DNA from: Escherichia coli
GTDB lineage: Bacteria; Pseudomonadota; Gammaproteobacteria; Enterobacterales; Enterobacteriaceae
Length of the DNA: 64,000 nt
Assembly: GCF_016026235.1 (NCBI RefSeq)
Contig: NZ_CP065613.1
Strand: one strand, 5' to 3'
Shown here: in pieces, positions 1 through 64,000 of the stretch
Position numbering within the stretch: the first letter of the stretch is position 1
How the letters are laid out: each line of letters begins with the position of its first letter
Position numbers and translations under genes: made by a program
Notes under the pieces: model-generated
Told to the model about the DNA's origin: nothing
What the model saw: the letters and a program-made list of their open reading frames with translations, nothing else
The model's database searches: none

Positions 1-939
<939 letters not shown>

Positions 940-977
940 CGTTTATGCCGGATGGTATGCCATCCGGCGCGCATGAA

Positions 978-1787
978 TTACTTCTGGCACTGCCGACAAT
1001 AAAACGTTGCCCGCTGCGCATGTTTAGTCGCCACAATCGGCGTACCGCACACCCGACAGGGCTCGCCTTTTCGCCCGTAAACCTGCAATTCCTGAGCGAA
1101 ATAGCCCGGTTTACCATCACTTTGCAGAAAATCTTTCAGCGTTGTACCACCCTGCTCAATCGAACGCAGCAACACCGCTTTAATCACCCGAGCTAACAAT
1201 TCACACTCTGCCAGCGACAGTGATGACGCCAGCCGATCCGGATGGATCCCCGCCGCAAACAGTGATTCGCTGGCATAGATATTCCCTACCCCTACCACCA
1301 GCTTGTTATCCATCAGCCACGGTTTAATCGCCGTTTTTTTCTTCGCGCACTTCTGATGCAGATACTCACCATTGAAATCGTCGCTAAGCGGCTCCGGTCC
1401 AAGATGAGCCAGCACGTTGTGCCCTTCCAGCTCTTTGGTCCACAGCCAGGCACCAAAGCGGCGCGGATCGGTGTAGCGCAGCACTTTGCCGTTGCTCATC
1501 ACCAAATCCACATGGTCATGCTTTTCAGGGGGAAGTTCTTCTGGAAGGATGCGCAGGCTGCCAGACATCCCCAAATGAATGATAATCCAGCCCTCAGGCA
1601 GCTCCAGCAGCAGATATTTAGCCCGCCGCTGCACGCTAAGCACTGGTTGGTCGCTTAAACGGTAGATCTCTTCTGAAACCGGCCAGCGCAAGCGTCCGTT
1701 GCGCACCACCGCATGAAGAATGGTTGCACCAACGAGATGCGGTTCTATGCCGCGGCGGCTGGTTTCAACTTCGGGTAATTCAGGCAT
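978..1787 (-). CDS. mutM: formamidopyrimidine-DNA glycosylase (Fpg/MutM)
   Basis: 269 aa beginning MPELPEVE (N-terminal Pro-Glu catalytic motif) and ending in a C-terminal zinc finger CRVCGTPI...CRQCQ. Confidence 0.95.
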
Positions 1788-1836
1788 AGCATCTCCAGGA
1801 ATGAACAGATGCAGTCAATATGGGGGCAAGCAGATA

Positions 1837-1869
1837 ACAAAAAACCCCGCCGGAGCGAGGTTTTTTGTT
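1837..1869 (-). terminator. rho-independent terminator after rpmG (hairpin plus U-run on the minus strand)
   Basis: Minus-strand CCUCGC-UCCG-GCGGGG hairpin followed by UUUUUUGUU, directly downstream of the rpmG stop. Confidence 0.5.
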
Positions 1870-1884
1870 ACATCAAAGCGAGAA

Positions 1885-2055
<171 letters not shown>

Positions 2056-2072
2056 TTATTTCCTCTAAGTAC

Positions 2073-2330
<258 letters not shown>

Positions 2331-2525
2331 TTAGCTCGAGCTTCGTATGGGGTATTGGCGCCTCGTCAGGCTTTACAGCCCGGTCATCGCAGTTCTATGT
2401 GAACTCTCGATTGCCAGGCCCAAATGCCAAACCCGAGATTCTCAAAGGTGGCGTAGTATACGCTGACTCAGCGATGTGCTCAAGTCCCGAACAGACAAAG
2501 ATCCCGAAGGATCGCGCATAGCGGG

Positions 2526-3200
2526 TTAAATCCAGCCGCGTTCGGCAAAAGAAACATACTCTCCACGCCCAATCACGATATGGTCGAGCACGCGTAAATC
2601 CATGAACTGACAACTCTTTATTATCCGTTCAGTAATGAGTTTATCCGCTTTACTGGGTTCAGCGCAACCCGAAGGGTGATTATGTGCAAGGATCAGCGCC
2701 GAGGCGTTTATTTTTATCGCTTCGCGGATAATTTCCCGAGGATGGACTTCAACATGGTTTAGCGTGCCGGAAAAAAGACGGCTATGCGTTATAACCCGGT
2801 GTTGGGAGTCGAGAAAGATCACCATAAAGATCTCCCGCTCCTCACCCGTGAGCTGGCTTTGTAAAAATTCCCTCGTCATCTCCGGGCTGAGTAAAGGGCT
2901 TTCTTCACGCATCCGCACGTTGTAGTAACGCCGCGCCAGTTCAGCAATCCCCTTTAACTGGGCAAATTTCGCCACGCCAATTCCATGAACGCCACTAAAT
3001 TGTTCATATTCAGAGGTTAACAAGCCATAAAGAGAGCCGAAATTCTCCAGCATCTCTTTTGCCAGGGTTAATACATCTTTACCGCGCGTTCCGGTACGCA
3101 GAAATAGCGCCAGCAGCTCGACATCCGTTAAGGCGCTAATACCAAACTTCAGCATTTTTTCGCGCGGCATCAACAGCTGTGAATTGTTTTTCACCTTCAC
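2526..3200 (-). CDS. yicR: UPF0758/RadC-like JAB-domain protein YicR
   Basis: 224-aa ORF with helix-hairpin-helix N-terminus and JAMM-like HNHPSG motif; the true start may be a few codons downstream of the listed one. Confidence 0.9.
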
Positions 3201-3365
3201 CTCCTTTGTGGTGCTCGCATCCTGTCATAGCCGTTTCGTTAAATCGACGGCCAGTTTTCAATCCTGGAAAGCGCCTCGCAAAGTGAATCTCAGGTGAAGG
3301 CACGACAACAAAAGTATTGTGATAAAATCGCCAACTTCTGGTGTCACCCTACAGGAAAAATCATC

Positions 3366-4586
3366 ATGAGCCTGGCCGGTAAAAAAATCGTTCTCGGCGT
3401 TAGCGGCGGTATTGCTGCCTATAAAACCCCTGAACTGGTGCGTTGTTTGCGCGATCGCGGGGCCGACGTCCGCGTAGCCATGACCGAAGCGGCAAAAGCC
3501 TTTATCACCCCACTTAGCTTGCAGGCGGTTTCTGGTTATCCCGTTTCCGACAGTCTGCTGGACCCGGCAGCCGAAGCCGCTATGGGCCATATTGAGCTGG
3601 GTAAATGGGCTGATTTAGTGATTCTCGCCCCTGCCACGGCAGATTTGATTGCCCGTGTTGCTGCCGGAATGGCGAATGACCTGGTATCGACGATTTGTCT
3701 GGCTACACCTGCGCCTGTAGCCGTGCTCCCCGCCATGAACCAGCAGATGTACCGTGCCGCTGCCACGCAGCATAATTTAGAGGTGCTTGCTTCCCGTGGT
3801 TTGCTCATCTGGGGGCCAGACAGTGGCAGTCAGGCTTGTGGTGATATCGGTCCTGGGCGAATGCTCGATCCGTTAACCATTGTGGATATGGCGGTAGCGC
3901 ATTTTTCGCCCGTCAACGACCTGAAACATCTGAACATTATGATTACCGCCGGCCCGACGCGTGAACCGCTCGATCCCGTGCGTTATATCTCTAATCACAG
4001 CTCCGGCAAGATGGGTTTTGCTATCGCCGCCGCCGCTGCCCGTCGTGGCGCGAACGTCACGCTGGTATCAGGTCCGGTTTCACTACCAACGCCACCGTTT
4101 GTTAAACGTGTTGATGTGATGACCGCGCTGGAAATGGAAGCCGCCGTGAATGCTTCTGTACAGCAGCAAAATATTTTTATCGGCTGCGCCGCCGTGGCGG
4201 ATTATCGCGCAGCTACCGTGGCCCCAGAGAAAATCAAAAAGCAGGCCACGCAGGGTGATGAATTAACAATAAAAATGGTTAAAAACCCCGATATCGTCGC
4301 AGGCGTTGCCGCACTAAAAGACCATCGACCCTACGTCGTTGGATTTGCCGCCGAAACAAATAATGTGGAAGAATACGCCCGGCAAAAACGTATCCGTAAA
4401 AACCTTGATCTGATCTGCGCGAACGATGTTTCCCAGCCAACTCAAGGATTTAACAGCGACAACAACGCATTACACCTTTTCTGGCAGGACGGAGATAAAG
4501 TCTTACCGCTTGAGCGCAAAGAGCTCCTTGGCCAATTATTACTCGACGAGATCGTGACCCGTTATGATGAAAAAAATCGACGTTAA
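3366..4586 (+). CDS. coaBC: bifunctional phosphopantothenoylcysteine decarboxylase / phosphopantothenate-cysteine ligase
   Basis: ATG at 3366 gives 406 aa [21 protein letters not shown]... (flavoprotein N-domain plus CoaB C-domain); the listed ORF 3294..4586 is an upstream extension. Confidence 0.95.
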
Positions 4587-5022
4587 GATTCTGGACCCGC
4601 GCGTTGGGAAGGAATTTCCGCTCCCGACTTATGCCACCTCTGGCTCTGCCGGACTTGACCTGCGTGCCTGTCTCGACGACGCCGTAGAACTGGCTCCGGG
4701 TGACACTACGCTGGTTCCGACCGGGCTGGCGATTCATATTGCCGATCCTTCACTGGCGGCAATGATGCTGCCGCGCTCCGGATTGGGACATAAGCACGGT
4801 ATCGTGCTTGGTAACCTGGTAGGATTGATCGATTCTGACTATCAGGGCCAGTTGATGATTTCCGTGTGGAACCGTGGTCAGGACAGCTTCACCATTCAAC
4901 CTGGCGAACGCATCGCCCAGATGATTTTTGTTCCGGTAGTACAGGCTGAATTTAATCTGGTGGAAGATTTCGACGCCACCGACCGCGGTGAAGGCGGCTT
5001 TGGTCACTCTGGTCGTCAGTAA
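4564..5022 (+). CDS. dut: dUTP diphosphatase
   Basis: [35 protein letters not shown]...; overlaps the coaBC 3-prime end as in K-12. The start could be the second Met at 4567. Confidence 0.95.
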
Positions 5023-5128
5023 CACATACGCATCCGAATAACGTCATAACATAGCCGCAAACATTTCGTTTGCGGTCATAGCGTGGGTGCCGCCTGGCAA
5101 GTGCTTATTTTCAGGGGTATTTTGTAAC

Positions 5129-5725
5129 ATGGCAGAAAAACAAACTGCGAAAAGGAACCGTCGCGAGGAAATACTTCAGTCTCTGGCGCTGATGCTGGAA
5201 TCCAGCGATGGAAGCCAACGTATCACGACGGCAAAACTGGCCGCCTCTGTCGGCGTTTCCGAAGCGGCACTGTATCGCCACTTCCCCAGTAAGACCCGCA
5301 TGTTCGATAGCCTGATTGAGTTTATCGAAGATAGCCTGATTACTCGCATCAACCTGATTCTGAAAGATGAGAAAGACACCACAGCGCGCCTGCGTCTGAT
5401 TGTGTTGCTGCTTCTCGGTTTTGGTGAGCGTAATCCTGGCCTGACCCGCATCCTCACTGGTCATGCGCTAATGTTTGAACAGGATCGCCTGCAAGGGCGC
5501 ATCAACCAGCTGTTCGAGCGTATTGAAGCGCAGCTGCGCCAGGTATTGCGTGAAAAGAGAATGCGTGAGGGTGAAGGTTACACCACTGATGAAACGCTGC
5601 TGGCAAGCCAGTTGCTGGCATTTTGTGAAGGTATGCTGTCACGCTTTGTCCGCAGCGAGTTTAAATACCGCCCGACGGATGATTTTGACGCCCGCTGGCC
5701 GCTAATTGCCGCGCAGTTGCAGTAA
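5129..5725 (+). CDS. slmA: nucleoid occlusion factor SlmA (TetR family)
   Basis: ATG at 5129 gives 198 aa [52 protein letters not shown]... with a TetR-type HTH. Confidence 0.95.
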
Positions 5726-5739
5726 TTCTCCCCTAAACG

Positions 5740-5772
5740 GTCAGGCAGAAACGTCTGCCTGACGCTTTTCTT
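5740..5772 (+). terminator. slmA rho-independent terminator (hairpin could act bidirectionally toward the convergent RT gene)
   Basis: GTCAGGCAGA-AACG-TCTGCCTGAC perfect 10-bp stem followed by GCTTTTCTT. Confidence 0.5.
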
Positions 5773-6730
5773 ACCCTGCAACCAGCATTCGCTTAACACT
5801 CTCTCTCGCCTGTTGAAAGGCCTCATCCTCAGGGTTGATTTGCAATAACCAGTTTATTCTTCCCTGCAAAGCATAAAGATACGCCGTTGCCTGTGCGTGG
5901 AGATCGCCAGAAGGATCAAGTTCACCACGATGACTAAGATGCGAAATAACGCCATATTTTTGGCACAAGTGTACTTCCTGACGCAGCGCCCGGCGCGCTT
6001 CGCGGGCAAGCTGTGGTTTGTGATTAACAACAATCCCGGTTACTTGCTGGCGCTTACAGGCAGCTATCAGGCAGCTTTTGCGTTGATAGAGGCTCAGGCC
6101 CAGCTCCGCTAACAATCCGCACACTTTATTTTTAACCTGGCGGGCATTGAAGTGACCTGAAAAGGTCATGTCATCGCAGTAGCGGGTGTAGGTAATTCCC
6201 CGAGCCTGACACCATTCCCCTATGCGTTCATCAAAACAGCGCATCACAAGATTGGAAATGGCTGGCGAAGTTGGTGCCCCCTGTGGTAACGCGTCGTTAT
6301 AACAACAAATCCAGGTCAGCATGGTTACCACATTACGTGGCAACTGGACCTGGCGAAACACACGCCAGACCTGTAACCAGCTAATGCTATCGAAAAAGTT
6401 TTCGATATCGAGTTTCAGGATCTGCGGCTGTTGGCAGTGTGGCTGCGCGTTGCTGACGATTGGGCAACCTGGTCGGTAGGCTGTAGCAAAAGGGGAAAGC
6501 GGAAATTGTGAAAGGACGTTCTTAAGAATGTTGCGCTGTACGGTTTTGAGCAAGTAATCAGGGGCTAACACCAGCCGCTGACCACCGTGGCGTTTAGAAA
6601 GAATAATGCGTCGGTAATGGCGTCCGGCATGATTACTGAGCGCATACAACCGCTGTATTTCTTTATCGGCGCTCCAGCCCGGCGAGCCGAACAAATCGAG
6701 CGCCAGAAGGGTTATCCGGGTAGCATCCAT
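5771..6730 (-). CDS. retron-type reverse transcriptase, consistent with retron Ec107
   Basis: RT motifs in the translation: LKLDIENFFDSI, LPQGAPTSPAISN, YTRYCDDMTFSG (YxDD box) and the retron-typical VTG motif (QQVTGIVVN). The internal ATG at 6730 gives 319 aa; the listed ORF begins at an upstream GTG. Lies between slmA and pyrE, where retron Ec107 is reported (recalled, not searched). Confidence 0.9.
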   Translation of the reverse strand: MDATRITLLALDLFGSPGWSADKEIQRLYALSNHAGRHYRRIILSKRHGGQRLVLAPDYLLKTVQRNILKNVLSQFPLSPFATAYRPGCPIVSNAQPHCQQPQILKLDIENFFDSISWLQVWRVFRQVQLPRNVVTMLTWICCYNDALPQGAPTSPAISNLVMRCFDERIGEWCQARGITYTRYCDDMTFSGHFNARQVKNKVCGLLAELGLSLYQRKSCLIAACKRQQVTGIVVNHKPQLAREARRALRQEVHLCQKYGVISHLSHRGELDPSGDLHAQATAYLYALQGRINWLLQINPEDEAFQQARESVKRMLVAG

Positions 6731-6763
6731 TCCACTCTCCACATCACGGCGGCCAAAAGAGGT

Positions 6764-6954
6764 GCCAACAGCGGCAATACCATTAAACCATCCCGAAGGC
6801 GCGTAACTGTACTGAGCGCGTCAGCGCGACGTACGCGAAGCGTACTTAAGTACAATGAAGCGACTTTGGGTATATGGACATACTACTGGCGTTAAGTCGG
6901 CGACTCGCCGACCCTCCCGGCACAAAGGCCGGAAACGCTATTGCCACTGCTGGC
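6764..6954 (-). ncRNA. retron msr-msd non-coding RNA (template for msDNA), bounded by a1/a2 inverted repeats; boundaries approximate
   Basis: Minus-strand a1 GCCAGCAGUGGCAAUA (plus 6939-6954) pairs over 16 nt (including 2 G-U wobbles) with a2 UAUUGCCGCUGUUGGC (plus 6764-6779), which sits 34 nt upstream of the RT ATG. Between them are msr hairpins (GUCGGCGA-G-UCGCCGAC) and a palindrome-dense msd stem (GUACUUAAGUAC, GCGC-UGAC-GCGC). Confidence 0.55.
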
Positions 6955-7025
6955 GAAAGCAGATTAACACGATATCTTAAAGCGCATCACGCTGCGCACA
7001 GTAAAAACTTGCGCAGCGCATATTT

Positions 7026-7667
7026 TTAAACGCCGAACTCTTCGCGATAGGCCTTAACCGCCGCCAGATGTTCCGCCATTTCCGGCTTCTCTTCCAGGTA
7101 GGCAATCAGATCTTTCAGGGTGATGATAGAGATCACTTTGCAGTTGTAATCACGCTCAACTTCCTGAATCGCCGAAATCTCGCCGCGCCCGCGTTCCTGA
7201 CGATCAAGCGAAATCAATACGCCAGCAAGCGTCGCGCCATTGGCCTGAATAATTTCCATCGACTCGCGAATCGCCGTTCCGGCGGTGATCACATCATCCA
7301 CCAGCATTACGCGTCCTTGTAACGCGCTACCGACCAGATTGCCGCCTTCACCGTGGTCTTTTGCCTCTTTGCGGTTAAAGCAGTACGGCAGGTCCAGGTC
7401 ATGATGCTCCGCCAGCGCCACGGCGGTTGTGGTAGCAATCGGGATCCCTTTGTAAGCAGGGCCAAACAGCAGATCGAACTCAATGCCGGAATCCACCAAT
7501 GCTTCAGCGTAAAAACGGCCTAACAGTGCCAGATCGCGCCCGGTATTAAACAGCCCGGCGTTGAAGAAATAGGGGCTTTTGCGCCCGGATTTCAGCGTAA
7601 ACTCACCAAACTTTAATACCTGTTTGCTAAGCGCAAATTCAATAAACTGGCGCTGATATGGTTTCAT
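7026..7667 (-). CDS. pyrE: orotate phosphoribosyltransferase
   Basis: ATG at 7667 gives 213 aa [40 protein letters not shown]... with the PRPP-binding motif [13 protein letters not shown]. Confidence 0.95.
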
Positions 7668-7698
7668 GCCTTCGCTCCTCATCTTACTTTTCTACAGA

Positions 7699-7728
7699 CA
7701 AAAAAAAGGCGACTCATCAGTCGCCTTA
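7699..7728 (-). terminator. pyrE attenuator (intrinsic terminator in the rph-pyrE intercistronic leader)
   Basis: Minus-strand hairpin AAGGCGACUGAUGAGUCGCCUU followed by a U9 run, directly after the rph stop and upstream of pyrE. Confidence 0.6.
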
Positions 7729-7732
7729 AAAA

Positions 7733-8449
7733 TCAGTTTGCCAGCGCCGCCTTCTGCGTCGCTACAATGGATTCGATTCCCCCTCGGGCCAGCGCCAACA
7801 AGGTGAGTAACTCTTCATGGGTGAACGGCTCGCCTTCTGCCGTCCCCTGCACTTCAATGATGCGCCCGTCTTCGGTCATCACTACGTTCATGTCGGTCTC
7901 TGCGGCTGAGTCTTCAACGTATTCCAGATCGCAAACCGCTTCGCCGTTCACAATCCCGACAGAAACCGCGGCTACCATCCCTTTCATTGGATTGGTTTTC
8001 AGCTTGCCGTTTTCCACCAGCTTCTGTAGCGCATCTGCCAGCGCCACACAGGCACCCGTAATCGAAGCGGTACGCGTGCCACCATCAGCCTGAAGCACGT
8101 CGCAGTCCAGCGTAATGGTGAACTCACCCAGCGCTTTCAAATCTACTGCCGCACGAAGAGCACGGGCGATCAGACGCTGGATTTCCATTGTGCGTCCACC
8201 CTGCTTACCTTTCGCTGCTTCACGAGCGTTACGGGTGTGGGTAGAACGTGGCAGCATGCCGTATTCTGCGGTGATCCAGCCCTGGCCCTGACCTTTCAGG
8301 AAGCGAGGCACGCCTTCTTCAATAGAGGCGGTACACAATACTTTGGTATCGCCAAATTCGACCAGCACCGAGCCTTCTGCATGTTTTGTATAGTTACGAG
8401 TCAGGGTAACGGGACGCACCTGATTATTGCTACGGCCTGCTGGACGCAT
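7733..8449 (-). CDS. rph: ribonuclease PH, intact full-length reading frame
   Basis: ATG at 8449 gives 238 aa [41 protein letters not shown]..., read through to the natural C-terminus without the K-12 rph-1 frameshift. Confidence 0.95.
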
Positions 8450-8575
8450 ATTGAAATCTCCGGCTTGAAACAAATGTGGCTGCGCATTATACGGACTTCC
8501 GGCGGTTATTCCTATCCTGACAAGGCATCGATGGCTATAATCCTTCCACCTCTCCTTTTATAAACAGGAACGTCT

Positions 8576-9439
8576 ATGATCCGCAGTATGACCGCCTACG
8601 CCCGGCGTGAAATCAAGGGTGAATGGGGGAGCGCAACCTGGGAAATGCGCTCGGTAAACCAGCGTTATCTGGAAACTTACTTTCGTCTGCCGGAGCAGTT
8701 CCGTAGCCTTGAACCTGTCGTTCGTGAGCGTATTCGTTCTCGCCTGACGCGCGGTAAAGTGGAATGTACCCTGCGCTATGAGCCAGATGTTAGCGCGCAA
8801 GGTGAGCTGATCCTCAACGAAAAACTGGCTAAACAGCTGGTAACTGCCGCGAACTGGGTAAAAATGCAGAGTGACGAAGGGGAAATCAACCCGGTTGATA
8901 TTCTGCGCTGGCCGGGCGTGATGGCAGCCCAGGAGCAGGATCTTGACGCCATTGCCGCTGAAATTCTCGCGGCGTTGGATGGCACCCTGGACGACTTTAT
9001 TGTCGCGCGCGAAACCGAAGGTCAGGCACTGAAAGCATTGATCGAGCAGCGTCTGGAAGGCGTCACCGCCGAAGTGGTCAAAGTCCGCTCCCATATGCCG
9101 GAAATCCTGCAATGGCAGCGTGAACGCTTGGTCGCGAAGCTGGAAGATGCTCAGGTGCAGTTGGAAAACAACCGTCTGGAGCAGGAGTTGGTTCTGCTGG
9201 CACAACGAATTGACGTTGCCGAAGAGCTGGACCGCCTCGAAGCGCATGTCAAAGAGACCTACAACATTCTGAAGAAAAAAGAAGCCGTTGGTCGTCGTCT
9301 GGACTTTATGATGCAGGAGTTCAACCGCGAGTCGAACACTCTTGCGTCGAAGTCTATCAATGCCGAAGTGACAAACTCCGCGATTGAGCTGAAAGTGTTG
9401 ATTGAGCAGATGCGCGAGCAGATTCAGAATATTGAATAA
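8576..9439 (+). CDS. yicC: YicC-family stress-induced protein
   Basis: 287 aa MIRSMTAYARREIKGEWGSATWEMRSVNQRYLETYFRLPEQFR... matches the YicC family. Confidence 0.95.
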   Translation: MIRSMTAYARREIKGEWGSATWEMRSVNQRYLETYFRLPEQFRSLEPVVRERIRSRLTRGKVECTLRYEPDVSAQGELILNEKLAKQLVTAANWVKMQSDEGEINPVDILRWPGVMAAQEQDLDAIAAEILAALDGTLDDFIVARETEGQALKALIEQRLEGVTAEVVKVRSHMPEILQWQRERLVAKLEDAQVQLENNRLEQELVLLAQRIDVAEELDRLEAHVKETYNILKKKEAVGRRLDFMMQEFNRESNTLASKSINAEVTNSAIELKVLIEQMREQIQNIE

Positions 9440-9475
9440 CTCGTAACGCCAATTCTTACTTTTCAGCCTTCACAA

Positions 9476-9510
9476 ATGCCGCCCACTCAAACAGAGCGGC
9501 ATTTTTCTTC
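9476..9510 (+). terminator. yicC rho-independent terminator
   Basis: ATGCCGC-(loop)-GCGGCAT hairpin followed by TTTTTCTT. Confidence 0.4.
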
Positions 9511-9599
9511 CCCGCAACTTTCAATTCTGTTTTGCGTGCCTGCTCCAGATTTTGCGATGTCTTTTTGCCCAGCACACTGAGAACGTGAGACACTCACAA

Positions 9600-9615
9600 C
9601 TGTATATAAATACAG
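9600..9615. promoter_or_regulatory. LexA operator (SOS box) in the dinD promoter
   Basis: CTGTATATAAATACAG fits the CTGT-N8-ACAG LexA consensus, about 45 bp upstream of the dinD start. Confidence 0.6.
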
Positions 9616-9660
9616 TTACAGATTTACTTTCTTTGCAATCGATATCACATGGAGTGGGCA

Positions 9661-10484
9661 ATGAACGAACATCATCAACCTTTTGAAGAGATACGGCATT
9701 ATGGCACTGAAGGGCAAGAATTTTGGTCAGCGAGAGAATTGGCACCGTTACTGGATTATCGGGACTGGTGCAATTTTCAAAAGGTACTGACCCGCGCGAC
9801 TCAAGCGTGCGAAGCCAGCAATCAAGCTGCATCTGACCATTTCGTTGAAACCACCAAAATGGTTGTATTAGGTTCAGGGCTCAACGAGAACTTGAAGATG
9901 TTCATCTCTCCCGCTATGCCTGTTACCTGGTAGTACAAAACGGCGACCCTGCGAAACCGGTTATTGCGGCAGGACAAACTTATTTTGCTATCCAGACCCG
10001 ACGGCAGGAGCTGGCTGACGATGAAGCTTTCAGGCAACTTCGTGAAGACGAAAAGCGTCTTTTTCTGAGAAATGAATTGAAAGAACATAACAAACAATTA
10101 GTTGAGGCAGCGCAGCAAGCTAGGGTAGCGACAGCTATCGATTTCGCCATATTTCAGAATCATGGTTACCGGGGGCTGTATGGTGGATTAGATCAGAAAG
10201 CCATCCATCAGCGGAAGGGGCTGAAAAAGAGTCAGAAGATCCTGGATCATATGGGTTCAACAGAACTGGCGGCTAATCTCTTTCGAGCTACCCAAACAGA
10301 AGAAAAACTTAAGCGGGATGGCGTGAATTCAAAACAGCAAGCTAACACCACACACTTTGACGTAGGTCGCAAGGTGAGGCAAACCATTCAGGAACTTGGC
10401 GGAACCATGCCTGAGGAGTTGCCGACCCCGCAGGTCAGCATTAAGCAGTTGGAAAACAGTGTAAAAATTACAGAGAAAAAATAG
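9661..10484 (+). pseudogene. dinD: DNA damage-inducible protein DinD, disrupted by a 1-bp deletion frameshift
   Basis: ORFs 9649..9933 and 10077..10484 are the same protein in two frames. Frame 0 resumes ...[21 protein letters not shown]... right after a GGG run at 9877-9879, which is one G short of the GGGG remembered in the intact K-12 gene. Total span is 824 nt against 825 expected. Confidence 0.75.
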
Positions 10485-10775
10485 CAGAAACTAAAAACTC
10501 TTTTTGTTGATTGAGACACCCGATGCGTAAGCCAAAGTCCAGGTGCGGTGAATACAATAGCTAAACATTGCACCTTTCTTTTCCACCCCTCAGTTTTAAC
10601 CTATTTTTTCTTATGCATTTTCTCAGACAAGAAGTCAGAAGAATGCATCTCCGCTACAGAAAATAGAGATTTCACATAACTACAAGTTATCAATTCCCCC
10701 TCACCTTAAAAAATCTCAATCGTGACAATGCGCACAAATCGCTACCCTGCCAGACAGATTTTTAGGGAGAGAACC

Positions 10776-13118
<2,343 letters not shown>

Positions 13119-13119
13119 G

Positions 13120-13164
<45 letters not shown>

Positions 13165-13205
13165 GAATCGTCTTTATTGCAGTAAATCACAGGCAAATGC
13201 GGAAA

Positions 13206-13953
<748 letters not shown>

Positions 13954-14007
13954 ACCTGATTTCAGTATCATGCCCAGTCATTTCTTCACCTGTGGAGCTT
14001 TTTAAGT

Positions 14008-14283
14008 ATGGCACGCGTAACTGTTCAGGACGCTGTAGAGAAAATTGGTAACCGTTTTGACCTGGTACTGGTCGCCGCGCGTCGCGCTCGTCAGATGCAG
14101 GTAGGCGGAAAGGATCCGCTGGTACCGGAAGAAAACGATAAAACCACTGTAATCGCGCTGCGCGAAATCGAAGAAGGTCTGATCAACAACCAGATCCTCG
14201 ACGTTCGCGAACGCCAGGAACAGCAAGAGCAGGAAGCCGCTGAATTACAAGCCGTTACCGCTATTGCTGAAGGTCGTCGTTAA
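14008..14283 (+). CDS. rpoZ: RNA polymerase omega subunit
   Basis: 91 aa [39 protein letters not shown]... Confidence 0.95.
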
Positions 14284-14301
14284 TCACAAAGCGGGTCGCC
14301 C

Positions 14302-16410
14302 TTGTATCTGTTTGAAAGCCTGAATCAACTGATTCAAACCTACCTGCCGGAAGACCAAATCAAGCGTCTGCGGCAGGCGTATCTCGTTGCACGTGATGCT
14401 CACGAGGGGCAAACACGTTCAAGCGGTGAACCCTATATCACGCACCCGGTAGCGGTTGCCTGCATTCTGGCCGAGATGAAACTCGACTATGAAACGCTAA
14501 TGGCGGCGCTGCTGCATGACGTGATTGAAGATACACCCGCCACCTACCAGGACATGGAACAGCTTTTTGGTAAAAGCGTCGCCGAGCTGGTAGAGGGGGT
14601 GTCGAAACTTGATAAGCTCAAGTTCCGCGATAAGAAAGAGGCGCAGGCCGAAAACTTTCGCAAGATGATTATGGCGATGGTGCAGGATATCCGCGTCATT
14701 CTCATCAAACTTGCCGACCGTACCCACAACATGCGCACGCTGGGCTCACTTCGCCCGGACAAACGTCGCCGCATCGCCCGTGAAACTCTCGAAATTTATA
14801 GCCCGCTGGCGCACCGTTTAGGTATCCACCACATTAAAACCGAACTCGAAGAGCTGGGTTTTGAGGCGCTGTATCCCAATCGTTACCGCGTAATTAAAGA
14901 AGTGGTGAAAGCCGCGCGCGGCAACCGTAAAGAGATGATCCAAAAAATCCTCTCTGAAATCGAAGGGCGTTTGCAGGAAGCGGGAATACCGTGCCGCGTC
15001 AGTGGTCGCGAGAAGCATCTTTATTCGATTTACTGCAAAATGGTGCTCAAAGAGCAGCGTTTTCACTCGATCATGGACATCTACGCTTTCCGCGTGATCG
15101 TCAATGATTCCGACACCTGTTATCGCGTGCTCGGCCAGATGCATAGCCTGTATAAGCCGCGTCCGGGTCGCGTGAAAGACTACATCGCTATTCCAAAAGC
15201 GAACGGCTATCAGTCGTTGCACACCTCGATGATTGGCCCGCACGGCGTGCCGGTTGAGGTCCAAATCCGTACCGAAGATATGGATCAGATGGCGGAGATG
15301 GGTGTTGCCGCGCACTGGGCTTATAAAGAGCACGGCGAAACCAGCACGACTGCACAAATCCGCGCCCAGCGCTGGATGCAAAGCCTGCTGGAGCTGCAAC
15401 AAAGCGCCGGTAGCTCGTTTGAATTTATCGAGAGCGTTAAATCCGATCTCTTCCCGGATGAGATTTACGTTTTCACACCGGAAGGGCGCATTGTCGAACT
15501 GCCTGCCGGTGCAACGCCCGTCGACTTCGCTTATGCAGTGCATACCGATATCGGTCATGCCTGCGTGGGCGCACGCGTCGACCGCCAGCCTTACCCGCTG
15601 TCGCAGCCGCTTACTAGCGGTCAAACCGTTGAAATCATTACCGCACCGGGCGCTCGCCCGAATGCCGCTTGGCTGAACTTTGTCGTTAGCTCGAAAGCGC
15701 GCGCCAAAATTCGTCAGTTGCTGAAAAACCTCAAGCGTGATGATTCTGTAAGCCTGGGCCGTCGTCTGCTCAACCATGCTTTGGGTGGTAGCCGTAAGCT
15801 GAATGAAATCCCGCAGGAAAATATTCAGCGCGAGCTGGATCGTATGAAGCTGGCAACGCTTGACGATCTGCTGGCAGAAATCGGACTTGGTAACGCAATG
15901 AGCGTGGTGGTCGCGAAAAATCTGCAACATGGGGACGCCTCCATTCCACCGGCAACCCAAAGTCACGGACATCTGCCCATTAAAGGTGCCGATGGCGTGC
16001 TGATCACCTTTGCGAAATGCTGCCGCCCTATTCCTGGCGACCCGATTATCGCCCACGTCAGCCCCGGTAAAGGTCTGGTGATCCACCATGAATCCTGCCG
16101 TAACATCCGTGGCTACCAGAAAGAGCCAGAGAAGTTTATGGCTGTGGAATGGGATAAAGAGACGGCGCAGGAGTTCATCACCGAAATCAAGGTGGAGATG
16201 TTCAATCATCAGGGCGCGCTGGCAAACCTGACGGCGGCAATTAACACCACGACTTCGAATATTCAAAGTTTGAATACGGAAGAGAAAGATGGTCGCGTCT
16301 ACAGCGCCTTTATTCGTCTGACCGCTCGTGACCGTGTGCATCTGGCGAATATCATGCGCAAAATCCGCGTGATGCCAGACGTGATTAAAGTCACCCGAAA
16401 CCGAAATTAA
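14302..16410 (+). CDS. spoT: bifunctional (p)ppGpp synthetase/hydrolase SpoT
   Basis: 702 aa starting at a TTG codon (MYLFESLNQLIQTYLPEDQIKRL...), with HD hydrolase, synthetase, TGS and ACT regions. Confidence 0.95.
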   Translation: MYLFESLNQLIQTYLPEDQIKRLRQAYLVARDAHEGQTRSSGEPYITHPVAVACILAEMKLDYETLMAALLHDVIEDTPATYQDMEQLFGKSVAELVEGVSKLDKLKFRDKKEAQAENFRKMIMAMVQDIRVILIKLADRTHNMRTLGSLRPDKRRRIARETLEIYSPLAHRLGIHHIKTELEELGFEALYPNRYRVIKEVVKAARGNRKEMIQKILSEIEGRLQEAGIPCRVSGREKHLYSIYCKMVLKEQRFHSIMDIYAFRVIVNDSDTCYRVLGQMHSLYKPRPGRVKDYIAIPKANGYQSLHTSMIGPHGVPVEVQIRTEDMDQMAEMGVAAHWAYKEHGETSTTAQIRAQRWMQSLLELQQSAGSSFEFIESVKSDLFPDEIYVFTPEGRIVELPAGATPVDFAYAVHTDIGHACVGARVDRQPYPLSQPLTSGQTVEIITAPGARPNAAWLNFVVSSKARAKIRQLLKNLKRDDSVSLGRRLLNHALGGSRKLNEIPQENIQRELDRMKLATLDDLLAEIGLGNAMSVVVAKNLQHGDASIPPATQSHGHLPIKGADGVLITFAKCCRPIPGDPIIAHVSPGKGLVIHHESCRNIRGYQKEPEKFMAVEWDKETAQEFITEIKVEMFNHQGALANLTAAINTTTSNIQSLNTEEKDGRVYSAFIRLTARDRVHLANIMRKIRVMPDVIKVTRNRN

Positions 16411-16416
16411 TGTTTT

Positions 16417-17106
16417 ATGAACCCAACACGTTATGCACGCATCTGCGAAATGCTCGCCAGGCGGCAGCCTGATCTGACCGTCTGCATGGAGCAGGTCCAC
16501 AAACCTCATAACGTTTCTGCGATTATTCGTACCGCAGATGCCGTTGGCGTACATGAAGTTCACGCCGTCTGGCCTGGTAGCCGCATGCGTACCATGGCCT
16601 CTGCGGCGGCGGGTAGCAACAGTTGGGTGCAGGTGAAAACGCACCGCACCATTGGCGATGCCGTCGCTCATCTCAAAGGCCAGGGCATGCAAATTCTGGC
16701 AACCCATCTTTCTGATAACGCTGTCGATTTTCGCGAAATTGATTACACTCGCCCGACCTGCATTTTGATGGGTCAGGAGAAAACGGGCACCACTGAGGAA
16801 GCGTTGGCCCTGGCGGATCGGGACATCATCATTCCGATGATTGGCATGGTGCAATCGCTGAATGTTTCCGTTGCCTCAGCCCTCATTCTTTACGAAGCCC
16901 AGCGCCAGCGGCAAAATGCGGGCATGTACCTGCGTGAAAACAGCATGTTGCCGGAAGCAGAGCAACAACGCCTGTTGTTTGAAGGCGGCTATCCGGTGCT
17001 GGCGAAAGTCGCAAAACGCAAAGGCCTGCCTTACCCCCACGTCAATCAGCAAGGCGAGATCGAAGCTGATGCCGACTGGTGGGCTACTATGCAGGCTGCA
17101 GGGTAA
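16417..17106 (+). CDS. trmH: tRNA (guanosine18-2-prime-O)-methyltransferase
   Basis: 229 aa MNPTRYARICEMLARRQPDLTVCMEQVHKPHNVSAIIRTADAVG..., SpoU family. Confidence 0.95.
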   Translation: MNPTRYARICEMLARRQPDLTVCMEQVHKPHNVSAIIRTADAVGVHEVHAVWPGSRMRTMASAAAGSNSWVQVKTHRTIGDAVAHLKGQGMQILATHLSDNAVDFREIDYTRPTCILMGQEKTGTTEEALALADRDIIIPMIGMVQSLNVSVASALILYEAQRQRQNAGMYLRENSMLPEAEQQRLLFEGGYPVLAKVAKRKGLPYPHVNQQGEIEADADWWATMQAAG

Positions 17107-17111
17107 GTGCC

Positions 17112-19193
17112 ATGAAAGGTCGCCTGTTAGATGCTGTCCCGCTCAGTTCCCTAACGGGCGTTGGCGCAGCGCTTAGTAACAAGCTGGCGAAAATCAACCT
17201 GCAGACTGTGCAGGATCTACTCTTACACCTTCCCCTGCGCTACGAAGATCGCACCCATCTCTACCCCATCGGAGAACTACTACCGGGCGTTTATGCCACG
17301 GTGGAAGGCGAAGTGCTGAATTGCAATATCACCTTCGGCGGCCGCCGGATGATGACCTGCCAGATCAGCGACGGTTCCGGCATTCTCACCATGCGCTTTT
17401 TCAACTTCAACGCGGCAATGAAAAATAGCCTGGCGACGGGCCGCCGTGTGCTGGCCTATGGAGAAGCAAAGCGCGGTAAATATGGTGCGGAGATGATCCA
17501 CCCGGAATACCGCGTGCAGGGCGATCTCAGTACGCCAGAGTTGCAGGAAACGCTCACGCCGGTTTATCCAACAACCGAAGGCGTAAAGCAGGCCACGCTG
17601 CGTAAATTAACCGACCAGGCGCTGGATCTGCTCGACACCTGCGCCATTGAAGAACTCCTGCCGCCGGAACTGTCACAAGGAATGATGACGCTACCGGAAG
17701 CGTTGCGCACTTTGCACCGCCCGCCGCCGACGCTGCAACTTAGCGATCTGGAAACCGGGCAGCATCCGGCGCAACGTCGTCTGATTCTGGAAGAACTGCT
17801 GGCGCATAACCTCAGCATGTTAGCCTTACGCGCCGGAGCGCAACGTTTCCATGCCCAGCCGCTGAGCGCCAATGACACGCTGAAAAATAAACTTCTTGCC
17901 GCCTTACCGTTCAAGCCAACGGGCGCTCAGGCTCGCGTGGTGGCGGAGATCGAGCGCGATATGGCGCTGGATGTGCCGATGATGCGCCTGGTACAGGGCG
18001 ATGTAGGTTCCGGTAAAACGCTGGTCGCTGCCCTCGCCGCGCTGCGTGCGATTGCCCACGGCAAACAGGTGGCATTGATGGCACCAACCGAATTACTCGC
18101 CGAACAGCACGCCAATAACTTCCGTAACTGGTTTGCACCGCTCGGTATCGAAGTGGGCTGGCTCGCCGGTAAGCAGAAAGGTAAAGCGCGGCTGGCACAG
18201 CAGGAAGCCATCGCCAGCGGTCAGGTGCAGATGATTGTCGGAACACACGCCATCTTCCAGGAACAGGTGCAGTTTAACGGCCTGGCGCTGGTGATTATCG
18301 ACGAACAGCATCGCTTTGGCGTGCATCAGCGTCTGGCATTGTGGGAGAAAGGCCAGCAGCAAGGCTTCCATCCGCATCAGTTGATCATGACCGCCACGCC
18401 GATCCCCCGCACGCTGGCGATGACTGCGTATGCCGATCTCGACACCTCGGTCATTGATGAACTGCCGCCAAGCCGCACGCCAGTGACTACGGTCGCTATT
18501 CCTGATACTCGCCGTACCGACATCATTGACCGCGTGCGCCACGCCTGCATAACTGAAGGTCGTCAGGCGTACTGGGTTTGTACGTTGATTGAAGAGTCAG
18601 AGTTACTGGAAGCGCAGGCGGCGGAAGCTACCTGGGAAGAGTTGAAACTGGCGCTACCAGAATTGAATGTTGGCCTGGTACACGGGCGGATGAAACCAGC
18701 CGAGAAACAGGCGGTGATGGCGTCGTTTAAACAAGGTGAGCTACATCTGCTGGTTGCCACTACCGTTATTGAAGTCGGTGTTGATGTGCCTAACGCCAGC
18801 CTGATGATTATCGAAAACCCTGAGCGTCTGGGTCTGGCGCAGTTACACCAGCTGCGCGGGCGCGTAGGTCGTGGCGCGGTGGCTTCTCACTGCGTGCTGC
18901 TCTACAAAACGCCGCTTTCTAAAACGGCGCAAATTCGCCTGCAAGTGCTGCGCGACAGTAACGACGGTTTTGTGATTGCGCAAAAAGATCTGGAGATTCG
19001 CGGCCCTGGCGAATTGTTAGGCACGCGTCAGACGGGTAATGCTGAATTTAAAGTGGCGGATTTACTGCGCGATCAGGCGATGATCCCGGAAGTTCAGCGC
19101 CTGGCGCGACATATTCACGAACGTTACCCACAACAGGCAAAAGCCTTGATAGAACGCTGGATGCCGGAGACGGAACGTTACTCCAACGCATGA
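17112..19193 (+). CDS. recG: ATP-dependent DNA helicase RecG
   Basis: ATG at 17112 gives 693 aa MKGRLLDAVPLSSLTGVGAALSNKLAKINLQTVQDLL... with Walker A GDVGSGKT and the DEQH box. Confidence 0.95.
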   Translation: MKGRLLDAVPLSSLTGVGAALSNKLAKINLQTVQDLLLHLPLRYEDRTHLYPIGELLPGVYATVEGEVLNCNITFGGRRMMTCQISDGSGILTMRFFNFNAAMKNSLATGRRVLAYGEAKRGKYGAEMIHPEYRVQGDLSTPELQETLTPVYPTTEGVKQATLRKLTDQALDLLDTCAIEELLPPELSQGMMTLPEALRTLHRPPPTLQLSDLETGQHPAQRRLILEELLAHNLSMLALRAGAQRFHAQPLSANDTLKNKLLAALPFKPTGAQARVVAEIERDMALDVPMMRLVQGDVGSGKTLVAALAALRAIAHGKQVALMAPTELLAEQHANNFRNWFAPLGIEVGWLAGKQKGKARLAQQEAIASGQVQMIVGTHAIFQEQVQFNGLALVIIDEQHRFGVHQRLALWEKGQQQGFHPHQLIMTATPIPRTLAMTAYADLDTSVIDELPPSRTPVTTVAIPDTRRTDIIDRVRHACITEGRQAYWVCTLIEESELLEAQAAEATWEELKLALPELNVGLVHGRMKPAEKQAVMASFKQGELHLLVATTVIEVGVDVPNASLMIIENPERLGLAQLHQLRGRVGRGAVASHCVLLYKTPLSKTAQIRLQVLRDSNDGFVIAQKDLEIRGPGELLGTRQTGNAEFKVADLLRDQAMIPEVQRLARHIHERYPQQAKALIERWMPETERYSNA

Positions 19194-20044
19194 CCAGACT
19201 CATCACGAGACAAGTCACGCAGTAAATCTTCAATCTGGATAGTGAGGATATCCATTGCCTCATACGCATCCTGTGCAATTCGCGCCGCCATTGCGCCTTC
19301 CGGTTCACCACGCAGAATTTCAGCCGCTGCCTGTACGCCAGCCACAATCATTTCAGGTGTTAACATTTGGCGAAGAAAAGCGCGATTATCAGAGGACCAG
19401 CCATCTTTATGGCCTAATGGATGCCCCCAGCCTATCCATTCTTGCGACCATAACGGATTGGCTTCTATGGGATAAATTAGATGCGCGGCATACTGAATAG
19501 CACACACCGCTTTTCCCGGCGTATCCAGCGCCCACCAGCGCGACCAGAGAGAACGAATTAACGGCGCGGCCCCACCCAGAGTATTGAACACCGCCAGCCA
19601 GCAAAGAACGTTATTGAAACCACGCTCGTTATCCATACGCTGCAACGCGGTGTCCAGTAAAAATTGCCGTACCTGCTGGCGTTGGGAAGCATTCATCATC
19701 TCCTGCCAGAGATAGGGCCGACGCAATGCCTTCATTAAGGATTCTTCGAAGTGATCACCATAACCGCCAGCTAAAACGGTTTCATGCCATTGCGCCAGGC
19801 AGAGCGGAAACAGATAGCGAAACAACTCTATTTGCATCGGTTCGTTATAAACGAGATTGAGTACATAGTAAGCACTCAAATCCCATTCGCTGATCTGCTG
19901 CCACTCTTTAGCCGCCAGCGCCTTGAGTTCGGCATCTGCGTAATCAAATTCCGTTTCCCATACACAGAGCACTGGCGGCTCATCACCAAAAATGTGGCGA
20001 CAGTGTTCACGTAGCGTTTCCGGTTCCTTCCGACGCTTTTTCAT
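19178..20044 (-). CDS. hypothetical protein, no recognisable domain; accessory relative to K-12
   Basis: 288-aa ORF (MKKRRKEPETLREHCRHIFGDEPPVLCVWETEF...) with E. coli-like codon usage; its ATG lies 2 bp after the gltS stop (GGT TAA AA ATG) and its 3-prime end overlaps the recG stop by 16 bp. No TM segment or signal peptide evident; tryptophan-rich. Confidence 0.6.
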   Translation of the reverse strand: MKKRRKEPETLREHCRHIFGDEPPVLCVWETEFDYADAELKALAAKEWQQISEWDLSAYYVLNLVYNEPMQIELFRYLFPLCLAQWHETVLAGGYGDHFEESLMKALRRPYLWQEMMNASQRQQVRQFLLDTALQRMDNERGFNNVLCWLAVFNTLGGAAPLIRSLWSRWWALDTPGKAVCAIQYAAHLIYPIEANPLWSQEWIGWGHPLGHKDGWSSDNRAFLRQMLTPEMIVAGVQAAAEILRGEPEGAMAARIAQDAYEAMDILTIQIEDLLRDLSRDESGHALE

Positions 20045-20046
20045 TT

Positions 20047-21252
20047 TTAACCCGCAAAAATCGGCAACATCAAATACAGCTTAATCACCAGCGCGTTAAC
20101 GATATCAATAAAGAACGCACCGACCATCGGCACTACCAGGAAGGCCATGTGCGACGGGCCAAAACGTTCAGTGATCGCCTGCATGTTGGCGATTGCCGTT
20201 GGTGTTGCACCGAGGCCAAAACCACAGTGACCCGCAGCCAGCACTGCCGCATCGTAGTTTTTGCCCATCATGCGCCAGGTAACGAAGATGGCATACAACG
20301 CCATGAAGATGGTCTGTACCACCAGAATCGCCAGCATCGGCAGCGCCAGCGAAGCCAGCTCCCACAGTTTCAGCCCCATCAACGCCATCGCCAGGAACAA
20401 CGACAAGCTTACGTTACCCAGCACGGATACCGCACGCTCAAAGACGCGGTAAAAGCCCATTATTGACAGACCGTTGCTCAGAATCACGCCAACAAACAGT
20501 ACACAGACGAAGGTCGGCAGTTCAAAAGCAGTGCCAGCCAAAAGTTGCGCAACAATTTTCCCCACCGTCAGGCAGATAGCAATCAGCGCGATAGTTTCAA
20601 TCAGCACCAACGAGGTGATCATGCGGCCCACATCCGGCTTTTCAAACGCCGTCGGGACTTCCTGGTCATCCGGAATACCGTTCGGCGTGGTGGAGTGTTT
20701 CACCAGATAGCGCGCTACCGGACCGCCAATCAAGCCGCCCAGCACCAAACCGAACGTTGCACAGGCCATCGCCACTTCCGTCGCATTGGTGAAGCCATAA
20801 CGTTCAATGAACAATTTACTCCATGCAGCTCCCGTACCGTGACCGCCGGAAAGCGTAATAGAACCGGCCAACAGCCCCATCAGCGGATCAAGCCCTAACA
20901 GGCTAGCCATCCCAATGCCAATGGCATTTTGCATCACCAACAGACCAACAACCACAATCAGGAAGATGCCAACCACACGCCCACCGGCACGCAAACTGGC
21001 AATGTTGGCGTTCAGGCCAATGGTGGCGAAGAATGCCAGCATTAACGGATCGCGCAGGGACATATCAAAGTTGACTTCCCAGCCCATGCTTTTTTTCAGT
21101 ACCAGTAGCGCCAGCGCCACCAACAAACCACCCGCAACAGGTTCCGGTATGGTGTATTTCTTCAAAAAGGAGACGGAATGGACCAACTTACGCCCGAGCA
21201 GCAACGTCAGCGTTGCGGCAACAAGCGTTGCTAAAGTATCGAGATGAAACAT
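20047..21252 (-). CDS. gltS: sodium/glutamate symporter
   Basis: 401 aa MFHLDTLATLVAATLTLLLGRKLVHSVSFLKKYTIPEPVAGGLLVAL..., polytopic. Confidence 0.95.
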   Translation of the reverse strand: MFHLDTLATLVAATLTLLLGRKLVHSVSFLKKYTIPEPVAGGLLVALALLVLKKSMGWEVNFDMSLRDPLMLAFFATIGLNANIASLRAGGRVVGIFLIVVVGLLVMQNAIGIGMASLLGLDPLMGLLAGSITLSGGHGTGAAWSKLFIERYGFTNATEVAMACATFGLVLGGLIGGPVARYLVKHSTTPNGIPDDQEVPTAFEKPDVGRMITSLVLIETIALIAICLTVGKIVAQLLAGTAFELPTFVCVLFVGVILSNGLSIMGFYRVFERAVSVLGNVSLSLFLAMALMGLKLWELASLALPMLAILVVQTIFMALYAIFVTWRMMGKNYDAAVLAAGHCGFGLGATPTAIANMQAITERFGPSHMAFLVVPMVGAFFIDIVNALVIKLYLMLPIFAG

Positions 21253-21531
21253 AGTTACTCCTTTGTATCCGCATCACTCTTTCATACTCGTCATACTTCA
21301 TCGCGCAGTGGCAACTTCATGAACTATGACGGGTATCGAGTTATGCTTTCCTGGGTCAAATTCTCAGCTGTTAATGAAAAAATGGCATGGATTTTAAGCA
21401 GAAAAATACCAAAAGTTATATAAAAAAGTGCATTTATCTCATTTAAATATTTAGATGAGGATGTGGCAAACGTTTGCTTTTCTCTTTCGGTCAGCTAAAA
21501 TGCCCGCTTTGCTACCACGGGATTGTTTTCG

Positions 21532-22923
21532 ATGTCTGTTTCCACCCTCGAGTCAGAAAATGCGCAACCGGTTGCGCAGACTCAAAACAGCGAACTGATT
21601 TACCGTCTTGAAGATCGTCCGCCGCTTCCTCAAACCCTGTTTGCCGCCTGTCAGCATCTGCTGGCGATGTTCGTTGCGGTGATCACGCCAGCGCTATTAA
21701 TCTGCCAGGCGCTGGGTTTACCGGCACAAGACACGCAACACATTATTAGTATGTCGCTGTTTGCCTCCGGTGTGGCATCGATTATTCAAATTAAGGCCTG
21801 GGGTCCGGTTGGCTCCGGGCTGTTGTCTATTCAGGGCACCAGCTTCAACTTTGTTGCCCCGCTGATTATGGGCGGTACCGCGCTGAAAACCGGTGGTGCT
21901 GATGTTCCTACCATGATGGCGGCTTTGTTCGGCACGTTGATGCTGGCAAGTTGCACCGAGATGGTGATCTCCCGCGTTCTGCATCTGGCGCGCCGCATTA
22001 TTACGCCGCTGGTTTCTGGCGTTGTGGTGATGATTATCGGCCTGTCGCTAATTCAGGTGGGGCTGACCTCCATTGGCGGCGGTTACGCAGCCATGAGCGA
22101 TAACACCTTCGGCGCACCGAAAAATCTGCTGCTGGCAGGCGTGGTTTTAGCCTTAATTATCCTGCTTAACCGTCAACGTAACCCTTACTTACGCGTGGCC
22201 TCACTGGTAATTGCGATGGCGGCCGGATATGCGCTGGCGTGGTTTATGGGCATGTTGCCAGAAAGCAACGAACCGATGACGCAAGAACTGATTATGGTGC
22301 CAACGCCGCTCTATTACGGTCTTGGCATTGAATGGAGTCTGCTGCTGCCGCTGATGCTGGTCTTTATGATCACTTCGCTGGAAACCATTGGCGATATCAC
22401 GGCGACCTCTGACGTTTCCGAACAGCCAGTGTCCGGTCCGCTGTACATGAAACGCCTGAAAGGCGGCGTGCTGGCAAACGGCCTGAACTCGTTTGTTTCG
22501 GCGGTGTTTAACACCTTCCCGAACTCCTGCTTCGGGCAAAACAACGGAGTGATCCAGTTGACTGGTGTTGCCAGCCGCTATGTCGGTTTTGTCGTCGCGC
22601 TGATGTTGATCGTGCTGGGTCTGTTCCCGGCAGTGAGCGGTTTTGTACAACACATTCCAGAACCGATTCTGGGCGGCGCAACGCTTGTAATGTTTGGCAC
22701 CATCGCCGCCTCCGGTGTGCGTATCGTTTCTCGTGAGCCGCTGAACCGTCGGGCGATTCTGATTATCGCGCTGTCGCTGGCGGTTGGTCTGGGCGTGTCT
22801 CAGCAGCCGCTGATTTTGCAGTTTGCCCCTGAATGGCTGAAAAACCTGCTCTCCTCCGGGATCGCCGCGGGCGGTATTACTGCCATCGTGCTGAATCTGA
22901 TTTTCCCACCAGAAAAACAGTAA
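21532..22923 (+). CDS. xanP: xanthine permease (NCS2 family)
   Basis: 463 aa from [43 protein letters not shown]... Confidence 0.9.
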
Positions 22924-23043
22924 TTCACTGGCGGCGGTAAGATAATTACCGCCGCAGTCTCACCTCTTTAACCATTCCCGCCTTGAGGATTGCGCGTAAA
23001 TCGTGCATAACTCCCTTATGTGCATTTCACGGGATGGAAGACC

Positions 23044-24753
23044 ATGAAATTTATTGGGAAGCTGCTTCTCTACATTCTCATCGCTCTGTTAGTGGCGATC
23101 GCTGGCCTCTATTTTCTTCTGCAAACCCGCTGGGGAGCAGAACATATCAGCGCATGGGTTTCCGAGAATAGCGACTATCATCTGGCCTTCGGGGCGATGG
23201 ATCACCGTTTTTCCGCGCCATCTCATATCGTGCTGGAGAACGTCACGTTTGGTCGTGATGGCCAGCCCGCGACCCTGGTGGCCAAAAGTGTCGACATTGC
23301 GCTAAGCAGTCGGCAACTGACCGAACCACGCCATGTCGATACCATCCTGCTGGAAAACGGGACGCTGAATCTCACCGACCAGACCGCGCCGCTACCGTTC
23401 AAAGCCGATCGTCTGCAACTGCGTGATATGGCGTTTAATAGCCCGAATAGCGAATGGAAACTGAGCGCGCAGCGGGTAAATGGCGGCGTAGTTCCGTGGT
23501 CACCAAAAGCCGGTAAAGTGCTGGGTACGAAGGCGCAGATTCAGTTTAGTGCCGGATCGCTTTCGCTCAATGATGTTCCTGCCACCAATGTACTGATTGA
23601 AGGCAGTATTGATAACGATCGCGTTACGCTGACTAACCTGGGTGCCGACATCGCCCGCGGGACATTAACCGGAAACGCGCAGCGTAACGCCGACGGCAGC
23701 TGGCAAGTGGAAAACCTGCGCATGGCGGATATACGTCTACAAAGCGAAAAATCGCTAACCGACTTCTTTGCGCCATTACGCTCTGTCCCGTCGTTGCAGA
23801 TTGGTCGCCTGGAAGTGATCGATGCTCGTTTGCAAGGTCCGGACTGGGCGGTGACCGACCTCGATCTCAGCTTGCGCAACATGACCTTCAGTAAAGATGA
23901 CTGGCAGACACAGGAAGGCAAACTGTCGATGAACGCTAGCGAGTTCATTTATGGTTCGCTGCATTTATTTGACCCGATTATAAACGCGGAATTTTCCCCG
24001 CAGGGCGTAGCGCTGCGCCAGTTCACCAGCCGCTGGGAAGGGGGTATGGTCAGAACGTCAGGGAACTGGCTGCGTGACGGGAAAACGTTGATCCTTGATG
24101 ATGCGGCAATTGCCGGGCTGGAATATACCTTGCCGAAAAACTGGCAACAGTTGTGGATGGAAACGACACCCGGTTGGTTAAACAGCCTGCAACTGAAGAG
24201 ATTTAGCGCCAGCCGCAATCTGATCATTGATATCGACCCTGACTTCCCGTGGCAGCTCACCGCGCTCGATGGTTACGGTGCCAACCTGACGCTGGTTACC
24301 GATCATAAATGGGGCGTCTGGAGTGGCTCGGCGAATCTGAATGCCGCCGCCGCGACATTCAATCGTGTTGATGTTCGTCGCCCGTCGCTGGCGCTGACCG
24401 CCAACAGCAGCACGGTGAATATCAGCGAACTGAGTGCATTTACTGAAAAAGGCATTCTGGAAGCCACTGCCAGTGTTTCACAAACGCCACAACGTCAGAC
24501 CCATATCAGCCTGAATGGACGCGGTGTGCCGGTGAATATTTTGCAACAGTGGGGATGGCCTGAATTACCGTTGACTGGCGACGGCAATATTCAGCTTACC
24601 GCCAGTGGCGATATTCAGGCCAATGTCCCGCTGAAACCTACGGTTAGCGGGCAATTGCATGCCGTGAACGCCGCAAAACAGCAAGTGACTCAAACCATGA
24701 ATGCGGGCGTCGTTTCCAGTGGCGAAGTTACATCGACGGAGCCGGTGCAGTAA
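23044..24753 (+). CDS. yicH: AsmA-family protein YicH
   Basis: 569 aa from MKFIGKLLLYILIALLVAIAGLYFLLQTRWGAEHISAW... with an N-terminal membrane anchor. Confidence 0.9.
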   Translation: MKFIGKLLLYILIALLVAIAGLYFLLQTRWGAEHISAWVSENSDYHLAFGAMDHRFSAPSHIVLENVTFGRDGQPATLVAKSVDIALSSRQLTEPRHVDTILLENGTLNLTDQTAPLPFKADRLQLRDMAFNSPNSEWKLSAQRVNGGVVPWSPKAGKVLGTKAQIQFSAGSLSLNDVPATNVLIEGSIDNDRVTLTNLGADIARGTLTGNAQRNADGSWQVENLRMADIRLQSEKSLTDFFAPLRSVPSLQIGRLEVIDARLQGPDWAVTDLDLSLRNMTFSKDDWQTQEGKLSMNASEFIYGSLHLFDPIINAEFSPQGVALRQFTSRWEGGMVRTSGNWLRDGKTLILDDAAIAGLEYTLPKNWQQLWMETTPGWLNSLQLKRFSASRNLIIDIDPDFPWQLTALDGYGANLTLVTDHKWGVWSGSANLNAAAATFNRVDVRRPSLALTANSSTVNISELSAFTEKGILEATASVSQTPQRQTHISLNGRGVPVNILQQWGWPELPLTGDGNIQLTASGDIQANVPLKPTVSGQLHAVNAAKQQVTQTMNAGVVSSGEVTSTEPVQ

Positions 24754-24761
24754 AAATAAGG

Positions 24762-24787
24762 ACGCTAGCGGATATCAGCGCTAGCGT
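24762..24787 (-). terminator. stem-loop between convergent yicH and the last gene of the sugar island; probable terminator of the island operon
   Basis: ACGCTAGCG-(8 nt loop)-CGCTAGCGT perfect 9-bp stem; on the minus strand it is followed by CCUUAUUUUUAC. Confidence 0.4.
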
Positions 24788-24796
24788 TCCCCGTTA

Positions 24797-25477
24797 TTAG
24801 CGCAAAATTCCATACTCACTGCACAATAACCATTTCACCGGTTCATCTTCTTCTATCGCAGGAAAACGTCCTCCCGGCTCAAGAAAATAGTTATCGTGTT
24901 GGTCATCATTTACCATCGAAATTTCCCAGCCGAGAACAAACGCTTTTTCCGCCCAGAAGCGATGATACAGACGCGGCGGCAGGCAAATGCCCTGCCCCGG
25001 CTTTAACACCAGCGTTTCACCAGGTTTCATGGTACGCCGCTGACCATCAACACTCACGGTAATGACTCGTTGATCATCACAGAGACTGGCTTCGTTGGCC
25101 CAGGCCAACTGCATGCATAAGTCTCCACCGCCCCGATTGAGGATATCTTCCATTTTGTGGGTGTGAAAATGCCAGGGAGTCTGCTGATCTTGTTGGATCT
25201 GCAACATTTTCTCAGCATACGGTTTTGGATATGCCGCCGACCCCAGCGCGCCGTTGCGCATCGTTAGCAGTGTTAGTCCCGTTTGGTTGAAATCACCACG
25301 ACCAAAATCGGTGATATCCCAACCGAGCTGTAAGTCGACCACTTCTTGCCAGTTATCCCGTTCCCGCTGCAGCCAGTCATCCACCGTAAAATAGGCGAAC
25401 TCTGGCAAACAAACGCGGAAGGTCTGCGCAATGGCATGTGCTTTATCAATAACATAATTAATTTGTGAACGTTTCAT
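24797..25477 (-). CDS. cupin-fold sugar isomerase-like protein (D-lyxose/D-mannose isomerase family-like)
   Basis: 226 aa from the ATG at 25477 (GGAGAA Shine-Dalgarno 6 nt upstream); MKRSQINYVIDKAHAIAQTF... with a His/Glu-rich cupin core (WHFHTHKMEDIL). The family call is a recalled similarity, not searched. Confidence 0.75.
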   Translation of the reverse strand: MKRSQINYVIDKAHAIAQTFRVCLPEFAYFTVDDWLQRERDNWQEVVDLQLGWDITDFGRGDFNQTGLTLLTMRNGALGSAAYPKPYAEKMLQIQQDQQTPWHFHTHKMEDILNRGGGDLCMQLAWANEASLCDDQRVITVSVDGQRRTMKPGETLVLKPGQGICLPPRLYHRFWAEKAFVLGWEISMVNDDQHDNYFLEPGGRFPAIEEDEPVKWLLCSEYGILR

Positions 25478-26390
25478 TGGCTTCTCCGTTGCGCATAGCA
25501 AGCCAGGCAGCGCCACGCATTCCGCTACTGTCGCCGTGCTGTGCTTTTACAATGGGAGTGGTGAATTGATCGGTGAAAACCAGTGGAGTGACTTCTGCGT
25601 TCAGATCGGTGATAAGCAGTTCCACATTCGAAAGCCCGCCGCCGATCACAATCACGCCAGGGTCAACAACATTAACGATGGTTGCGAGCGTGCGGGCAAG
25701 CTGTTGGCGAAAACGTGCCACCTGCTGCATGGCACAAGCATCACCACGTTGTGCCAGGGTGACAATCGCCGCAGGAGTGAGCAAGTTACCAGTCATCTGT
25801 TGATAGCGTTCACTAAAACCGCTGCCGGAAACAAACGACTCCACGCAGTTGTGTTTGCCGCAATAGCAACTGACTGATGGACCATCTTCCTGCTCCGTAT
25901 AGCCTGGCAACGTGATATGACCGCATTCGGCAGCATTTCCCCAGGCCCCTATAAACGGTCGTTGCTTGATGGCAATGCCACCGCCGCAGCCCGTACCAAG
26001 CGTAATACCAAATACCACGTCATAATCTTGCCCCGCACCGTCGCAAACTTCTGATAGCGCGAAACAGTTACCATCATTGGCTATCACCACCGGTTGCCCA
26101 AGCAATTGCTGCAAATCAGCCTGTAACGCATGACCGTTAATCACCTGAATATTCGCGTTTTTAATCAGGCCAGTGAGTGGCGAGATACTGCCGGGTAAGG
26201 CGATCCCTGTCAGCATCGGTCGTTGAACGTCCCGCCTAATCTGCTCGATAAGTGCCACAACGCATGAGACAAATTGTTGATATGTCGACTTTTGCGTCGG
26301 GCAGCGGTAACGGCGAATCTCCCAGCCATGCGCATCCATGACGACGGCGGCGATTTTGGTCCCACCAATATCCAACCCCAGATAGTGCAT
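25458..26390 (-). CDS. ROK-family sugar kinase
   Basis: ATG at 26390 (AAGGAA Shine-Dalgarno); MHYLGLDIGGTKIAAVVMD... N-terminal ATP-binding motif and a Cys/His zinc motif (CYCGKHNCVE) typical of the ROK family. Confidence 0.85.
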   Translation of the reverse strand: MHYLGLDIGGTKIAAVVMDAHGWEIRRYRCPTQKSTYQQFVSCVVALIEQIRRDVQRPMLTGIALPGSISPLTGLIKNANIQVINGHALQADLQQLLGQPVVIANDGNCFALSEVCDGAGQDYDVVFGITLGTGCGGGIAIKQRPFIGAWGNAAECGHITLPGYTEQEDGPSVSCYCGKHNCVESFVSGSGFSERYQQMTGNLLTPAAIVTLAQRGDACAMQQVARFRQQLARTLATIVNVVDPGVIVIGGGLSNVELLITDLNAEVTPLVFTDQFTTPIVKAQHGDSSGMRGAAWLAMRNGEANETFTN

Positions 26391-26437
26391 ATCTCGTTCC
26401 TTGTTGCGTAAAAGGCGGGTCACCCCGCCCTTCTGGC

Positions 26438-27298
26438 TTAGTACAGTGATGCTTTACCGAGCGAACCGAACAGTTTCATTTTGTGGCGAATGACTTCCCG
26501 CGCCGCGTTAATCGCATCCGGATAGATGACGTTCGGGTCCCACCAGCTCTCTTTAGCGAGAATTTCACGCACTTTCTGGAAATAGGCGTATTTCATATCG
26601 CTGGAGATATTGATTTTGCCGACGCCGAGCGTAACTGATTCAGCAATCTCCGCGTCCGGGTTTGCCGAACCACCGTGTAGTACCAGCGGAATATCAATAC
26701 GTCCGGCAATGTCGCGCAAAATGTTCATTTGCAGCTTCGGTTGCATCCCTTTTGGATAGATGCCATGCGCTGTACCAATCGCCACAGCCAGTGTGTCGGC
26801 ACCTGTACGAGCAATAAAATCGGCGGCCTGCGCCGGATCTGTGTAGGTCACTTGTGAAACACCACCTTCTACCGACGTTCCTGTTTGTCCGATGGTTCCC
26901 AGTTCACCTTCAACCGACACGCCAACCGCGTGAGCGAGGCGAACCACTTCTGCGGTCAGCGCCACGTTTTCTTCATACGGCAGCAGCGAACCGTCGATCA
27001 TTACTGAGGTAAATCCGCAGCGAATCGCACGCAAAACATGCTCTACAGAGGCACCATGATCGAGGTGCAGTACAAACGGGACTGGACTACGCTGGGTAAT
27101 TTCGCGAACGTGAGCGAAAAAGGCATCGCCCACAAAATCATGTTCGCTGGGATGGATGGCAATAATCGCCGGAGTATTTGTCGCTTCTGCTTCATCCACG
27201 ACTGCGCGAAGGAAACAGTTATCCGCCACATTAAATGCGCCAATGGCAAAGCCGTGCTGGCGGGTAGGTTGCAGTAATTCTTTCATCGAAACTAACAT
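26438..27298 (-). CDS. class II ketose-bisphosphate aldolase (GatY/KbaY/FbaA family), copy 1
   Basis: 286 aa with LHLDHGAS metal-binding motif and ...AIGTAHG.. / LVLHGGS motifs. Confidence 0.85.
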   Translation of the reverse strand: MLVSMKELLQPTRQHGFAIGAFNVADNCFLRAVVDEAEATNTPAIIAIHPSEHDFVGDAFFAHVREITQRSPVPFVLHLDHGASVEHVLRAIRCGFTSVMIDGSLLPYEENVALTAEVVRLAHAVGVSVEGELGTIGQTGTSVEGGVSQVTYTDPAQAADFIARTGADTLAVAIGTAHGIYPKGMQPKLQMNILRDIAGRIDIPLVLHGGSANPDAEIAESVTLGVGKINISSDMKYAYFQKVREILAKESWWDPNVIYPDAINAAREVIRHKMKLFGSLGKASLY

Positions 27299-27378
27299 GT
27301 TAAATCTCCAGTTTCAGCGTGTAGTCCGCCCTGCCGGTGCGTTATTGCACTGGCATAAAGGCCATGACAGAAAATGAA

Positions 27379-28230
27379 TCAGGCTTTGCCGATAGAGCCG
27401 CTCGCCTGTAAATACGGTGTAATCGCTTCTTCGAAGGCCAGTTCCATAGCTTTCAGCGCGTCCACCAGTTCAATGGATATATCGTGACAGAGGGTATGCA
27501 GGAGCGCGGATTTCCCCCGTTCAAAAATGGCCGCCCCCACGTTGATTTTTGCTACCCCCAGCGTCGTACAGAGCTGGAGCTGATCGAACGGCGTACCGCT
27601 ACCGCCATGTAATGCCAGAGGCACGCTCGAGCAGTGGAAAATCTCCGCCAGACGCTGAAAATCAATAGCAGGTACAACACCAGGCGCGTACATGCCGTGC
27701 GCCGTACCCACAGAGACAGCCAGTAGATCAATGCCTGTCTGCGCGATAAACGGTTCCACATCAGTGGGTTGCGTCATCATGTCTGCATTGGCGGCCTGGT
27801 CGTAACGCGGCGCATCTGCCAGATGGCCCAGTTCGCCTTCCACGCAGAGCTGCGCGCTGGCGGCGAGTTCCACCACCGCCCTGGTCTGGCGCACGTTTTC
27901 CTCCAGGGGAAAAGCAGAAGCATCAATCATTAATCCGCTGAAACCAGCACGAAACGCCTGACGAATACAGTCCGGATTTTTGCCATGATCAAGCGCCAGA
28001 GTGACCGGTACTGAAGCAGATTCCGCGAGCGTTTTAACCACTGCCGCCGCGACGGGTGCAGGAAAATGCGCCAGATGCCCCTGATATAGATTGAGAATGA
28101 TCGGAGCGCGATTCTTCTCCGCCACGCGGATAGCTGCGTAAGCACTTTCCAGATTCATACAGTTGATCGCCAGCAAGGCGTAATGTTCATGCCAGGCTTT
28201 CATCACCATACTTTTCATATCGGCAAACAT
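27379..28230 (-). CDS. class II ketose-bisphosphate aldolase, copy 2 (divergent paralog)
   Basis: 283 aa with LALDHGKN, SVGTAHG and LALHGGSG motifs; GGAGG Shine-Dalgarno upstream. Confidence 0.85.
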   Translation of the reverse strand: MFADMKSMVMKAWHEHYALLAINCMNLESAYAAIRVAEKNRAPIILNLYQGHLAHFPAPVAAAVVKTLAESASVPVTLALDHGKNPDCIRQAFRAGFSGLMIDASAFPLEENVRQTRAVVELAASAQLCVEGELGHLADAPRYDQAANADMMTQPTDVEPFIAQTGIDLLAVSVGTAHGMYAPGVVPAIDFQRLAEIFHCSSVPLALHGGSGTPFDQLQLCTTLGVAKINVGAAIFERGKSALLHTLCHDISIELVDALKAMELAFEEAITPYLQASGSIGKA

Positions 28231-28241
28231 AGGGCCTCCGG

Positions 28242-29333
28242 TTATTCGAGGGTGAAAGTGATCTCTTCATCTTTCAGCTTTTGATCGCTCAGTTCGTCAA
28301 ACTCTTCGTCGCGTTCCGTTACCGGTTTCTTCCAGAGTGAAAGCATCACGCCACAAATCACCGTGCCTATACCCAGCGCCAGGCAAAACAGCAGAGGATG
28401 GGTGAACAGAGGCACAACAAACATGCCGCCATGCGGAACCGGACTCTCCACGCCCCACACCATGATTAAGCCGCCCGCGACCGCCGATGCCACCACACAA
28501 GATCCCACTACTCGCAGCAGGTCACGCGCGGCGATCGGAATGACTCCTTCAGTGATCATGCAGATCCCCATCGGAAACGCGGCTTTCAGCGCCTCGCGCT
28601 CCGCACGGGTGTATTTATGGCGTGTCAGTAAGAACGAAAGTGTGATGCCAAACGGAGGGATGATTGAGCCGACAAATTTCACGGCTTCTGGTCCGTAGAC
28701 GCCACTGACCAGCAAGCCATCGGAAAACAGCGACATGGTTTTGTTGACCGGACCACCGAAATCGAAGGTTGCCATCGCGCCAAGTATGGCCCCCATCAGG
28801 AAGCGCGATCCGCCCTGCATCGACTCGAGCAAATGAATCAGTGCTTCTTGTAACCAGGCGATGGGTTTACCAATCAGCGTCATCATTAACAGCCCACCGA
28901 TAATGGTGCTTAATACCGGCAACACCATGATTGGCATGAGTCCTTGCATCGACTGCGGCAGGCGGATATAGCGTTTAAGTAGCAAAATGGTGTAGCCCAC
29001 CAGGAAACCACCCAACATACCGCCAATAAATCCGGTATGGATTTGCCCACAGAGAAAGCCGACAATCAGACCCGGGGCAAATCCGGGACGATCGGCAATA
29101 GAATAGGCAATTGCCGCGCTAATCAGCGGCACAATCAGCCCCATTCCCCAGCCGCCAATCTGATTAAGCATCCACGGGATTGTTCCTGTTTTTTCACCAA
29201 CATCTGTACCGCCAAGAACTTGCCCCAACGCAATACATATCCCGGCGGCCACAATAAGGGGTATCATCCACGAGATGCCGGTTAATAAATGTTTTTTAAT
29301 TTCCTGTGAAACCGGAATTTTATTGTCTTTCAT
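28242..29333 (-). CDS. PTS fructose-family EIIC permease component
   Basis: 363 aa, highly hydrophobic and polytopic, adjacent to the EIIB and EIIA genes. Confidence 0.85.
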   Translation of the reverse strand: MKDNKIPVSQEIKKHLLTGISWMIPLIVAAGICIALGQVLGGTDVGEKTGTIPWMLNQIGGWGMGLIVPLISAAIAYSIADRPGFAPGLIVGFLCGQIHTGFIGGMLGGFLVGYTILLLKRYIRLPQSMQGLMPIMVLPVLSTIIGGLLMMTLIGKPIAWLQEALIHLLESMQGGSRFLMGAILGAMATFDFGGPVNKTMSLFSDGLLVSGVYGPEAVKFVGSIIPPFGITLSFLLTRHKYTRAEREALKAAFPMGICMITEGVIPIAARDLLRVVGSCVVASAVAGGLIMVWGVESPVPHGGMFVVPLFTHPLLFCLALGIGTVICGVMLSLWKKPVTERDEEFDELSDQKLKDEEITFTLE

Positions 29334-29357
29334 ATTAAGATCCCTCCAGTATAAGGA

Positions 29358-29672
29358 TCATTTGTTTCCCAGTGATTTTTCGACCTTTTCAAGAAATTGA
29401 ACGGGCGATTTAATGACGATCTCTGTCTTTACTCGCACAATACGTTTATTGGTGAAGCGTTCTTCTCCTTTTATTTTCACATCTACAGCAAGAATCACGA
29501 CGTCAGCAGCAGAGATATCTGCCGCCTGTAATTCATTTTCTGTACCAATGGTTCCCTGGGTTTCAACTTTAATGGTATGGCCCAGAGCTTTTGCTCCTTT
29601 GATTAACTTTTCACGAGCAATATAGGTATGAGCAATACCCGCCGTACAGGCGGCAACACAGACAATATTCAT
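29358..29672 (-). CDS. PTS fructose-family EIIB component
   Basis: 104 aa MNIVCVAACTAGIAHTYIAREKL..., with the phospho-cysteine loop CxxGxAHT. Confidence 0.85.
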   Translation of the reverse strand: MNIVCVAACTAGIAHTYIAREKLIKGAKALGHTIKVETQGTIGTENELQAADISAADVVILAVDVKIKGEERFTNKRIVRVKTEIVIKSPVQFLEKVEKSLGNK

Positions 29673-29689
29673 GACATACTCCCTGTTAT

Positions 29690-30160
29690 TTAGCAGACAT
29701 CGGATTGTGCATACTGACTAAAGAGATCAATGATTTTTTGCGGACTCGTCTCAACTAACAATTGTTCTATGATGTCATCATCCGCCAGCGCGCCCGCGAC
29801 CTGGGAAAGTAAACGGATATGGGTGGTATTTTGATCTTCAAGACGTACCGCAAATAAAATAATACAGCGCACGCTACTACCATCCAGCGTTTCCCAAGGA
29901 ATATCCTGGCGGGTACGGCCAATTGCCAGCGTAGTATTAATTACCGCAGAAGATTTACCATGCGGGATCGCAATATGATTTTCAAAACCAGTCGAGCCTT
30001 CCGCTTCGCGCTGCCAGACATCTTTAATAAAGGTTTCCCGACAATCGATCGCACCATCTTTTTTGAGAAGATTAGTTAATTCTTCAATCGCCTCCGCTTT
30101 ATTCGTCGCTTGCATATCTAAAATAACGCGATTCGTATTCAGGATTTTTGTTATGTCCAT
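29690..30160 (-). CDS. PTS EIIA component (fructose/mannitol type)
   Basis: 156 aa with the phosphorylatable histidine context IAIPHGK. Confidence 0.85.
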   Translation of the reverse strand: MDITKILNTNRVILDMQATNKAEAIEELTNLLKKDGAIDCRETFIKDVWQREAEGSTGFENHIAIPHGKSSAVINTTLAIGRTRQDIPWETLDGSSVRCIILFAVRLEDQNTTHIRLLSQVAGALADDDIIEQLLVETSPQKIIDLFSQYAQSDVC

Positions 30161-30186
30161 TCGTCATACCTCATAAAATTCTGACA

Positions 30187-31740
30187 TTAAATTTCAACGA
30201 CCCGAGACGTCGCATGATGTAATTTTTCCGTAATCACCACTTCAGTGATCCGCTTAATATCGGCATCATTAAAAAAAGCGGTAACATAAGCGACCGGCAT
30301 AGTGACTGTAGGCAAATTAATGGTCGAAATAATCAGTTCGATATTGTCAGGCAAAACCTGTGATAAATTCGCTGCTGAAATAACATCAACAATCGTCCAT
30401 TCAGGAAATGCTCGCAGAATACGGCTTTTCAGTAGATGCGAAGTTCCGATTCCGGTTGAACAGACCAGTAATACACGTTTACGGGCAATTTGCCGCTCCA
30501 TCGCAGCCTGAAAATGAACGGTCAGGTAACCCACTTCATCCTCGCTCACTGCATTCTCACCCCAGGTTTTAAATACCTGATTCACCACATATTGCGTCAA
30601 CCGCCAGACATCCGCTAATTCTGCTTTAATATCTTCCAGCAATGGATTACGGATATGAATACGATAATTTAGTCGGTTAATCAGCGGTTTAATATGCACC
30701 AATAAGCCATCATATAATGCGCTGTCTTCACTAAAATCGCAGTCCACGATGTCACTGAATACCGTAATTAAACGCCAGGTAATAAGACGCGCTTCATTGC
30801 TGGCCTGCATATGTGAAATAATGCTAACATCTTTTTGTCCATCAATCGCCACACCTGATGAAATGATATATTGATAAATAAACCAGACTTCATCATCGGG
30901 CAATGTATGTGCAATTCGTTGTTCTATCTTATGAATCATCTGACTGGCAACATTAAAGATATTTTCATCATATTGCCTGGTTTGATCTTCTTCTCTTGAT
31001 AACGCATTCCCGTGCGTGTTGCGATACATCATAATAAGGATGTGAGTAAAAATGTTAACGTAATAAGGTTCTCCCAAAGACCAACTTAATTCATTTTCCA
31101 TATCCAGTAACAATGACTGGACAAATAACACCTCTTCTTCTCCAAAATAATGGACTAATGCTTTATAACTTCCGGGATCCAGACGTGAATACACGACACC
31201 TTGCGGCTCATTATGGTTAATAATGCCGTTAATCAGTAATGCCATTGCCTGTCGGACTTGCCCTTCACTACCTTCAATATGCGTACCACTTGGGCTGCGG
31301 ATCAACGATAACCCCAACGGCGCAAGCCAGGACTCAATTACTCTCAGGTCATTAACAATAGAGGCTCCGCTGATAAAGTAGCGTTCTGACAATTTACTGA
31401 TCGACGTTTCATTCGGTGTTTCACTTAATAACTGCGACGCTATTTTAACGCGCCTAGCATTATTCATTACACCATCAATCTCTTCACATTCTGCTCCCAA
31501 CAAATGATCAAGATGCAGCAAATCAGCAATATTCTCCGCACTTAACATCACACCCGCGCCAGCACGCTTCTCAACATTTATTCTCCATTGCCCCAGCCAT
31601 TGCTCAAGTAAACGTAAATCACGTTGAATGGTTTTTTCCGAAACATTTAAATAGCCGGCAATCTTAACAATAGTCGTATATTCCCTTCGAGGTAAAAGGA
31701 ATCGTAATAATCTGTTTTGTCGCGAGGTAATCATTTGCAT
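30187..31740 (-). CDS. PTS-regulated transcriptional activator (Mga/BglG-like; HTH plus PRD plus EIIB/EIIA-like domains)
   Basis: 517 aa; N-terminal HTH (YTTIVKIAGYLNVSEKTIQRDLRLLE), central PRD-like regions and a C-terminal PTS EIIB-like segment (RVLLVCSTGIGTSHLL). First gene of the island operon. Confidence 0.8.
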   Translation of the reverse strand: MQMITSRQNRLLRFLLPRREYTTIVKIAGYLNVSEKTIQRDLRLLEQWLGQWRINVEKRAGAGVMLSAENIADLLHLDHLLGAECEEIDGVMNNARRVKIASQLLSETPNETSISKLSERYFISGASIVNDLRVIESWLAPLGLSLIRSPSGTHIEGSEGQVRQAMALLINGIINHNEPQGVVYSRLDPGSYKALVHYFGEEEVLFVQSLLLDMENELSWSLGEPYYVNIFTHILIMMYRNTHGNALSREEDQTRQYDENIFNVASQMIHKIEQRIAHTLPDDEVWFIYQYIISSGVAIDGQKDVSIISHMQASNEARLITWRLITVFSDIVDCDFSEDSALYDGLLVHIKPLINRLNYRIHIRNPLLEDIKAELADVWRLTQYVVNQVFKTWGENAVSEDEVGYLTVHFQAAMERQIARKRVLLVCSTGIGTSHLLKSRILRAFPEWTIVDVISAANLSQVLPDNIELIISTINLPTVTMPVAYVTAFFNDADIKRITEVVITEKLHHATSRVVEI

Positions 31741-32034
31741 TTTTTACCCTTATCACAGATTAAGAAGCCCCATGAGGAAGAGCTTCAGTTGCCATCTCTG
31801 AGGGTAAATATAAAGCAGAATAATTTCACAACAATACTAAAATCTGTCCGTAATCCGGACAGTGATAAAACAAAGCAAGGCGGTTAAGGGATATTTTTCA
31901 GCACAGATCACATTTTCGCGATGAATAATCGTGATCATGCTCGCAAATACGATGGAAGAAATATTTATTACCAGATGTGAGATTATTTACCGGATACGAC
32001 ACGAAACCATTCGTATCCGGCATTCTTCAATAGA

Positions 32035-34353
32035 TTACAACGTAATTGTCAGCGCATTCCCTTGAGGAGTCACCACCAGTCCCTGCTCACTTTCAGCCTG
32101 CGAACCGCCTTGCAGACCATTTACTTTCACAACATTGCGCAAGCACAGCGTCCAGTTCTTCGCCTCGCCCGCACCAGTCACAGTAATCGTGTTGCCAGTA
32201 CGTGCTGCTTTTAAAGTAAAGATCACCGAACCGTCAGCAGCGGGCACTTCACAGACGGCTTCATGCCCGTCTTGCAGTTTAAAGAGCTGGAATGCCGTAC
32301 CTTCGTGCCACGCGTAATCGGGACGTTGATCGTTGTTGCCCAGCGCCAGTAGGGTGTTATCACGCACATAAACGGGCAGACTCAGGAAGCCGTGCTGCTG
32401 TTTATGCCAGCGACTACCGTCGAGCTCATCGTTGTGCCACAGGTGTGTCCAGCGACCTTCCGGCAAGTAGAACTGCACCTCGCCCTCCTCAGTGAACACC
32501 GGAGCAACCATCACGTTGTCGCCTAGCATGTATTGACGGTCAAGGTAATCACAAGCCGGATCGTCCGGGAACTCCATCATCATGGCCCGCATCATCGGCG
32601 TACCCCGCGCGTTCGCACGCGCAGCTTCACGATACAGATACGGCATCATGCGGCATTTCAGTTGCGTGAAGAAGCGCACCACATCACAGGACTCATCATC
32701 GTAGGCCCACGGCACACGATAAGATTTGCTGCCATGTAAACGACTATGGCTGGAGAGCAAACCAAACGCGCACCAGCGTTTGTAAACGTGCGCCGGCGCG
32801 GTATTCTCAAAGCCGCCGATATCGTGGCTCCAGAAGCCAAAACCTGAAAGGCCAATAGACAAACCACCGCGCAGGCTTTCCGCCATTGATTCGTAGTTAG
32901 CGTAACAGTCGCCACCCCAGTGTACCGGGAATTTCTGCGCACCGACGGAGGCCGAGCGGGCAAACAAGACAGCTTCTTCCTCACCAACGGTGTCCTTGAG
33001 CACGTTCCACACCAGTTCGTTGTAGATGTACGCATAATGGTTATGCATTTTCTGCGGATCGGAACCGTCAAACCACTGAACATCAGTTGGGATACGTTCG
33101 CCAAAGTCGGTCTTAAAGCAATCAACGCCCATCGCGACCAGACCTTTCAGTTTGTCGGCGTACCATTTGCAGGCATCCGGATTGGTAAAGTCATAAATCG
33201 CCAGACCTGGCTGCCATTTATCCCACTGCCATAGCGAACCGTCCGGGCGTTTGAGTAAATAGCCTTTCTCTTGTAACTCTTTAAAGACGGGGGATTTTTG
33301 ACCGATATAGGGGTTAATCCAGACGCAGATTTTCAGCCCTTTCGCTTTCAGGCGGCGGATCATCCCTTCCGGGTCAGGGAAAGTCAGCGGGTCCCACTCA
33401 AAATCGCACCACTGGAAGGCTTTCATCCAGAAACAGTCAAAGTGGAAAACATGCAGCGGCAGATTGCGTTCCGCCATACCATCGATAAAGCTGTTTACCG
33501 TCGCTTCGTCGTAGTTGGTGGTAAATGAAGTGGTTAGCCACAGGCCGAAGGACCACGCGGGCGGCAGCGCCGGACGACCAGTAAAGCGGGTATAACGATC
33601 AAGTACCGCTTTCGACGTCGGGCCGTCGATAACAAAGTATTCGAGATATTCACTCTCAACGCTGAACTGCACTTTGGAGACTTTCTCCGATCCCACTTCA
33701 AAAGAGACACACTGGGGATGATTGACCAGTACCCCATAACCACGGTTAGTCATGTAGAACGGGATATTTTTATACGCCTGTTCAGTACTTGTGCCGCCGT
33801 CCCGGTTCCAGGTCTCTACCGTCTGGCCATTGCGCACCAGGGCAGTAAAGCGCTCTCCCAGACCGTAAACTGTTTCGCCAACGCCAAGATCAAGCCGCTC
33901 AAACATATAATTGCGTTGATTATTCGTGTCCTGCACGTAGCCATTATTTTTCACCTGACTACCGGTAATACGTTCGCCGTTGCGCAGAAAATCCAGTGAC
34001 CAGAACTCACCTTTGCTGACACGCGCGCTTAAGTTGCCACTTTTAAACTCAGCATAACGTTCTGTGTTTTCGATTGTGACCTTCACGTCCTGCAAAATAT
34101 TGAGCGGATAATGAGGGCCGTTATTCAGCGCCCCCTGAAAATGCTCAATCCGCACCCCGACAATACCTTCCTGTGGGGAGAAAAAGCGCAGCGTAAATAA
34201 AGGCGTGTCAAGCTGCCATGTACGTTCACGTACATCACGGGGGGCAGCATAGACCACCATTTCATTACCCTGCTGTTCAACCTCGAACACCTGAAGCGGG
34301 TGAATCAAATTGAGGCCAGGTTGAATCAACCAGTTTCCATCGCTAATTTTCAT
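32035..34353 (-). CDS. yicI: alpha-xylosidase (GH31)
   Basis: 772 aa [38 protein letters not shown]... with the GH31 catalytic region (WINPY..., KTDFGE). Confidence 0.95.
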
Positions 34354-34362
34354 TGCCGTTCC

Positions 34363-35745
34363 TTAGTTCTGCACTTCTTGAGAGGTGAATTGTTGCTGGC
34401 AACGGCGTTTGCCCTGAGCCAGCTGTTCCATAACGGTTTTCAGATTGTGCGTCGTGAGTGAGTAGTAGCGTTTAGCGATAATCGCGCTCAGCAAATAACA
34501 GATCGCCGGAACAATCGTGAATAGCGCGATAATGATGCTAATCGTGGCGCTGTTCTGCGCTTTTTCTGCCGCATCATATCCGCCATAAGCCAGCATCCAG
34601 CCGATAAGAGCGCCGCCGAAGGCCAACCCCAGTTTGAGCACAAACAGCGTGCCAGCAAAACTGATCCCGGTCAGGCGTTTACCATTGCACCACTCGCCGT
34701 AATCGACGGTATCGGACATCATTACCCACTGGATAGGTGTCACCAGTTGATGCAACACACCAATCACGAAGATGAAGACAAACATAGTGATGCTGGCCTG
34801 CATGGGAACAAAGAACATTGCGAGGCTAATCACTGCCAGCAGGGCGTTCGTCCACCAGAAGATAGTGACTTTACATTTCCAGTCGGTCAGCGGTTTTGCC
34901 AGTGCGGAACCAATCAGGTTACCCACGCAATAAGTGGTGAGAAAAGCGACAAACACTTCCGGCGTACCCAAAATCCATGTGACGTAATACATCATCGCCC
35001 CACCGCGTACGCACACCGCCAGGATATTGAAAATGGTTAGTAAACCGACAATCCGCCACTGGTCGTTTTGCCAGATATCACGTAAATCTTCCCGCATAGA
35101 CGTCGTTGTAGGTGGTGCTTCAACGCGTTCTTTAGTGGTGAAGAAACAGAATGCCAGCATCATGAATGCCACCACGGAAAGGACCGCGATACCGCCCTGG
35201 AAACCGAGTGGTTTATTATCACCACCAATTAAATTAACCAGTGGCATCATCAGAACAGTAGAGAGCATGCCTCCCGCGGTCGCCAGCACAAAACGCCAGA
35301 ATTGCAGCGAGATACGCTGAGTCGGGTCATTGGTGATTACACCACCCAATGCGCAGTAAGGGATATTGACGACGGTATAAAGTAAGGTAAGTAGGGTGTA
35401 AGTAATTGCTGCATAGATCATTTTTCCGTTCATAGTGAGATCTGGCGTGCTATAGGCCAGTACACAGACGATCCCGAATGGCAGTGCGCCAAACAGTACC
35501 CACGGACGAAATTTACCCCAGCGAGAGCGCGTTCGATCGGCCAACAATCCCATGCAAGGATCGGAAATCGCATCCAGTGCACGAGCGACCAAAAACATGG
35601 TTCCGACAAATCCGGCAGGAATGCCAAAAATATCGGTATAAAAGAACATCATATATAACATTACGTTATCGAAAATAATGTGGCTGGCGGCGTCTCCCAT
35701 GCCATAACCAATTTTCTCTTTAACGGACAACACTTCACTCTTCAT
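34363..35745 (-). CDS. yicJ: GPH-family sugar:cation symporter
   Basis: 460 aa from MKSEVLSVKEKIGYGMGDAASHIIFDNVMLYMMFFYTDIFGI...; the listed ORF extends 19 codons upstream. Confidence 0.9.
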   Translation of the reverse strand: MKSEVLSVKEKIGYGMGDAASHIIFDNVMLYMMFFYTDIFGIPAGFVGTMFLVARALDAISDPCMGLLADRTRSRWGKFRPWVLFGALPFGIVCVLAYSTPDLTMNGKMIYAAITYTLLTLLYTVVNIPYCALGGVITNDPTQRISLQFWRFVLATAGGMLSTVLMMPLVNLIGGDNKPLGFQGGIAVLSVVAFMMLAFCFFTTKERVEAPPTTTSMREDLRDIWQNDQWRIVGLLTIFNILAVCVRGGAMMYYVTWILGTPEVFVAFLTTYCVGNLIGSALAKPLTDWKCKVTIFWWTNALLAVISLAMFFVPMQASITMFVFIFVIGVLHQLVTPIQWVMMSDTVDYGEWCNGKRLTGISFAGTLFVLKLGLAFGGALIGWMLAYGGYDAAEKAQNSATISIIIALFTIVPAICYLLSAIIAKRYYSLTTHNLKTVMEQLAQGKRRCQQQFTSQEVQN

Positions 35746-36037
35746 CTGCTTTTCCTTGATGCTATAGGGGTGCTGAGACCGATAACGCATTTTGTAAACC
35801 ATCCCTGTGAGAGCGAATATTCCGATATCTGGTTATTAATTTATGATTCTTGTTTTATGTGATCGTGGTAGCGTTAATTCCGCTCATATATCATTGTAAA
35901 ATATGGGTTTTATATGAACTATAATGCTTTCGTGATAATACGCTGCGTGTATTAGGCGGAAAAAACTGATCTGGGGGATGTAGAAACTCAAGGAAGTAGC
36001 TATAATGCGCCCCGCCTCCATGTAGCAATCGAGGCGC

Positions 36038-36132
36038 GGAAGATCGTCGTCTCCGGTGAGGCGGCTGGACTTCAAATCCAGTTGGGGCCGCCAGCGGTCC
36101 CGGGCAGGTTCGACTCCTGTGATCTTCCGCCA
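36038..36132 (+). tRNA. selC: tRNA-Sec (selenocysteine tRNA)
   Basis: GGAAGATCGTCGTCTCCGGTGAGGCGGCTGGACTTCAAATCCAGT...GATCTTCCGCCA: 95 nt, long acceptor stem and extended variable arm, TCA anticodon in the loop (CTTCAAATC), genomically encoded CCA. Confidence 0.9.
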
Positions 36133-36769
36133 AAATGCCTCTTCTGACGTTCTCCAATCCCTTGTAATACTGTCAATCCAGATATTTTCTACTGCTCAAT
36201 ATTCAATCGGCTTCAGGAATACCTGGTCAAAGGTTTTGTGATGGACGATGAGCAGCTGAAGAATCCGCCTGTCGGTTCTTCTGTCCTCGAACGCATCCGC
36301 GATATTCGCGCCAGCATGCGCCGTGTTTATTTGCAGGTGATTTGCCCCCCTGCTGACTCTCAGCCAACTGTATCGCCATTAAGGTGAAGATGTTGTTTTA
36401 CACGCTCCAGAACACCCTTTTTTATACGACTATTCTATTCCTTTAACAGCTGGCGAAAAAAACTGACCTATAAACCTCACCAATAATCAGACTGCCATCA
36501 AGATTAATTTGTTAATTTAATATATCAAATCAACTTGTTTTATTTTTACTATCAAAAATAGCTCATTGCCTTACTATAATTAATATATAAATTCGGTAAT
36601 TAATTCTTAACATGCTTTTGCTAATAATCTCAATTGCTGGCCCTATAATATTGCGCTAGCATTGCTTTCTGGTTGTATCAGCGATACTCAAAAATTCTTA
36701 ATACAATACTCATTCGACTGGTACTTATTTGTAACTCAGTTATATTTTGTCGCTCGGTGATTCAGAAGA

Positions 36770-37954
36770 ATGCAAAAAACGGCTACCACTCCATCAAAAA
36801 TACTTGATCTCACTGCCGCGGCATTTTTACTTGTCGCCTTTCTGACGGGTATTGCGGGCGCTCTTCAGACTCCTACCCTAAGTATATTCCTCGCAGATGA
36901 ACTGAAAGCCCGTCCTATAATGGTAGGTTTTTTCTTCACCGGTAGCGCTATTATGGGAATTCTGGTCAGTCAATTTCTGGCAAGGCACTCCGATAAACAA
37001 GGCGACCGTAAATTACTGATTCTGCTATGTTGCTTATTTGGAGTGCTGGCCTGCACGCTTTTTGCGTGGAATCGCAACTACTTCATTCTGCTCTCAACGG
37101 GCGTACTTCTGAGTAGTTTTGCTTCCACCGCAAACCCGCAAATGTTCGCCCTCGCCCGTGAACACGCCGATAGAACAGGCCGTGAGACGGTCATGTTCAG
37201 TACATTTTTACGTGCTCAGATCTCGCTTGCCTGGGTTATCGGGCCACCGCTCGCTTATGAACTGGCAATGGGATTTAGTTTTAAAGTGATGTATCTCACC
37301 GCTGCCATCGCATTTGTTGTTTGCGGGCTGATAGTCTGGTTGTTTTTGCCATCAATACAAAGAAATATTCCTGTCGTTACCCAACCCGTAGAAATTTTAC
37401 CCTCCATCCATAGAAAGCGAGATACGCGGCTACTTTTTGTGGTTTGTTCAATGATGTGGGCGGCGAATAATCTCTACATGATAAATATGCCGCTATTTAT
37501 TATTGATGAACTGCATCTAACCGATAAACTGGCTGGAGAAATGATTGGTATCGCTGCCGGTCTGGAAATTCCGATGATGTTAATCGCAGGCTATTACATG
37601 AAACGTATTGGCAAGCGACTATTAATGCTCATTGCTATCGTGAGTGGAATGTGTTTTTACGCCAGCGTACTCATGGCGACGACTCCGGCGGTTGAGCTGG
37701 AATTGCAAATTCTTAATGCCATCTTCCTTGGTATTCTCTGTGGTATCGGCATGCTTTATTTTCAGGACTTGATGCCTGAAAAAATAGGCTCTGCGACAAC
37801 GTTATATGCAAATACTTCACGCGTCGGCTGGATTATCGCCGGCTCTGTTGACGGAATTATGGTTGAAATCTGGAGCTACCATGCGTTGTTCTGGCTGGCG
37901 ATAGGGATGTTGGGTATTGCGATGATTTGCCTGCTGTTTATTAAAGATATTTAG
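36770..37954 (+). CDS. setC: sugar efflux transporter SetC (MFS)
   Basis: 394 aa MQKTATTPSKILDLTAAAFLLVAFLTGIAGALQTPTLSIFLADELKARP... Confidence 0.9.
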   Translation: MQKTATTPSKILDLTAAAFLLVAFLTGIAGALQTPTLSIFLADELKARPIMVGFFFTGSAIMGILVSQFLARHSDKQGDRKLLILLCCLFGVLACTLFAWNRNYFILLSTGVLLSSFASTANPQMFALAREHADRTGRETVMFSTFLRAQISLAWVIGPPLAYELAMGFSFKVMYLTAAIAFVVCGLIVWLFLPSIQRNIPVVTQPVEILPSIHRKRDTRLLFVVCSMMWAANNLYMINMPLFIIDELHLTDKLAGEMIGIAAGLEIPMMLIAGYYMKRIGKRLLMLIAIVSGMCFYASVLMATTPAVELELQILNAIFLGILCGIGMLYFQDLMPEKIGSATTLYANTSRVGWIIAGSVDGIMVEIWSYHALFWLAIGMLGIAMICLLFIKDI

Positions 37955-38064
37955 CTCACCAGTCTGGGCTAAGAAAAATCGGCGTGGCGCAAACAGAGCC
38001 ATCCTCGCCATTTTTGCTATCATGCCTGCATACATAAACGACAAAACAGTATGCAGAGGGAAAA

Positions 38065-38988
38065 ATGGGTTCCACCAGAAAGGGGATGCTGAACGTTCTG
38101 ATTGCCGCCGTGTTGTGGGGAAGTTCAGGGGTCTGCGCGCAATACATCATGGAGCAAAGCCAGATGTCGTCGCAGTTTTTGACTATGACGCGTTTGATAT
38201 TCGCCGGTTTGATTCTACTGACGCTGTCATTTGTTCATGGCGATAAAATCTTTTCTATTATTAACAATCATAAAGATGCCATTAGCCTGCTGATTTTTTC
38301 CGTGGTTGGCGCGCTAACTGTACAGCTCACTTTTTTGCTAACCATCGAAAAATCGAACGCAGCCACGGCAACGGTGCTGCAATTCCTCTCACCGACGATT
38401 ATCGTCGCCTGGTTCTCACTGGTGCGTAAATCGCGCCCGGGCATTCTGGTTTTCTGCGCTATTTTGACATCGCTGGTCGGGACTTTTTTATTGGTGACAC
38501 ACGGTAATCCGACGTCATTATCGATCTCTCCTGCCGCGTTGTTCTGGGGCATTGCCTCGGCATTTGCTGCTGCATTCTATACCACCTATCCCTCAACGCT
38601 AATTGCCCGCTATGGCACGTTACCAGTCGTCGGCTGGAGTATGCTGATTGGCGGTCTGATTCTGTTGCCTTTTTATGCCAGACAAGGAACAAACTTTGTC
38701 GTTAACGGCAGTTTGATTCTGGCGTTTTTTTATTTGGTGGTCATTGGTACGTCCCTGACATTTAGTCTGTACCTGAAAGGAGCACAATTAATTGGCGGTC
38801 CAAAAGCCAGCATTTTGAGCTGTGCAGAACCATTAAGTAGCGCGCTACTCTCTTTGCTGTTGCTGGGGATCACGTTCACATTACCGGACTGGCTGGGAAC
38901 GCTGCTGATTCTGTCATCGGTGATTTTGATTTCAATGGATTCCCGTCGCCGCGCCAGAAAAATAAATCGTCCGGCGCGGCATGAGTGA
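38065..38988 (+). CDS. yicL: EamA/DMT-family transporter YicL
   Basis: 307 aa [33 protein letters not shown]..., about 10 TM segments. Confidence 0.9.
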
Positions 38989-38991
38989 GAA

Positions 38992-39810
38992 TTACCAGCC
39001 AGGCACCGCGCCACCGTTAAAAATGGTTTCTGCCGCTTTAGCGACTTCGGGTGATTGATAAGATTGCAGAAATTCCTTCACGTTTTCTGCATTCTTATTA
39101 TCTTCCCGTGCCACCAAAATATTCACATACGGCGAATTCTTATCTTCAATAAATACGCTGTCGTGCACCGGAGAAAGCCCTGTCTGCTGAATGTAAGTGG
39201 TGCTGATAATCGCTACATCAACTTTGGGATCATCCAGTACGCGCGGAAGCTGCGCCCCCTCGAGTTCCATAATCTGCAAATGACGAGGATTATCGGTTAT
39301 ATCCAGCGCGGTAGGTAATAACCCTTTTCCCTCTTTCAGAGTAATTAGCTTCTCTTTTTGCAACAGTAAAAGTGCGCGACCAAGGTTGGTCGGGTTGTTG
39401 GGGATCGCCACTGTCGCGCCTTCTTTTATTTGCGCCACGGTTGTGATTTTTTTGGAATAACCCGCCATAGGGAAGACAAACGTATTTCCCACCGCTACCA
39501 GTTTATAACCATGCGCCTGATTATCTTGTTCAAGAAAGGGTCGATGCTGGAAGACATTCGCATCAAGTTCGCCATGATTTGTCGCATCGTTCGGTAGCAA
39601 CGAACCGCTAAATCCTACCAGTTCAACATCGAGGCCATATTTCTCTTTTGCCACCTTTTTAGCGACTTCCGCGACATCTTGTTCTGCGCCATTTATAACG
39701 CCAACTTTAATGTGTTTTGCATCGCTGCTACTCTGGTCGCAACCTGCCAGCAGAATTCCGGCCAGCAATAATGCGGCCCCTGTCCGTAGATGATGTGTTG
39801 TCAGTTTCAT
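38992..39810 (-). CDS. nlpA: lipoprotein 28 (MetQ/NlpA family)
   Basis: 272 aa with lipobox LLAGC at the signal peptide end. Confidence 0.95.
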   Translation of the reverse strand: MKLTTHHLRTGAALLLAGILLAGCDQSSSDAKHIKVGVINGAEQDVAEVAKKVAKEKYGLDVELVGFSGSLLPNDATNHGELDANVFQHRPFLEQDNQAHGYKLVAVGNTFVFPMAGYSKKITTVAQIKEGATVAIPNNPTNLGRALLLLQKEKLITLKEGKGLLPTALDITDNPRHLQIMELEGAQLPRVLDDPKVDVAIISTTYIQQTGLSPVHDSVFIEDKNSPYVNILVAREDNKNAENVKEFLQSYQSPEVAKAAETIFNGGAVPGW

Positions 39811-40031
39811 TTTTTTATCCTTTTATTAATGATTACCTGACTATAGCGGTAAGGTCGCTGCGGTTTAAAAAACGAAACGCTATCGATAAGAATAAAAAGG
39901 AATAAAAGTGGAATATAAAGTCTGGCACTTCTTACTGACCACGCAAGCGCGTTTCGTACAGCATGATGAGAGCGATGAAAGCAAACTACACTTATGCTTC
40001 ATTCGATACACATTTGTAAAAGGTTGAATCC

Positions 40032-40325
40032 ATGAAACCAACGACACTACTGCTTATTTTCACTTTTTTCGCTATGCCAGGCATCGTATACGCCGAGTCG
40101 CCTTTTAGCTCACTGCAGTCCGCAAAAGAGAAAACCACGGTATTACAAGATTTACGTAAAATTTGCACGCCACAGGCGTCATTATCAGATGAAGCGTGGG
40201 AAAAGTTAATGTTGTCAGATGAAAACAATAAACAACATATACGCGAGGCCATCGTGGCGATGGAACGTAATAATCAGAGCAATTATTGGGAAGCGTTGGG
40301 TAAGGTAGAATGCCCGGATATGTAA
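40032..40325 (+). CDS. yicS: small secreted protein YicS
   Basis: 97 aa MKPTTLLLIFTFFAMPGIVYAESPFSSLQ... with a signal peptide. Confidence 0.85.
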   Translation: MKPTTLLLIFTFFAMPGIVYAESPFSSLQSAKEKTTVLQDLRKICTPQASLSDEAWEKLMLSDENNKQHIREAIVAMERNNQSNYWEALGKVECPDM

Positions 40326-40365
40326 GAACAGCAACAACTACTGACCAACGCTTCTTTACCTGATA

Positions 40366-41556
40366 TCAGGATTTCTTCATTTTCACCTTTGCAGTAACCA
40401 ACAATGCAGTCAGCAACATCAATGTGCCGGACAACATCAACGGCGAAGTCAGACCAATATTATCCAGCGCATAACCGCCGATTGCCGCACCACAGGTATT
40501 AGCAAGCTGAATAACCGCCACCTGAATAGACCCGGCTTTTTCTGCCTGATCGGCCAGCGAGCGGGTGATCCACGTTGACCAGCCGACGGGAACCAATGCA
40601 AAAGTTAGCCCCCAGATAATCGCCACGCCGGTAGCAACGATTTTATCGCTTCCCCACAACGTCAGTACCAACGCACTCACAGCCAGTATTAACGGCGCGC
40701 CTGCTAAGGCCAGTTTTACCGAACGTTTAAGAATGAACGACGAAAGCGACGTACCAATAAAGCTGGCGATACCAAAACTCAACAGCACCAGCGTTAAGCC
40801 ATCCACGCCGAATCCCGCCAGGTTCATATACACCGGGCGAATATACGTGAAGAAAGCAAACTGCCCGGCGAAAGACATGAAGATGGCGATCATCCCTGCC
40901 ATCACACCCGGACGTTGTAATAAGCGGAAAGTATTTTGTTTCTGATGCGAGGGTTCGCCTGGCAGCGAAGGCAATGATTTGATAATCCAGAAAATACACA
41001 ACACGCCCATCACCGCCGCCGCATTAAAGACATTGCGCCAACCGATAAGCTCGCCTAAAAAACTGCCCAACGGCGCGGCAATCACCAGCGCAATAGAAAC
41101 CGCGCCGAAGATCACCGACAGCGCCTTCGGCACCGTACGCGGCGGTACCAGACGCATGGTCAGCGACGCCGACATCGCCCAGAACCCGCCCAGCGCCAGC
41201 CCCAGACAGGCACGACCGATTAAAAGCAAACTGAATGAGTTAGCAAAGGAAACCAGCAAACAGGAGAGCGTCAGCAAAACGGCAAATAAAATAACAACGT
41301 AGCGGCGGTCAGTAGCCTGAATTGTCTGGGTAATAAACAAACTGGCAAACATTGCCACAAAGGCGGTCACGGTCACCGATTGCCCGGCAACCCCTTCCGA
41401 AATGCCTAAATCCTGGGCCATTGGCGTCAACAAACTGACGGGCAAAAACTCAACGATAATCAGACAGGCGACGCAAAACGCCACCGAGAAAACGGCTGAC
41501 CAGTTCGGTCGGGTGATGGCATCCGCGCCGCGGTTTTCGGCAATAAATTCACTCAT
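40366..41556 (-). CDS. nepI: purine ribonucleoside efflux pump NepI (MFS)
   Basis: 396 aa from [40 protein letters not shown]...; the listed ORF extends upstream to an earlier start. Confidence 0.9.
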
Positions 41557-41783
41557 GGTGTTACCCGTGGCATGTTTCAGGGGAAAAGCCGACCACTTTA
41601 ACATTGAAATGTGTGACGCATTTAACGTTTTTGCAACTTTTACGGTGTTGTGGGAAAAGTTCGAGGCTGCTCGAAGAAACAAAAATCATAGGGCAAGCTG
41701 ATATGCATTTTCGCGATTGGGTTGGGAATAAGGGATAAAGTATTGCACTTGGTGATATACTTTAATAACAGGACCTCAACGAT

Positions 41784-42143
41784 ATGCGCGTGTTTAAAAC
41801 CAAATGGTTTGCAAGGGAAGCCAGGTCTCATGCAATAACAGATGAAGAGTTGTGCCGGGCCATTTTAGAAACGGAGCAAGGTAAAGCTGATGCACTTGGT
41901 GGTGGCGTTTTTAAAAAGCGCCTTCACCAAAATCGTGAGCGTGCAATTATTCTGGCAAAAGGGGGAAGCAATTGGTTTTACACGTTTTTATATGCAAAAC
42001 AGGATATGTCGAACATCAATAGTCAGGAACTGGCTGGGTTTCGTGAACTTGCAAAGCATTATGCCTTCCTGACGAAAGCCCAGCTAACAGCAATGATTAA
42101 CACTAAAGAACTGACAGAGATCTGCTATGACTGCAAAAACTAA
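41784..42143 (+). CDS. HigB-like toxin (RelE/ParE superfamily) of a type II toxin-antitoxin pair
   Basis: 119 aa; the motif ...LGGGVFKKRLHQNRERAIILAKGGSNWFYTFLYAKQDMSNINSQEL... parallels the HigB pattern GxGGLRKxRxxxxGKGKRGGxRxIYYF...KNEMSDL (recalled). Toxin-first order with a 17-bp overlap onto the following HTH gene. Confidence 0.7.
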   Translation: MRVFKTKWFAREARSHAITDEELCRAILETEQGKADALGGGVFKKRLHQNRERAIILAKGGSNWFYTFLYAKQDMSNINSQELAGFRELAKHYAFLTKAQLTAMINTKELTEICYDCKN

Positions 42144-42450
42144 ATTTAAAAGTCCTGCATTTGAGGCTATTCACAGCGCAGCGGCTGGATTGTCCAGCGT
42201 CGATGCTATTTCTGCCGAAACAATGCGTACTTTTGACAAAGCCTGCCTGACCAGCGTGCAAGACTTACAACCTGTTGAGATAAAAGCACTGCGGGAAAAA
42301 TTAAAAGTGAGTCAGCCCGTCTTCGCTCACTATCTCAATACCAGCGTTTCAACTGTACAAAAATGGGAAAGTGGCGCTAAACGCCCCAATGGCATTTCAT
42401 TAAAACTGCTCAGCATTGTGCAAAAACACGGGCTGGATGTGCTGCTGTAA
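42127..42450 (+). CDS. HigA-like antitoxin (XRE-family helix-turn-helix)
   Basis: 107 aa; ...LKVSQPVFAHYLNTSVSTVQKWESGAKRPNGISLKLLSIVQKHG... matches the HigA-type HTH (VSQPVFA...STVQSWEQG...LRLLQIV, recalled). Confidence 0.7.
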   Translation: MTAKTKFKSPAFEAIHSAAAGLSSVDAISAETMRTFDKACLTSVQDLQPVEIKALREKLKVSQPVFAHYLNTSVSTVQKWESGAKRPNGISLKLLSIVQKHGLDVLL

Positions 42451-42475
42451 ATAGAACGTAGATAATGCGTCACCT

Positions 42476-42560
42476 ACTGTCAGTTCCGATACCGGATGCG
42501 GCGTGAACGTCTTATCCACCCACCAGCTCAGGCGCGGTCTGTAGGCTGATAAGACGAAGC
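42476..42560. repeat. REP-like (repetitive extragenic palindromic) element(s)
   Basis: CCGGATGCGGCGTGAACGTCTTATCC ... GTAGGCTGATAAGACGAAGCGG resembles the REP consensus GCCGGATGCGGCGTAAACGCCTTATCCGGCCTAC. Confidence 0.4.
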
Positions 42561-42564
42561 GGTT

Positions 42565-43017
42565 TTAATGCAGCCAGTGAACGCCCTCGGCAGGCTGAAA
42601 GAATGCGTTATAGCGCATCTGAAAAGCATTAATATCCTGCATTTCAGGTTCAGTTTCGCGCAGAAAACCCAGCGCCAGCCTGACCTGAGCATCGGTAATC
42701 GGCGCGGCAAGGCGGGCTTTTTGTAAAATCCGATGCCATTGCAGCAGGTTCTGTTCGCTACCATCGACAATGACAATTTGCCAGATGAGCAACACCTGCG
42801 CGGCGTTTTGCAGGTGCGACTCATCCGGACGATGCAAATAACGTAAAAATTCGTCACCAGCTGACTTTCCCATTTGATCGACCATCGACTCCACGGGTAC
42901 GACATCGATATTCAGCCGATCGCTGAGACGGCGAATCGCTTTTCTGGCCCCGGATGTCAGCACCCGAAAACCAACCACAAACACTACCGCCAGCGTGGCG
43001 AGCATTATCCAGATCAT
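42565..43017 (-). CDS. yicN: DUF1198-family protein YicN
   Basis: 150 aa from MIWIMLATLAVVFVVGFRVLTSGARKAIRRLSD...; the listed ORF has an upstream extension. Confidence 0.85.
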   Translation of the reverse strand: MIWIMLATLAVVFVVGFRVLTSGARKAIRRLSDRLNIDVVPVESMVDQMGKSAGDEFLRYLHRPDESHLQNAAQVLLIWQIVIVDGSEQNLLQWHRILQKARLAAPITDAQVRLALGFLRETEPEMQDINAFQMRYNAFFQPAEGVHWLH

Positions 43018-44301
43018 GAGTTCTCCTGCGTAATCAAAACTCATGATATCTGGAAACCCTCGCCAGTTACTAATCCACCAGAATAATCTTGAGTGCAAAC
43101 AGAGCTGCGACCACCACCACACACAGGTTCAGATCGCGCCAGCGCCCGGTGCACACTTTCATGATGCAGTACGACATAAAGCCGAGTGCAATCCCTTCGG
43201 TGATCGAGAAAGTAAAGGGCATCATCACCGTGGTAATAAACGCAGGCACCGATTCGGTAAAATCATCCCAGTTAACGCGCGCCAGGCTCGAAGTCATCAG
43301 CACGCCAACAAAGATTAACGCTCCAGCGGTTGCGTAAGGAGGAACCATCGCCACCAGCGGTGAGAAGAACATAACCAACAGGAACATAACGCCAACCACA
43401 ACCGCAGTCAGCCCCGTGCGGCCACCCACTGCCACGCCAGAAGTACTTTCAATATAGGCGGTAACAGACGAGGTGCCGATAAACGCACCCGCCACCGAAC
43501 TCACGCTATCAACATACAGCGCCTTATTCATATTGGGGAATTTACCGTTACTATCTATTAAGCCAGCTTTATCAGTCACACCAATTAATGTTCCTGATGA
43601 ATCAAATAGGTTGATCAGCATAAAGGAGAAAATGATACCGGCGAGTTCAAGTGTTAACGCGCCGCTCAAATCCACTTCACCAATGACGCCGCTAATATCA
43701 GGCGGAATGGAATAGACACCGCTAAAATGAACATCACCGAAAAATAATCCACAGCAAGACGTCACCACAATAGAAACCAGCACCGCGGCATGAAAATGAC
43801 GTGATGACAACACGGTTATAATAAAAAACCCTAAAATACCTAACAACACGCCGTGAGAACTTAAATCGCCAATCATCACCAGAGTGTCTTTATTGGCGAC
43901 AATAACGCCAGTATTTTTTAATCCCATTAAGGCGATAAATAATCCAATTCCGCTGGTGATACCAATACGTAAACTTAATGGAATGTTGGAGATCATCCAG
44001 TACCGGATACGAAACAGCGTGAGCAAAAATAGTCCAATTGCACCCCAGAATATTGCGCCCATCCCGGTCTGCCATGAGATCCCCATCGCCCCCACGACCA
44101 CGAAGGCAAAGAAGGCGTTCAGCCCCATTGCCGGAGCCAGCGCCACAGGTAAGTTAGCAAATATCCCCATCGCAATGCTGCCGATACCGGCAATCAAACA
44201 GGTGGTAACAAACACCACTTTCGGGTCCATTTGTGCCGCGCCGAGAATTTGCGGGTTCACAAAAACGATGTACACCATGGTTAAAAAAGTGGTCATCCCC
44301 T

Positions 44302-45589
44302 GAGGGATCCCCAGAAAATTTAGTAAACCATTATCATATTGGTATACCGTTGCTGTAGAACTTTCAGCCCTGCGTCAAGTGACAGTGTGTTTAGTATGAG
44401 TGGAGAATGTCGAATCACATTCTCCGCCAGTTTTAATAACGAGATGACTCGCCTGTGCTTCACTGTATTTGCCTGATATTTATGATGTATCCCTTTGTTT
44501 TCCAGGCTGAAACCGCTTAACCACATAATGATACTGGCTAATGTTGCGATCAGACTCAATACCGTGACCCGCCCGGATGAATGACTGGCACCAAACCGTA
44601 GTCCAAATCCCCAGCGAGGATTTTTTCATCCCTGAAATTTTGCTCAATTTGCATTCTACGGCTGTATAATTTCATTACCTGTTTTGGCGAGAACTCAGTA
44701 CTGTTTGTGAAAATAAACCATGGTGATTTCCCGGCAGTACGAGCTTTAGCCGTCACCGATGGTCTGGTTGCTCTTTCCTTCGAGCGTTTAAATCTACGAC
44801 CTTTAGACTTACTTTTATAAAGATAAAAATGCCCTTCATGTTGTGCATTTTTATCTCGACCCAGCAGGCCTTCATCTAAATAAATTGCTGTCGTTGATGC
44901 TTTTGTGCCTGAGTCCGACACCTTTTCCCAGCCATTACCAACATTGTAATAATGATTGCCCAGTACCCGGCAAATATAGGTCCAGCCACGGGAGCGGAGC
45001 TGTTGGAACCATCGCCCCTGAAAACCGGCATCTGTAATAACAATGACATCAGTCCCGGGGGAAAAGCACTCAGCAAGCGATTCCAGAAAACGCTCATGTA
45101 CATCTGCATTCGCTGTCTGTGATGATGGAACGACACAACTCATCAACGGTAAAGAACGCCCGTCACATGCCAGGCTTGCCCGCAAAAGCTGAAAACGAGA
45201 GGCATGATAAGCACTCCAGTCAATGAGTATCACAACACGAGACATTCCCCGCGTAATCTTTTGGGTAATTCGCTGAAAAATGGTGGAAACCTCATTTTGC
45301 AAATGTCGATTCCCCAACAGTCGATCCACCCGCTTTATTTTGTTTTTAACTGATGCCGTACCGGTTAAATGACGCCCGATACTGGTAAGTGTGAGGGAAG
45401 CGCCATTTATTACAGCATTAGTTGCGTCAATCAGTGATTTTTGACGGTAAAGATGCAAAGGGGCCAGTATGTTGTTAAGGAAATTTTGGCATAATGAACG
45501 TGCAGGCATAGTGGTGATCTCCTTGAAATTGTTAGCACAATCAATTAGATCACATCTCACTATGCCTGTCTTGTTTTCTGGGGATTCCT
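44302..45589 (-). mobile_element. IS4-family insertion sequence (IS10-like transposase), about 1.29 kb, with imperfect terminal inverted repeats and a 13-bp target site duplication
   Basis: Ends TGAGGGATCCCCAGAAAA (left) and, as reverse complement, GAGGAATCCCCAGAAAA (right); flanked by direct repeats AGTGGTCATCCCC at 44289-44301 and 45590-45602; encodes an IS10-like transposase. Confidence 0.8.
44320..45509 (-). pseudogene. IS4-family (IS10-like) transposase, reading frame broken by a frameshift in an A6 run
   Basis: MPARSLCQNFL...NKIKRVDRLLGNRHL...DAGF...YLYKSKSKGRRF...LYSRRMQIEQNFRDEK parallels IS10 transposase up to plus-strand 44621-44626 (TTTTTT). The homologous continuation ...NPRWGFGLRFGASHSS...HKYQANTVKHRRVISLL... 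is in another frame, ending at 44320. Confidence 0.7.
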
Positions 45590-45881
45590 CAGTGGTCATC
45601 CCCGCAATCAATTCTGTGCGGACGGTGGTCCCATGCTGAGGTAGTTTAAATAATCGCGAAAGCGTCCCTGATTCATTACTCACGTAATCGGTATTGTCAT
45701 TATTCATTTTTTTGTCCATTGGAGGAGATTTAATCCCTTGCTTTTGTAAAACAAATGACAACAACGGTTCAGTGATAATTATCACATTTCAATTGCACAT
45801 TAATGGATATTCTTTAATAATCTCGCGACGTTTCTTTATGATAAATAATAATCAAATTGATAAAATCAAAATGAGAAAAAT

Positions 45882-47648
45882 ATGAATAATTCTATTAACC
45901 ATAAATTTCATCACATTAGCCGGGCTGAATACCAGGAATTGTTAGCCGTTTCCCGTGGCGACGCTGTTGCCGATTATATTATTGATAATGTCTCTATTCT
46001 CGACCTGATCAATGGCGGAGAAATTTCCGGCCCAATTGTGATTAAAGGACGTTACATTGCCGGTGTTGGCGCAGAATACACTGATGCTCCGGCTTTGCAG
46101 CGGATTGATGCCCGCGGCGCAACGGCGGTGCCAGGGTTTATTGATGCTCACCTGCATATTGAATCCAGCATGATGACGCCGGTCACCTTTGAAACCGCTA
46201 CCCTGCCGCGTGGCCTGACGACCGTTATTTGCGACCCTCATGAAATCGTCAACGTGATGGGCGAAGCCGGATTCGCCTGGTTTGCCCGCTGTGCCGAACA
46301 GGCAAGGCAAAACCAGTACTTACAGGTCAGCTCTTGCGTACCCGCCCTGGAAGGCTGCGATGTTAACGGTGCCAGTTTTACCCTTGAACAGATGCTCGCC
46401 TGGCGGGACCATCCGCAGGTTACCGGCCTTGCAGAAATGATGGACTACCCTGGCGTAATTAGCGGGCAGAATGCGCTGCTCGATAAACTGGATGCATTTC
46501 GCTACCTGACGCTGGACGGTCACTGTCCGGGTTTGGGTGGCAAAGAACTTAACGCCTATATTGCTGCGGGTATTGAAAACTGCCACGAAAGTTATCAGCT
46601 GGAAGAAGGACGGCGGAAATTACAACTCGGCATGTCGTTGATGATCCGCGAAGGGTCCGCTGCCCGCAATCTCAACGCACTGGCACCGTTGATCAACGAA
46701 TTTAACAGCCCGCAATGCATGCTCTGTACCGATGACCGTAACCCGTGGGAAATCGCTCATGAAGGGCATATCGATGCCTTAATTCGCCGCCTGATCGAAC
46801 AACACAATGTGCCGCTGCATGTGGCATATCGCGTCGCCAGCTGGTCGACGGCGCGCCACTTTGGTCTGAATCACCTGGGCTTACTGGCACCCGGTAAGCA
46901 GGCTGATATCGTCCTGTTGAGCGATGCGCGTAAGGTCACGGTGCAGCAGGTACTGGTGAAAGGCGAACCGATTGACGCACAAACCTTACAGGCGGAAGAG
47001 TCGGCGAGACTGGCGCAGTCTGCCCCGCCATTTGGCAATACCATTGCCCGCCAGCCAGTTTCCGCCAGCGACTTTGCCCTGCAATTCATGCCCGGAAAAC
47101 GCTATCGGGTCATTGACGTCATCCATAACGAATTGATTACGCACTCCCGCTCCAGCGTCTATAGCGAAAATGGTTTTGATCGCGATGATGTGTGCTTTAT
47201 TGCCGTACTTGAGCGTTACGGGCAACGGCTGGCTCCGGCCTGTGGTTTGCTCGGCGGCTTTGGCCTGAATGAAGGTGCGCTGGCTGCGACGGTCAGCCAT
47301 GACAGCCATAATATTGTGGTGATCGGTCGCAGTGCGGAAGAGATGGCGCTGGCGGTCAATCAGGTGATTCAGGATGGCGGCGGGCTGTGCGTGGTACGTA
47401 ACGGCCAGGTACAAAGTCATCTACCGTTGCCCATTGCCGGGCTGATGAGCACCGACACGGCGCAGTCGCTGGCCGAGCAAATTGACGCCTTGAAAGCCGC
47501 CGCCCGTGAATGCGGTCCGTTACCCGATGAGCCGTTTATTCAGATGGCGTTTCTTTCTCTGCCAGTGATCCCCGAGCTAAAACTAACCAGTCAGGGGCTA
47601 TTTGATGGCGAGAAGTTTGCCTTCACCACGCTAGAAGTCACGGAATAA
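45882..47648 (+). CDS. ade: adenine deaminase
   Basis: 588 aa [41 protein letters not shown]... with amidohydrolase metal-binding motif ([10 protein letters not shown]). Confidence 0.95.
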
Positions 47649-47690
47649 AAAAAGCCCGGCGTCATGCCGGGCAAAAGTCACCAGTTACGT

Positions 47691-49082
47691 TTATGCCACT
47701 GTCAACTGCTGAATTTTTTTCTCGCGGCGGATTTTGCGTTCTTCCATCACCGCCACTATCGCCATCAGGCAGATACAACCAATCGCGGCGATATCCAGCG
47801 CGGCGAAGGTGCCTGCCCAGCCGGTAAGGCCGAATACCGGCGTCCCATCGGCAATCATTCCCAGACCTAACTTGGCAAAGCTGTCACCAATCAGGTAAGC
47901 AAAGGTGCCTTTAATACCATCGGCAGCGCCAATCGCTTTTTTAGGTACAAAGCCAACAGCAGCCACACCAATCAACAATTGCGGGCCAAAGACCAGGAAA
48001 CCCAACGCAAAGAGAGAAGCCAGATAGATATATTGATTGCTGGCATGTTGATACACACCGAGCGTGGCGATAATCAGCGCCAGCGCGATGCAGGCCACCA
48101 GGCCACGGCGACCGTTCGCCAGATCAGAGAGCCAGCCCCACAGCAGCGTACCGACCAGCGCACCGGCTTCAAACAGCGTAAAGCCCTGAATCGCCACCGC
48201 TTTAGAGAGTTTCAGTTCCTGGAACGCGTACACGGTTGACCACTGGTCGATACCAATACGCACCACATAGAGGAAAATGTTGGCGAAGCACAGCAGCCAG
48301 ATCACTTTGTTTTTCAGCACATACTCAACAAAGATCTGCCACTTGGTCATATCGGTAGATTCAGTCTCTTTGTCCTCTTCGCTGATCTCCTCGCCGAACA
48401 GCTCTTCAGCTTTGCCGAGGCCATAAGATTCCGGGGAGTCGCTGCCGTAACGCAGGCCGATAAAACCAACAATCAGCGCGATAATCGACGGGAAGATAAA
48501 CATGCCGATGACATGGCCATCGAACAGGTAATTTGCACCGAACAGCGCCACACCTGCTGCGCCTGCACCGCCAAGGTTGTGAGAAATATTCCAGAAACCG
48601 AGGAATGTCCCGCGTTTACGACGCGGCGTCCATTTGGTGATGGTGGAGTAACTGCACGAACCGCCGGTACTCTGGAAAAAGCCGCTTAAGGCGTAGAAGG
48701 CAATCATCAGGAACAGGCTAACCGAGCCGCTGCCCATACTGGCACTGAAGCCCAGCATACAAATGGCAGACAGGATAAGCATAAACGGCAGGAATTGTTT
48801 GGTGTTTTTGCCGTCGGCGTAGTAGGAAACCAGCGTTTTACCCACGCCATAAGTGATGGAGAAACCCAGGCCGATCATCCCCAGCTGCGTCATGCTCAAC
48901 CCGTAGGTCGAAATCATGTCGTTCTGCGCGATGTTAAAGTTCTTGCGAATCAGGTACATCGTCAGGTAGCCGATAAAGACCACCAGGTAGGATTGCATGA
49001 ACGGTTTGAACCACATTTTGCGCCGCACTTCGAGCGGAAGGTCCAGGGTCGGCTTGCGAACCTGGTTTAGGAAAGCCAGCAT
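47691..49082 (-). CDS. uhpT: hexose-6-phosphate:phosphate antiporter
   Basis: 463 aa [40 protein letters not shown]... Confidence 0.95.
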
Positions 49083-49219
49083 GGGTTACTCCTGAAATGA
49101 ATACCTGCGTGAGGCATGCATTGTAAAAATCAGCAGCAAATCAGGCCTGAGATAGCGTCCAGGCAAAACCTGGAAAATTTCTTAGTTTTGCCGGATATGA
49201 AGTGAAAAGGTGAGATGCA

Positions 49220-50539
49220 TCACGCTTCGCGCGGTGTCTGGGCGTTCAAAAAGGGCAGTAACAGCAGTGCGGAAACCCCGGCGGCGATAGAGATAACCAC
49301 AAAAAATCCGCTCCAGTGCCAGGTATCGAGTACTTTCGCCAGCGGCCAACCAGCAAGCGACGCCCCCAGATAAGCAAACAAGCCGACAAACCCCGTCGCC
49401 GCCCCTGCCGCCTCTTTGTGGGAACACTCTGCCGCCGCCATGCCGATTAACATCTGCGGGCCAAAGACAAAAAAACCAATGGTGAAGAAGCAGGTTGCCT
49501 GCATCACGTAGCTGGCAAATGGCATCAGCCACAGCGAGCCGACTGAAAGCAAAATTCCGGCGGCGAAAATCAAATTCATCGGCCCACGGTTGCCGTTAAA
49601 CAATTTGTCCGAGCCCCAACCCGCTACCAGCGCACCGATAAATCCACCCAGTTCAAACATCGTCACTGCCGTATTCGCCGTGACCAGATCGACGCCCAGC
49701 GTCTCGGACATATACAAATTGCCCCAGTCGTTGATCGCCGCCCGGACCACATAGACCAGCACATAGCAAAACGAAAGCAGCCAGATATACGGATTCAGCA
49801 ACACATATTTGGTGAGGATCTCTTTACGCGTCAGCCCTGCCCCTTCTTGTTGTTGAGCAATCTCCAGCGCGTCGTGCCGCCATTCACCGACCGCCGGTAA
49901 ACCTAACGCCTGCGGGCGATCGCGCAGCCGCCAGCAGAGAAAAATCCCCACGACGATCGCCATACAACCAGCAATCATCATCCCGGCACGCCAGCCGTAA
50001 TGTAGTGCAGCCGCTGCCATCACAATGGGAATGAGTGCGCCGCCGACGTTATGCGCCGTGTTCCATAATGCCCACCAACCGCCGCGCTCGGTACGAGAAT
50101 ACCAAGCGGTTAACAGACGCGCACACACCGGTGAACCCCAGCCCTGGAAAAAGGCGTTCAGCACCCAGAGCACGGCAAACGCCCATAGCGACGTCGAGAA
50201 GCCAAACAGAATGTTGATGATGCCCGTGGCAATAAGCCCTATCCCCATAAAATAACGGGCATTTGAACGATCGCTGACAATGCCGGAGACAAACTTCGAC
50301 ACGCCGTAAGTAATGTAAAACAGGGTCGCTAACAGGCCGATATCGCTACGGCTGAGCACGCCGTTAGCAAGGATTTCTGGTACGGCGGCGTTAAAACTTT
50401 TACGCGTGAAGTAAAACAGCGCGTAACCCAGCCAGATGGTCAGCAGAATATGCCGACGCCAGTAGCGATAACGGGCATCAATTTCATGTTTATCAGTCAT
50501 TAATGGCGCATCGGCAGGCGCTTTCAGAAACGGCAACAT
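49220..50539 (-). CDS. uhpC: glucose-6-phosphate sensor protein UhpC
   Basis: 439 aa from MLPFLKAPADAPLMTDKHEIDARYRYWRRHILLTIWLGYALFYF... Confidence 0.95.
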   Translation of the reverse strand: MLPFLKAPADAPLMTDKHEIDARYRYWRRHILLTIWLGYALFYFTRKSFNAAVPEILANGVLSRSDIGLLATLFYITYGVSKFVSGIVSDRSNARYFMGIGLIATGIINILFGFSTSLWAFAVLWVLNAFFQGWGSPVCARLLTAWYSRTERGGWWALWNTAHNVGGALIPIVMAAAALHYGWRAGMMIAGCMAIVVGIFLCWRLRDRPQALGLPAVGEWRHDALEIAQQQEGAGLTRKEILTKYVLLNPYIWLLSFCYVLVYVVRAAINDWGNLYMSETLGVDLVTANTAVTMFELGGFIGALVAGWGSDKLFNGNRGPMNLIFAAGILLSVGSLWLMPFASYVMQATCFFTIGFFVFGPQMLIGMAAAECSHKEAAGAATGFVGLFAYLGASLAGWPLAKVLDTWHWSGFFVVISIAAGVSALLLLPFLNAQTPREA

Positions 50540-50548
50540 CATCGAACC

Positions 50549-52051
50549 TTAGACATAACGTTGAGGTAGAGAAACGCTGACACGCGTGCCGTGCAGACAG
50601 GAAATGTGTAATGTGCCGCCCAGCGCCGTTACGCGCTCGCGCATTCCGGTGAGGCCAAAACCTTGTTGCCCGAAACCCGGCGGCAAACCGCTGCCATCGT
50701 CTTCAATCACCAGCATCAACCGTTCATCCTGCTGCCAGCCTTGCAGCGTGACCGCGCTGGCATCAGCATGTTTCACAATGTTGTTCAGCCCTTCCTGGCA
50801 GACACGAAACAGCGTCACGCGCTGGTTTTCACTTAATGCTGATTCATCGATTCGCCATTCGAGATGGCTGACAATGCCGCGCCCTTCCAGCTCCATTTCC
50901 CGCATCAGTGAGCGGATGGCCTGCTCCAGGGTGAGATCATCCAACTGGCGCGGACGTAACCGTCCTAATAAACGGCGCACCGCGTCGTAAACGCCCAGCG
51001 ACAGTTGTTCGATGAGCTGTCCGCTCTGCTTCACACTGGCGTTATCTGCCGCCAGTCGCTGAACAATGCCCGCCTGAGTACGAATAGCAGTGATGGTCTG
51101 ACCGATATCATCATGCAGCTCACGCGCCACATCACGACGCACGCTCTCTTCGGTTTCCAGCAACCGTTCAGCCAGATGCTGATTGCGCGCCAGTTCCTTT
51201 TGCAGCGACTGGTTAAGTTCACGCAACCGCTGGATGCCAGCGCCCAGTAACAACCCTGTCAGACTTTGCACCAGCAACGAGAGCAATAAATCCACCGGAT
51301 GATCGCGCCAGGTTTGACTGGCGATCAGCGCGATGGCGTTCATCAACGTCGCGATCAGCGCCCCTTGCCAACCGTAGTGCCAGGCCAGCGCGATAATCGG
51401 CAGCGCCAGGCAGAATGGCGTAAAGCGCGACAGTTCGTCCGGCAATCCCAACTGGAGCCAGAGACTAATAACAAACAACAGCAAGTACCAGACCAGATGC
51501 CGCCCGCGCCAGTTGATCGGTTGAGAAACCAGTGACGGGCCGAGCGGCAGCCAGGTGTTATTGGCGAGATAGTGCCAGAACACCAGACATATCGGGGCCA
51601 GCGTCAGGCCGCCAGTTAAAGTCAGCAACAGCGCATTCCACGACTCTTTGCCGTGCCAAAGCCAGGGCAGCGACTGCAACAACGCCGCCGCCGTTAACGC
51701 CGTCCCCTGTAACAGCAAGGTGCGCCAGTCACGCTGATGGCGATAGCGCGAGATCAGCGCTACGGGCAGTAACGTCAGTAAACTACCGATCATCAATAAC
51801 GGAAAATGGGTTAAACCGACCGCCTGCGTTAGCCAGTAAATCAGCAGCCATTCCGCACCCAGCAATACGGGCCAGTATCCGCGCGGGCATTGCAGCATTA
51901 GCCCTAGCCGCAGACCAAACGGAAATAACAGCACCGCCATATCAGGGCGCTCAACCAGGTGCAGGCTGATACTCCACAGGCAAAACCATGCGGCAGAGAA
52001 GATAAAAAAGCAGGCAATAACGGTAATTAAGCGGGAGAACAACGTCTTCAT
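50549..52051 (-). CDS. uhpB: sensor histidine kinase UhpB
   Basis: 500 aa from [22 protein letters not shown]...; HisKA_3-type H-box (ELHDDIGQT) and ATPase domain. Confidence 0.95.
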
Positions 52052-52641
52052 CACCAGCCATCAAACATGCGGCGCGCCAGTTCTACGTCGTTACTGACGC
52101 CCAGTTTTTCCATCAGATTGGCGCGATGGACGTGTACCGTTTTCGGTGACAAGCCCAGTTCGGCGGCAATCTCTTTCACCGCCATTCCTTGCGCCAGTTT
52201 TTCCGCCACCTGGCGTTCACGTTTGGTTAGCGGGTCCTGACGACCGGATGCCAGTTTAATGGCAATATCCGCCGTCAGATAACAGCCGCCCGTGGCAACC
52301 GTATGCACCGCAGCAATGAGTTCATCCGGGCTACAGCGTTTGGAAAGAAAGCCACGTGCCCCCGCGTTAAGCGCCTGCTCAACCAGCGCAGGACTGTCGT
52401 GAACGGAGAGCATAATCGTCGCCATACCTTTCGGCAGCTGGCTTAGCAGCTCCAGACCGGAGATATCGGGCATGGAGATATCGCAAATACACACCTGCAC
52501 ACCGCGCCCCGGCAGCCCCGCCAGCGCCTCGCGCCCCGAACCAAACTCGGCAACTACCTGCAAATCAGGTTCCAGCCCCAGCAGCTGCGCAAAGCCGGAG
52601 CGGACGATGAGGTGATCGTCTATAAGGGCAACGGTGATCAT
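52051..52641 (-). CDS. uhpA: response regulator UhpA (NarL/FixJ family)
   Basis: 196 aa from [21 protein letters not shown]...; C-terminal LuxR-type HTH; its stop overlaps the uhpB start. Confidence 0.95.
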
Positions 52642-52715
52642 GGTCTTGTCCTGGCGGGTAAAAAAAAACGCGCTTACCTTAACGATAAGCGCGATGTTGT
52701 TCAAGCCTTGAGCGG

Positions 52716-53006
52716 TTACTGAAAAAACACCGCGATCTTGTTAAACATCGTCGGATCGGACTGATTACGCTGCACTTTCACGACATCTTCCAGCTTATCG
52801 ATTTGGCTTATCATCTGCTCCAGACGCTGGTCGTCATTGACCAGTAGCCAGATATGGCTTTTGTCGCTGTCCTGAATCGGCAGACAAAGAATGCCTTCAA
52901 CGTTAAAAGCGCGGCGGGCAAAAAGGCCACAAACGTGGGTCATTACGCCCGGATGGTTGCGAACGGTGAGCTCCAGAATTACGTTGTTATGAGTTGTGTT
53001 TTGCAT
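52716..53006 (-). CDS. ilvN: acetolactate synthase I small (regulatory) subunit
   Basis: 96 aa [40 protein letters not shown]... (ACT domain). Confidence 0.95.
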
Positions 53007-53009
53007 GGC

Positions 53010-54698
53010 TTATTCCCCCACCATTTCAGTATTCGCCGCACCTGGCGGCACCATCGGGTAAACTTTTTCTTCGGCATCAATGCGCACATGGATCAGCGCC
53101 GGGCCAGGGCGATTGATGATTTCCTGCAATGCAGCCTGCGGATCGGCTTCGTTATTCAAATCACAGGTTTCGAGGCCGAATCCGGCGGCAATCTGCATAA
53201 AGTTGATTTTGCCCGGATAGGTGGCGGCAAAAACGCCTTGCTCGTAGAACAGACTCTGTTGCTGATGCACCAGCCCCAGCGCTTCGTTGTTCATCAGAAT
53301 GATTTTGACATCCAGCTGATTTTCACTGGCGGTCGCCATCTCCTGAATATTCATCATCAGGCTGCCGTCGCCGGAGAAACACAACACTTTGCGATCCAGG
53401 TTCGCCAGCGCCGCGCCAATCGCCGCAGGCAGGCCAAAACCCATCGTGCCCAGCCCACCGGAGGTCAGCCACTGGCGTGGGCGATTGAGCGGATAAGCTT
53501 GCGCGGTCCACATCTGATGCTGACCCACATCGGTGGTGATAATCGCATTGTCATCGACACAGGCGGCAACGGCGTTGATCAGGCCGTAATGGCTTAATGG
53601 ATCGCACGCTTTCGGGATTGGACACGGGAATTCGCGCTGCAAATCCGCTACCAACTGGTGCCACTCTGCACGCGGTTGCGCTTCCACCTGCGGGATCAAT
53701 TGCGCCAGCACGTCATCAACATCAGCCTGAATCGCCACATGCGGCTGCTTGATTTTACCCAGCTCTGCGCGATCGATATCGACATGAATAATTTTGGCAT
53801 TCGGACAGAACTGCTCGGTTTTGCCAATCGCCCGGTCATCAAAACGCGCACCGAGCACTATCAACAAATCCGCCTCCTGCAAAATATAGTTGGTGCTGCG
53901 CACGCCGTGCATCCCCAGCATACCCAGCGACAACGGATGCGCTTTTGGCAACATGCCCAGCGCCATTAAAGTCATGGTGGTAGGCAGTTGCGCTTTCTCC
54001 GCCAGTTCACGCACCCGTGCGGGCGCATTGATCACACCGCCGCCCAGATAAAGCACCGGGCGTTTGGCAGCGTTAATCATCGCCGCTGCGTCACGAATGC
54101 TTTCTTCGCTAAAGGCGGGGGCGGCGGCTTTTTCTGCCATAGCGGGCTGTGTTTCAATCTCAAAAACTGCCGTTTGCACATCCTTAGGAATGTCTATCCA
54201 CACCGGGCCTGGGCGGCCTGATTGCGCAATGCGGAAGGCATCGCTCATGACCTGCGGGAGTTCTTCGATATGTCTGACCAGATAGTTGTGTTTGGTGATG
54301 GGGATAGAGATGCCGTAGGTGTCCACTTCCTGGAAGGCGTCGGTGCCGATCATCGAGGCGAGAACCTGACCGGTGATGCAAATCAGCGGGATGGAGTCCA
54401 GCCGCGCATCGGCAATGGCGGTCACCAGGTTAGTCGCACCCGGTCCGCTACAGGCCATACAGACCGCCGGTTTACCGTCGGTGCGCGCCATCCCCTGAGC
54501 GATAAATCCCGCGCCCTGTTCATGACGGGCCAGAATATGGCGGATTTGCGTGCTTTGGCTTAAGGCATCGTAAACAGGCAGGATAGAACCGCCCGGAATG
54601 CCCGTCACAATCTTAATGCCCTGCTGTTCCAGGAAATGAACGATAAATTCTGCGCCGGTAAAGCGCTTACGCGTCGATGTTGTGCCCGAACTTGCCAT
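53010..54698 (-). CDS. ilvB: acetolactate synthase I large subunit
   Basis: 562 aa MASSGTTSTRKRFTGAEFIVHFLEQQGIKIVTGIPGGSILPVYDAL..., ThDP-dependent enzyme. Confidence 0.95.
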   Translation of the reverse strand: MASSGTTSTRKRFTGAEFIVHFLEQQGIKIVTGIPGGSILPVYDALSQSTQIRHILARHEQGAGFIAQGMARTDGKPAVCMACSGPGATNLVTAIADARLDSIPLICITGQVLASMIGTDAFQEVDTYGISIPITKHNYLVRHIEELPQVMSDAFRIAQSGRPGPVWIDIPKDVQTAVFEIETQPAMAEKAAAPAFSEESIRDAAAMINAAKRPVLYLGGGVINAPARVRELAEKAQLPTTMTLMALGMLPKAHPLSLGMLGMHGVRSTNYILQEADLLIVLGARFDDRAIGKTEQFCPNAKIIHVDIDRAELGKIKQPHVAIQADVDDVLAQLIPQVEAQPRAEWHQLVADLQREFPCPIPKACDPLSHYGLINAVAACVDDNAIITTDVGQHQMWTAQAYPLNRPRQWLTSGGLGTMGFGLPAAIGAALANLDRKVLCFSGDGSLMMNIQEMATASENQLDVKIILMNNEALGLVHQQQSLFYEQGVFAATYPGKINFMQIAAGFGLETCDLNNEADPQAALQEIINRPGPALIHVRIDAEEKVYPMVPPGAANTEMVGE

Positions 54699-54742
54699 GC
54701 TCCAGTCCTTTTCTTCTGGGCCGACTTTCCGGGAGGTGCTTA

Positions 54743-54780
54743 AACGAAAAACCCCGCCCGGTTTGCGCCGGCGGGGTTTT
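54743..54780 (-). terminator. ilvB attenuator terminator
   Basis: Minus-strand AAAACCCCGCCGGCGCAAACCGGGCGGGGUUUUUCGUUU hairpin plus U-run between the ivbL leader and ilvB. Confidence 0.6.
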
Positions 54781-54803
54781 GGAATCGTGTGTTGTTCCAG
54801 TCC

Positions 54804-54902
54804 CTACGGCGCATTGCCGACGACCACCACCACACGCACGACGACCACTGCGGCGGATGGCGCAGTTGGTAGTAGTTTTGCGTTGAACATGGAAGTAGTC
54901 AT
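54804..54902 (-). CDS. ivbL: ilvB operon leader peptide
   Basis: Hand-translated 32-aa ORF MTTSMLNAKLLPTAPSAAVVVVRVVVVVGNAP with Val/Leu-rich regulatory codons. Confidence 0.85.
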   Translation of the reverse strand: MTTSMFNAKLLPTAPSAAVVVVRVVVVVGNAP

Positions 54903-55028
54903 TGGGGACCTTGTTGGTTTTGTGTTTAACAATATTTATACAAGCACAGCTTTACAGGGGAGACAATGGAAAATTTTTCAGCAAGGGAAAATTGAGGGGT
55001 TGATCACGTTTTGCACTGAATTGCAGGT

Positions 55029-55170
55029 AACAAAAAACCCCGCCGGAGCGAGGTTTCGTCAGCCGCCTGCGGCTGGTAACCGCAAAGCACACTGTATTAT
55101 GTCAACACTGAAAGTATACCTGTTCCGCGCAGAACGCGCAATTTCGGCACGAATTTTGACGTATTTAGTA
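55029..55170 (-). ncRNA. istR: IstR small RNA (antitoxin RNA of the tisB type I toxin system); boundaries approximate
   Basis: Minus-strand terminator at 55029-55058; the segment GCACACTGTATTATGTCAACA (55087-55107) is a near-identical direct repeat of 55345-55365 in the tisB leader, as needed for a divergently encoded RNA to pair with tisB mRNA. Confidence 0.45.
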
Positions 55171-55212
55171 CATAGTTGAGTATCGATCACAGTTTGCGTT
55201 TTGTCCAAAAAT

Positions 55213-55232
55213 TACTGTTTATTTATACAGTA
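55213..55232. promoter_or_regulatory. LexA operator controlling the tisAB/istR-2 promoters
   Basis: TACTGTTTATTTATACAGTA fits CTGT-N8-ACAG, with a TATAAT -10 box immediately downstream (55241-55246). Confidence 0.6.
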
Positions 55233-55466
55233 AACTTCTATAATATCACTGTACGCAATGTGTTATGCGGGGGCCGCATCGTTACCCGGCGCACTAAGTC
55301 CTGGCTGAAACGGGTGGTGCCGTCAGCGCCTTAACCCCGCGTGAGCACACTGTGTTATGTCAACAAGCACAACGTTTCTCCTTGAGATACCGCGTGCACA
55401 ACAGCTGGCAACAGGCAGCGGAAAGGTACGTCAGCTGGCAGTGCTCCTGAACCACAGGAGACGCGT

Positions 55467-55556
55467 ATGAGCCTGGTGGATATCGCCATTCTTATCCTCA
55501 AACTCATTGTTGCAGCACTGCAACTGCTTGATGCTGTTCTGAAATACCTGAAGTAA
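55467..55556 (+). CDS. tisB: type I toxin TisB (SOS-induced membrane peptide)
   Basis: Hand-translated 29-aa ORF MSLVDIAILILKLIVAALQLLDAVLKYLK. Confidence 0.85.
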   Translation: MSLVDIAILILKLIVAALQLLDAVLKYLK

Positions 55557-55575
55557 TTCAGATTCAAGTCGCACC

Positions 55576-55604
55576 AAAGGGGAGCGGGTAACCGCTCCCC
55601 TTTT
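55576..55604 (+). terminator. tisB rho-independent terminator
   Basis: AAAGGGGAGCGG-GTAA-CCGCTCCCCTTTT hairpin directly after the tisB stop. Confidence 0.5.
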
Positions 55605-55974
55605 ATATTTAGCGTGCGGGTTGGAGTTGGGGGCTTCTTCTACCAGCAGAATGTTTGCACCTGCGCTGCCTGTGCCCCTCACCCTAGCCCTCTCCCCAAA
55701 GGGGCGAGGGGACCGTCCCGTGCAATGTTTAGCTCATTTTCTGAAAGGGAACGGTGGTTTCCCCCTCGCCCTTTCAGGGAGAGGGTTACAGTTCGCACGT
55801 AATCCCTTCCGGCAACATTTATTGCCGCTTTTGTTTACATATTCTGCCGTTTTGCTTTTCGCCATTCCCGGCACATATCTGGCTAACATTCATCAATGTG
55901 ATAGATTCCTCTCCCGCATTTATGGGAATGCGTAGTGACTTATTCTAATTATTTTTATAAAAGCATCCGTGATA

Positions 55975-57159
55975 ATGAAAAGGCATAGAAACGTCAATTT
56001 GTTATTGATGTTGGTATTACTCGTGGCCGTCGGTCAGATGGCGCAAACCATTTATATTCCAGCTATTGCCGATATGGCGCGCGATCTCAACGTCCGTGAA
56101 GGGGCGGTGCAGAGCGTAATGGGCGCTTATCTGCTGACTTACGGTGTCTCGCAGCTGTTTTATGGCCCGATATCCGACCGCGTGGGTCGCCGACCAGTGA
56201 TCCTCGTCGGAATGTCCATTTTTATGCTGGCAACGCTGGTCGCGGTCACGACCTCCAGTTTGACGGTATTGATTGCCGCCAGCGCGATGCAGGGGATGGG
56301 CACCGGCGTTGGCGGCGTAATGGCGCGTACTTTGCCGCGTGATTTATATGAACGGACACAGTTGCGCCATGCTAACAGCCTGTTAAACATGGGGATTCTT
56401 GTTAGTCCGTTGCTCGCACCGCTAATCGGCGGTCTGCTGGATACGATGTGGAACTGGCGCGCCTGTTATCTCTTTTTGTTGGTTCTTTGTGCTGGTGTGA
56501 CCTTCAGTATGGCCCGCTGGATGCCGGAAACGCGTCCGGTCGATGCACCGCGCACGCGCCTGCTTACCAGTTATAAAACGCTTTTCGGTAACGGCGGTTT
56601 TAACTGTTATTTGCTGATGCTGATTGGCGGTCTGGCCGGGATTGCCGCCTTTGAAGCCTGCTCCGGCGTGCTGATGGGCGCGGTGTTAGGGCTGAGCAGT
56701 ATGACGGTCAGTATTTTGTTTATTCTGCCGATTCCGGCGGCATTTTTTGGGGCATGGTTTGCCGGGCGTCCTAATAAACGCTTCTCAACGTTGATGTGGC
56801 AGTCGGTTATCTGCTGCCTGCTGGCTGGCTTGCTGATGTGGATCCCCGACTGGTTTGGCGTGATGAATGTCTGGACGCTGCTTGTTCCCGCCGCGCTGTT
56901 CTTTTTCGGTGCCGGGATGCTGTTTCCGCTGGCGACCAGCGGCGCGATGGAGCCGTTCCCCTTCCTGGCGGGCACGGCTGGCGCGCTGGTCGGCGGTCTG
57001 CAAAACATTGGTTCCGGCGTACTGGCGTCGCTCTCAGCGATGTTGCCGCAAACCGGTCAGGGCAGCCTGGGGTTGTTGATGACCTTAATGGGATTGTTGA
57101 TCGTGCTGTGCTGGCTACCGCTGGCAACGCGGATGTCGCATCAGGGGCAGCCCGTTTAA
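55975..57159 (+). CDS. emrD: multidrug efflux MFS transporter EmrD
   Basis: 394 aa from MKRHRNVNLLLMLVLLVAVGQMAQTIYIPAIADMARDLNV... Confidence 0.9.
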   Translation: MKRHRNVNLLLMLVLLVAVGQMAQTIYIPAIADMARDLNVREGAVQSVMGAYLLTYGVSQLFYGPISDRVGRRPVILVGMSIFMLATLVAVTTSSLTVLIAASAMQGMGTGVGGVMARTLPRDLYERTQLRHANSLLNMGILVSPLLAPLIGGLLDTMWNWRACYLFLLVLCAGVTFSMARWMPETRPVDAPRTRLLTSYKTLFGNGGFNCYLLMLIGGLAGIAAFEACSGVLMGAVLGLSSMTVSILFILPIPAAFFGAWFAGRPNKRFSTLMWQSVICCLLAGLLMWIPDWFGVMNVWTLLVPAALFFFGAGMLFPLATSGAMEPFPFLAGTAGALVGGLQNIGSGVLASLSAMLPQTGQGSLGLLMTLMGLLIVLCWLPLATRMSHQGQPV

Positions 57160-57166
57160 GTTCACG

Positions 57167-57664
57167 TCACCGCAGCATCGTCATCAGCTCCATGGGAGAA
57201 CGATGCTGCTTTATCAGATCACGCATTACCCGCATATGCGGTGCGGAGTAAGAATAAAACGCCTGATAGCCCGCACAAAGCACGTTGTCTGGCGTCTCCT
57301 CCCGAGCGTGCGGACACAGCCGATGCCAGTCGCACGCCTGGCAGTCACGGCGCGATTGCGGGTTTTCGCTGCCACACCATTTTTGTAGGGTGGCGTCAAA
57401 AAGCTCAATCGAAATACGACTGATATCTGCCCGCACCCAACACTCAAACAGGGCAATTAAAAATTTCCCCCACAGCTCTGCTGTCACCGAAGCGGCCGTC
57501 ATATCGCCCCAGTCATCAAATTCAAGATGGGGAATAAGCTGTACGGAGCGGATGCCCCGCTGTTTGAAATTGTGATAAAAATCGGCAGGTTGCAGAGTAT
57601 CCTTATACTCTACAACCAGTTTATGCCTGTCCTCTTCAGCATCAATGACCTGACTTCCTGTCAT
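57167..57664 (-). CDS. yidF: YidF (Cys-rich protein, putative radical-SAM/anaerobic sulfatase maturase-related)
   Basis: 165 aa with several Cys clusters; position conserved relative to yidG/yidH. Confidence 0.8.
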   Translation of the reverse strand: MTGSQVIDAEEDRHKLVVEYKDTLQPADFYHNFKQRGIRSVQLIPHLEFDDWGDMTAASVTAELWGKFLIALFECWVRADISRISIELFDATLQKWCGSENPQSRRDCQACDWHRLCPHAREETPDNVLCAGYQAFYSYSAPHMRVMRDLIKQHRSPMELMTMLR

Positions 57665-58023
57665 GCGACTCTCTCAATAAATACGATAAGTTGATGTATA
57701 TGCGTTACAGCAAACAGTATTGCGAGAGATAACACCGCGAGGGAGATCAAAAATTTGTCACGGACTACGTGAAATTGGGAAAAATCGCTATTCGTGACAT
57801 CCATTAAATTGCGATTACGAGTGTAGTGCCAGAGGATCAGCGCCACGATGGCGAGGATGCCAATCGAAATCCAGAATAACATGCCCGCCTGGTGCCAGTT
57901 GTGTTTGATAGCCAACGCCATCAACGCGCCGTAGCCCAGCATGGTACGAAACCACGCCAGTGATGTACGCTCCGGCTGCAGCCCTGGGTCGGCAATGCGT
58001 CTGGCTTTGCGGCTATCCGGCAT
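57661..58023 (-). CDS. yidG: inner membrane protein YidG
   Basis: 120 aa, 3 predicted TM segments; 4-bp overlap with the yidF start. Confidence 0.85.
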   Translation of the reverse strand: MPDSRKARRIADPGLQPERTSLAWFRTMLGYGALMALAIKHNWHQAGMLFWISIGILAIVALILWHYTRNRNLMDVTNSDFSQFHVVRDKFLISLAVLSLAILFAVTHIHQLIVFIERVA

Positions 58024-58360
58024 ACAACACCAGTCCCATAACGATCACTGCTACGACCATCAATATTAAGCTGATGATTAATAAGCTGTTGGTGTAGGGC
58101 AGGTCCTCTTTCAGACGCATCGCTTTTTCATTGCGTAACCAGCGCAAGTAGCCATACATCGCTAACCCGCCGGAAAACAGACACAACAACAACGCCAGCA
58201 GTTCGCGAATGACGGGCGTGGCGAAATCTGGCGCAAGTTGATCAAGCCCAACCCCCGCCGCCAGAAATCCTAGTGCAGTACGGATCCACGCCAGAAAAGT
58301 ACGCTCATTAGCCAGCGAGAAGCGGTAATCGGGCGCTTCTCCGAGGCGGGAAATTTTCAT
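58013..58360 (-). CDS. yidH: DUF202-family inner membrane protein YidH
   Basis: 115 aa MKISRLGEAPDYRFSLANERTFLAWIRTALGFLAAGVGL...; overlaps the yidG start by 11 bp. Confidence 0.85.
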   Translation of the reverse strand: MKISRLGEAPDYRFSLANERTFLAWIRTALGFLAAGVGLDQLAPDFATPVIRELLALLLCLFSGGLAMYGYLRWLRNEKAMRLKEDLPYTNSLLIISLILMVVAVIVMGLVLYAG

Positions 58361-58468
58361 TGTTGCTCCTTTGCAATTTCACTAACGCTCTACCTTTAGC
58401 GGTTTTTTTTAAGAATTTCGTCCGCCCGTTTCCTGATATGCTTTTGCCATCCGCTACAAGGAGGTCAG

Positions 58469-58918
58469 ATGGGTATCATAGCTCAAAATAAAATCAGTTC
58501 ATTGGGCATGCTGTTCGGTGCCATCGCTTTAATGATGGGGATTATCCACTTTTCATTCGGCCCTTTCTCCGCACCACCGCCAACGTTTGAAAGCATCGTG
58601 GCGGACAAAACGGCTGAAATTAAAAGAGGTCTTCTCGCCGGAATAAAAGGCGAAAAAATTACCACCGTGGAGAAAAAAGAGGACGTAGATGTCGATAAAA
58701 TCCTCAATCAAAGCGGTATCGCACTGGCCATTGCTGCGCTACTTTGCGCATTTATTGGCGGTATGCGTAAGGAAAATCGCTGGGGCATTCGCGGCGCGCT
58801 GGTTTTTGGCGGCGGGACGCTGGCTTTCCATACCTTGCTTTTTGGTATCGGCATCGTGTGCAGCATTTTGCTGATATTCCTTATCTTTTCCTTCCTGACT
58901 GGCGCTTCACTGGTTTAA
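58469..58918 (+). CDS. yidI: inner membrane protein YidI
   Basis: 149 aa, hydrophobic. Confidence 0.85.
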   Translation: MGIIAQNKISSLGMLFGAIALMMGIIHFSFGPFSAPPPTFESIVADKTAEIKRGLLAGIKGEKITTVEKKEDVDVDKILNQSGIALAIAALLCAFIGGMRKENRWGIRGALVFGGGTLAFHTLLFGIGIVCSILLIFLIFSFLTGASLV

Positions 58919-58964
58919 GCAGCCTGAATAATGCCCGCCGGGTGTTCATCAGCGGGCATTATCG

Positions 58965-60458
58965 TCAGAACTTCTGTTTTTTCTCTTCCACCTTCACCCC
59001 TTGTGTCGGCAGGCCGGTGTCATAGTCGCGTACCACTGGCGAATAACCATCTTGTGGGCGTGGACGAAATGCCCCCATCCAGCGCGGCTGTGCATCTTTA
59101 CGCCACGGACGCAGGCTCCATTGGTAACTGCGGAACGGATCGCGAATTTTGTCCATATAATCCAATAAGGCATCATGCATTTTGCTGCGAACGTCGGCAA
59201 AATGGGCATCATCGATCAGGTTATGCATTTCATTTGGATCATTACGGCGATCGTAAAGTTCATCACTGGTGAAGAGGTTGAGCACCAGTTTAAAGTCATC
59301 CGTCACCCAGCAACGCACCGGAATAAAACCGCCAAAGCTGTCATGCTCAATCTCATAGCGGTTAAATTCCACCATCACGCCGCGTGGCTCTTTCACGGCA
59401 AGGATATTTTCCCCCGGCAGAATCTCTGGTTTTTCAATATCTGCCAGCGCCATCATTGTCGGCAGTAAATCGATATGACTGACTGGCGTATTGACCTGTC
59501 GCCGCTCCCCTTGCGGCGAACGGATGATCAGCGGAATACGGGTGATGTCGTCATACATCGCCGCTCCTTTACTGATCAGCTTATGTGCGCCCATCATTTC
59601 GCCGTGATCGGATGTATAAATAACCCACGTATTTTCACGTTGCTCTGGCGTTAAGGCATTGATGACCCGTCCTATTTGGTCATCAACAAAGTCATTACAG
59701 GCAAAATAGAGCGGATGGTGATAAAGCCCGTCATCACCGACTGGCGATGGCATCGCCTGCGCCCATAAGCGGTGATGTTCTGGTTTGTTCGCCAGGTCAT
59801 CCTGTGCTTTCTCGCCCAGCTCGTAGTAAAAATCAGCGTATTTCTCTAAATACTCCACCGGACAGGTGAACGGGTGATGCGGCTCATCATACGAAACCAC
59901 CATCAGGAAGGGTTCCTCGGTGCGCGCGGGCTGTTGCAGAAAATCCACCGCCCGATTGCTGATGCGGTGCGCCCAGGTGAAGGTTTCGTCAATATGGTTC
60001 GCCTGTAAATCTTCGACGCTGTTTAGGCCATTGCGCCACAGGCTAATCTCTTTTTCCGTCAGTTCGCTAAGATAGTTCGCCCCATCGAACCAGTAATCAG
60101 CATCCCACTCCGGCGGACACTCGCCAGTGCCGAAATAGTCATGTCCATCGAGATGCCATTTGCCGATGTAACAGGTGTGATAGCCGGCATCCTTAAAGTA
60201 GCGCCCCATAGTAGAGATGTTTTTGCCTGGCGCGACGTTGTTGGTCCACGGGCCGGACTGGTTAGCGTAGATACCGGTAAACAGCCCGGCGCGTGCAGGC
60301 GTACAAACCGGTGAACAGGTGTAGGCGGAATTAAAGCGAATACCTTCCGCCGCCAGACTATCAATATTTTGCGTATTCAGCGGGTTACCGCTATAGCACC
60401 CGACCATATTGGTGGCCTGGGTATCGGTCATGATGAACAGAAAATTGGGGCGTTTCAT
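58965..60458 (-). CDS. yidJ: sulfatase-family protein YidJ
   Basis: 497 aa with sulfatase signature C-x-P-x-R context (YTCSPVCTPARAGLFTG). Confidence 0.9.
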   Translation of the reverse strand: MKRPNFLFIMTDTQATNMVGCYSGNPLNTQNIDSLAAEGIRFNSAYTCSPVCTPARAGLFTGIYANQSGPWTNNVAPGKNISTMGRYFKDAGYHTCYIGKWHLDGHDYFGTGECPPEWDADYWFDGANYLSELTEKEISLWRNGLNSVEDLQANHIDETFTWAHRISNRAVDFLQQPARTEEPFLMVVSYDEPHHPFTCPVEYLEKYADFYYELGEKAQDDLANKPEHHRLWAQAMPSPVGDDGLYHHPLYFACNDFVDDQIGRVINALTPEQRENTWVIYTSDHGEMMGAHKLISKGAAMYDDITRIPLIIRSPQGERRQVNTPVSHIDLLPTMMALADIEKPEILPGENILAVKEPRGVMVEFNRYEIEHDSFGGFIPVRCWVTDDFKLVLNLFTSDELYDRRNDPNEMHNLIDDAHFADVRSKMHDALLDYMDKIRDPFRSYQWSLRPWRKDAQPRWMGAFRPRPQDGYSPVVRDYDTGLPTQGVKVEEKKQKF

Positions 60459-62170
60459 AGGCTATCCTTTGCATCGGGAGTAAAGGTTACGGCTGGGTCG
60501 TGACGATGCCGCCAGCTGTCAAAAATCAGGTAGACAATCACTACGGCGGCAATGAAATAACTGATCATCGCTAACCAGCGCGTACCGTAGCCGCCGAATT
60601 CAGCCAGCCCGGCATAGACGCCAATCATCGCGAACAGGATGCCAATTGACGCGATCTTGACGTTTTTCCACGGTTTCATGTCCACCGCAAACGCATCTTT
60701 GAAGGTGAACGGCGTGGCGCGCGGTTTGATAAAACCGATCACCAGCATCACGACCACGTTGATGCAGAACGTACAGGCCAGCACATAGAGGAAATGGAAG
60801 TCGAACTTCACCAGATAGTTGATGGTGATATAGCTGATTATGCCAATCCCCATCGCCACTTTTGCCGCCAGCGCCGGGATGCGCGGGAAGAAAAAGCCCA
60901 TAATGATGATGGTAACCAGCGGCACGTTGTAAATGCCGTTGAGCTGTTTCATCCAGCTATACAGCCCCTGCGGCGCGTTGGCGATCCACGGCGCTACCAG
61001 CACCGAAACGATAGCGATAAAGAAACCAAATTTGCGCCCGACGGTGACCAGCTGCTGCGGCTCGGCATTCTGGTTAATGATGCGACGGTAAATACCCATA
61101 CTGAATAACGTACTGGCGCTATTCAGAAAGCCGTTGAAGGTACTGATCACCGCACCAAATAACACCGCGCCGAAGAAACCCACCAGTGGCACTGGCAGAA
61201 CGTTATTGACCAGCGTCGGGTAGGCCATGTCGGCTTTCGGTAGATCCTGATACAGATGAAACGCAATCAACCCTGGCAGCACCAGTACCAGCGGGTCGAG
61301 CATTTTCAGCACCGCCGTTAACAGCGCCCCCTTTTGCCCTTCCGCCAGGCTTTTTGACGCCAGCGTGCGTTGCACGATGCCCTGATTTGTACACCAGTAA
61401 AAGGTGTTCACCAGAATTAAACCGGTAAATGCCGCGCCAATCGGCAAGGGATCGGTCGGGCCACCGACTGAGTTTAATTTCTCGGCGTGAACGGTGGTAA
61501 TTTGCTCAATGCCCTGCATAAAGCTGCCCTTGCCCATCGCGATCAGGCCAAATACCGGCACCATCAACCCGCCGATAACCAGCCCAATACCGTTGATGGA
61601 GTCCGCCACTGCCATTGCGCGCAGTCCGCCGATCACCGCATACAAAATTCCCGCCAGACCAAGCAAAATTACCAGTAGCCAGATAGCCGCACCGTGAGAA
61701 ATCTGTAGCGATTCCCCGACGTGAAACAGGCTGTTGAGCGCCAACGCGCCGGAGTAGAGAACAATCGGCAGAAAGCAGACGCCGGTGGCAATGAGGAAGC
61801 AGAAGTCGATGATAATACGCGTCGTTTTATCATAACGTTCCTCCAGAAAATCGGGGATGGTGGCAATGCCGCGCTTCAGATAGCGCGGTAAAAAGATTAG
61901 CGCGAGGAAGATCAGCGTCACCGCTGAAGTGACTTCCCAGCCCATCACCGACATGCCGCTTTTGTAGGCCTGCCCGGAAAGACCAACCAGTTGTTCCGTG
62001 GAAAGGTTGGTTAACATTAACGAAGCGGCAATAACCGGCGCTTTTAGTGAACGTCCGGCAAGAAAATAGCCTTGTTGCGATCCGGTATCTGTTTTGCGAA
62101 CCTTCCACCAGGTGATGACCGCCACCAGCAGCGTAAAACCGACAAAACTCAAGATTTGTAACGAATTCAT
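60455..62170 (-). CDS. yidK: sodium:solute symporter family transporter YidK
   Basis: 571 aa, polytopic; its stop overlaps the yidJ start. Confidence 0.9.
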   Translation of the reverse strand: MNSLQILSFVGFTLLVAVITWWKVRKTDTGSQQGYFLAGRSLKAPVIAASLMLTNLSTEQLVGLSGQAYKSGMSVMGWEVTSAVTLIFLALIFLPRYLKRGIATIPDFLEERYDKTTRIIIDFCFLIATGVCFLPIVLYSGALALNSLFHVGESLQISHGAAIWLLVILLGLAGILYAVIGGLRAMAVADSINGIGLVIGGLMVPVFGLIAMGKGSFMQGIEQITTVHAEKLNSVGGPTDPLPIGAAFTGLILVNTFYWCTNQGIVQRTLASKSLAEGQKGALLTAVLKMLDPLVLVLPGLIAFHLYQDLPKADMAYPTLVNNVLPVPLVGFFGAVLFGAVISTFNGFLNSASTLFSMGIYRRIINQNAEPQQLVTVGRKFGFFIAIVSVLVAPWIANAPQGLYSWMKQLNGIYNVPLVTIIIMGFFFPRIPALAAKVAMGIGIISYITINYLVKFDFHFLYVLACTFCINVVVMLVIGFIKPRATPFTFKDAFAVDMKPWKNVKIASIGILFAMIGVYAGLAEFGGYGTRWLAMISYFIAAVVIVYLIFDSWRHRHDPAVTFTPDAKDSL

Positions 62171-62336
62171 CTCATAGCCCTTATTTATGTTTATGTCCCG
62201 GACGCATGAATATAGGGAGAGGTAAAATGCGTCGGGTCAGGCAGTCAGATTCTTAAAATACAAACGTCGTATCCCTGAACGGATTGTTTTCTGTTAAGTT
62301 CAGGTTGTGAGCATAATTCGCTGGAGGGATATTAAA

Positions 62337-64000
<1,664 letters not shown>

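Follow-up and report, generated by a model that had tools for sequence, protein, structure and literature searches.

Genomic context of the two terminators

Within the 64,000-nt stretch of Escherichia coli DNA analysed here (the window), two minus-strand transcription units end in the same short block of sequence, one in the intergenic region between rpmG and mutM and the other at the 3' end of the small RNA gene istR, upstream of ivbL. The features on which the analysis relies are the following.

978-1787, minus strand: mutM (fpg), on the same strand and 50 nt downstream of terminator 1
1830-1863, minus strand: first copy (copy 1) of the shared 34-nt block, between rpmG and mutM; RNA sense AAACCUCGCUCCGGCGGGGUUUUUUGUUAUCUGC
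1835-1870, no strand assigned: near-perfect 36-nt palindrome at site 1, whose 5' arm UAACAAAAAA pairs with the tail UUUUUUGUUA
1839-1844, minus strand: U6 tract of the rpmG terminator (from the sequence)
1845-1860, minus strand: rpmG terminator hairpin, a CCUCGC/GCGGGG stem that includes one U.G pair and is capped by a UCCG tetraloop (from sequence and fold)
1885-2052, minus strand: rpmG (ribosomal protein L33), the last gene ahead of terminator 1
54804-54902, minus strand: ivbL (ilvBN leader peptide), the next same-strand unit downstream of terminator 2
55023-55056, minus strand: copy 2 of the shared 34-nt block, with the tail GUUACCUGC in this strain and one difference from copy 1
55032-55161, minus strand: istR small RNA gene, Rfam RF01400 (144.8 bits against a gathering score of 45, full length 1-130)
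55038-55053, minus strand: istR terminator hairpin, identical to the rpmG hairpin (from sequence and fold)
55467-55556, plus strand: tisB toxin gene, divergent from istR

Copy 1 begins 21 nt past the rpmG stop codon. At both sites a G+C stem-loop followed by a U-tract lies at the 3' end of a same-strand transcription unit, and a consensus scan placed a terminator-like site on the minus strand at each. The minus-strand RNA of both copies reads AAA-CCUCGC-UCCG-GCGGGG-U6-GUUA(U/C)CUGC, so that the first-pass annotation, which had read CCUCGC-UCCG-GCGGGG plus U6 at the two loci, was correct by both sequence and folds. The 49-nt RNA of the rpmG 3' region folds at -21.6 kcal/mol (z = -5.7), with A6/U6 flanks that lengthen the stem, and the 3' half of IstR folds at -25.7 kcal/mol; no shuffled sequence was as stable in either case. 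The plus-strand versions of both copies contain a C.A mismatch and are weaker than the minus-strand folds (-17.5 versus -21.6 kcal/mol at site 1). With regard to bidirectional termination, site 1 is near-palindromic and has no convergent gene end there, while site 2 has no plus-strand T-tract. Neither a promoter nor a known DNA-binding motif was found in the shared tail by consensus scan and inspection by eye.

Copy 2 is the terminal hairpin of the istR family (RF01400, the tisB antitoxin; family consensus aaaCCcCGCUcCGGCGgGGuuuuuU). Copy 1, in contrast, does not mark a second istR gene: at rpmG the score is 30.5 bits, below the gathering score of 45, and the terminator part alone aligns. A separate direct repeat is found on the plus strand of the istR region, GCACACTGTATTATGTCAACAC at 55087-55108 and GCACACTGTGTTATGTCAACAA at approximately 55345-55366; read on the minus strand, its first copy is the antisense region of IstR-1, and the second is the target of that region in the tisAB 5' UTR. 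istR thus appears to be built from a copy of its own target and a look-alike of the rpmG terminator.

Extent of the shared block

The 29-mer TAACAAAAAACCCCGCCGGAGCGAGGTTT occurs on the plus strand at exactly two sites, 1835-1863 and 55028-55056, as the first-pass annotation had claimed, and alignment showed the identity to be longer than claimed rather than shorter: the repeat finder extended the match to 34 nt with 33 of 34 positions identical (1830-1863 versus 55023-55056). The interval of 1837-1869 originally assigned to it starts and ends slightly off the 29-mer, the 29-mer itself being right. The 34-nt pair is the sole long repeat of such quality within the window, and no third site for TAACAAAAAACCCCGCCGGAGCGAGGTTT with up to three mismatches was found in the 64,000 nt, where 100 shuffles gave an expectation of 0. 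At the single differing position the window strain has T at the rpmG copy and C at the istR copy, whereas K-12 and TG1 have T at istR as well, making the repeat identical at 34/34.

The similarity ends at the edges of the block, as local alignment of the 80-nt flanks outside the 34 nt was no better than that of shuffled sequences (p = 0.68 upstream and 0.93 downstream). A MAFFT alignment hinted at further upstream homology (GCTTTG..GT.AC), which we rejected, given that it is not kept in the istR genes of Citrobacter and Enterobacter and that the flanks behave as shuffles. An inverted-orientation copy was likewise discarded as the primary relationship, with 80% identity against 97% in the direct orientation.

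Both copies coincide with mapped RNA 3' ends

The first-pass annotation had proposed 3'-end mapping at the two loci, and published data are positive at each. Term-seq of K-12 MG1655 (Adams et al. 2021, PMC7815308, Supplementary file 1) reports primary 3' ends for rpmG at 3811202(-), with 940,057 reads in LB at OD 0.4, and for istR-1/istR-2 at 3853116(-), with 236,300 reads. In each of the three growth conditions the two ends correspond to one another to the nucleotide (...GGGGUUUUUUGU) (PMC7815308). The Term-seq strain differs from the window strain, with an identical hairpin, and its istR tail is GTTATCTGC; in the K-12 catalogue TTTTTGTTATCTG occurs at rpmG and istR only. Transferred to the window, these ends place the rpmG RNA 3' end at position 1837 (...UUUUUUGU, from 3811202(-)) and the 3' end common to IstR-1 and IstR-2, which is formed by copy 2, at position 55030. 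Copy 1 is the intrinsic terminator of rpmBG, ahead of mutM, and copy 2 is that of istR-1/istR-2, ahead of ivbL. Seven of the shared bases, tail positions 3-9, come after the mapped RNA 3' end, and the identity there is consequently a property of the DNA and not of the RNA.

Both copies have the make-up of canonical Rho-independent E. coli terminators, the synthetic archetype AAAAAACCCCGCTTCGGCGGGGTTTTTT among them: an A-tract ahead of a 6-bp G+C stem with a UNCG tetraloop, and then a U-tract, with the RNA 3' end in or just after the latter; nothing mechanistic differs. The only odd point in this comparison is that two natural examples are alike at 33-34 of 34 positions, including the U.G wobble and seven bases past the RNA end. 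At each copy, the 6-bp G+C stem with its UNCG-type tetraloop forms in the nascent RNA, and the U6 tract then weakens the RNA-DNA hybrid, so that the transcript is released at ...UUUUUUGU, as in the K-12 Term-seq map. The rpmB-rpmG copy would act as a leaky stop or attenuator before mutM; the istR copy is where IstR-1 and IstR-2 both end, and it would shield the ivbL-ilvBN promoter region.

In 1999 Gifford and Wallace reportedly described a strong attenuator between rpmG and fpg (mutM) in the radC-rpmB-rpmG-fpg operon. Copy 1 resembles it in position and strand, and from its position we take it to be the same element. The very high 3' end count at rpmG would fit a strong but leaky stop ahead of mutM. 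A further hairpin of similar flavour, the ivbL attenuator AAAACCCCGCCGGCGCAAACCGGGCGGGGTTTTTCGTTT, is located at 54728-54789, approximately 285 nt downstream of the istR terminator; it has a strong K-12 Term-seq 3' end at 3852831(-) and gives weak Rfam matches to P6 and STnc310 through the terminator alone.

Contribution of generic terminator design

To separate the hairpin core from the remaining positions, we used a relaxed pattern, AACCYCGCNNNNGCGGGGTTTTT, in which 19 core positions are fixed and 15 are free, and scanned genome contigs with it; the matches listed comprise at least 120 loci. These matches span many phyla, for example Mycobacterium, Pseudomonas, Bacteroidia and bacteria of the candidate phyla radiation, and include 3-6 loci per genome in four enteric genomes, with fliC, rplY, ompA/sulA, the tyrT-repeat terminators and proM among the enteric same-core loci. 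UNCG-type loops dominate the matches listed (TTCG 24, CTCG 11 and TCCG 7). The core hairpin is a generic optimum that recurs independently in many phyla.

Nevertheless, design accounts for the core and not for the whole identity of the E. coli pair. Of the 15 free positions, the 149 non-enteric same-core terminators listed share 1-11 with the E. coli 34-mer, with a median of approximately 6, whereas the pair agrees at 14-15. Similarly, the T of the U.G wobble is present in 12 of these 149 terminators (8%) and at both loci in every genus examined. Since the pair stands above this baseline, its identity exceeds what convergence on a design would give, and the original statement that it is unlikely by chance thus holds against same-core terminators as well as against shuffled sequence.

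The same core hairpin also occurs in tandem. Yersinia aldovae carries three copies at 115-nt spacing in apparent tyrT/rtT-type repeats, and such tandem arrangements were also seen in C. werkmanii and Enterobacter sp. Bisph1; in these repeats the terminator has clearly been multiplied by duplication. In Candidatus Yanofskybacteria and Pseudomonas sp. EaCA-3, at least six loci per single genome have the AACCCCGC-N4-GCGGGGTTTTT core, and a few pairs within these genomes are alike at 13-14 of 15 free positions. Reuse of near-identical terminators inside one genome may therefore be common beyond the enterics too.

Conservation across Enterobacteriaceae

Both copies were found at fixed orthologous positions in six genera, and in the genera examined istR always adjoins tisB and ivbL-ilvB. 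The forms observed at each locus are as follows.

rpmG, E. albertii: UCCG loop, tail GTTATCTGC
rpmG, Salmonella-type loci and C. werkmanii: UUCG loop, tail GTTTTCTGG
rpmG, Kluyvera: CUCG loop, tail GTTTTCTAT
rpmG, K. pneumoniae: stem CCCCGC, UUCG loop
rpmG, Cedecea and an Erwinia-like genome: diverged stems
istR, C. werkmanii, Enterobacter and Klebsiella: CCUCGC-UCCG-GCGGGG-U6-GUUUU...
istR, Salmonella: UUCG loop, 3' stem GCGAGG
istR, Leclercia: UUAG loop

Judged from these sequence comparisons, each terminator is old and has been kept at its own locus across the Enterobacteriaceae, so that this is no recent duplication. The likeness between the loci extends to other genera, with the Enterobacter istR and Citrobacter rpmG terminators agreeing at 13 of 15 free positions and sharing the U.G wobble (T). 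The ancestral rpmG and istR forms, as reconstructed from few taxa and with the Escherichia istR states taken from E. coli alone, would already have been alike at approximately 32 of 34 positions: AAAAACCUCGC-U(U/C)CG-GCGGGG-U6-GUUUUCUG.

The terminator of proM, in the argX-hisR-leuT-proM tRNA operon, comes close to this form. It reads GAACCCCGCTTCGGCGGGGTTTTTTGTTTTCTG, that is GAACCCCGC-TTCG-GCGGGG-T6-GTTTTCTG, and agrees with the ancestral rpmG/istR form at 13 of 15 free positions, but differs in having a perfect C-G pair in place of the wobble. In E. coli it still has the UUCG loop and the GTTTTCTG tail; it took no part in the Escherichia-specific change considered below. Window 1801-1890 (minus strand) gives a sub-threshold match to the Rfam rimP-leader family, whose consensus carries UUUUUGUUAUcUg, the tail of rpmG and istR, directly behind its terminator.

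Copy number and variation within E. coli

The 34-mer is present in 4,390 of 5,426 complete E. coli genomes, at a median of two places and a maximum of three, and in no case on a plasmid. Two copies per genome, at most three, and at fixed positions do not constitute a repeat family, and the genome-wide count thus disposes of the concern, raised with the original observation, that the element might be a common repeat. Genomes without the 34-mer mostly have an rpmG terminator with a CCCG loop, a variant found in 1,314 genomes, always at one place in each and never at istR; at least 278 genomes combine this CCCG loop at rpmG with a UCCG copy elsewhere. The rpmG terminator loop (window 1851-1854) is polymorphic, with UCCG in most genomes. 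At the istR tail, the C allele of the window strain occurs in approximately 1,866 genomes and K-12 carries the T allele; the C allele, present in all divergent haplotypes sampled, is probably ancestral in E. coli. Strict ongoing concerted evolution within E. coli was rejected on the grounds that the CCCG allele is restricted to rpmG and the C/T polymorphism of the tail has not been homogenised.

The tisB-istR segment (window 54980 to approximately 55800) is variably present in E. coli, and in approximately 1,270 of 5,420 genomes the match stops at 54979. Strain AR_0081 has approximately 170 bp with the small gene ysdE in its place; this strain also has the CCCG loop at rpmG and three nearby SNPs in the rpmG-mutM spacer. 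Salmonella, Klebsiella and Leclercia all carry tisB here, and Enterobacter has istR next to ilvB; the absence of tisB-istR from some E. coli is thus probably secondary. In E. coli 1296KP, unrelated sequence (TGTGCACAGAAAACCCCCAGCTAGGCTGGGGGTT...) begins exactly at the istR terminator tail, right after GGGGTTTTTTGTT, which is probably the result of an insertion or rearrangement. A few E. coli genomes have the 34-mer at three places; in one strain, CUPF09, the best match to the rpmG-mutM spacer is the 34-mer only.

Origin of the identity

In Escherichia, the two terminators depart from the ancestral forms as follows. At rpmG, a UUCG loop gave way to UCCG, the form that istR had ancestrally, and the tail went from GTTTTCTGG to GTTATCTGC; the E. 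coli istR tail changed from GTTTTCTG(C/A) to GTTACCTGC, so that both tails moved from GUUUUCUG to GUUA(U/C)CUGC. When reverse-complemented, the new tail TTTTTTGTTAC reproduces the rpmG 5' arm GTAACAAAAAA exactly: its GTTAC complements GTAAC in that arm, and istR offers no such template. With the T-to-A change, the flanks of the rpmG hairpin pair over 11 contiguous positions, compared with 5-9 in other genera, while istR has 4 pairs and no matching 5' arm. Derived states shared by the two loci were found in E. coli (loop C, tail A4 and tail C9) and weakly in Salmonella (UUCG loop at both loci); none were found in C. werkmanii or Klebsiella, or among the variants segregating within E. coli (CCCG, C/T). 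As the changed tail bases lie outside the RNA, we infer an origin at the DNA level.

Taken as a whole, the account that we consider likely is that of two ordinary terminators, each conserved at its own locus, which resembled one another ancestrally and were brought to identity by Escherichia-specific changes. The ancestral likeness could have arisen through an old duplication, most simply by the young istR gaining a copy of an older rpmG-type terminator, or through convergence on a favoured design, given that the proM tRNA terminator is nearly the same; the rpmG and istR terminators are probably related through old copying, although the choice between these two sources is one that we infer. 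The extra likeness in E. coli may stem from one copy having been written onto the other. The small duplicated terminator module originally suggested for this pair fits the ancestral near-identity and the Escherichia-specific shared changes, but the core is generic and the duplication would not be recent.

As to the event itself, a quasipalindrome-templated change at rpmG together with short-tract gene conversion between look-alikes of 34-38 nt is the reading that we prefer, at somewhat less than even odds. Short-tract gene conversion and quasipalindrome-templated mutation (Ripley-type template switching) are known processes in E. coli, and the present case resembles paralogous short repeats with shared derived states, with a T-to-A change that perfects the rpmG inverted repeat. 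It differs from them in the shortness of the homology, about 34-38 nt, and in the 42-53 kb that separate the loci, and neither intermediate nor recurrent events were seen. Several points speak against copying. Its direction is ambiguous, with the loop pointing from istR to rpmG and the tail from rpmG to istR; the uninterrupted homology before the event would have been about 12 + 17 nt, and efficient RecA-dependent recombination usually needs longer homology than this. In addition, much of the identity could be convergent, as the core is generic, and there is no ongoing homogenisation within E. coli, nor any within the Klebsiella and C. werkmanii genomes. A broader scheme, which we put forward tentatively as less likely than not, is that rpmG, istR and possibly proM form a small paralogous family of terminator modules. 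In this scheme the 3' end of istR was copied from an existing housekeeping terminator, and a later exchange between rpmG and istR in the Escherichia lineage, joining short-tract gene conversion to a quasipalindrome-templated change, left GTTAC as a footprint of the rpmG 5' arm in the untranscribed istR tail.

Pure convergence with chance, in which the same optimal design (A-tract, CCYCGC/GCGGGG, UNCG, U6 and a T-rich tail) arose twice and no copying ever took place, seems unlikely to us. The recurrence of the design at unrelated loci and in different phyla, the dominance of UNCG-type loops and the presence of the same core in the enteric proM, fliC, rplY and ompA/sulA terminators all agree with it, as do the identity of the K. 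pneumoniae rpmG and proM terminators across AACCCCGCTTCGGCGGGGTTTTTTGTTTT and the retention at three loci of GTTTT at the start of the tail, a hint of selection on these bases. However, none of the 149 same-core terminators listed reaches even 12 of the 15 free positions, the wobble kept at both loci in every genus is infrequent among them, and convergence would have to produce, outside the mature RNA, two to three Escherichia-specific changes that coincide both in position and in the resulting base, for which independence is unlikely.

That a common factor keeps the two sequences identical, either ProQ bound to the hairpin base and A-rich 5' flank or a DNA-binding protein recognising GCAGATAACAAAAAA, is in our view very improbable. 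The IstR family is among the ProQ-associated sRNAs of Salmonella, and so is the rimP leader (PMC5391140); moreover, the rpmG 3' UTR terminator is a high-affinity ligand in Neisseria meningitidis, where A-tracts paired to the U-tail favour binding (PMC11912907), and the E. coli rpmG terminator has exactly such an A6/U6 extension. Yet the Neisseria rpmG hairpin is of another sequence, with the loop CUGU, and FinO-domain proteins read shape, namely the lower stem and the 3' tail, and not the loop sequence (PMC11912907). E. coli istR also lacks most of the A-tract, with GACGAAA left, and a literature search found no link between ProQ and the rpmG 3' UTR of E. coli or Salmonella. The seven shared bases at tail positions 3-9 lie outside the RNA, so that an RNA-binding factor cannot explain them; as for a DNA-binding protein, looking through the tail by eye, which is not a test, revealed no familiar motif. 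We found no evidence for the shared protein/RNA binding site that the first-pass annotation had offered as its other explanation. Finally, a dispersed or mobile short-repeat family (REP/BIME, ERIC, MITE-like or a transposable terminator cassette), which the sharp-edged 34-nt palindromic block and the variable presence of tisB-istR might suggest, has a negligible chance of being correct in view of the low copy number without plasmid copies in the 5,426 genomes, the fixed orthologous positions in six genera, and the left edge of the tisB-istR indel at 54979/54980, which lies 43 nt from the block start at 55023 and does not coincide with it.

Significance of the shared terminator

Both elements are ordinary, already mapped terminators of very common design, and no new mechanism is suggested. 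A literature search for the 16-mer in any form found no paper among those covered, and the sequence identity between the rpmG and istR terminators appears to have gone unremarked so far. The identity has no evident functional consequence and matters little for function. In practice, it calls for caution, because probes, primers and CRISPR guides designed against the IstR terminus will match the 3' UTR of rpmG as well.

The pair provides a clean natural example of how far unrelated terminators can match, and one in which design convergence can be separated from copying by means of the untranscribed tail and the same-core baseline. If copying is the true explanation, it would illustrate how parts borrowed from elsewhere can make up a young sRNA gene, and that homogenisation across tens of kilobases is still possible for tracts of approximately 35 nt.

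Follow-up and report, generated by a model that had tools for sequence, protein, structure and literature searches.

The 1.3-kb element between slmA and pyrE is very probably retron Ec107 (Retron-Eco5), a self-contained unit of msr-msd RNA and reverse transcriptase (RT) in which msDNA would be made as the literature describes. We analysed it within the window, the whole 64,000-nucleotide stretch of Escherichia coli DNA examined here. The element and the effector puzzle that it poses are essentially already published (Herzer 1992; Mestre 2020). To these we add that the polymorphism in E. coli has strictly two states, that stand-alone elements occupy three independent enterobacterial sites, that the Ec107-type RNA and stand-alone elements reach into Firmicutes, and that an msd hairpin is conserved across phyla, together with direct evidence against pyrE as the effector.

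The location and the 319-aa RT length have both been described for Ec107 (PMC6868368, PMC7736814). Eco5 occupies the pyrE/slmA(ttk) site, where it replaces a palindrome, has the YCDD motif and lies without mobile context (PMC6868368). The insert found here, 1.3 kb in place of the pyrE-slmA palindrome and free of any mobile element, is that published description. Production of Ec107 msDNA has been reported, as cited in PMC6868368 and PMC8989520, and phosphate starvation and stationary phase strongly raise its expression in a ppGpp-dependent manner, according to Herzer 1996 as relayed by PMC6868368. Mestre et al. 2020 assigned Eco5 to a branch of stand-alone RTs within RT clade 2, beside PRTase-linked RTs, noted the orotate phosphoribosyltransferase adjoining it, and asked whether its effector was lost, whether an unknown one acts in trans, or whether the element has another function (PMC7736814). 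An earlier note on the window had arrived at the same three options (effector-less, trans effector or other role); its interpretation is correct but not new, because Mestre et al. had already set them out. Millman et al. omitted Ec107 from their phage tests, and the papers searched, up to mid-2026, yielded no functional study and no defence or other phenotype for Ec107/Eco5.

The insert substitutes for the entire K-12 spacer. Between the slmA stop (5725, plus strand) and the pyrE stop (7026, minus strand) we measured 1300 bp (5726-7025), in agreement with the 1.3 kb given in the earlier note; rph lies upstream of pyrE, likewise on the minus strand. The K-12 spacer consists only of a 36-nt palindrome, TATGACGCCGGATGACTTTTCATCCGGCGAGTTTCT, which matches the short palindromic intergenic region that the note had mentioned for K-12. 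Comparison with the K-12 site showed no visible target duplication or terminal repeats at the insert edges. The features of the insert are as follows.

5740-5763, plus strand: slmA terminator hairpin, a 10-bp stem followed by the T-run GCTTTTCTT (terminator scan), between the slmA stop and the RT stop.
5771-6730, minus strand: Ec107 (Eco5) RT, 319 aa, with NAQPH (region X), YCDD and VTG (region Y); assigned from PADLOC, Pfam and RefSeq.
6735-6740, minus strand: Shine-Dalgarno sequence GGAGAG, read from the sequence, its GGAG core 6 nt before the RT ATG.
6764-6779, minus strand: a1 inverted repeat at the ncRNA 3' end, forming helix 1 with a2 (16 pairs, 8 with compensatory changes).
6780-6886, minus strand: msd, the predicted template of the 107-nt msDNA, with inferred boundaries; a long stem (6792-6870) and a forked tip of two small hairpins.
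6894-6934, minus strand: two msr hairpins (6934 to 6915 and 6914 to 6894), helices 2 and 3, with compensatory changes in 9 of 16 pairs.
6938, minus strand: putative branching guanosine, the first unpaired G after a2, within TAGC; placed from known retron architecture.
6939-6954, minus strand: a2 inverted repeat, 16 nt, at the msr 5' end, pairing with a1 (inverted-repeat search and comparative fold).
6961-6969, minus strand: candidate extended -10 promoter, TGtTAATCT, 6-7 nt upstream of a2.
6990-7018, minus strand: GC-rich hairpin GCGCTGCGCA...TGCGCAGCG, 9-nt arms with 100% complementarity, just past the pyrE stop.

Both outer hairpins belong to the inserted DNA. The K-12 spacer lacks the slmA terminator hairpin at 5740-5763. 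The hairpin at 6990-7018 is kept in the other pyrE/slmA-site elements of the enterobacterial alignment; the terminator scan found no T-run after it, and it probably stands in for the lost pyrE terminator.

The protein encoded by the insert is a retron RT. Its reading frame runs from 6730 to 5771 on the minus strand and specifies 319 aa from an ATG or 323 aa from a GTG at 6742; the GGAG core before it is conserved in the enterobacterial alignment. The motifs LKLDIENFFDSI, LPQGAPTSPAISN, YCDD, VTG and NAQPH are all present, and NAQPH, YCDD and VTG are invariant in a family alignment of 19 relatives. RVT_1 is the sole Pfam domain, which leaves the RT without a fused effector. In the search against RT collections that the earlier note had suggested, the strongest PADLOC match is to RT_Ec107-like (3.8e-131, over the full length), with RT_III-A second (5.8e-93), and every one of the best 25 listed PADLOC matches is a retron RT model. 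The 319-aa retron-type RT and the motifs named in that note are thus borne out. The non-retron RT clades that it had weighed as the alternative fall far below their NCBIfam cut-offs, both for group II introns (group_II_RT_mat, 57.5 bits against a cut-off of 300) and for Abi-UG/DRT-type RTs (Drt2, 53 bits against 390; Drt3a, 43.7 against 200).

The RT of the window is an allele of a known enterobacterial protein. NZ_CP065615.1 (E. coli FDAARGOS_943), a 100% match to the window, has this 319-aa CDS in its RefSeq annotation. The RT falls into a 646-member 90% cluster that contains the carrier of UniProt Q05804, which we take to be the original Ec107 entry, and is 98% identical to that member; the cluster also takes in E. 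fergusonii and unclassified Escherichia members. The fit to Ec107 that had been proposed from location and RT length is therefore matched by the site, the 319 aa and this identity. Relative to the common allele, the window allele has 7 amino acid differences over 318 aligned residues, among them Y215 in place of an N that is nearly invariant in the family (N215Y). Apart from the match in NZ_CP065615.1, its nucleotide identity to all other complete genomes is at most 98.7%. It is thus an allelic variant of Ec107/Eco5 (Herzer, Inouye & Inouye 1992), differing in these seven residues and sharing its host species, its site, its 319-aa YCDD RT and its lack of an effector or mobile context. The nearest solved structure is the Ec86 RT (7v9u, E = 5.5e-39); the structure search found none of the Ec107 RT.

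An msr-msd RNA of about 190 nt (6954 to 6764) lies directly upstream of the RT on the same minus strand. The region upstream of the RT measures 295 nt (6731-7025), and folding of the 199-nt RNA yields -91.3 kcal/mol (z = -6.09 against shuffled sequence). The Rfam search returned no family at E ≤ 1 across window positions 5000-8000, and we therefore defined the RNA by comparative analysis. The consensus structure of 10 enterobacterial elements has 55 pairs, 23 of them changed on both sides. Over these pairs 95.4% of the cells form pairs; shifting the 3' partners by 1-3 columns lowers this to 30-41%. Of 500 shuffles of the 10-element alignment, none attained the observed covariation. Fold and covariation together support the roughly 280 bp of structured non-coding sequence that the earlier note had placed upstream of the RT.

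Directly after a2, the TAG of TAGC is invariant and its C nearly so in the enterobacterial alignment, and its G (6938) is the likely priming residue. This predicted priming architecture, a1/a2 with a putative branching G after a2, would be the one known from Ec86 (Eco1), a type II-A retron; Ec86 has an adjoining nucleoside deoxyribosyltransferase-like effector and a prophage-like context, whereas Ec107 has neither. The msd length of 107 nt is taken from the retron name and the literature, and its start beside a1 from general retron architecture. The msd stem also folds as DNA (z = -3.79). Upstream of a2, the pattern TGnTA..T occurs at the matching distance in all three enterobacterial chromosomal contexts of the alignment. 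The consensus promoter scan did not call the -10 element at 6961-6969, so the promoter stays a candidate.

No effector gene lies beside the RT. In keeping with the earlier note, the only neighbours are slmA and pyrE, there is no second conserved ORF, and 5771-7025 contains no conserved effector candidate. The largest extra frame, an antisense 102-aa ORF (6587-6895), is missing already in an allele of 86% identity and in every relative more distant than that; this and the other short ORFs are conserved only in near-identical alleles and match no defence model. Among the slmA and pyrE products, the defence models gave nothing beyond a weak ShosT match of PyrE (E = 0.021). Elsewhere in the 64-kb window, the tested accessory ORFs include no retron effector homologue, and a P4-like island, a RelE/ParE pair and a 288-aa ORF have no retron-effector matches. 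DRT2 and similar systems resemble Ec107 in combining an RT and an ncRNA without a separate effector gene, but they differ in RT clade, as the Drt2 score indicates, and in their coding potential: concatemers of the putative 107-nt unit are interrupted by stop codons in all frames of either strand, so that no 'neo'-type gene could arise from concatenated Ec107 cDNA.

The slmA-pyrE site has exactly two states in E. coli. The element is present in 381 of 5426 complete genomes (7%), in each as a single, chromosomal, full-length copy at this site, and the contiguous empty site is found in 5043; together these account for all 5424 genomes with the locus, which leaves no third state. RNA and RT are inseparable, as a search with the RNA alone returns the identical 381 genomes found with the RT, and complete E. 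coli genomes hold no orphan msr-msd copies or remnants. The RT is annotated as intact in all 30 sampled genomes. Phage and plasmid records contain no relative above 60% identity, the best reaching 41.5% and 38%.

The element appears to be an old resident rather than a recent arrival. Between the window allele and other Escherichia alleles, RT dN/dS is 0.13-0.26 and RT dS is 0.04-0.55, within about two-fold of pyrE and slmA dS for the same strain pairs; the GC content of the element is host-like. Because dN/dS is low, RT dS is near that of the flanking genes and GC is host-like, these sequence comparisons fit long residence at the site under purifying selection, and not recent transfer or decay.

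Related elements stand alone at three enterobacterial sites. Relatives at 72% (an enterobacterium) and 68% (Pseudocitrobacter) identity also occupy the pyrE/slmA site. Those of Leminorella (59-62%) lie between cyaY and cyaA, and those of Pragia and Budvicia (53-55%) between a cdaR-like gene and garD. Each of the Leminorella, Pragia and Budvicia elements is a unit of about 1.2-1.4 kb without an extra gene.

The stand-alone state extends well beyond Enterobacterales. A wider scan with one genome per species gave at least 80 loci at 36-68% identity, mostly in Firmicutes. We surveyed their neighbours with crude ORF calls, clustering up to three per side: among the 80 loci listed there is no recurrent neighbour and no cluster found in more than 7 loci, and among the matches listed no Pfam family is shared by more than 3 of 74 adjacent genes at +1 or 2 of 73 at -1. 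The listed loci are flanked by ordinary housekeeping genes, except for those with the most distant RTs, where PRTase_III-A and WH_III-A lie upstream. A covariance model built solely from the enterobacterial RNAs finds a match ahead of the RT, on its strand, in 44 of the 77 non-enterobacterial loci listed. Most of these matches adjoin the RT directly, and none is at a III-A1 locus among the matches listed.

Parts of the RNA are conserved in sequence across phyla. Among the covariance-model matches listed, the loop GCGAGTCGC of the second msr hairpin (6914 to 6894) is 70-90% conserved across phyla, as are the msd tip GCACACTTCGTGTGC and its flanking GTAC from Enterobacterales to Firmicutes, on alignments that lean towards the model to which they were fitted. 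Part of the Ec107 msd has been swapped by engineering and the msDNA still worked (PMC6868368), and because of this the conservation of the msd is not explained by synthesis alone. It probably reflects the role of the msDNA, rather than how the msDNA is made.

Joined with what is published on retrons, these observations suggest a mechanism. The RNA would be transcribed, probably from its own extended -10 promoter (6969-6961). Its a1 and a2 ends would pair and the RT would bind the msr hairpins, prime from the 2'-OH of G6938 beside a2, and copy the msd into a 107-nt single-stranded DNA that remains attached to the RNA, while host RNase H would trim back the template. Transcription, a1/a2 pairing, branching-G priming, msd copying and RNase H trimming are established for retrons in general, Ec107 included (PMC8989520). 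The msDNA-RT complex would then be the working product, its msd hairpin read by a conserved host or phage partner in place of a dedicated toxin gene. We favour this toxin-free action of the complex through a conserved partner as a working proposal, plausible but well short of established. Under it, the unit could persist alone at several unrelated chromosomal sites because it relies on such a partner and not on a toxin gene.

A bolder extension, which we regard as speculative and rather doubtful, is that Ec107-like retrons form a phylum-spanning toxin-free class in which the abundant msDNA is itself the active component, its tip, GCACACTTCGTGTGC with GTAC, acting as decoy for, or sensor of, a conserved phage or host DNA-binding protein. 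Such a class would run from Enterobacterales to Lachnospiraceae, Listeria and other Bacilli. If this were true, there would be a second mode of retron action beside the one in which msDNA holds a toxin in check.

The locus offers a clean model for effector-less retrons: a 1.3-kb unit with presence/absence polymorphism and an empty-site K-12, purifying selection on both RT and RNA, and a conserved msDNA hairpin as a target for mutagenesis. If the msDNA acts without a toxin, the 'tripartite toxin-antitoxin' view of retrons needs widening. The same would bear on retron-based genome editing, for which toxin-free producers of high-copy msDNA are wanted.

The nearest typed relatives of the RT are those of type III-A (Eco11, of type III-A3, and the III-A1 loci L063, L068 and L074), and they differ from Ec107 in gene content. 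The window RT is about 37-39% identical to the III-A1 RTs, and the general msr-msd-RT layout is common to both. Type III-A retrons have a PRTase-like effector and a winged-helix protein upstream, whereas Ec107 has neither, and the Ec107-type RNA model has no match at the III-A1 loci. The characterised PRTase retron is Eco11. All three components of a type III-A retron are needed for defence (PMC12746101).

Ec107 might instead be a tripartite retron in disguise, with an effector elsewhere in the accessory genome that the msDNA-RT complex restrains. We consider this unlikely. Most studied retrons depend on an effector, the III-A RTs nearest to Ec107 pair with PRTase and winged-helix proteins, and Mestre et al. 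2020 raised the option themselves (PMC7736814). However, the accessory ORFs tested in the 64-kb window yielded no effector homologue, homologues of known retron-associated proteins are missing from the majority of genomes that carry orphan retrons (Mestre et al., PMC7736814), and RT and effector normally co-evolve in cis (PMC7736814). Furthermore, the stand-alone state recurs among the matches listed in many genera and phyla, at unrelated sites; a trans effector would therefore need repeated unlinking.

A role in host physiology rather than defence, for example in adaptation to starvation or stationary phase with a regulatory msDNA, seems to us similarly improbable. The ppGpp-dependent induction by starvation and in stationary phase (Herzer 1996, through PMC6868368) points in this direction, as does the suggestion of domestication for clade 2 by Mestre et al. 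(PMC7736814). The element is also chromosomal, host-like in GC and absent from phages and plasmids in our searches, with synonymous divergence like that of its flanking genes. Against this, the papers searched, up to mid-2026, report no phenotype, and carriage by only 7% of E. coli genomes would be odd for a general function. Earlier 'physiological' phenotypes of other retrons were later explained by toxin release. A physiological role could overlap with the toxin-free action of the msDNA-RT complex.

It is very unlikely that the element is a decaying or neutral remnant of a III-A-like retron that has lost its effector and has no present function. Effector loss is plausible according to Mestre et al. 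(PMC7736814), carriers are a minority of E. coli genomes, and the window allele has the unusual N215Y. Yet dN/dS stays at 0.13-0.26 over divergences of up to dS 0.55, the RNA helices are kept paired through compensatory changes, the RT is intact in 30 of 30 sampled genomes, RNA and RT are never found apart in the 381 carriers, and the unit of stand-alone msr-msd and RT is kept across phyla among the matches listed.

The adjacent pyrE, encoding orotate phosphoribosyltransferase, suggests itself as a candidate, given that PRTase-like effectors serve the sister RT branch, as in type III-A, and it lies directly upstream on the same strand with no strong terminator after it, but a role as effector can be dismissed as extremely improbable: PyrE is identical (WP_000806177.1) in K-12 and three carriers, lacks any match to PRTase_III-A, on which a true III-A1 neighbour scores 1.1e-92, and has the weak ShosT match as its sole hit; relatives at other sites have no PRTase neighbour; Mestre et al. 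saw the adjacency for just 2 of the 59 RTs in that branch (PMC7736814); and the retron appears to carry its own candidate promoter.

Insertion between convergent genes holds at the three enterobacterial sites; we give it little weight as a rule, because only 14 of the 67 wider loci listed show this layout. In a 2026 metagenome survey, Ec107_like heads the list of the msr/msd models detected most often.

Two elements of the retron non-coding RNA are conserved in sequence across phyla. The msd, the template for msDNA, carries a tip hairpin, GCACACTTCGTGTGC, with GTAC...GTAC on its flanks, and the msr carries a loop, GCGAGTCGC. Conservation of both sequences spans Enterobacterales, Lachnospiraceae, Listeria and other Bacilli (loci L006-L082, which hold more distant RTs). 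At these same loci, the RT is just 36-56% identical to that of the window. In the majority of retrons, msd sequence variation is unconstrained. The conserved elements lie in the window as follows.

6792-6870: msd, with the conserved tip hairpin
6894-6914: msr hairpin 2, with the conserved loop GCGAGTCGC

In enterobacteria, Ec107-like retrons sit at three places on the chromosome that are unrelated to one another; they are listed here with the loci that represent them.

pyrE/slmA site: L083/L084 and L003/L004
cyaY/cyaA site: L085-L088
cdaR-like/garD site: L089 and L005

At all three, the upstream neighbour is co-directional and the downstream neighbour convergent, and in some enterobacterial elements there is a 4-nt overlap between the RT and the stop of the downstream gene. 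The three sites have neither an integrase nor repeats. The convergent layout is not general across the wider Ec107-like family, occurring at 14 of 67 loci among the matches listed.

The RT allele of the window differs from the common E. coli (Q05804-type) allele at 7 amino acids over 318 aligned residues. Codon 215 (6086-6088) encodes Tyr in the window, versus Asn in at least 90% of the family, the common E. coli allele included; the residue falls in the motif GLxLNxxK. When compared with all other complete E. coli genomes, the slmA 3' region (5129-5770) is at most 97.6% identical to any of them, and the retron at most 98.7%. The strain is an outlier, and these identities suggest a divergent lineage.

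The region between yicC and dinD (about 9627-17300) holds an island that looks like a P4-like satellite. It encodes a tyrosine integrase, an HTH regulator, an Icd-like protein, toprim and DUF927 (P4-type primase) proteins and small unknown ORFs, two of which, between the DUF927 gene and dinD, had no PADLOC match. In strains with the 86% RT allele (L090 and L091), an integrase likewise adjoins yicC.

The strain appears to be rich in IS elements and pseudogenes. Degradation is strong across about 41500-52700, where yicI is split by IS66 and an MFS transporter gene is broken by two IS1 copies and an IS5. There is an internal stop in yicJ, a rhuM fragment adjoins tRNA-Sec (46445-46539), and dinD (17359-18182) and PTS genes carry frameshifts.

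Between gltS and recG lies a 288-aa hypothetical ORF (26876-27742, minus strand) that shares about 16 nt with the 3' end of recG and matched no NCBIfam or PADLOC model. A RelE/ParE-family toxin and an HTH antitoxin lie between yicN and nepI (54669-55329). The antitoxin's weak PADLOC matches, to RmrA (5.9e-06) and HTH_VI (9.3e-05), probably reflect mere generic HTH resemblance.

Follow-up and report, generated by a model that had tools for sequence, protein, structure and literature searches.

An Ec107 retron with a conserved msr-msd RNA in the slmA-pyrE spacer of Escherichia coli

Results

A reverse transcriptase gene in place of the slmA-pyrE palindrome

The window analysed here is a stretch of 64,000 nucleotides from Escherichia coli (NZ_CP065613.1), numbered along its plus strand; coordinates written from high to low are read on the minus strand. 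Its plus strand carries coaBC, dut and slmA; a 319-aa open reading frame, pyrE and rph come next, on the minus strand, and yicC follows. Comparison with MG1655 showed that the 34-bp palindrome of the K-12 slmA-pyrE spacer has given way in the window to an insert of about 1.3 kb (Table 1). The MG1655 spacer is a 36-bp sequence (TATGACGCCGGATGACTTTTCATCCGGCGAGTTTCT), of which the window keeps the end bases alone, the rest being replaced. Identity with K-12 stops 1 base past the slmA stop codon and about 3-4 bases past that of pyrE. The insert contains only the 319-aa ORF, which codes for a reverse transcriptase (RT), and a structured non-coding RNA (ncRNA); the ncRNA stretch carries no annotation in RefSeq. 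As a side observation, rph is intact in the window (7733-8449, a 717-nt CDS, as in the annotation of FDAARGOS_943, the genome with the identical retron), and the MG1655 annotation describes a truncated RNase PH. The rph frameshift of K-12 lowers pyrE expression, and the intact gene bears on any read-through from pyrE into the insert.

The product of the 319-aa ORF has a YCDD catalytic box, an NAQPH sequence (NAXXH) and a VTG motif, and it matches Pfam RVT_1 with E = 2.4e-20. The best PADLOC model is RT_Ec107-like, matched over its full length with E = 3.8e-131; the next-best models are those of RT_III-A (E = 5.8e-93), and the best 25 PADLOC matches listed are all to retron RT models. The motifs specific to retron RTs are NAXXH (region X) and VTG, together with an xxDD catalytic box (PMC6868368), and the window protein has all three. 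Moreover, Simon et al. singled out the YCDD box as an unusual trait of RT-Eco5 (Ec107) (PMC6868368).

Retron Ec107 lies in the intergenic region between pyrE and slmA (ttk), where it replaces a palindromic 34-bp sequence and shows no signs of mobility (PMC6868368). The insert in the window occupies this very site, has the size of about 1.3 kb and likewise replaces the 34-bp palindrome. Identity of the ncRNA with published Ec107 sequence was checked on two segments (24 + 23 nt) from primers with which Kong et al. engineered this ncRNA: the primer ACTTAACGCCAGTAGTATGTCCAT matches 6895..6872 exactly over 24 nt, and the reverse complement of the primer CAGCGGCAATACCATTAAACCAT matches 6790..6768 exactly over 23 nt (PMC8563936 supplement). 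Among 5426 complete E. coli genomes, the insert was found in 382, as a single copy and always on the chromosome. Retron Ec107 was reportedly described by Herzer, Inouye and Inouye in 1992.

Table 1. Features of the retron insert and its borders in the window
Feature	Coordinates	Strand	Basis or remarks
Whole retron Ec107 insert	5727..7022	minus	About 1.3 kb; K-12 slmA-pyrE spacer comparison
Terminator-like hairpin, GTCAGGCAGA-AACG-TCTGCCTGAC followed by GCTTTTCTT	5740..5763	plus	Terminator scan; inside the insert just after slmA
Retron reverse transcriptase RT-Ec107, 319 aa + stop	6730..5771	minus	960-nt CDS in RefSeq
Shine-Dalgarno sequence of the RT gene, GGAG	6740..6737	minus	Sequence
a2, 3' arm of the retron inverted repeat	6779..6764	minus	Sequence (TATTGCCGCTGTTGGC), fold, covariation
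Predicted msd template	6781..6887	minus	Ec86 analogy and the name-giving length of 107 nt, which is assumed; ±1 nt at either end
Branched msd stem-loop	6877..6788	minus	Fold and covariation; helices 4-8
msr hairpin 2, GGGUCGGCG-AGU-CGCCGACUU	6914..6894	minus	Fold; helix 3, 94% paired
msr hairpin 1, UUCCGGC / GCCGGGA	6934..6915	minus	Fold; helix 2
Predicted branching (priming) G of UAGC, directly 3' of a1	6938	minus	Homology
a1, 5' arm of the retron inverted repeat	6954..6939	minus	Sequence (GCCAGCAGTGGCAATA), fold, covariation
Extended -10-like motif TGTTAATCT, putative retron promoter	6969..6961	minus	TG at 6969-6968, hexamer TAATCT at 6966..6961
Hairpin just after the pyrE stop codon (7028..7026)	6990..7019	minus	Arms 7018..7010 / 6998..6990, 11-nt loop

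An a1/a2 inverted repeat brackets a conserved RNA upstream of the RT gene

An earlier note, made from the letters of the window, had proposed that two minus-strand segments between pyrE and the RT gene are fully complementary, with two G-U wobbles, and that they show the geometry expected of the a1 and a2 repeats of a retron. The two segments indeed form 16 contiguous pairs, 14 of them Watson-Crick and 2 G-U. When read on the minus strand, a2 ends 34 nt from the ATG of the RT gene (6730), with 33 nt intervening, just as the note had placed it. Of 300 dinucleotide shuffles of the 296-nt spacer between pyrE and the RT gene, 2 produced a long-range stem of 16 or more unbroken pairs, with G-U permitted. 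Folding of the pyrE-RT transcript, which the note had named as a check, also favoured the pairing: the minimum free energy and centroid folds of 6960..6760 both include a1/a2 (-91.3 kcal/mol, z = -5.95, with none of 200 shuffles as stable), and the pairing persists in the fold of the full 7025..6731 (z = -5.07).

Homologues of the RT number in the thousands, and a scan of species-representative genomes gave 80 loci. In four enterobacterial homologues (two from Pseudocitrobacter, one each from Budvicia and Yokenella) the sequences of a1 and a2 differ and yet stay complementary. RNAalifold, applied to five enterobacterial sequences, returned 58 pairs, 19 of which showed compensatory change. A covariance model built from those five sequences then detected an RNA directly upstream of the RT gene, on the same strand, at about 60 of the 80 loci, including loci from Lachnospiraceae, Oscillospiraceae and Bacilli. 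The 43 best matches, which extend from Enterobacterales to gut Firmicutes, were aligned. In this alignment, which was fitted to the structure of the model so that the paired percentages are inflated, and whose cells are not phylogenetically independent, standard pairs occupy 91.4% of the cells, as against 31-44% when the partners are slid by 1-3 columns. Both sides have changed at 53 of the 58 pairs, and none of 500 shuffles reached the observed values. For helix 1, which is a1/a2, compensatory change was found at 15 of the 16 pairs, with 94% of the cells paired across the 43 homologues. Thus, the fold, the 15 covarying pairs and the adjacent retron RT bear out the a1/a2 geometry, with the repeats bracketing an msr-msd region immediately upstream of an RT gene on the same strand.

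In a scan for terminators, a small local hairpin (UGCCGCUGUUGGCA; 6776..6763, minus strand) was seen within a2, followed by the U-run CCUCUUUUGG. The same arrangement occurs in Pseudocitrobacter, and a U-run directly follows a2 in many of the Firmicute homologues. Partial termination at this position, between msd and the RT gene, could result in an excess of the ncRNA over the RT mRNA.

An invariant guanosine and two msr hairpins follow a1

The position directly 3' of a1 is a G in all 42 sequences of the 43-ncRNA alignment that have a base there. It is preceded by A in 41 of the 42 and followed by C in 32 and by U in 8 of the 43. In the window it forms part of UAGC (G6938). The AGC sequence is the conserved priming motif of retrons (PMC6868368), and because an invariant G in an AGC context matches the conserved retron priming guanosine, we predict that G6938 is the branch point. 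An unpaired G just 5' of a2 (6780), opposite the predicted branching G, is also found in 42 of 42 sequences.

The two msr-like hairpins that the earlier note had seen between the repeats are present in the fold, conserved and covarying. In msr hairpin 1 (helix 2), both sides have changed at 7 of 7 pairs. No motif of the family is better conserved than GCGAGUCGC, the apex of msr hairpin 2. It takes the form GCGAG[U/C]CGC in 36 of the 43 homologues and is likely to be an element recognised by the RT.

The msd region folds into a branched stem-loop and is selected as DNA

The msd stem-loop has a basal stem, built from CCAU/AUGG, CCC/GGG, AAG/CUU and CGC/GCG, then a GUAC/GUAC helix, and at its apex two hairpins, GUACGC/GCGUAC and GCGC-UGAC-GCGC. 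Helices 4-8 are 86-98% paired, and both sides have changed at 25 of their 26 pairs. The segment that Kong et al. swapped for donor sequence, 6871..6791, falls within this region (PMC8563936). The note had suggested that a cluster of nested palindromes here would form the msDNA stem-loop. The branched stem-loop and its GCGC-UGAC-GCGC hairpin were recovered, and the other element that the note named, the palindrome GUACUUAAGUAC, did not prove to be a structural unit. We rejected it as a hairpin of its own: its first GUAC pairs with a distal GUAC (helix 6), and its second GUAC forms the start of GUACGC/GCGUAC (helix 7). Moreover, only in the allele of this strain is the palindrome perfect; the majority E. 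coli allele reads GUACCUGAGUAC.

By analogy with Ec86, in which copying passes over one G that faces the branching G, the msDNA would start opposite 6781, and, on the assumption that it has the 107 nt that gave the retron its name, it would correspond to plus-strand 6781 to 6887, with ends that should be good to about 1-2 nt. This predicted 107-nt cDNA also folds, as DNA, into a branched stem-loop (-22.6 kcal/mol, z = -3.6).

Whether a stem has to pair as RNA or as cDNA should be visible in its mismatches, since copying into cDNA turns A·C into T·G, a tolerated wobble, and G·U into C·A, a mismatch; A·C is therefore expected over G·U in the msd. We counted the non-Watson-Crick cells in the 43-sequence alignment. 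Helices 1-3, which are a1/a2 and the msr hairpins, hold 91 G·U and 16 A·C, whereas msd helices 4-7 hold 5 G·U and 27 A·C. The asymmetry between helices 1-3 and helices 4-8 gave p = 4e-9 in Fisher's test, in which the cells counted are not independent. The pattern in the msd is the one expected if its stems must pair as cDNA, and it indicates selection on the cDNA strand. The wobble turns from RNA-type to DNA-type between the end of helix 3 (6894) and the start of helix 4 (about 6870), and we predict that the 3' end of the msd lies in this gap. Helix 8 (GCGC-UGAC-GCGC, 6827-6816) differs from the other msd helices in showing an RNA-type wobble (10 G·U against 1 A·C). This hints either that helix 8 matters as part of the RNA template and not of the msDNA, or that its alignment is poor.

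These counts bear on the idea that the structured RNA is mainly a regulatory small RNA, or a cis-acting leader for translation of the RT, with reverse transcription being incidental. The RNA is certainly highly structured (z about -6) and lies within the 5' leader of the RT mRNA, and Rfam offers no retron family at this place: none was found in Rfam 15 when 5500..8000 was scanned at permissive E-values, which returned only chance-level matches. That blank, however, reflects the content of the library and does not mean that structure is absent. Against a regulatory RNA or leader stand the preference for A·C over G·U in helices 4-7, which points to selection on the cDNA strand, and an architecture that fits the definition of a retron point by point. 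Furthermore, Ec107 is among the retrons experimentally validated as producers of msDNA (PMC6868368). We consider a mainly regulatory role exceedingly improbable and read the RNA as the primer and template of a retron.

Hairpins and a putative promoter at the borders of the insert

The earlier note had also pointed to a hairpin with a 9-bp stem right after the pyrE stop codon, which might serve both as the pyrE terminator and as promoter context for the retron. The 9-bp hairpin is present; it belongs to the retron insert and forms in the fold of 7025..6731. In E. coli ST648, a C to T change in one arm is matched by a G to A change in the other, and in Pseudocitrobacter the arms are CGCTGCGGG/CCCGCAGCG, which are again compensatory. 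Judged from these sequences, the hairpin exists and is maintained by selection. It has no U-tract on the minus strand, and the terminator scan made no call there, so that a role as a replacement pyrE terminator is plausible and the hairpin is a candidate for it.

For the promoter, a better candidate lies closer to a1. The extended -10-like motif TGTTAATCT ends 6-7 nt before the a1 stem. Pseudocitrobacter (TGCTATGCT) and Yokenella (TATACT) each have a -10-like hexamer some 7 nt ahead of their a1 stem, as does Budvicia (TAGAAT) at a comparable spacing. A simple sigma-70 scan upstream of a1 returned no two-hexamer promoter. This motif, rather than the hairpin next to pyrE, is more likely to be the retron promoter. 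Transcription probably starts at about 6955, which would make G6938 approximately the 18th residue, because C6955 of the majority allele pairs with 6763 and because the -10-like hexamer ends 6 nt upstream.

On the slmA side, the insert carries a second hairpin (5740..5763). It is absent from K-12 and stands in place of the palindrome that slmA and pyrE share there. It is a probable terminator of slmA supplied by the retron.

Could the repeats and hairpins be no more than terminators or attenuators of the convergent operons of pyrE and slmA, standing in for the bidirectional terminator of K-12, with no role as a template for reverse transcription? The insert does replace the shared palindromic terminator of K-12; it places one hairpin beside each flanking gene (5740..5763 and 7019..6990), of which the slmA-side one is called as a terminator and the pyrE-side one covaries; and the hairpin and U-run at 6776..6763 are flagged as well. 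Nevertheless, both flanking hairpins lie outside the interval that the note had flagged, and the covarying a1/a2 and internal helices recur upstream of homologous RT genes in dozens of unrelated contexts that have neither pyrE nor slmA close by. A termination role would also leave unexplained the invariant guanosine of AGC and the DNA-type wobble bias of the msd. We therefore regard structures for termination alone as extremely unlikely, and retain the assignment of the interval to the msr-msd of a retron.

The allele in the window is a rare one and has kept its core pairing

The allele in the window is a minority variant, with 100% identity to a single complete genome, FDAARGOS_943. Identity to the majority E. 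coli Ec107 allele is about 97.6% over the ncRNA and about 98.7% over the whole insert. The differences include the loss of 1 nt from the loop of msr hairpin 1 and, in an internal loop of the msd, CUUAAG for CCUGAG; in addition, the majority allele has a 17th a1/a2 pair (C6955 with 6763), which in the window is a C·A mismatch. The substitutions in the window allele fall in loops or keep the pairing, and one of them turns a G·U into a G-C pair in hairpin 2.

Among other E. coli genomes, 2020CK-00188 has an Ec107 RT gene annotated as a pseudogene with an internal stop, next to an ncRNA kept at 95% identity. As the RT pseudogene lies beside a retained ncRNA, the retron can therefore decay in place. 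It could accordingly be asked whether the window also holds a decayed, non-functional copy and its strain makes no msDNA. The rarity of the allele, the C·A mismatch at the 17th a1/a2 position, the deletion in the loop of msr hairpin 1 and the RT pseudogene in at least one E. coli genome would be in keeping with decay. The 319-aa RT ORF, however, is intact, with its YCDD, NAXXH and VTG motifs; all 16 core pairs of a1/a2, the branching G and all helices are kept, and the substitutions are confined to loops or neutral for pairing. A decayed copy is thus very unlikely.

FDAARGOS_943 (NZ_CP065615.1 3793561-3801279) carries an island of about 7.7 kb, with integrase, Icd-like, toprim and DUF927 genes, between yicC and dinD; the window lacks this island (9440-9460), as well as the several IS insertions of FDAARGOS_943, and therefore stems from a strain that is related to it yet distinct. 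In Pseudocitrobacter (two loci, at about 2280-6165; window 4564-8473), an Ec107-like retron occupies exactly the same site, with rph-pyrE, msr-msd-RT and slmA-dut in that order. The flanking proteins of Pseudocitrobacter are 89-96% identical to those of the window, as against 68% for the RT, and the RT stop codon abuts that of slmA, with no spacer hairpin. The Pseudocitrobacter retron suggests either a long residence combined with fast evolution or repeated capture at the terminator site.

No conserved effector gene accompanies the RT

An all-against-all BLASTP comparison of 1126 ORFs from the 80 loci revealed no conserved neighbour that could represent an effector gene. No family of neighbouring ORFs occurs in more than 7 of the 80 loci; beyond the RT itself, only its antisense shadow ORFs do so. 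The pyrE gene beside the retron codes for the housekeeping orotate phosphoribosyltransferase and occupies the same place in K-12, which is free of the retron. Thus, the tripartite organisation of defence retrons, with a conserved effector adjacent or fused to the RT, was not found at these loci. With no conserved effector nearby, the element is therefore an orphan retron and falls outside the typical defence retrons that bear an effector.

Discussion

We conclude that 6955..6764, on the minus strand of the window, is the msr-msd gene of retron Ec107 (Retron-Eco5), for which we propose the mechanism set out below; we estimate the probability of this reading at about 0.96. The locus agrees with Ec107 in species, in its site between pyrE and slmA (ttk), in its size of 1.3 kb, in its 319-aa RT with a YCDD box, in the order msr-msd-RT, in having no accessory gene, and in the ncRNA segments that equal the published primers. 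The element, the ncRNA family and the orphan status were all known before, so that the present work is a correct identification and not a discovery. In a 2026 metagenome survey, an existing covariance model, "Ec107_like", is among those hit most often.

By the mechanism that we propose, the transcript would start at about 6955, just downstream of the extended -10-like motif, and a1 would pair with a2, setting G6938 opposite G6780 and beside the first base of the template. The RT encoded 34 nt downstream would recognise the msr hairpins and prime DNA synthesis from the 2'-OH of G6938, forming a 2'-5' linkage, and would then copy the msd template from about 6781 to about 6887 before stopping. 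Host RNase H would presumably remove the copied template. The product would be a branched RNA-DNA molecule, msDNA-Ec107, in which the 107-nt DNA, derived from the "palindrome-dense" segment, adopts a branched stem-loop fold and remains joined to the 3' end of the msr by a few base pairs. In this scheme, the 2'-5' priming, the exact msDNA ends, the start of transcription and the RNase H step are drawn from the biochemistry known for the family, and what the present comparisons establish is which element the locus is, the a1/a2 pairing, the conservation of the secondary structure, the invariant G and the RNA-type and DNA-type selection on its two halves.

The scheme follows that of Ec86 (Retron-Eco1), with which Ec107 shares the a1/a2 stem, a priming G in UAGC, msr hairpins, an msd stem-loop and an RT gene downstream on the same strand. 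In Ec86 the priming G lies in a UAGC directly 3' of a1, and an unpaired G stands opposite, before a2. Ec86 also carries an effector gene (type II-A), unlike Ec107, which has none. The a1/a2 stem is of 16 bp in Ec107 and of about 12 bp in Ec86, and the msDNA of Ec107 is 107 nt long with a branched stem, as compared with the 86 nt and simple stem of Ec86. The two RTs are only about 24% identical (PMC6868368 supplement); both the AGC motif and the general retron scheme have been described (PMC6868368).

The full-length best match of the RT places the element in the Ec107-like clade (RT clade 2; PMC7736814), of which the window holds the founding member, with no substantive difference. The ncRNA architecture of the clade is common to the homologues from Pseudocitrobacter, Budvicia, Yokenella, Lachnospiraceae, Oscillospiraceae and Bacilli. 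Within RT clade 2, Mestre et al. found no protein associated with the Ec107 branch, doubted a functional link to pyrE, and placed the branch beside RTs that are linked to phosphoribosyltransferases (PRTases) (PMC7736814). This position is mirrored in our analysis by the type III-A retrons, which combine an RT with a PRTase-like effector: their RT models come next-best in PADLOC for the Ec107 RT, yet no PRTase-like effector is conserved beside the Ec107-like RTs. Ec107 was left out of the defence assays of Millman et al.

A retron ncRNA was called correctly from sequence alone, where RefSeq annotation and detection with Rfam 15 fail. The asymmetry between G·U and A·C provides a simple comparative means of locating the RNA/DNA boundary of a retron without experiments.

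Lastly, the Ec107-like retrons form a large clade that reaches from Enterobacterales to gut Firmicutes, and at the pyrE-slmA site common to E. coli and Pseudocitrobacter the RT (68%) has diverged much further than the flanking genes (95-96%). These observations, the strong constraint on the ncRNA, an msDNA selected as DNA and the lack of a conserved effector across all 80 loci together form the basis for a tentative reading, which we ourselves hold to be rather unlikely: that the effector-less Ec107-like clade works otherwise than the abortive-infection retrons, with the msDNA itself or an unlinked host factor as the active component, and that the element may persist in part through the terminators with which it provides the convergent housekeeping operons on its two sides. 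The Ec107-like elements are the main experimentally validated retrons that lack a known effector or function, and the strains that carry them are therefore a natural test bed.

Follow-up and report, generated by a model that had tools for sequence, protein, structure and literature searches.

Is the rph gene of this Escherichia coli strain intact or does it carry the rph-1 frameshift of MG1655, and what does its state tell us about pyrE expression and strain background? According to PMC3378859, which cites Jensen 1993, rph-1 abolishes RNase PH activity and lowers pyrE expression. We examined the rph locus within the window, that is, the whole 64,000-nt stretch of DNA that was analysed. With a probability of about 0.97, the rph-pyrE operon of the window is of the ordinary wild type and comes from an E. 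coli outside K-12.

The rph frame encodes a full-length RNase PH

The gene under study is the following.

7733..8449, minus strand: rph coding sequence, full-length RNase PH (238 codons plus TGA, translated without an internal stop)

A sequence-only reading of this DNA had described an uninterrupted rph frame of 238 codons at 7733-8449. These coordinates proved exact, and the translation contains no internal stop; the strand, on which that reading was silent, is the minus strand. The ATG at 8449 is the start of the 717-nt gene, as in the RefSeq rph of F8704-2, ET350, and FDAARGOS_943, and in a mechanical list of open reading frames the same frame reaches further upstream, to a TTG at 8473.

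The NCBIfam equivalog for RNase PH, TIGR01966, matches the product with 380.8 bits against a cut-off of 141.5, aligning rph residues 2-236 with positions 1-235 of the 236-position profile. Similarly, the Pfam domains PF01138 (RNase_PH) and PF03725 (RNase_PH_C) cover residues 10-140 (107.1 bits) and 157-222 (58.3 bits), and the product aligns along its whole length with solved RNase PH structures, the best being 1r6l (E = 3.7e-104). Because of these profile, domain, and structure matches, the frame represents a real gene rather than an open reading frame arising by chance. The enzyme is predicted to act as a phosphorolytic 3'-5' exoribonuclease that would trim tRNA precursors.

The predicted protein is identical to WP_001247093.1, a common E. 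coli protein that is also annotated in O157:H7 strain 9234, KMi006, F8704-2, and FDAARGOS_943. In all four, rph resembles that of the window, with 717 nt, an equal stop position, and the order rph-pyrE. At the DNA level, F8704-2 (O39:NM) is 100% identical to the window rph over 921 nt. The DNA allele itself is uncommon, and only five genomes reach at least 99% over the 921-nt query.

The rph-1 deletion site carries the fifth G

The reference for comparison was MG1655 (NC_000913.3), in which rph (b3643) is annotated as a truncated RNase PH of 687 nt. The window, MG1655, and the best-matching genome, F8704-2, were aligned over 831 columns. Two positions of the window are important here.

7779..7783, minus strand: five consecutive G (plus strand, ccccc) in codons 223-224, the site of the rph-1 deletion, intact in the alignment
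7762..7764, minus strand: TAG that ends the rph-1 product in K-12, out of frame and unused in the window (MG1655 annotation and translation)

The sole indel of the alignment lies in column 688, where MG1655 has a gap and both the window and F8704-2 have a G. Thus, the run is five bases long in the window (GGGGG) and four in MG1655 (GGGG), which bears out the earlier claim that the K-12 frameshift is absent. When translated, the K-12 rph-1 allele yields 228 residues ending in ...ARGESNPL*, and the MG1655 gene stops 29 nt ahead of the wild-type stop. In contrast, at the site where rph-1 reads ESNPL*, the window frame reads on for 15 residues. Neither the missing G nor the premature in-frame TAG of rph-1 is found in the window.

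Apart from this deletion, MG1655 shares the locus, the leader, the attenuator, and the upstream region with the window. The rph genes are 97.8% identical at the nucleotide level, with 15 substitutions, two of them non-synonymous (V138 and I216 in K-12). Once the G is restored, the K-12 gene encodes 238 residues that differ from the window protein only by A138V and T216I. For annotation, the rph of the window should be called a normal 238-aa gene and not a pseudogene.

The attenuator and leader of pyrE are those of K-12

Downstream of the rph stop, the following features lead to pyrE; the last lies upstream of the operon.

7733..7735, minus strand: wild-type rph stop TGA, separated by 5 nt from the attenuator stem downstream
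7732..7728, minus strand: TTTTT between the rph stop and the hairpin (sequence)
7706..7727, minus strand: pyrE attenuator hairpin AAGGCGACT-GATG-AGTCGCCTT, with a 9-bp stem and a 4-nt loop (terminator scan and folds)
7700..7707, minus strand: run of eight T completing the intrinsic terminator/attenuator (sequence and terminator scan)
7668..7732, minus strand: 65-nt rph-pyrE leader, including the pyrE ribosome-binding region GAGGAG (65/65 positions identical to MG1655)
7026..7667, minus strand: pyrE coding sequence, 213 aa, orotate phosphoribosyltransferase, ATG at 7667 (TIGR00336, 240.6 bits)
8450..8575, no strand assigned: 126-nt intergenic region between the divergent rph and yicC genes, within which lies the control region upstream of rph-pyrE (100% identical to MG1655)

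The stretch from the rph stop to the pyrE start holds an intrinsic terminator (7727..7700). Its hairpin, which is identical to that of MG1655, is present in both the minimum free energy and the centroid folds and was also found by the terminator scan. As the sequence-only reading had it, rph ends directly before this hairpin: the gap from stop to stem is 5 nt, a distance shorter than a ribosome footprint. In contrast, the rph-1 stop lies 34 nt from it. The fold of the 93-nt leader has a z-score of -0.98, which is unremarkable and is expected because the leader holds a single short hairpin.

All 17 differences between the pyrE genes of the window and MG1655 are synonymous, and the PyrE protein is unchanged. 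No position of the 65-nt leader or the 126-nt upstream region differs from K-12 (100% identity), yet the adjacent coding sequence is 2-2.6% divergent. Because identity in the leader and the upstream region stands beside this divergence of the flanking genes, the comparison is consistent with constraint on the control regions of rph-pyrE.

The E. coli pyrE attenuator was reportedly described as translation-coupled and UTP-sensitive by Poulsen, Bonekamp, and Jensen in 1984 and by Jensen in 1993. In the established model, RNA polymerase is slowed at low UTP, and a ribosome ending rph is close behind it. This ribosome masks the 5' arm of the terminator hairpin, so that the polymerase can read on into pyrE. 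At high UTP, the polymerase outpaces the ribosome, the hairpin folds, and transcription ends. In rph-1, the loss of one G places the stop 29 nt upstream and leaves the ribosome short of the hairpin, with pyrE under-expressed and RNase PH inactive. Published work agrees that read-through of the attenuator needs translation of the end of rph by a ribosome that closely follows RNA polymerase, and that in rph-1 translation ends too far upstream, leaving MG1655 partly starved of pyrimidines (PMC2784333, PMC3378859, PMC5933015). Moreover, regulation was restored when the stop codon was shifted back toward the attenuator loop (PMC2784333).

Compared with the characterized K-12 pyrE attenuator with rph restored, the window has an identical hairpin, T run, stop spacing, and leader. 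Since the stop has its wild-type position and both attenuator and leader equal the characterized K-12 sequences, we infer that pyrE coupling is normal and uracil-responsive in the window strain. While the gene structure can be read directly from the DNA, the regulation is predicted from this identity with the characterized leader. Unlike MG1655 and W3110, the strain would be expected to be neither limited by pyrimidines in its growth nor deficient in RNase PH.

Searches for further elements added little at this locus. No rph promoter emerged from a sigma-70 scan, whose single match, inside pyrE, was within the expectation from shuffled sequence. Rfam, applied to the whole window at gathering thresholds, gave nothing at rph-pyrE. 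A permissive Rfam search of 6600..8600 returned RyhB with 24.5 bits against 55 (E = 0.11); this candidate coincides with the attenuator terminator hairpin and was rejected as a chance match.

A retron replaces the 3' end of the operon

The operon of the window differs from that of K-12 at its 3' end, where a retron stands in place of a 34-nt palindrome.

5727..7024, minus strand: Ec107-type retron, 1,298 nt, replacing the K-12 34-nt pyrE-slmA palindrome (L001 3093..3126)
5771..6730, minus strand: retron reverse transcriptase open reading frame, 319 aa (PADLOC RT_Ec107-like, 435 bits)
about 6764..6954: structured non-coding region of the retron, between pyrE and the reverse transcriptase (fold z = -5.18 against shuffles)

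The structured non-coding region is closed by 21-nt long-range inverted repeats at 6764-6784 and 6934-6954. The retron is the next element after pyrE, has the same orientation, and lies 70-260 nt downstream of the pyrE stop. An effector gene is not apparent next to the retron, and a consensus scan from pyrE to the retron RNA found no promoter and no canonical terminator. Retron Ec107 is said to have been described by Herzer et al. in 1992 in place of the 34-bp palindrome between pyrE and ttk/slmA. A text search of the literature returned nothing relevant on Ec107 together with pyrE.

This replacement is a ground for supposing that rph is intact while pyrE regulation is abnormal through changes elsewhere, such as the replaced 3' end of the operon or trans-acting differences. 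The palindromic terminator between pyrE and slmA has indeed given way to a same-strand retron, and natural variants of the attenuator do occur in other strains (a C deletion in KMi006 and a run of seven T in 9234). In contrast, the attenuator, the leader, the upstream region, and the PyrE protein of the window are those of K-12. The retron arrangement is also common, since a 6.5-kb query with the retron inside it is covered to at least 80% in about half of the complete E. coli genomes (2,602 of 5,424, about 48%). The retron could affect the 3' end of the operon, not the attenuator. We consider abnormal regulation improbable, and nothing in the sequence speaks against the wild-type rph-pyrE reading.

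As for the variants themselves, one C of the 3' hairpin arm is missing in KMi006, and the T run of O157:H7 strain 9234 is T7 rather than T8. At both places, the window is canonical.

Because the retron replaced the palindromic terminator of the operon, read-through into it is conceivable. On this speculative view, which we regard as unlikely, the retron non-coding RNA and reverse transcriptase might be partly transcribed from the rph-pyrE operon, and their expression might hence be tied to the attenuator and to pyrimidine supply. If this were true, retron expression in rph+ wild strains would follow pyrimidine supply, which phage infection perturbs.

Intact rph is the normal state in E. coli

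We searched the complete E. coli RefSeq genomes for the allele with four G using two probes. An 80-nt MG1655 probe centered on the deletion had an exact match in 167 genomes. A 49-nt probe that avoids nearby polymorphic sites found the exact G4 sequence in 168 of the 5,355 genomes it matched; the other 5,187 fell in the band of 95-99% identity to the probe that is expected for a one-base gap. Among the exact matches listed are MG1655, W3110, BW25113, J53, HMS174, and derivatives, and 167 of the 168 G4 genomes have K-12 flanking sequence. The lone non-K-12 genome with G4 is that of the clinical isolate 2015C-3101 (NZ_CP027221.1; 5.3 Mb), whose rph is annotated as frameshifted. Its G4 run reflects either independent homopolymer slippage or an assembly error. 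Intact rph is thus the normal state, seen in about 97% of E. coli genomes.

These counts also bear on whether the open frame might be an assembly artefact, with a homopolymer miscount at the G run masking a real frameshift. A run of five identical bases is error-prone, and 2015C-3101 is a non-K-12 genome in which a G4 run, whether from real slippage or from faulty assembly, has been annotated as frameshifted. However, G5 is present in about 97% of the complete genomes and in the two nearest relatives of the window, F8704-2 (100% identical here) and FDAARGOS_943. An error would need to recreate the common allele exactly, and we judge such an artefact very unlikely. The finding of an intact rph-pyrE operon is correct, ordinary, and already known, and its importance here goes little beyond bookkeeping.

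The strain background is not K-12

The sequence-only reading had taken the intact rph as support for a non-K-12 background. The conclusion holds on other evidence, while the step from rph alone is weak. The rph-1 allele is common to EMG2, MG1655, and W3110 but absent from the K-12 strain WG1 (PMC9997739), and C600, which is rph+, has served as donor strain for wild-type rph (PMC3378859). The K-12 strains NCM3722 and JM109 also have the G5 run, with a 717-nt rph, a 238-aa product (WP_001247096.1), and an attenuator equal to that of the window. Since NCM3722, JM109, WG1, and C600 are all rph+, an intact rph alone is compatible with K-12; as a weak indicator, it excludes only the EMG2/W1485/MG1655/W3110 lineage. 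The status of rph separates lineages inside K-12, not K-12 from other E. coli, and the background of a strain is better judged by sequence divergence and insertions, for example, the retron beside pyrE.

By these measures, the window is clearly apart from K-12. Substitutions relative to MG1655 number 15 in the 717 nt of rph, 17 in the 642 nt of pyrE, and 20 in the 864 nt of yicC. The window has neither the near-zero divergence at rph-pyrE-yicC nor the 34-nt pyrE-slmA palindrome that would mark a K-12 background. The nearest complete genome is that of FDAARGOS_943, with 99.93% identity and no gaps across 2719..9440. The background is established as non-K-12 because of the divergence of rph, pyrE, and yicC, the Ec107-type retron, and the divergent 5' part of dinD.

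The same comparisons weigh on the possibility that the window comes from an rph+ K-12 strain, either one that never carried rph-1, such as NCM3722, JM109, WG1, or C600, or a laboratory revertant. Such strains exist, G5 being present in NCM3722 and JM109 and the rph+ state being reported for WG1 and C600. However, once the G is restored in MG1655, NCM3722 and JM109 match it at 645 of 645 positions, whereas the window differs from K-12 in rph, pyrE, and yicC. The K-12 rph+ allele encodes Val138 and Ile216 and has the K-12 pattern at synonymous sites; the window lacks these. Moreover, the window has a 1,298-nt retron against 34 nt in K-12, a different 5' part of dinD, and FDAARGOS_943 as its closest complete genome. 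Together, these differences leave an rph+ K-12 origin with a negligible probability. Finally, that the window carries rph-1 and is open only through an alternative read-through or a compensating change has no supporting point and is excluded, as the G is present within a run of five, there is no other indel, and the K-12 TAG at 7762..7764 is out of frame.

Identity to MG1655 is uneven around the retron, being 99.5% on the dfp-dut-slmA side (2635..5726) and 97.8% on the pyrE-rph-yicC side (7025..11902). Because of this step across the retron, the comparison suggests a recombination boundary at or near it.

dinD and other loci in the window

In the dinD gene (9649..10484) of the window, one base is missing from a G run just after 9876. 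This deletion changes TCAGGGGCT to TCAGGGCT and splits the gene into open reading frames of 94 and 135 aa. The gene is annotated as frameshifted in FDAARGOS_943 as well. In contrast, F8704-2 has an intact dinD and lacks the retron. The 5' third of dinD, about the first 220 nt of the coding sequence, is a strongly divergent allele relative to K-12.

In FDAARGOS_943, an additional island of about 7.7 kb is inserted just after yicC (L004 5563..13279), for which positions 9440..9460 of the window are the empty site. Its genes encode a tyrosine integrase, a DUF927 protein, a toprim-domain protein, and an Icd-like protein, and the island looks like a satellite prophage.

Further from the operon, an insertion and a small RNA were found.

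44556..45785, minus strand: IS4-family transposase open reading frame, 409 aa (NF033591, 261 bits)
55032..55161, minus strand: istR small RNA, full-length match (Rfam RF01400, 144.8 bits)

The IS4-family frame lies between a purine permease gene (43070..44296) and an adenine deaminase gene (45882..47648), and the 5' end of the permease frame (408 aa) may have been removed by the insertion. The selC gene for tRNA-Sec, a well-known integration hot spot, is at 36038..36128, and the genes directly after it are ordinary ones for transporters (MFS and EamA) and for the lipoprotein NlpA (36770..39810). The selC site of the window strain thus appears to be without an island.

Follow-up and report, generated by a model that had tools for sequence, protein, structure and literature searches.

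Genomic context of dinD

The window, i.e., the whole 64,000-nucleotide stretch of E. coli DNA analyzed here, carries dinD between well-recognized neighbors. According to its list of open reading frames (ORFs), the gene order is yicC (8576–9439), dinD (9661–10484), yicG (10722–11393) and ligB. This is the synteny expected of DinD, and the same order is annotated in approximately 20 complete E. coli genomes. The locus corresponds to the known gene dinD (pcsA, b3645), which encodes the LexA-regulated DNA-damage-inducible protein D (NCBIfam NF008573) and has been named among the genes with a known SOS box (PMC6590174).

The window has the same LexA box as the known gene. A perfect 16-mer, CTGTATATAAATACAG, lies at 9600–9615 upstream of dinD, intact as claimed in an earlier note on this DNA; shuffles of the window gave an expectation of zero chance matches. 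On the strength of this motif, the gene is predicted to belong to the SOS regulon. The exact 16-mer was found at 19 of the 20 loci tested, CFT073 being the exception. By direct reading, a GGAG ribosome-binding site is placed 6 nt ahead of the ATG at 9661, and it is invariant in the alignment with an intact allele. A scan of positions 9440–10721 with a simple sigma-70 consensus and a terminator consensus gave no match, and no Rfam family was matched between 5000 and 11000. The repeat search over 9440–10720 returned just two short matches, probably due to chance. The features of the locus, in window coordinates, are as follows.

9600–9615, + strand: LexA (SOS) box, upstream of dinD
9651–9654, + strand: GGAG ribosome-binding site
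9661–10484, + strand: dinD pseudogene, 824 nt versus 825 nt in the intact gene
9661–9933, + strand: remaining ORF, with 73 native DinD residues, 17 out-of-frame residues and then TAG
9877–9879, + strand: three Gs where intact alleles of this class have four, marking the 1-base deletion; the next bases are C (9880) and T (9881)
9880–10484, + strand: untranslated dinD remnant (residues 75–274 and stop), which remains open in the −1 shifted frame and has a single missense change specific to the lineage
9974, + strand: synonymous A (GGA), 97 bases downstream of the lesion, a marker of common descent
10123, + strand: G to A, which would be G155R in the repaired frame, located in the dead part of the gene; private to the window's sublineage and common to the SRR23545530 assembly

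Two neighboring regions deserve a separate description. The yicC–dinD spacer at about 9445–9460, just past the yicC stop codon, is an insertion point in relatives. The window has no insertion there; an island of roughly 7.7 kb that includes a DUF927 protein is present in FDAARGOS_943 and two draft assemblies, a P4-family primase in strain A34, and an IS2 element in strain 95-3192. Further upstream, a 323-aa reverse transcriptase is encoded on the − strand (5771–6742) between slmA and pyrE, with about 280 nt of non-coding sequence up to pyrE (7026); slmA and pyrE adjoin in K-12 and in most of the loci compared. The protein matches Pfam RVT_1 and the PADLOC model RT_Ec107-like (434.9 bits), and these matches identify the element as a retron of the Ec107 type. 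Presumably, this is exactly the pyrE–ttk (slmA) spacer at which Ec107 was described.

A single-base deletion interrupts the dinD reading frame

By direct reading, translation from the ATG at 9661 proceeds in frame 1 for 90 codons and meets a premature in-frame TAG at 9931–9933, whereas the native dinD stop codon, the TAG at 10482–10484, lies in frame 0. The ORF list contains the upstream frame as 9649–9933 (94 aa with an upstream ATG as the start, 90 aa with the ATG at 9661) and the downstream frame as 10077–10484. In frame 0, the stretch 9849–10484 is open and codes for DinD residues 74–274. The frame switch at GGG followed by CT (9877–9881), the span of 824 nt instead of 825 (9661–10484) and the shortening of the protein to about 90 aa had all been described in the earlier note, and each was confirmed.

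In the alignment with the intact 825-nt allele of strain 14EC033, the sole length difference is found in the G run, GGG in the window versus GGGG in the intact gene. One G has thus been lost from the GGGG run at codons 73–74 of dinD. The intact allele shared by 14EC033 and CFT073 (WP_001297973.1) is 99.0% identical to the window's dinD at the nucleotide level; the window's gene is one G short at 9877–9879, and hence only 73 native residues are made. The intact form given in the earlier note, GGGG followed by CT, proved to be right for the majority allele class (2630 genomes), but not for K-12 MG1655, which has no G run at this site.

The family assignment was assessed with the NCBIfam DinD equivalog model NF008573, whose curated cut-off is 242 bits. 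With one G restored, the conceptual translation scores 497.7 bits and matches the model from end to end (residues 1–274). The fragments actually encoded both fall below the cut-off, with 111.2 bits for the 90-aa product and 224.7 bits for the 135-aa C-terminal ORF. Since the real fragments are below the cut-off and the repaired frame is full-length, the DNA qualifies as a dinD gene that encodes no DinD protein. Together with the 14EC033 alignment, these scores support the claim of the earlier note that the gene was inactivated through a single-base deletion in the G run.

The intact DinD contains a Pfam Bro-N domain (PF02498) at residues 10–105 (44.1 bits), of which the 90-aa product keeps 59 of the 96 profile positions (27.5 bits). 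The truncation therefore removes the final third of Bro-N together with the entire C-terminal part of the protein. The likeness to the Bro-N/BRO family proteins of phages and large DNA viruses resides in this N-terminal domain of DinD. In contrast to the viral proteins, the Bro-N domain of the window is interrupted at residue 73, and the gene is chromosomal and LexA-regulated, not part of a prophage.

Frequency of the deletion allele in E. coli

To count the alleles at the site, queries of 43–45 nt were used, in which each 28-base megablast seed word spans the diagnostic site, against 5426 complete E. coli genomes. Three classes were obtained:

GGG allele at the site: 136 genomes
GGGG allele at the site: 2630 genomes
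divergent K-12-type sequence with no G run at the site: 1898 genomes

Together, these counts account for 4664 of the 4727 complete genomes that have the locus. The deletion allele reaches a frequency of about 3% among the complete genomes, and DinD is encoded in a single frame in about 97% of the genomes with the locus. Among the matches listed, GGG was carried, among others, by the O145:H28 Shiga-toxin lineage, by O169:H41 and strain ST540, and by isolates of swine, poultry and wild-animal origin.

Independently of the lesion, dinD is dimorphic in E. coli. Over codons ~11–82 (9690–9905), the K-12 type and the window type share just 54% nucleotide identity, and the flanks of this divergent stretch are 96–98% identical between the two types. 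The dinD of O157:H7 is of the window type in its 5′ part and K-12-like in its 3′ part, which indicates that the gene is a recombination mosaic.

The deletion is shared by related genomes

The closest complete genome, FDAARGOS_943, is 99.9% identical to the window over 25 kb (98.4% for the next best genome) and has the same GGG. In both FDAARGOS_943 and strain B2, the same dinD deletion is marked as 'frameshifted' by the NCBI PGAP annotation. The exact 90-aa product was located on at least 24 contigs (73 index blocks) of SRA-run assemblies and NCBI assemblies, representing several independent samples. One of these, the assembly of run SRR23545530, differs from the window at one position in 6273 bases and has both the GGG and the A at 10123. 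The earlier note had held that a frame structure normal for the lineage would speak against an inactivated gene. The structure is indeed normal for the lineage, but the comparison shows a fixed, inherited pseudogene and not an intact gene.

Base-by-base inspection of GGG alleles covered 14 of the 136 complete genomes, four Logan SRA assemblies, one NCBI draft and the window itself, rows that are not phylogenetically independent. The alleles annotated as 'frameshifted' in FDAARGOS_943, B2, O145:H28 strain RM12761, ST540 and others have the same G-run deletion and the linked A at 9974. Most of the flagged alleles (O145:H28 and O169:H41 types) are 823 nt long and have a second deletion at 10171–10175, whereas the window, FDAARGOS_943 and B2-like alleles have only the first.

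Linkage, flanking haplotypes and decay of the GGG allele

GGG alleles occur on at least four flanking haplotypes, namely the window/FDAARGOS_943, B2-swine, O145:H28 and O169:H41 types. At 9690 and 9769, they show each of the four possible variant combinations, which indicates recombination. Despite these differing flanks, the A at 9974 is present in 21 of 21 aligned GGG alleles, and the five aligned GGGG alleles that share this N-terminal class all have G there; the association between 9974A and GGG is thus complete in the 26 aligned alleles of the class. The GGG allele of strain B2 and the intact allele of 14EC033 differ only at the G run and at 9974 over about 950 bases, a pattern for which an imported patch is a simpler explanation than a second independent deletion. 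The 9974A variant is found in 234 genomes overall. As these include intact alleles of the K-12 type, it is a linked marker, neither unique to the pseudogene nor proof of its descent.

Several observations point to continued decay of the gene after the first lesion. A second 1-base deletion, in the run of five Gs at 10171–10175 (window coordinates), was detected in 135 genomes, where the 136 GGG genomes and the 135 second-deletion genomes are separate counts whose overlap was read in the inspected genomes. There, a second frameshift is present in 12 of the 14 other GGG alleles from complete genomes. The dinD of O169:H41 also has an extra nonsense codon, and that of RM9088 an IS1 insertion. The ratios of nonsynonymous to synonymous codon differences relative to 14EC033 are 3:4 for the window, 5:8 for the O145 type and 9:8 for the O169 type, compared with 0:10 and 1:9 for the intact alleles of CFT073 and O111. 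These differences, in counts that are small and not independent, suggest relaxed constraint. With only one lesion and one private missense change in its lineage, the window's allele is the least decayed form of the pseudogene. The locus thus shows the features of a frameshift pseudogene: an indel leading to a premature stop codon, inheritance of the lesion, and signs of relaxed constraint.

Weighing of alternative explanations

Homopolymer single-base indels are a common type of sequencing error, and the earlier note had allowed that the missing G might be such an error of sequencing or assembly, the dinD of the organism itself being intact. That the rest of dinD is still open, with one private missense change only, would fit this view. 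Even so, an error is extremely improbable: GGG is found in the nearest complete genome, FDAARGOS_943, and in 136 complete genomes, sequenced in many laboratories and on many platforms, the exact truncated product recurs on at least 24 contigs, an independent assembly from a short-read run (SRR23545530) departs from the window at a single base of 6273 and has the same GGG and 10123A, and a run of four is short for systematic homopolymer error. The explanation was rejected on these grounds. A real deletion could have arisen repeatedly if the G run were a mutational hot spot or a phase-variable switch, with GGGG and GGG interchanging and dinD being turned on and off across lineages. The presence of GGG on at least four flanking haplotypes, in unrelated O145:H28, O169:H41, ST540, swine and wild-animal isolates, may be read in this way, as may the second G run of dinD that is one base short in 135 genomes. 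However, independent slippage would not give the observed pattern, in which aligned GGG always comes with 9974A and GGGG of the class always with 9974G. Known contingency tracts are far longer than runs of four to five bases, and the tract here has three to four bases, not the long repeat with repeated gain and loss that defines a phase-variable contingency locus. The added disabling lesions in other GGG alleles also mean that the off state was not reversed. Given the complete linkage to 9974A, recurrent loss or phase variation was discarded as the principal account, and we regard it as very unlikely. The comparison of alleles favors a single old deletion spread by recombination, since 9974A accompanies every aligned GGG while the flanks differ.

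Two further readings concern what the interrupted gene may still produce. Recoding, either by programmed −1 ribosomal frameshifting or by transcriptional slippage at the G run, might restore full-length DinD; for about 28 codons (9849–9933) the two frames overlap, the downstream one is open throughout, and the translation signals are intact. Yet the sequence around the shift, GGT TCA GGG CTC, does not form an X XXY YYZ heptamer, and the site, TTCAGGGCTC, offers neither the slippery heptamer nor the long homopolymer that recoding calls for. Three Gs are insufficient for RNA polymerase slippage. Moreover, DinD is encoded in a single frame in about 97% of the E. coli genomes with the locus, and other GGG alleles have secondary lesions, namely a second frameshift in 12 of 14 and in some cases also a stop codon or IS1. 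Recoding was rejected on the basis of the shift-site sequence and of these lesions, and we consider it practically negligible. A functional remnant, in the form of the 90-aa Bro-N fragment, a 135-aa C-terminal fragment starting at the TTG at 10077, or the SOS-induced RNA itself, e.g., through its 16-nt complementarity to tisAB RNA, appears highly doubtful as well. In its favor, conservation in the window's lineage extends to the LexA box, ribosome-binding site and downstream frame, gene callers predict the 135-aa ORF, and the tisAB complement described in PMC2577331 is found at 10436–10451 with one G–U pair, tisAB itself lying at about 55215–55560 of the window. Against it, Bro-N is kept at just 59 of 96 positions, a by-eye reading gave no obvious start signal ahead of 10077, the C-terminal frame is also destroyed in most of the other GGG alleles inspected, the nonsynonymous excess suggests relaxed constraint, and PMC2577331 could not show an effect of tisAB on dinD mRNA.

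The tisAB/istR locus of the window has a LexA-box-like site, CTGTTTATTTATACAG, at 55215–55230, and the TisB ORF ends near 55556. Complementarity between tisAB and the 3′ end of dinD has been reported (PMC2577331); in the window, the 16-nt tisAB segment CAACTGCTTGATGCTG (55521–55536) faces a dinD side with T in place of C, which gives the G–U pair.

Interpretation and significance

Together, our results make it almost certain that the window carries an inherited frameshift pseudogene of dinD, which is fixed in its lineage and occurs on several E. coli haplotypes, always together with 9974A. A single event of replication slippage is the most likely origin of the deletion. The resulting allele would then have spread as a short patch via homologous recombination and probably been maintained by drift. 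Persistence of this kind is plausible, as dinD is dispensable for growth and its product is a non-essential modulator of RecA filaments. A passage in PMC4849656, citing Uranga et al. (2011), places DinD among the proteins that ensure the removal of RecA filaments.

No change affects the LexA box, the putative promoter region or the ribosome-binding site, so the SOS response would still be expected to yield a transcript and the truncated 90-aa peptide, but no functional DinD. Any phenotype of the loss is expected to be subtle. We hold it to be improbable, if somewhat less so than the alternatives weighed above, that loss of DinD is favored, or that the SOS-inducible transcript has been kept for a role at the RNA level, e.g., pairing with tisAB RNA; both ideas are no more than compatible with what was observed. 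The idea of a favored loss arises because the null allele is found on at least four flanking haplotypes and apparently moved as a short recombination patch. If it were true, taking away an inhibitor of RecA filaments could lead to more recombination or to altered timing of the SOS response.

The lesion is already flagged in many genomes by the RefSeq annotation, and it is ordinary, not a new kind of feature. Our literature search for a dinD pseudogene found no publication on this allele. For annotation, dinD at 9661–10484 should be marked as a pseudogene instead of being entered as two genes or as a short 'BRO family protein', and the GGG lesion should not be 'corrected' as a sequencing error. 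The patch defined by GGG and 9974A offers a handy marker of recombination at the dinD locus. For the biology of E. coli, the finding shows that a RecA modulator under LexA control can be dispensed with in nature: it is absent from about 3% of sequenced E. coli, and some of these null alleles have decayed further.

Follow-up and report, generated by a model that had tools for sequence, protein, structure and literature searches.

The 288-amino-acid protein encoded between recG and gltS in the window (the whole 64,000 nt stretch of Escherichia coli DNA that was analysed) is the product of a genuine protein-coding gene. It is referred to here as Ybl159 and is translated from the minus-strand ORF at 19178–20044. 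Taken as a whole, the explanation that we favour, with moderate confidence, is that of a genuine, expressed, dispensable and ancestral gene from an uncharacterised family, the product of which would be a stand-alone binding protein. The same gene appears as Ybl159 in UniRef, ECs_4528 in O157 Sakai, ECB_03510 in REL606 and WP_000747329.1 in BL21; the window protein is 99.3% identical to the BL21 and Sakai copies, with two amino acid differences, and occupies the same locus. STM3745 of Salmonella Typhimurium LT2 (852 bp) is presumably also this gene, judging by its size, its name and the LT2 gene order. Databases label the gene as a 'hypothetical' or 'putative cytoplasmic' protein, and our literature searches found no functional study, only mentions as being of 'unknown function'. 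It is dispensable, as it is absent from 65% of E. coli and a premature stop in STM3745 has been reported for one S. Typhimurium lineage (PMC3853940). It is an already catalogued gene with no assigned function, and as an accessory gene it is fairly unremarkable, not the odd insertion it was taken for.

A coding sequence at the recG–gltS junction

The arrangement described in the sequence-only reading is borne out by the coordinates and by the junction itself: an 867 bp ORF of 288 amino acids on the minus strand, an ATG 2 bp past the gltS stop codon, and a stop codon overlapping the final 16 bp of recG, which ends at 19193 (Table 1). On the minus strand the junction reads GCG GGT TAA AA ATG, in which 2 nt separate the gltS stop codon from the ATG, and a weak GGG Shine–Dalgarno-like element lies 7–9 nt 5' of the ATG within the final gltS codons. 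The GltS protein encoded in the window is 100% identical to that of K-12.

Table 1. Features of the Ybl159 locus, in coordinates of the window.
Feature	Position	Strand	Description and basis
Ybl159 CDS	19178..20044	-	867-nt ORF, 288 aa, ATG start; annotation in BL21, Sakai and 58/58 sampled genomes, homologues, dN/dS, AF2 model
gltS stop / Ybl159 start junction	20042..20049	-	TAA-AA-ATG; sequence
gltS	20047..21252	-	Sodium/glutamate symporter, 5' of Ybl159; transcript presumably carries Ybl159
Ybl159/recG 3'-end overlap	19178..19193	.	Convergent, 16 nt; from coordinates
recG	17112..19193	+	Convergent neighbour, kept in six enteric lineages; tblastn synteny, annotation
gltS-xanP intergenic region	21253..21522	.	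Divergent; presumed site of the gltS-Ybl159 promoter; gene order

Length by itself is no proof of a gene, because the ORF list for the window also holds a 678-amino-acid frame antisense to spoT. Such long spurious ORFs, together with the dispensability of Ybl159 and the reported truncated forms, are what can be said for a non-functional ORF, whether it arose by chance or is the remnant of a decaying gene. That reading is effectively refuted by full-length homologues in which the frame is kept at 34–72% identity across phyla; by dN/dS values of 0.06–0.28 (about 0.06–0.19 between genera); by a confident fold prediction; and by an intact annotated CDS in all 58 of the carrier genomes sampled. The dN of Ybl159 is 5–10 times that of recG, while 12 synonymous and 10 non-synonymous differences were counted within E. 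coli; by these estimates the gene evolves faster than recG yet under purifying selection. Its codon usage had been called native-looking, which stands in so far as codon preference clearly favours the Ybl159 frame, but GC3 is 50.5%, about 10 points under the 60–64% of the five flanking genes.

The tight stop/start geometry with gltS is conserved in relatives, the codons being separated by +2 nt in E. coli and +1 nt in Salmonella (TAA-G-ATG) and overlapping (-1, TAATG) in L007, a third enteric lineage. No terminator-like site was found between the two genes, and a consensus scan detected no promoter-like sites within gltS above chance; likewise, no intrinsic terminator of Ybl159 or recG was found here and no Rfam family matched in the region. 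In published RNA-seq on REL606 derivatives, gltS and ECB_03510 were down-regulated together (PMC7299349). Given the missing terminator, the conserved geometry and this co-regulation, it is very probable that the gltS transcript also serves for the expression of Ybl159. The translational coupling proposed in the earlier reading is plausible, with near or overlapping codons in related genera and no intervening terminator-like site or above-chance promoter-like site. In Escherichia and Salmonella the gene appears to lack both a dedicated promoter and a strong ribosome-binding site, and would be expressed by read-through from gltS and re-initiation at the ATG 2 nt past the gltS stop; in genera without gltS at the locus, Ybl159 has its own GGAGG site.

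Distribution and predicted structure of the family

Of the 5426 complete E. coli genomes in RefSeq, 1917 have Ybl159 annotated as a hypothetical protein, BL21, REL606 and O157:H7 among them. All of these matches are chromosomal, 1871 of the 1917 reach an identity of 99% or more, and the exact protein of the window occurs in at least 1000 contigs. The gene is also widespread in Salmonella, where the orthologue is 70–72% identical and occupies the same position; its cluster there holds 1301 sequences, subsp. salamae included, and one very common Salmonella GltS allele was accompanied by Ybl159 in 8 of 8 distinct contexts. A scan of 100,044 species found the gene in five Enterobacteriaceae species representatives and in Leminorella (Budviciaceae), and missed Salmonella despite the gene being present there.

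The description of Ybl159 as an orphan does not hold, as its family comprises at least 441 clusters (50% identity, E<=1e-3) from Proteobacteria and Planctomycetes. At E<=1e-30 there are 117 cluster representatives, nearly all of 280–310 amino acids. Members consist of a single full-length domain of about this size and share the motifs VWExxFD, LQPxLFxYLFPxCLxxW, WxxWW and W...N in alignments. A second, word-indexed protein search with a broad profile added almost no homologues, and a truncated homologue of 219 amino acids (P0031) came from an assembly full of frameshifts and adds no information. The accompanying statement that no known family could be assigned was upheld by searches of Pfam, NCBIfam, PADLOC and PHROGs. 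Pfam gave nothing significant for Ybl159 or for 63 members (five single-member hits at E 0.02–0.085); the one NCBIfam match had an E-value of 0.018 and 13.9 bits against a cut-off of 817; PADLOC and PHROGs returned 0 matches each; and a profile search of PDB sequences gave a match at an E-value of 0.98. Membership of DUF1822 was considered and rejected, with 0 of 63 family members matching the Pfam profile even at E<=0.1. The single AFDB50 Foldseek match that carries the name DUF1822 is 20% identical.

As described from the sequence, Ybl159 is Trp-rich (13 Trp, 4.5%) and has no transmembrane segment, its highest 19-residue Kyte–Doolittle mean being 1.46 versus 2.57 in GltS. Nor is a signal peptide expected, because the N-terminus (MKKRRKEPE) is strongly charged. 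The AF2 model is all-alpha with 15 helices (pLDDT 88.9, pTM 0.88) and no characterised structural relative of it was found. With a family median pI of 5.0, the product is predicted to be soluble and acidic (pI about 5) and to fold into an all-alpha solenoid with some 15 helices. HEAT/ARM/TOG-type alpha-solenoid proteins may be among the closest known systems. Across 63 diverse members, D34, Y60, Q71, E73 (acidic), P80, W86, W170, G177, W216 and N220 are conserved in 92–100%. The HEAT-like-repeat DNA glycosylases AlkD and AlkC were a lead, being presumably comparable as small bacterial all-alpha repeat proteins in which Trp and Asp residues are conserved; in enterics, moreover, Ybl159 adjoins a DNA-repair gene. 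An AlkD-type glycosylase, which would call for a Pfam DNA_alkylation match or close structural similarity together with a basic DNA-binding concave face, was rejected.

Ancestry of the gene in enteric bacteria

In K-12 MG1655 the spacer between recG and gltS measures 168 bp, in place of the roughly 10 bp given in the earlier reading, and Ybl159 is absent from it. The junction of alleles without Ybl159 is TAA-CCG-ATGAAGCGGCGG, compared with TAA-AA-ATGAAAAAGCGTCGG in the window; in E. coli alleles of this kind the ATG and first four codons of Ybl159 persist within the hairpin that terminates gltS. In E. coli, Salmonella, L007, Superficieibacter, Intestinirhabdus and Enterobacter sp. kpr-6 the gene converges on the recG stop codon, with stop-to-stop distances ranging from -16 to +2 nt (1–2 nt apart in the other genera), and the last three of these lineages lack gltS at this site. 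Among the enterics, identity to the E. coli protein declines in steps (72, 65, 56, 49 and 48%).

The sequence-only reading took Ybl159 for an unusual single-gene accessory insertion, and a recent arrival in an originally empty, K-12-like recG–gltS junction, although unlikely, does have evidence behind it. The gene is missing from K-12 and from most E. coli, its GC3 falls below that of its flanks, and few enteric species carry it in the species scan, so that vertical descent needs many losses. The alleles of BL21 (phylogroup A) and Sakai (phylogroup E) are identical over all 867 nt which, with the near-identity of most E. coli copies, suggests recent spread; the low GC3 and the BL21/Sakai identity would indeed be consistent with the gene having recently spread laterally within E. 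coli. Relatives in other bacteria bear footprints of single-gene insertion, lying between core genes with flanking duplications, of 105 nt around the family member in the Zoogloeaceae locus L002 and of 18 nt in L020. Against an insertion, six enteric lineages have the gene in the same position and orientation with divergence scaling with distance, and it is found at recG even where gltS is absent. Further, the ATG and first four codons retained in gene-less alleles are unexpected of an empty ancestral site. A mobile-element origin was rejected: neither the 50,697 phage records searched nor the viral contigs gave a match, the three matches in a plasmid collection all carry recG and look chromosomal, and there are no flanking repeats in E. 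coli. Divergence of the flanks from K-12 is raised across recG and over the final 300 nt of gltS, which is compatible with old or imported polymorphism.

Because the same recG-stop site is used in other enterics and start codons are retained in alleles without the gene, loss from K-12 is the better reading, and Ybl159 is probably ancestral in enterics, not inserted. It would be an old resident of Enterobacteriaceae just beyond the recG stop codon, retained by about a third of E. coli and by most of the Salmonella sampled and deleted in K-12-type and B2-type E. coli lineages, where the first codons left behind would now form one arm of the hairpin that terminates gltS.

Genomic contexts and putative function

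No conserved partner gene was found across about 20 independent contexts, and clustering the neighbouring ORFs of 24 loci and scanning the neighbours with NCBIfam, PADLOC and Pfam gave no recurring one. In Leminorella, Cupriavidus, Zoogloeaceae and Planctomycetes the gene adjoins neither recG nor gltS. The Leminorella member lies between gapA and yeaD; that of Cupriavidus is beside McrBC and a transposase; and in two planctomycete-type loci the neighbours are patatin, RNA ligase and RlaP, or RlaP with an R2K ATP-grasp. An association with RlaP and RNA ligase was set aside as limited to these two related loci, and a two-gene module in beta-proteobacteria was rejected because the small ORFs 3' of Ybl159 are not homologous between loci.

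Two functional readings were weighed against these contexts. As an accessory of its neighbours, either a cytoplasmic regulator or partner of GltS or a factor working with RecG, Ybl159 would account for the tight coupling and co-regulation with gltS, the coupling being seen in three genera, and for the recG abutment kept in six lineages. Synteny within a single family is expected from descent, however, and any functional tie to gltS or recG is unsupported in view of the three genera that lack gltS there, the copies beside neither gene outside Enterobacteriaceae, and K-12, in which GltS and RecG function without Ybl159; we regard this role as very improbable. A conflict protein, either an orphan immunity protein against an incoming toxin (typically a basic nuclease) or a single-gene defence or anti-defence factor, is distinctly unlikely. 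Ybl159 does resemble orphan immunity proteins (e.g. helical-repeat proteins downstream of rhs) in size, acidity, helical-repeat build, patchy presence within and between species and fast evolution, at 5–10 times the rate of neighbouring genes; and the Cupriavidus and planctomycete-type neighbours would suit such a role, although the RlaP link is confined to the two related loci. In contrast to such proteins it is never beside a toxin: toxin, Rhs, CDI or T6SS genes were adjacent in none of about 20 contexts. There was no match to a Pfam Imm family among 63 members, and a polymorphic-toxin immunity protein was rejected on these two grounds. A known anti-phage defence or phage protein was likewise rejected, with 0 PADLOC matches, 0 PHROG matches and no copies in the phage records. 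Selection is purifying rather than diversifying, with dN/dS far under 1 and almost no diversity within E. coli, and polar and aromatic residues that are near-invariant across phyla are unusual for immunity proteins.

Our best guess, a weak one, is that Ybl159 may be a binding protein that works by itself through a putative site of conserved aromatic and acidic residues. It would have a binding or possibly an enzymatic role without a partner; on the pattern of conservation, the residues shared across phyla would form its working site, and its putative ligand would be unrelated to glutamate transport or RecG. A bolder proposal, and a quite improbable one, is that the family is a new stand-alone class of ligand-binding or catalytic alpha-solenoids spreading as a promoter-less single-gene cassette onto the 3' ends of host genes; the cassette idea fits the 105 nt target duplication in Zoogloeaceae, the gapA–yeaD position in Leminorella and the 2 nt coupling to gltS. 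Its putative site would use the conserved Asp, Glu, Gln and Asn residues with Trp and Tyr, and on this view the family might act in nucleic acid damage or conflict pathways, given its neighbours recG, SSB, McrBC and RNA ligase with RlaP.

Ybl159 points to no new principle. K-12 would represent the derived state at the recG–gltS junction, and about a third of E. coli (B strains and O157:H7 among them) and most sampled Salmonella would make an extra, predicted cytoplasmic protein from the gltS transcript. With its spread across phyla, its confident fold and neither a Pfam entry nor a characterised structural relative, the family would reasonably be given a new Pfam/DUF entry, and Ybl159 is a reasonable subject for simple genetic and biochemical study, knockouts in carrier strains being trivial.

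Ybl159 as a conserved gene between gltS and recG

The ATG-initiated frame between gltS and recG encodes the protein named Ybl159 in UniRef, a name used here for the gene and its homologues. The minus strand at the gltS junction reads ...GCG GGT TAA AA ATG AAA AAG..., which places the ATG 2 nt past the gltS stop; this gap, the 867-nt frame and the 16-nt overlap with recG had been proposed by the sequence-only reading and were all borne out by the window. Its description of the product as Trp-rich and lacking a transmembrane segment was also correct: Ybl159 has 13 Trp (4.5%), a strongly charged N-terminus and no membrane-spanning hydrophobic stretch (maximum 19-residue Kyte-Doolittle mean 1.46). 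Searches of Pfam, NCBIfam, PADLOC and PHROGs gave no match, in keeping with the claim that the protein is assignable to no family. K-12 lacks the gene, as supposed, although its recG-gltS spacer, given as about 10 bp, is 168 bp in MG1655 (allele B below).

Frame length is poor proof of a gene, because the same window holds a 678-aa frame antisense to most of spoT, which the codon structure of spoT almost certainly accounts for; what shows Ybl159 to be a gene is its conservation across compared sequences. A megablast search with the ORF hit 1917 of the 5426 complete E. coli genomes, every copy being chromosomal and 1871 of the 1917 having at least 99% identity. Thousands of genomes already carry an annotation for it: RefSeq lists a 'hypothetical protein' in BL21 (WP_000747329.1), O157:H7 Sakai (ECs_4528) and 58 of 58 sampled carriers, at least 1000 contigs encode the identical protein, and the REL606 locus tag is ECB_03510. 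STM3745 is probably the S. Typhimurium LT2 counterpart, judging by its size, its name and the LT2 gene order. Both genes are mentioned in the literature as of unknown function (STM3745, PMC3853940; ECB_03510 in REL606 derivatives, PMC7299349).

Codon usage supports the frame, although its GC3, at 50.5%, falls about 10 points short of that in the flanking genes. Within E. coli, the window allele and the divergent EC581 allele differ at 12 synonymous and 10 non-synonymous sites. Between genera, dN/dS is 0.06-0.19 and dN is 5-10 times that of recG, indicating that the protein is constrained, but loosely; in the least saturated pair, two Superficieibacter species, dN/dS is 0.19 compared with 0.022 for recG.

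Elsewhere in the window, the block between yicH and yicI is missing from K-12 and Sakai but occurs in 1606 of the 5426 E. coli genomes; it looks akin to the 'frz' accessory sugar operon of ExPEC. Rfam matched only selC and istR in the window, and as setC-, nlpA- and nepI-like genes directly follow selC there is no island at selC in this strain.

Coordinates of features in the window and in the compared loci (L numbers)
Feature	Sequence	Coordinates	Strand	Description
Ybl159 gene	window	19178-20044	-	ATG-initiated ORF, 288 codons
gltS	window	20047-21252	-	upstream of Ybl159 gene
recG	window	end 19193	+	convergent with Ybl159 gene; 16 nt common to both
Antisense ORF	window	14818-16854	-	678 aa, TTG start
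yicH-yicI block	window	24760-32030		~7.3 kb; BglG/PRD-type regulator, fructose-like PTS IIC, two class II aldolase-like proteins, ROK kinase, D-lyxose/mannose isomerase
selC	window	36038-36128	+	tRNA-Sec (Rfam)
istR	window	55032-55161	-	small RNA (Rfam)
Ybl159 gene	BL21 (L001)	4001-4867
Ybl159 gene	Sakai (L030)	6264-7130
Allele B junction	K-12 (L012)	5293-5460		168 bp
Allele C junction	IHE3034 (L027)	1484-1516		33-bp spacer
Allele C junction	HS-02 (L028)	641-673		33-bp spacer
Direct repeat	Zoogloeaceae MAG (L002)	2232-2336; 3272-3376		105 nt, 93% identical
Short repeat	Leminorella grimontii (L020)	7974-7991; 8972-8989		18 nt, 17/18 matching
Ybl159 neighbourhood	planctomycete-type (L044)	6901-9427		Ybl159 directly upstream of RlaP, R2K ATP-grasp, RlaP
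Ybl159 neighbourhood	planctomycete-type (L015)	7999-10736		Ybl159 directly upstream of RNA ligase (PF09414), two RlaP genes

Linkage to recG and the E. coli junction alleles

Ybl159 lies at the recG stop in the same orientation in six lineages (E. coli, Salmonella enterica, the enteric lineage L007, two Superficieibacter species, Intestinirhabdus alba and Enterobacter sp. kpr-6), the two stops overlapping by 16 nt or standing at most 2 nt apart. Identity to the E. coli protein drops stepwise (72, 65, 56, 49 and 48%) while RecG holds at 92-94%. Superficieibacter, I. alba and kpr-6 have no gltS at the locus, the divergent upstream neighbour being glpX or xanP; the conserved linkage is therefore with the recG terminus and not with gltS. 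In Salmonella, Ybl159 was present in 8 of 8 distinct contexts of one GltS allele (indexed in 36,030 blocks), and its protein cluster holds 1301 sequences, subsp. salamae among them.

Three alleles of the junction occur in E. coli. Allele A, in 35% of genomes, carries Ybl159; allele C has a 33-bp spacer made up of one hairpin; and in allele B, the K-12 type, which matches over at least 80% of query length in 1872 genomes, the hairpin of allele C is split by about 135 bp of inserted, apparently REP-like sequence and stands in one copy at either end of it. In the direction of gltS, allele A reads TAA-AA-ATGAAAAAGCGTCGG... and alleles B and C read TAA-CCG-ATGAAGCGGCGG..., in which ATGAAGCGGCGG corresponds to the Ybl159 start: the start codon and first Lys-Arg-Arg codons are retained, position unchanged, and now form the leading arm of a hairpin with TTTTT after it, predicted to be a canonical gltS terminator. 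We read this remnant as a deletion scar, which would make K-12 the derived state.

Ybl159 would thus be ancestral at the recG terminus in enterics and have come down by descent with repeated loss, deleted in alleles B and C, and we regard this history as probable for E. coli. Counting against it are the few enteric species representatives that carry the gene, its low GC3, the identity of the BL21 and Sakai copies over all 867 nt despite their different phylogroups, and the missing Salmonella in the species-representative scan. That scan returned no Salmonella locus, though peptide patterns fit the Salmonella protein and many S. enterica genomes have the gene; the cause would be either a representative genome without it or a limit of the tool. 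Between the window and K-12 the adjoining recG diverges by 3-5%, and the shared haplotype points to a recent spread by recombination, or a sweep, across phylogroups. A recent insertion in E. coli is, by our estimate, unlikely. The sequence-only reading had proposed a single-gene insertion, which stands for the family at large, given the footprint in a Zoogloeaceae MAG, and probably fails for the E. coli event, given the six-lineage recG synteny and the retained start. Descent with loss is the reading we prefer.

No terminator-like site was found between gltS and Ybl159 or at the recG overlap, and promoter-like matches within gltS were no more than expected by chance. The spacing from gltS stop to Ybl159 start is +2 nt in E. 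coli, +1 in Salmonella and -1 in L007 (TAATG); the Shine-Dalgarno-like element in E. coli is GGG only, and in the genera that lack gltS a GGAGG-type site precedes the ATG by 6-7 nt. Together with the co-regulation of gltS and ECB_03510 in RNA-seq (PMC7299349), these features support read-through transcription from the gltS promoter, with translation that may be coupled to gltS or re-initiated. With no intrinsic terminator for recG or gltS-Ybl159 in allele A, both transcripts would be expected to run into each other.

A family of single-domain proteins with signs of mobility

The label 'orphan' did not survive homology searching. A word-indexed search gave full-length homologues in Salmonella (~70%), Superficieibacter (64-67%), other enterics (48-56%) and the Zoogloeaceae MAG (37%), and an exhaustive profile search reached E<=1e-3 with 441 cluster representatives (clustering at 50% identity) and E<=1e-30 with 117 of these. 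With few exceptions they consist of one domain and are 280-310 aa long; among the named hosts are Cupriavidus, Leminorella, Sulfurovum, Actibacterium, Gimesia and Lignipirellula, and 63 diverse members had no Pfam match. E. coli Ybl159 was itself absent from the word-indexed results because its 90%-identity cluster (P0181/P0182) is wrongly merged with GltS sequences under a 401-aa GltS representative, presumably through gene calls fusing gltS with Ybl159.

Outside the Enterobacteriaceae the genes lie at unrelated sites: between gapA and yeaD in Leminorella, in an island with McrBC and a transposase in Cupriavidus, and beside fabF, nrdJ, an aquaporin or a TonB-like gene in metagenomic loci. In the Zoogloeaceae MAG, Ybl159 overlaps the stop of a retropepsin-like protease gene and is flanked on both sides by a direct repeat, whose downstream copy duplicates the 3' end of that upstream gene and looks to preserve the original protease C-terminus. 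We interpret the repeat as the clean footprint of a 935-nt single-gene insertion; there is no recombinase nearby. In L. grimontii, where the gene lies between the gapA terminator and the downstream yeaD, a short repeat just 5' of the Ybl159 ATG copies yeaD codons 6-11 (alignment score 31 compared with a maximum of 25 over 200 shuffles). No copy was found on phages, true plasmids or viral contigs.

Predicted structure and possible function

AlphaFold2 with an 18-sequence alignment gave a confident all-alpha model of 15 helices (pLDDT 88.9, pTM 0.88). Foldseek against AFDB50 returned family members and uncharacterised proteins, and a profile search of PDB sequences returned nothing. The family is acidic (median pI 5.0; net charge of E. 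coli Ybl159 -14). Among 63 members from several phyla, conservation was 100% for P80, 97% for Q71 and N220, 95% for W216, 94% for D34, W86, W170 and G177, 92% for Y60, and 94% for an acidic residue at E73. Such near-invariant polar and aromatic residues resemble a ligand or active site more than they do a co-evolving immunity interface.

Being found without gltS and without recG, Ybl159 serves neither, and about 20 independent neighbourhoods revealed no recurring partner gene. The one suggestive association is an RNA-repair-type module directly downstream of it, present in only two of the neighbourhoods examined, L044 and L015; these loci are related (Ybl159 51% and RlaP 66% identical), and the association may be mere shared ancestry. 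We tentatively propose that Ybl159 could be a stand-alone, dispensable cytoplasmic binding protein, possibly an enzyme, with the conserved aromatic and acidic residues as its working site. Next in our ranking comes a role in conflict or immunity, which appears improbable. Overall, Ybl159 is a conserved hypothetical gene of a typical kind, tidy in its evolutionary story, rather than a surprising system; a DUF entry and a knockout would be worthwhile.
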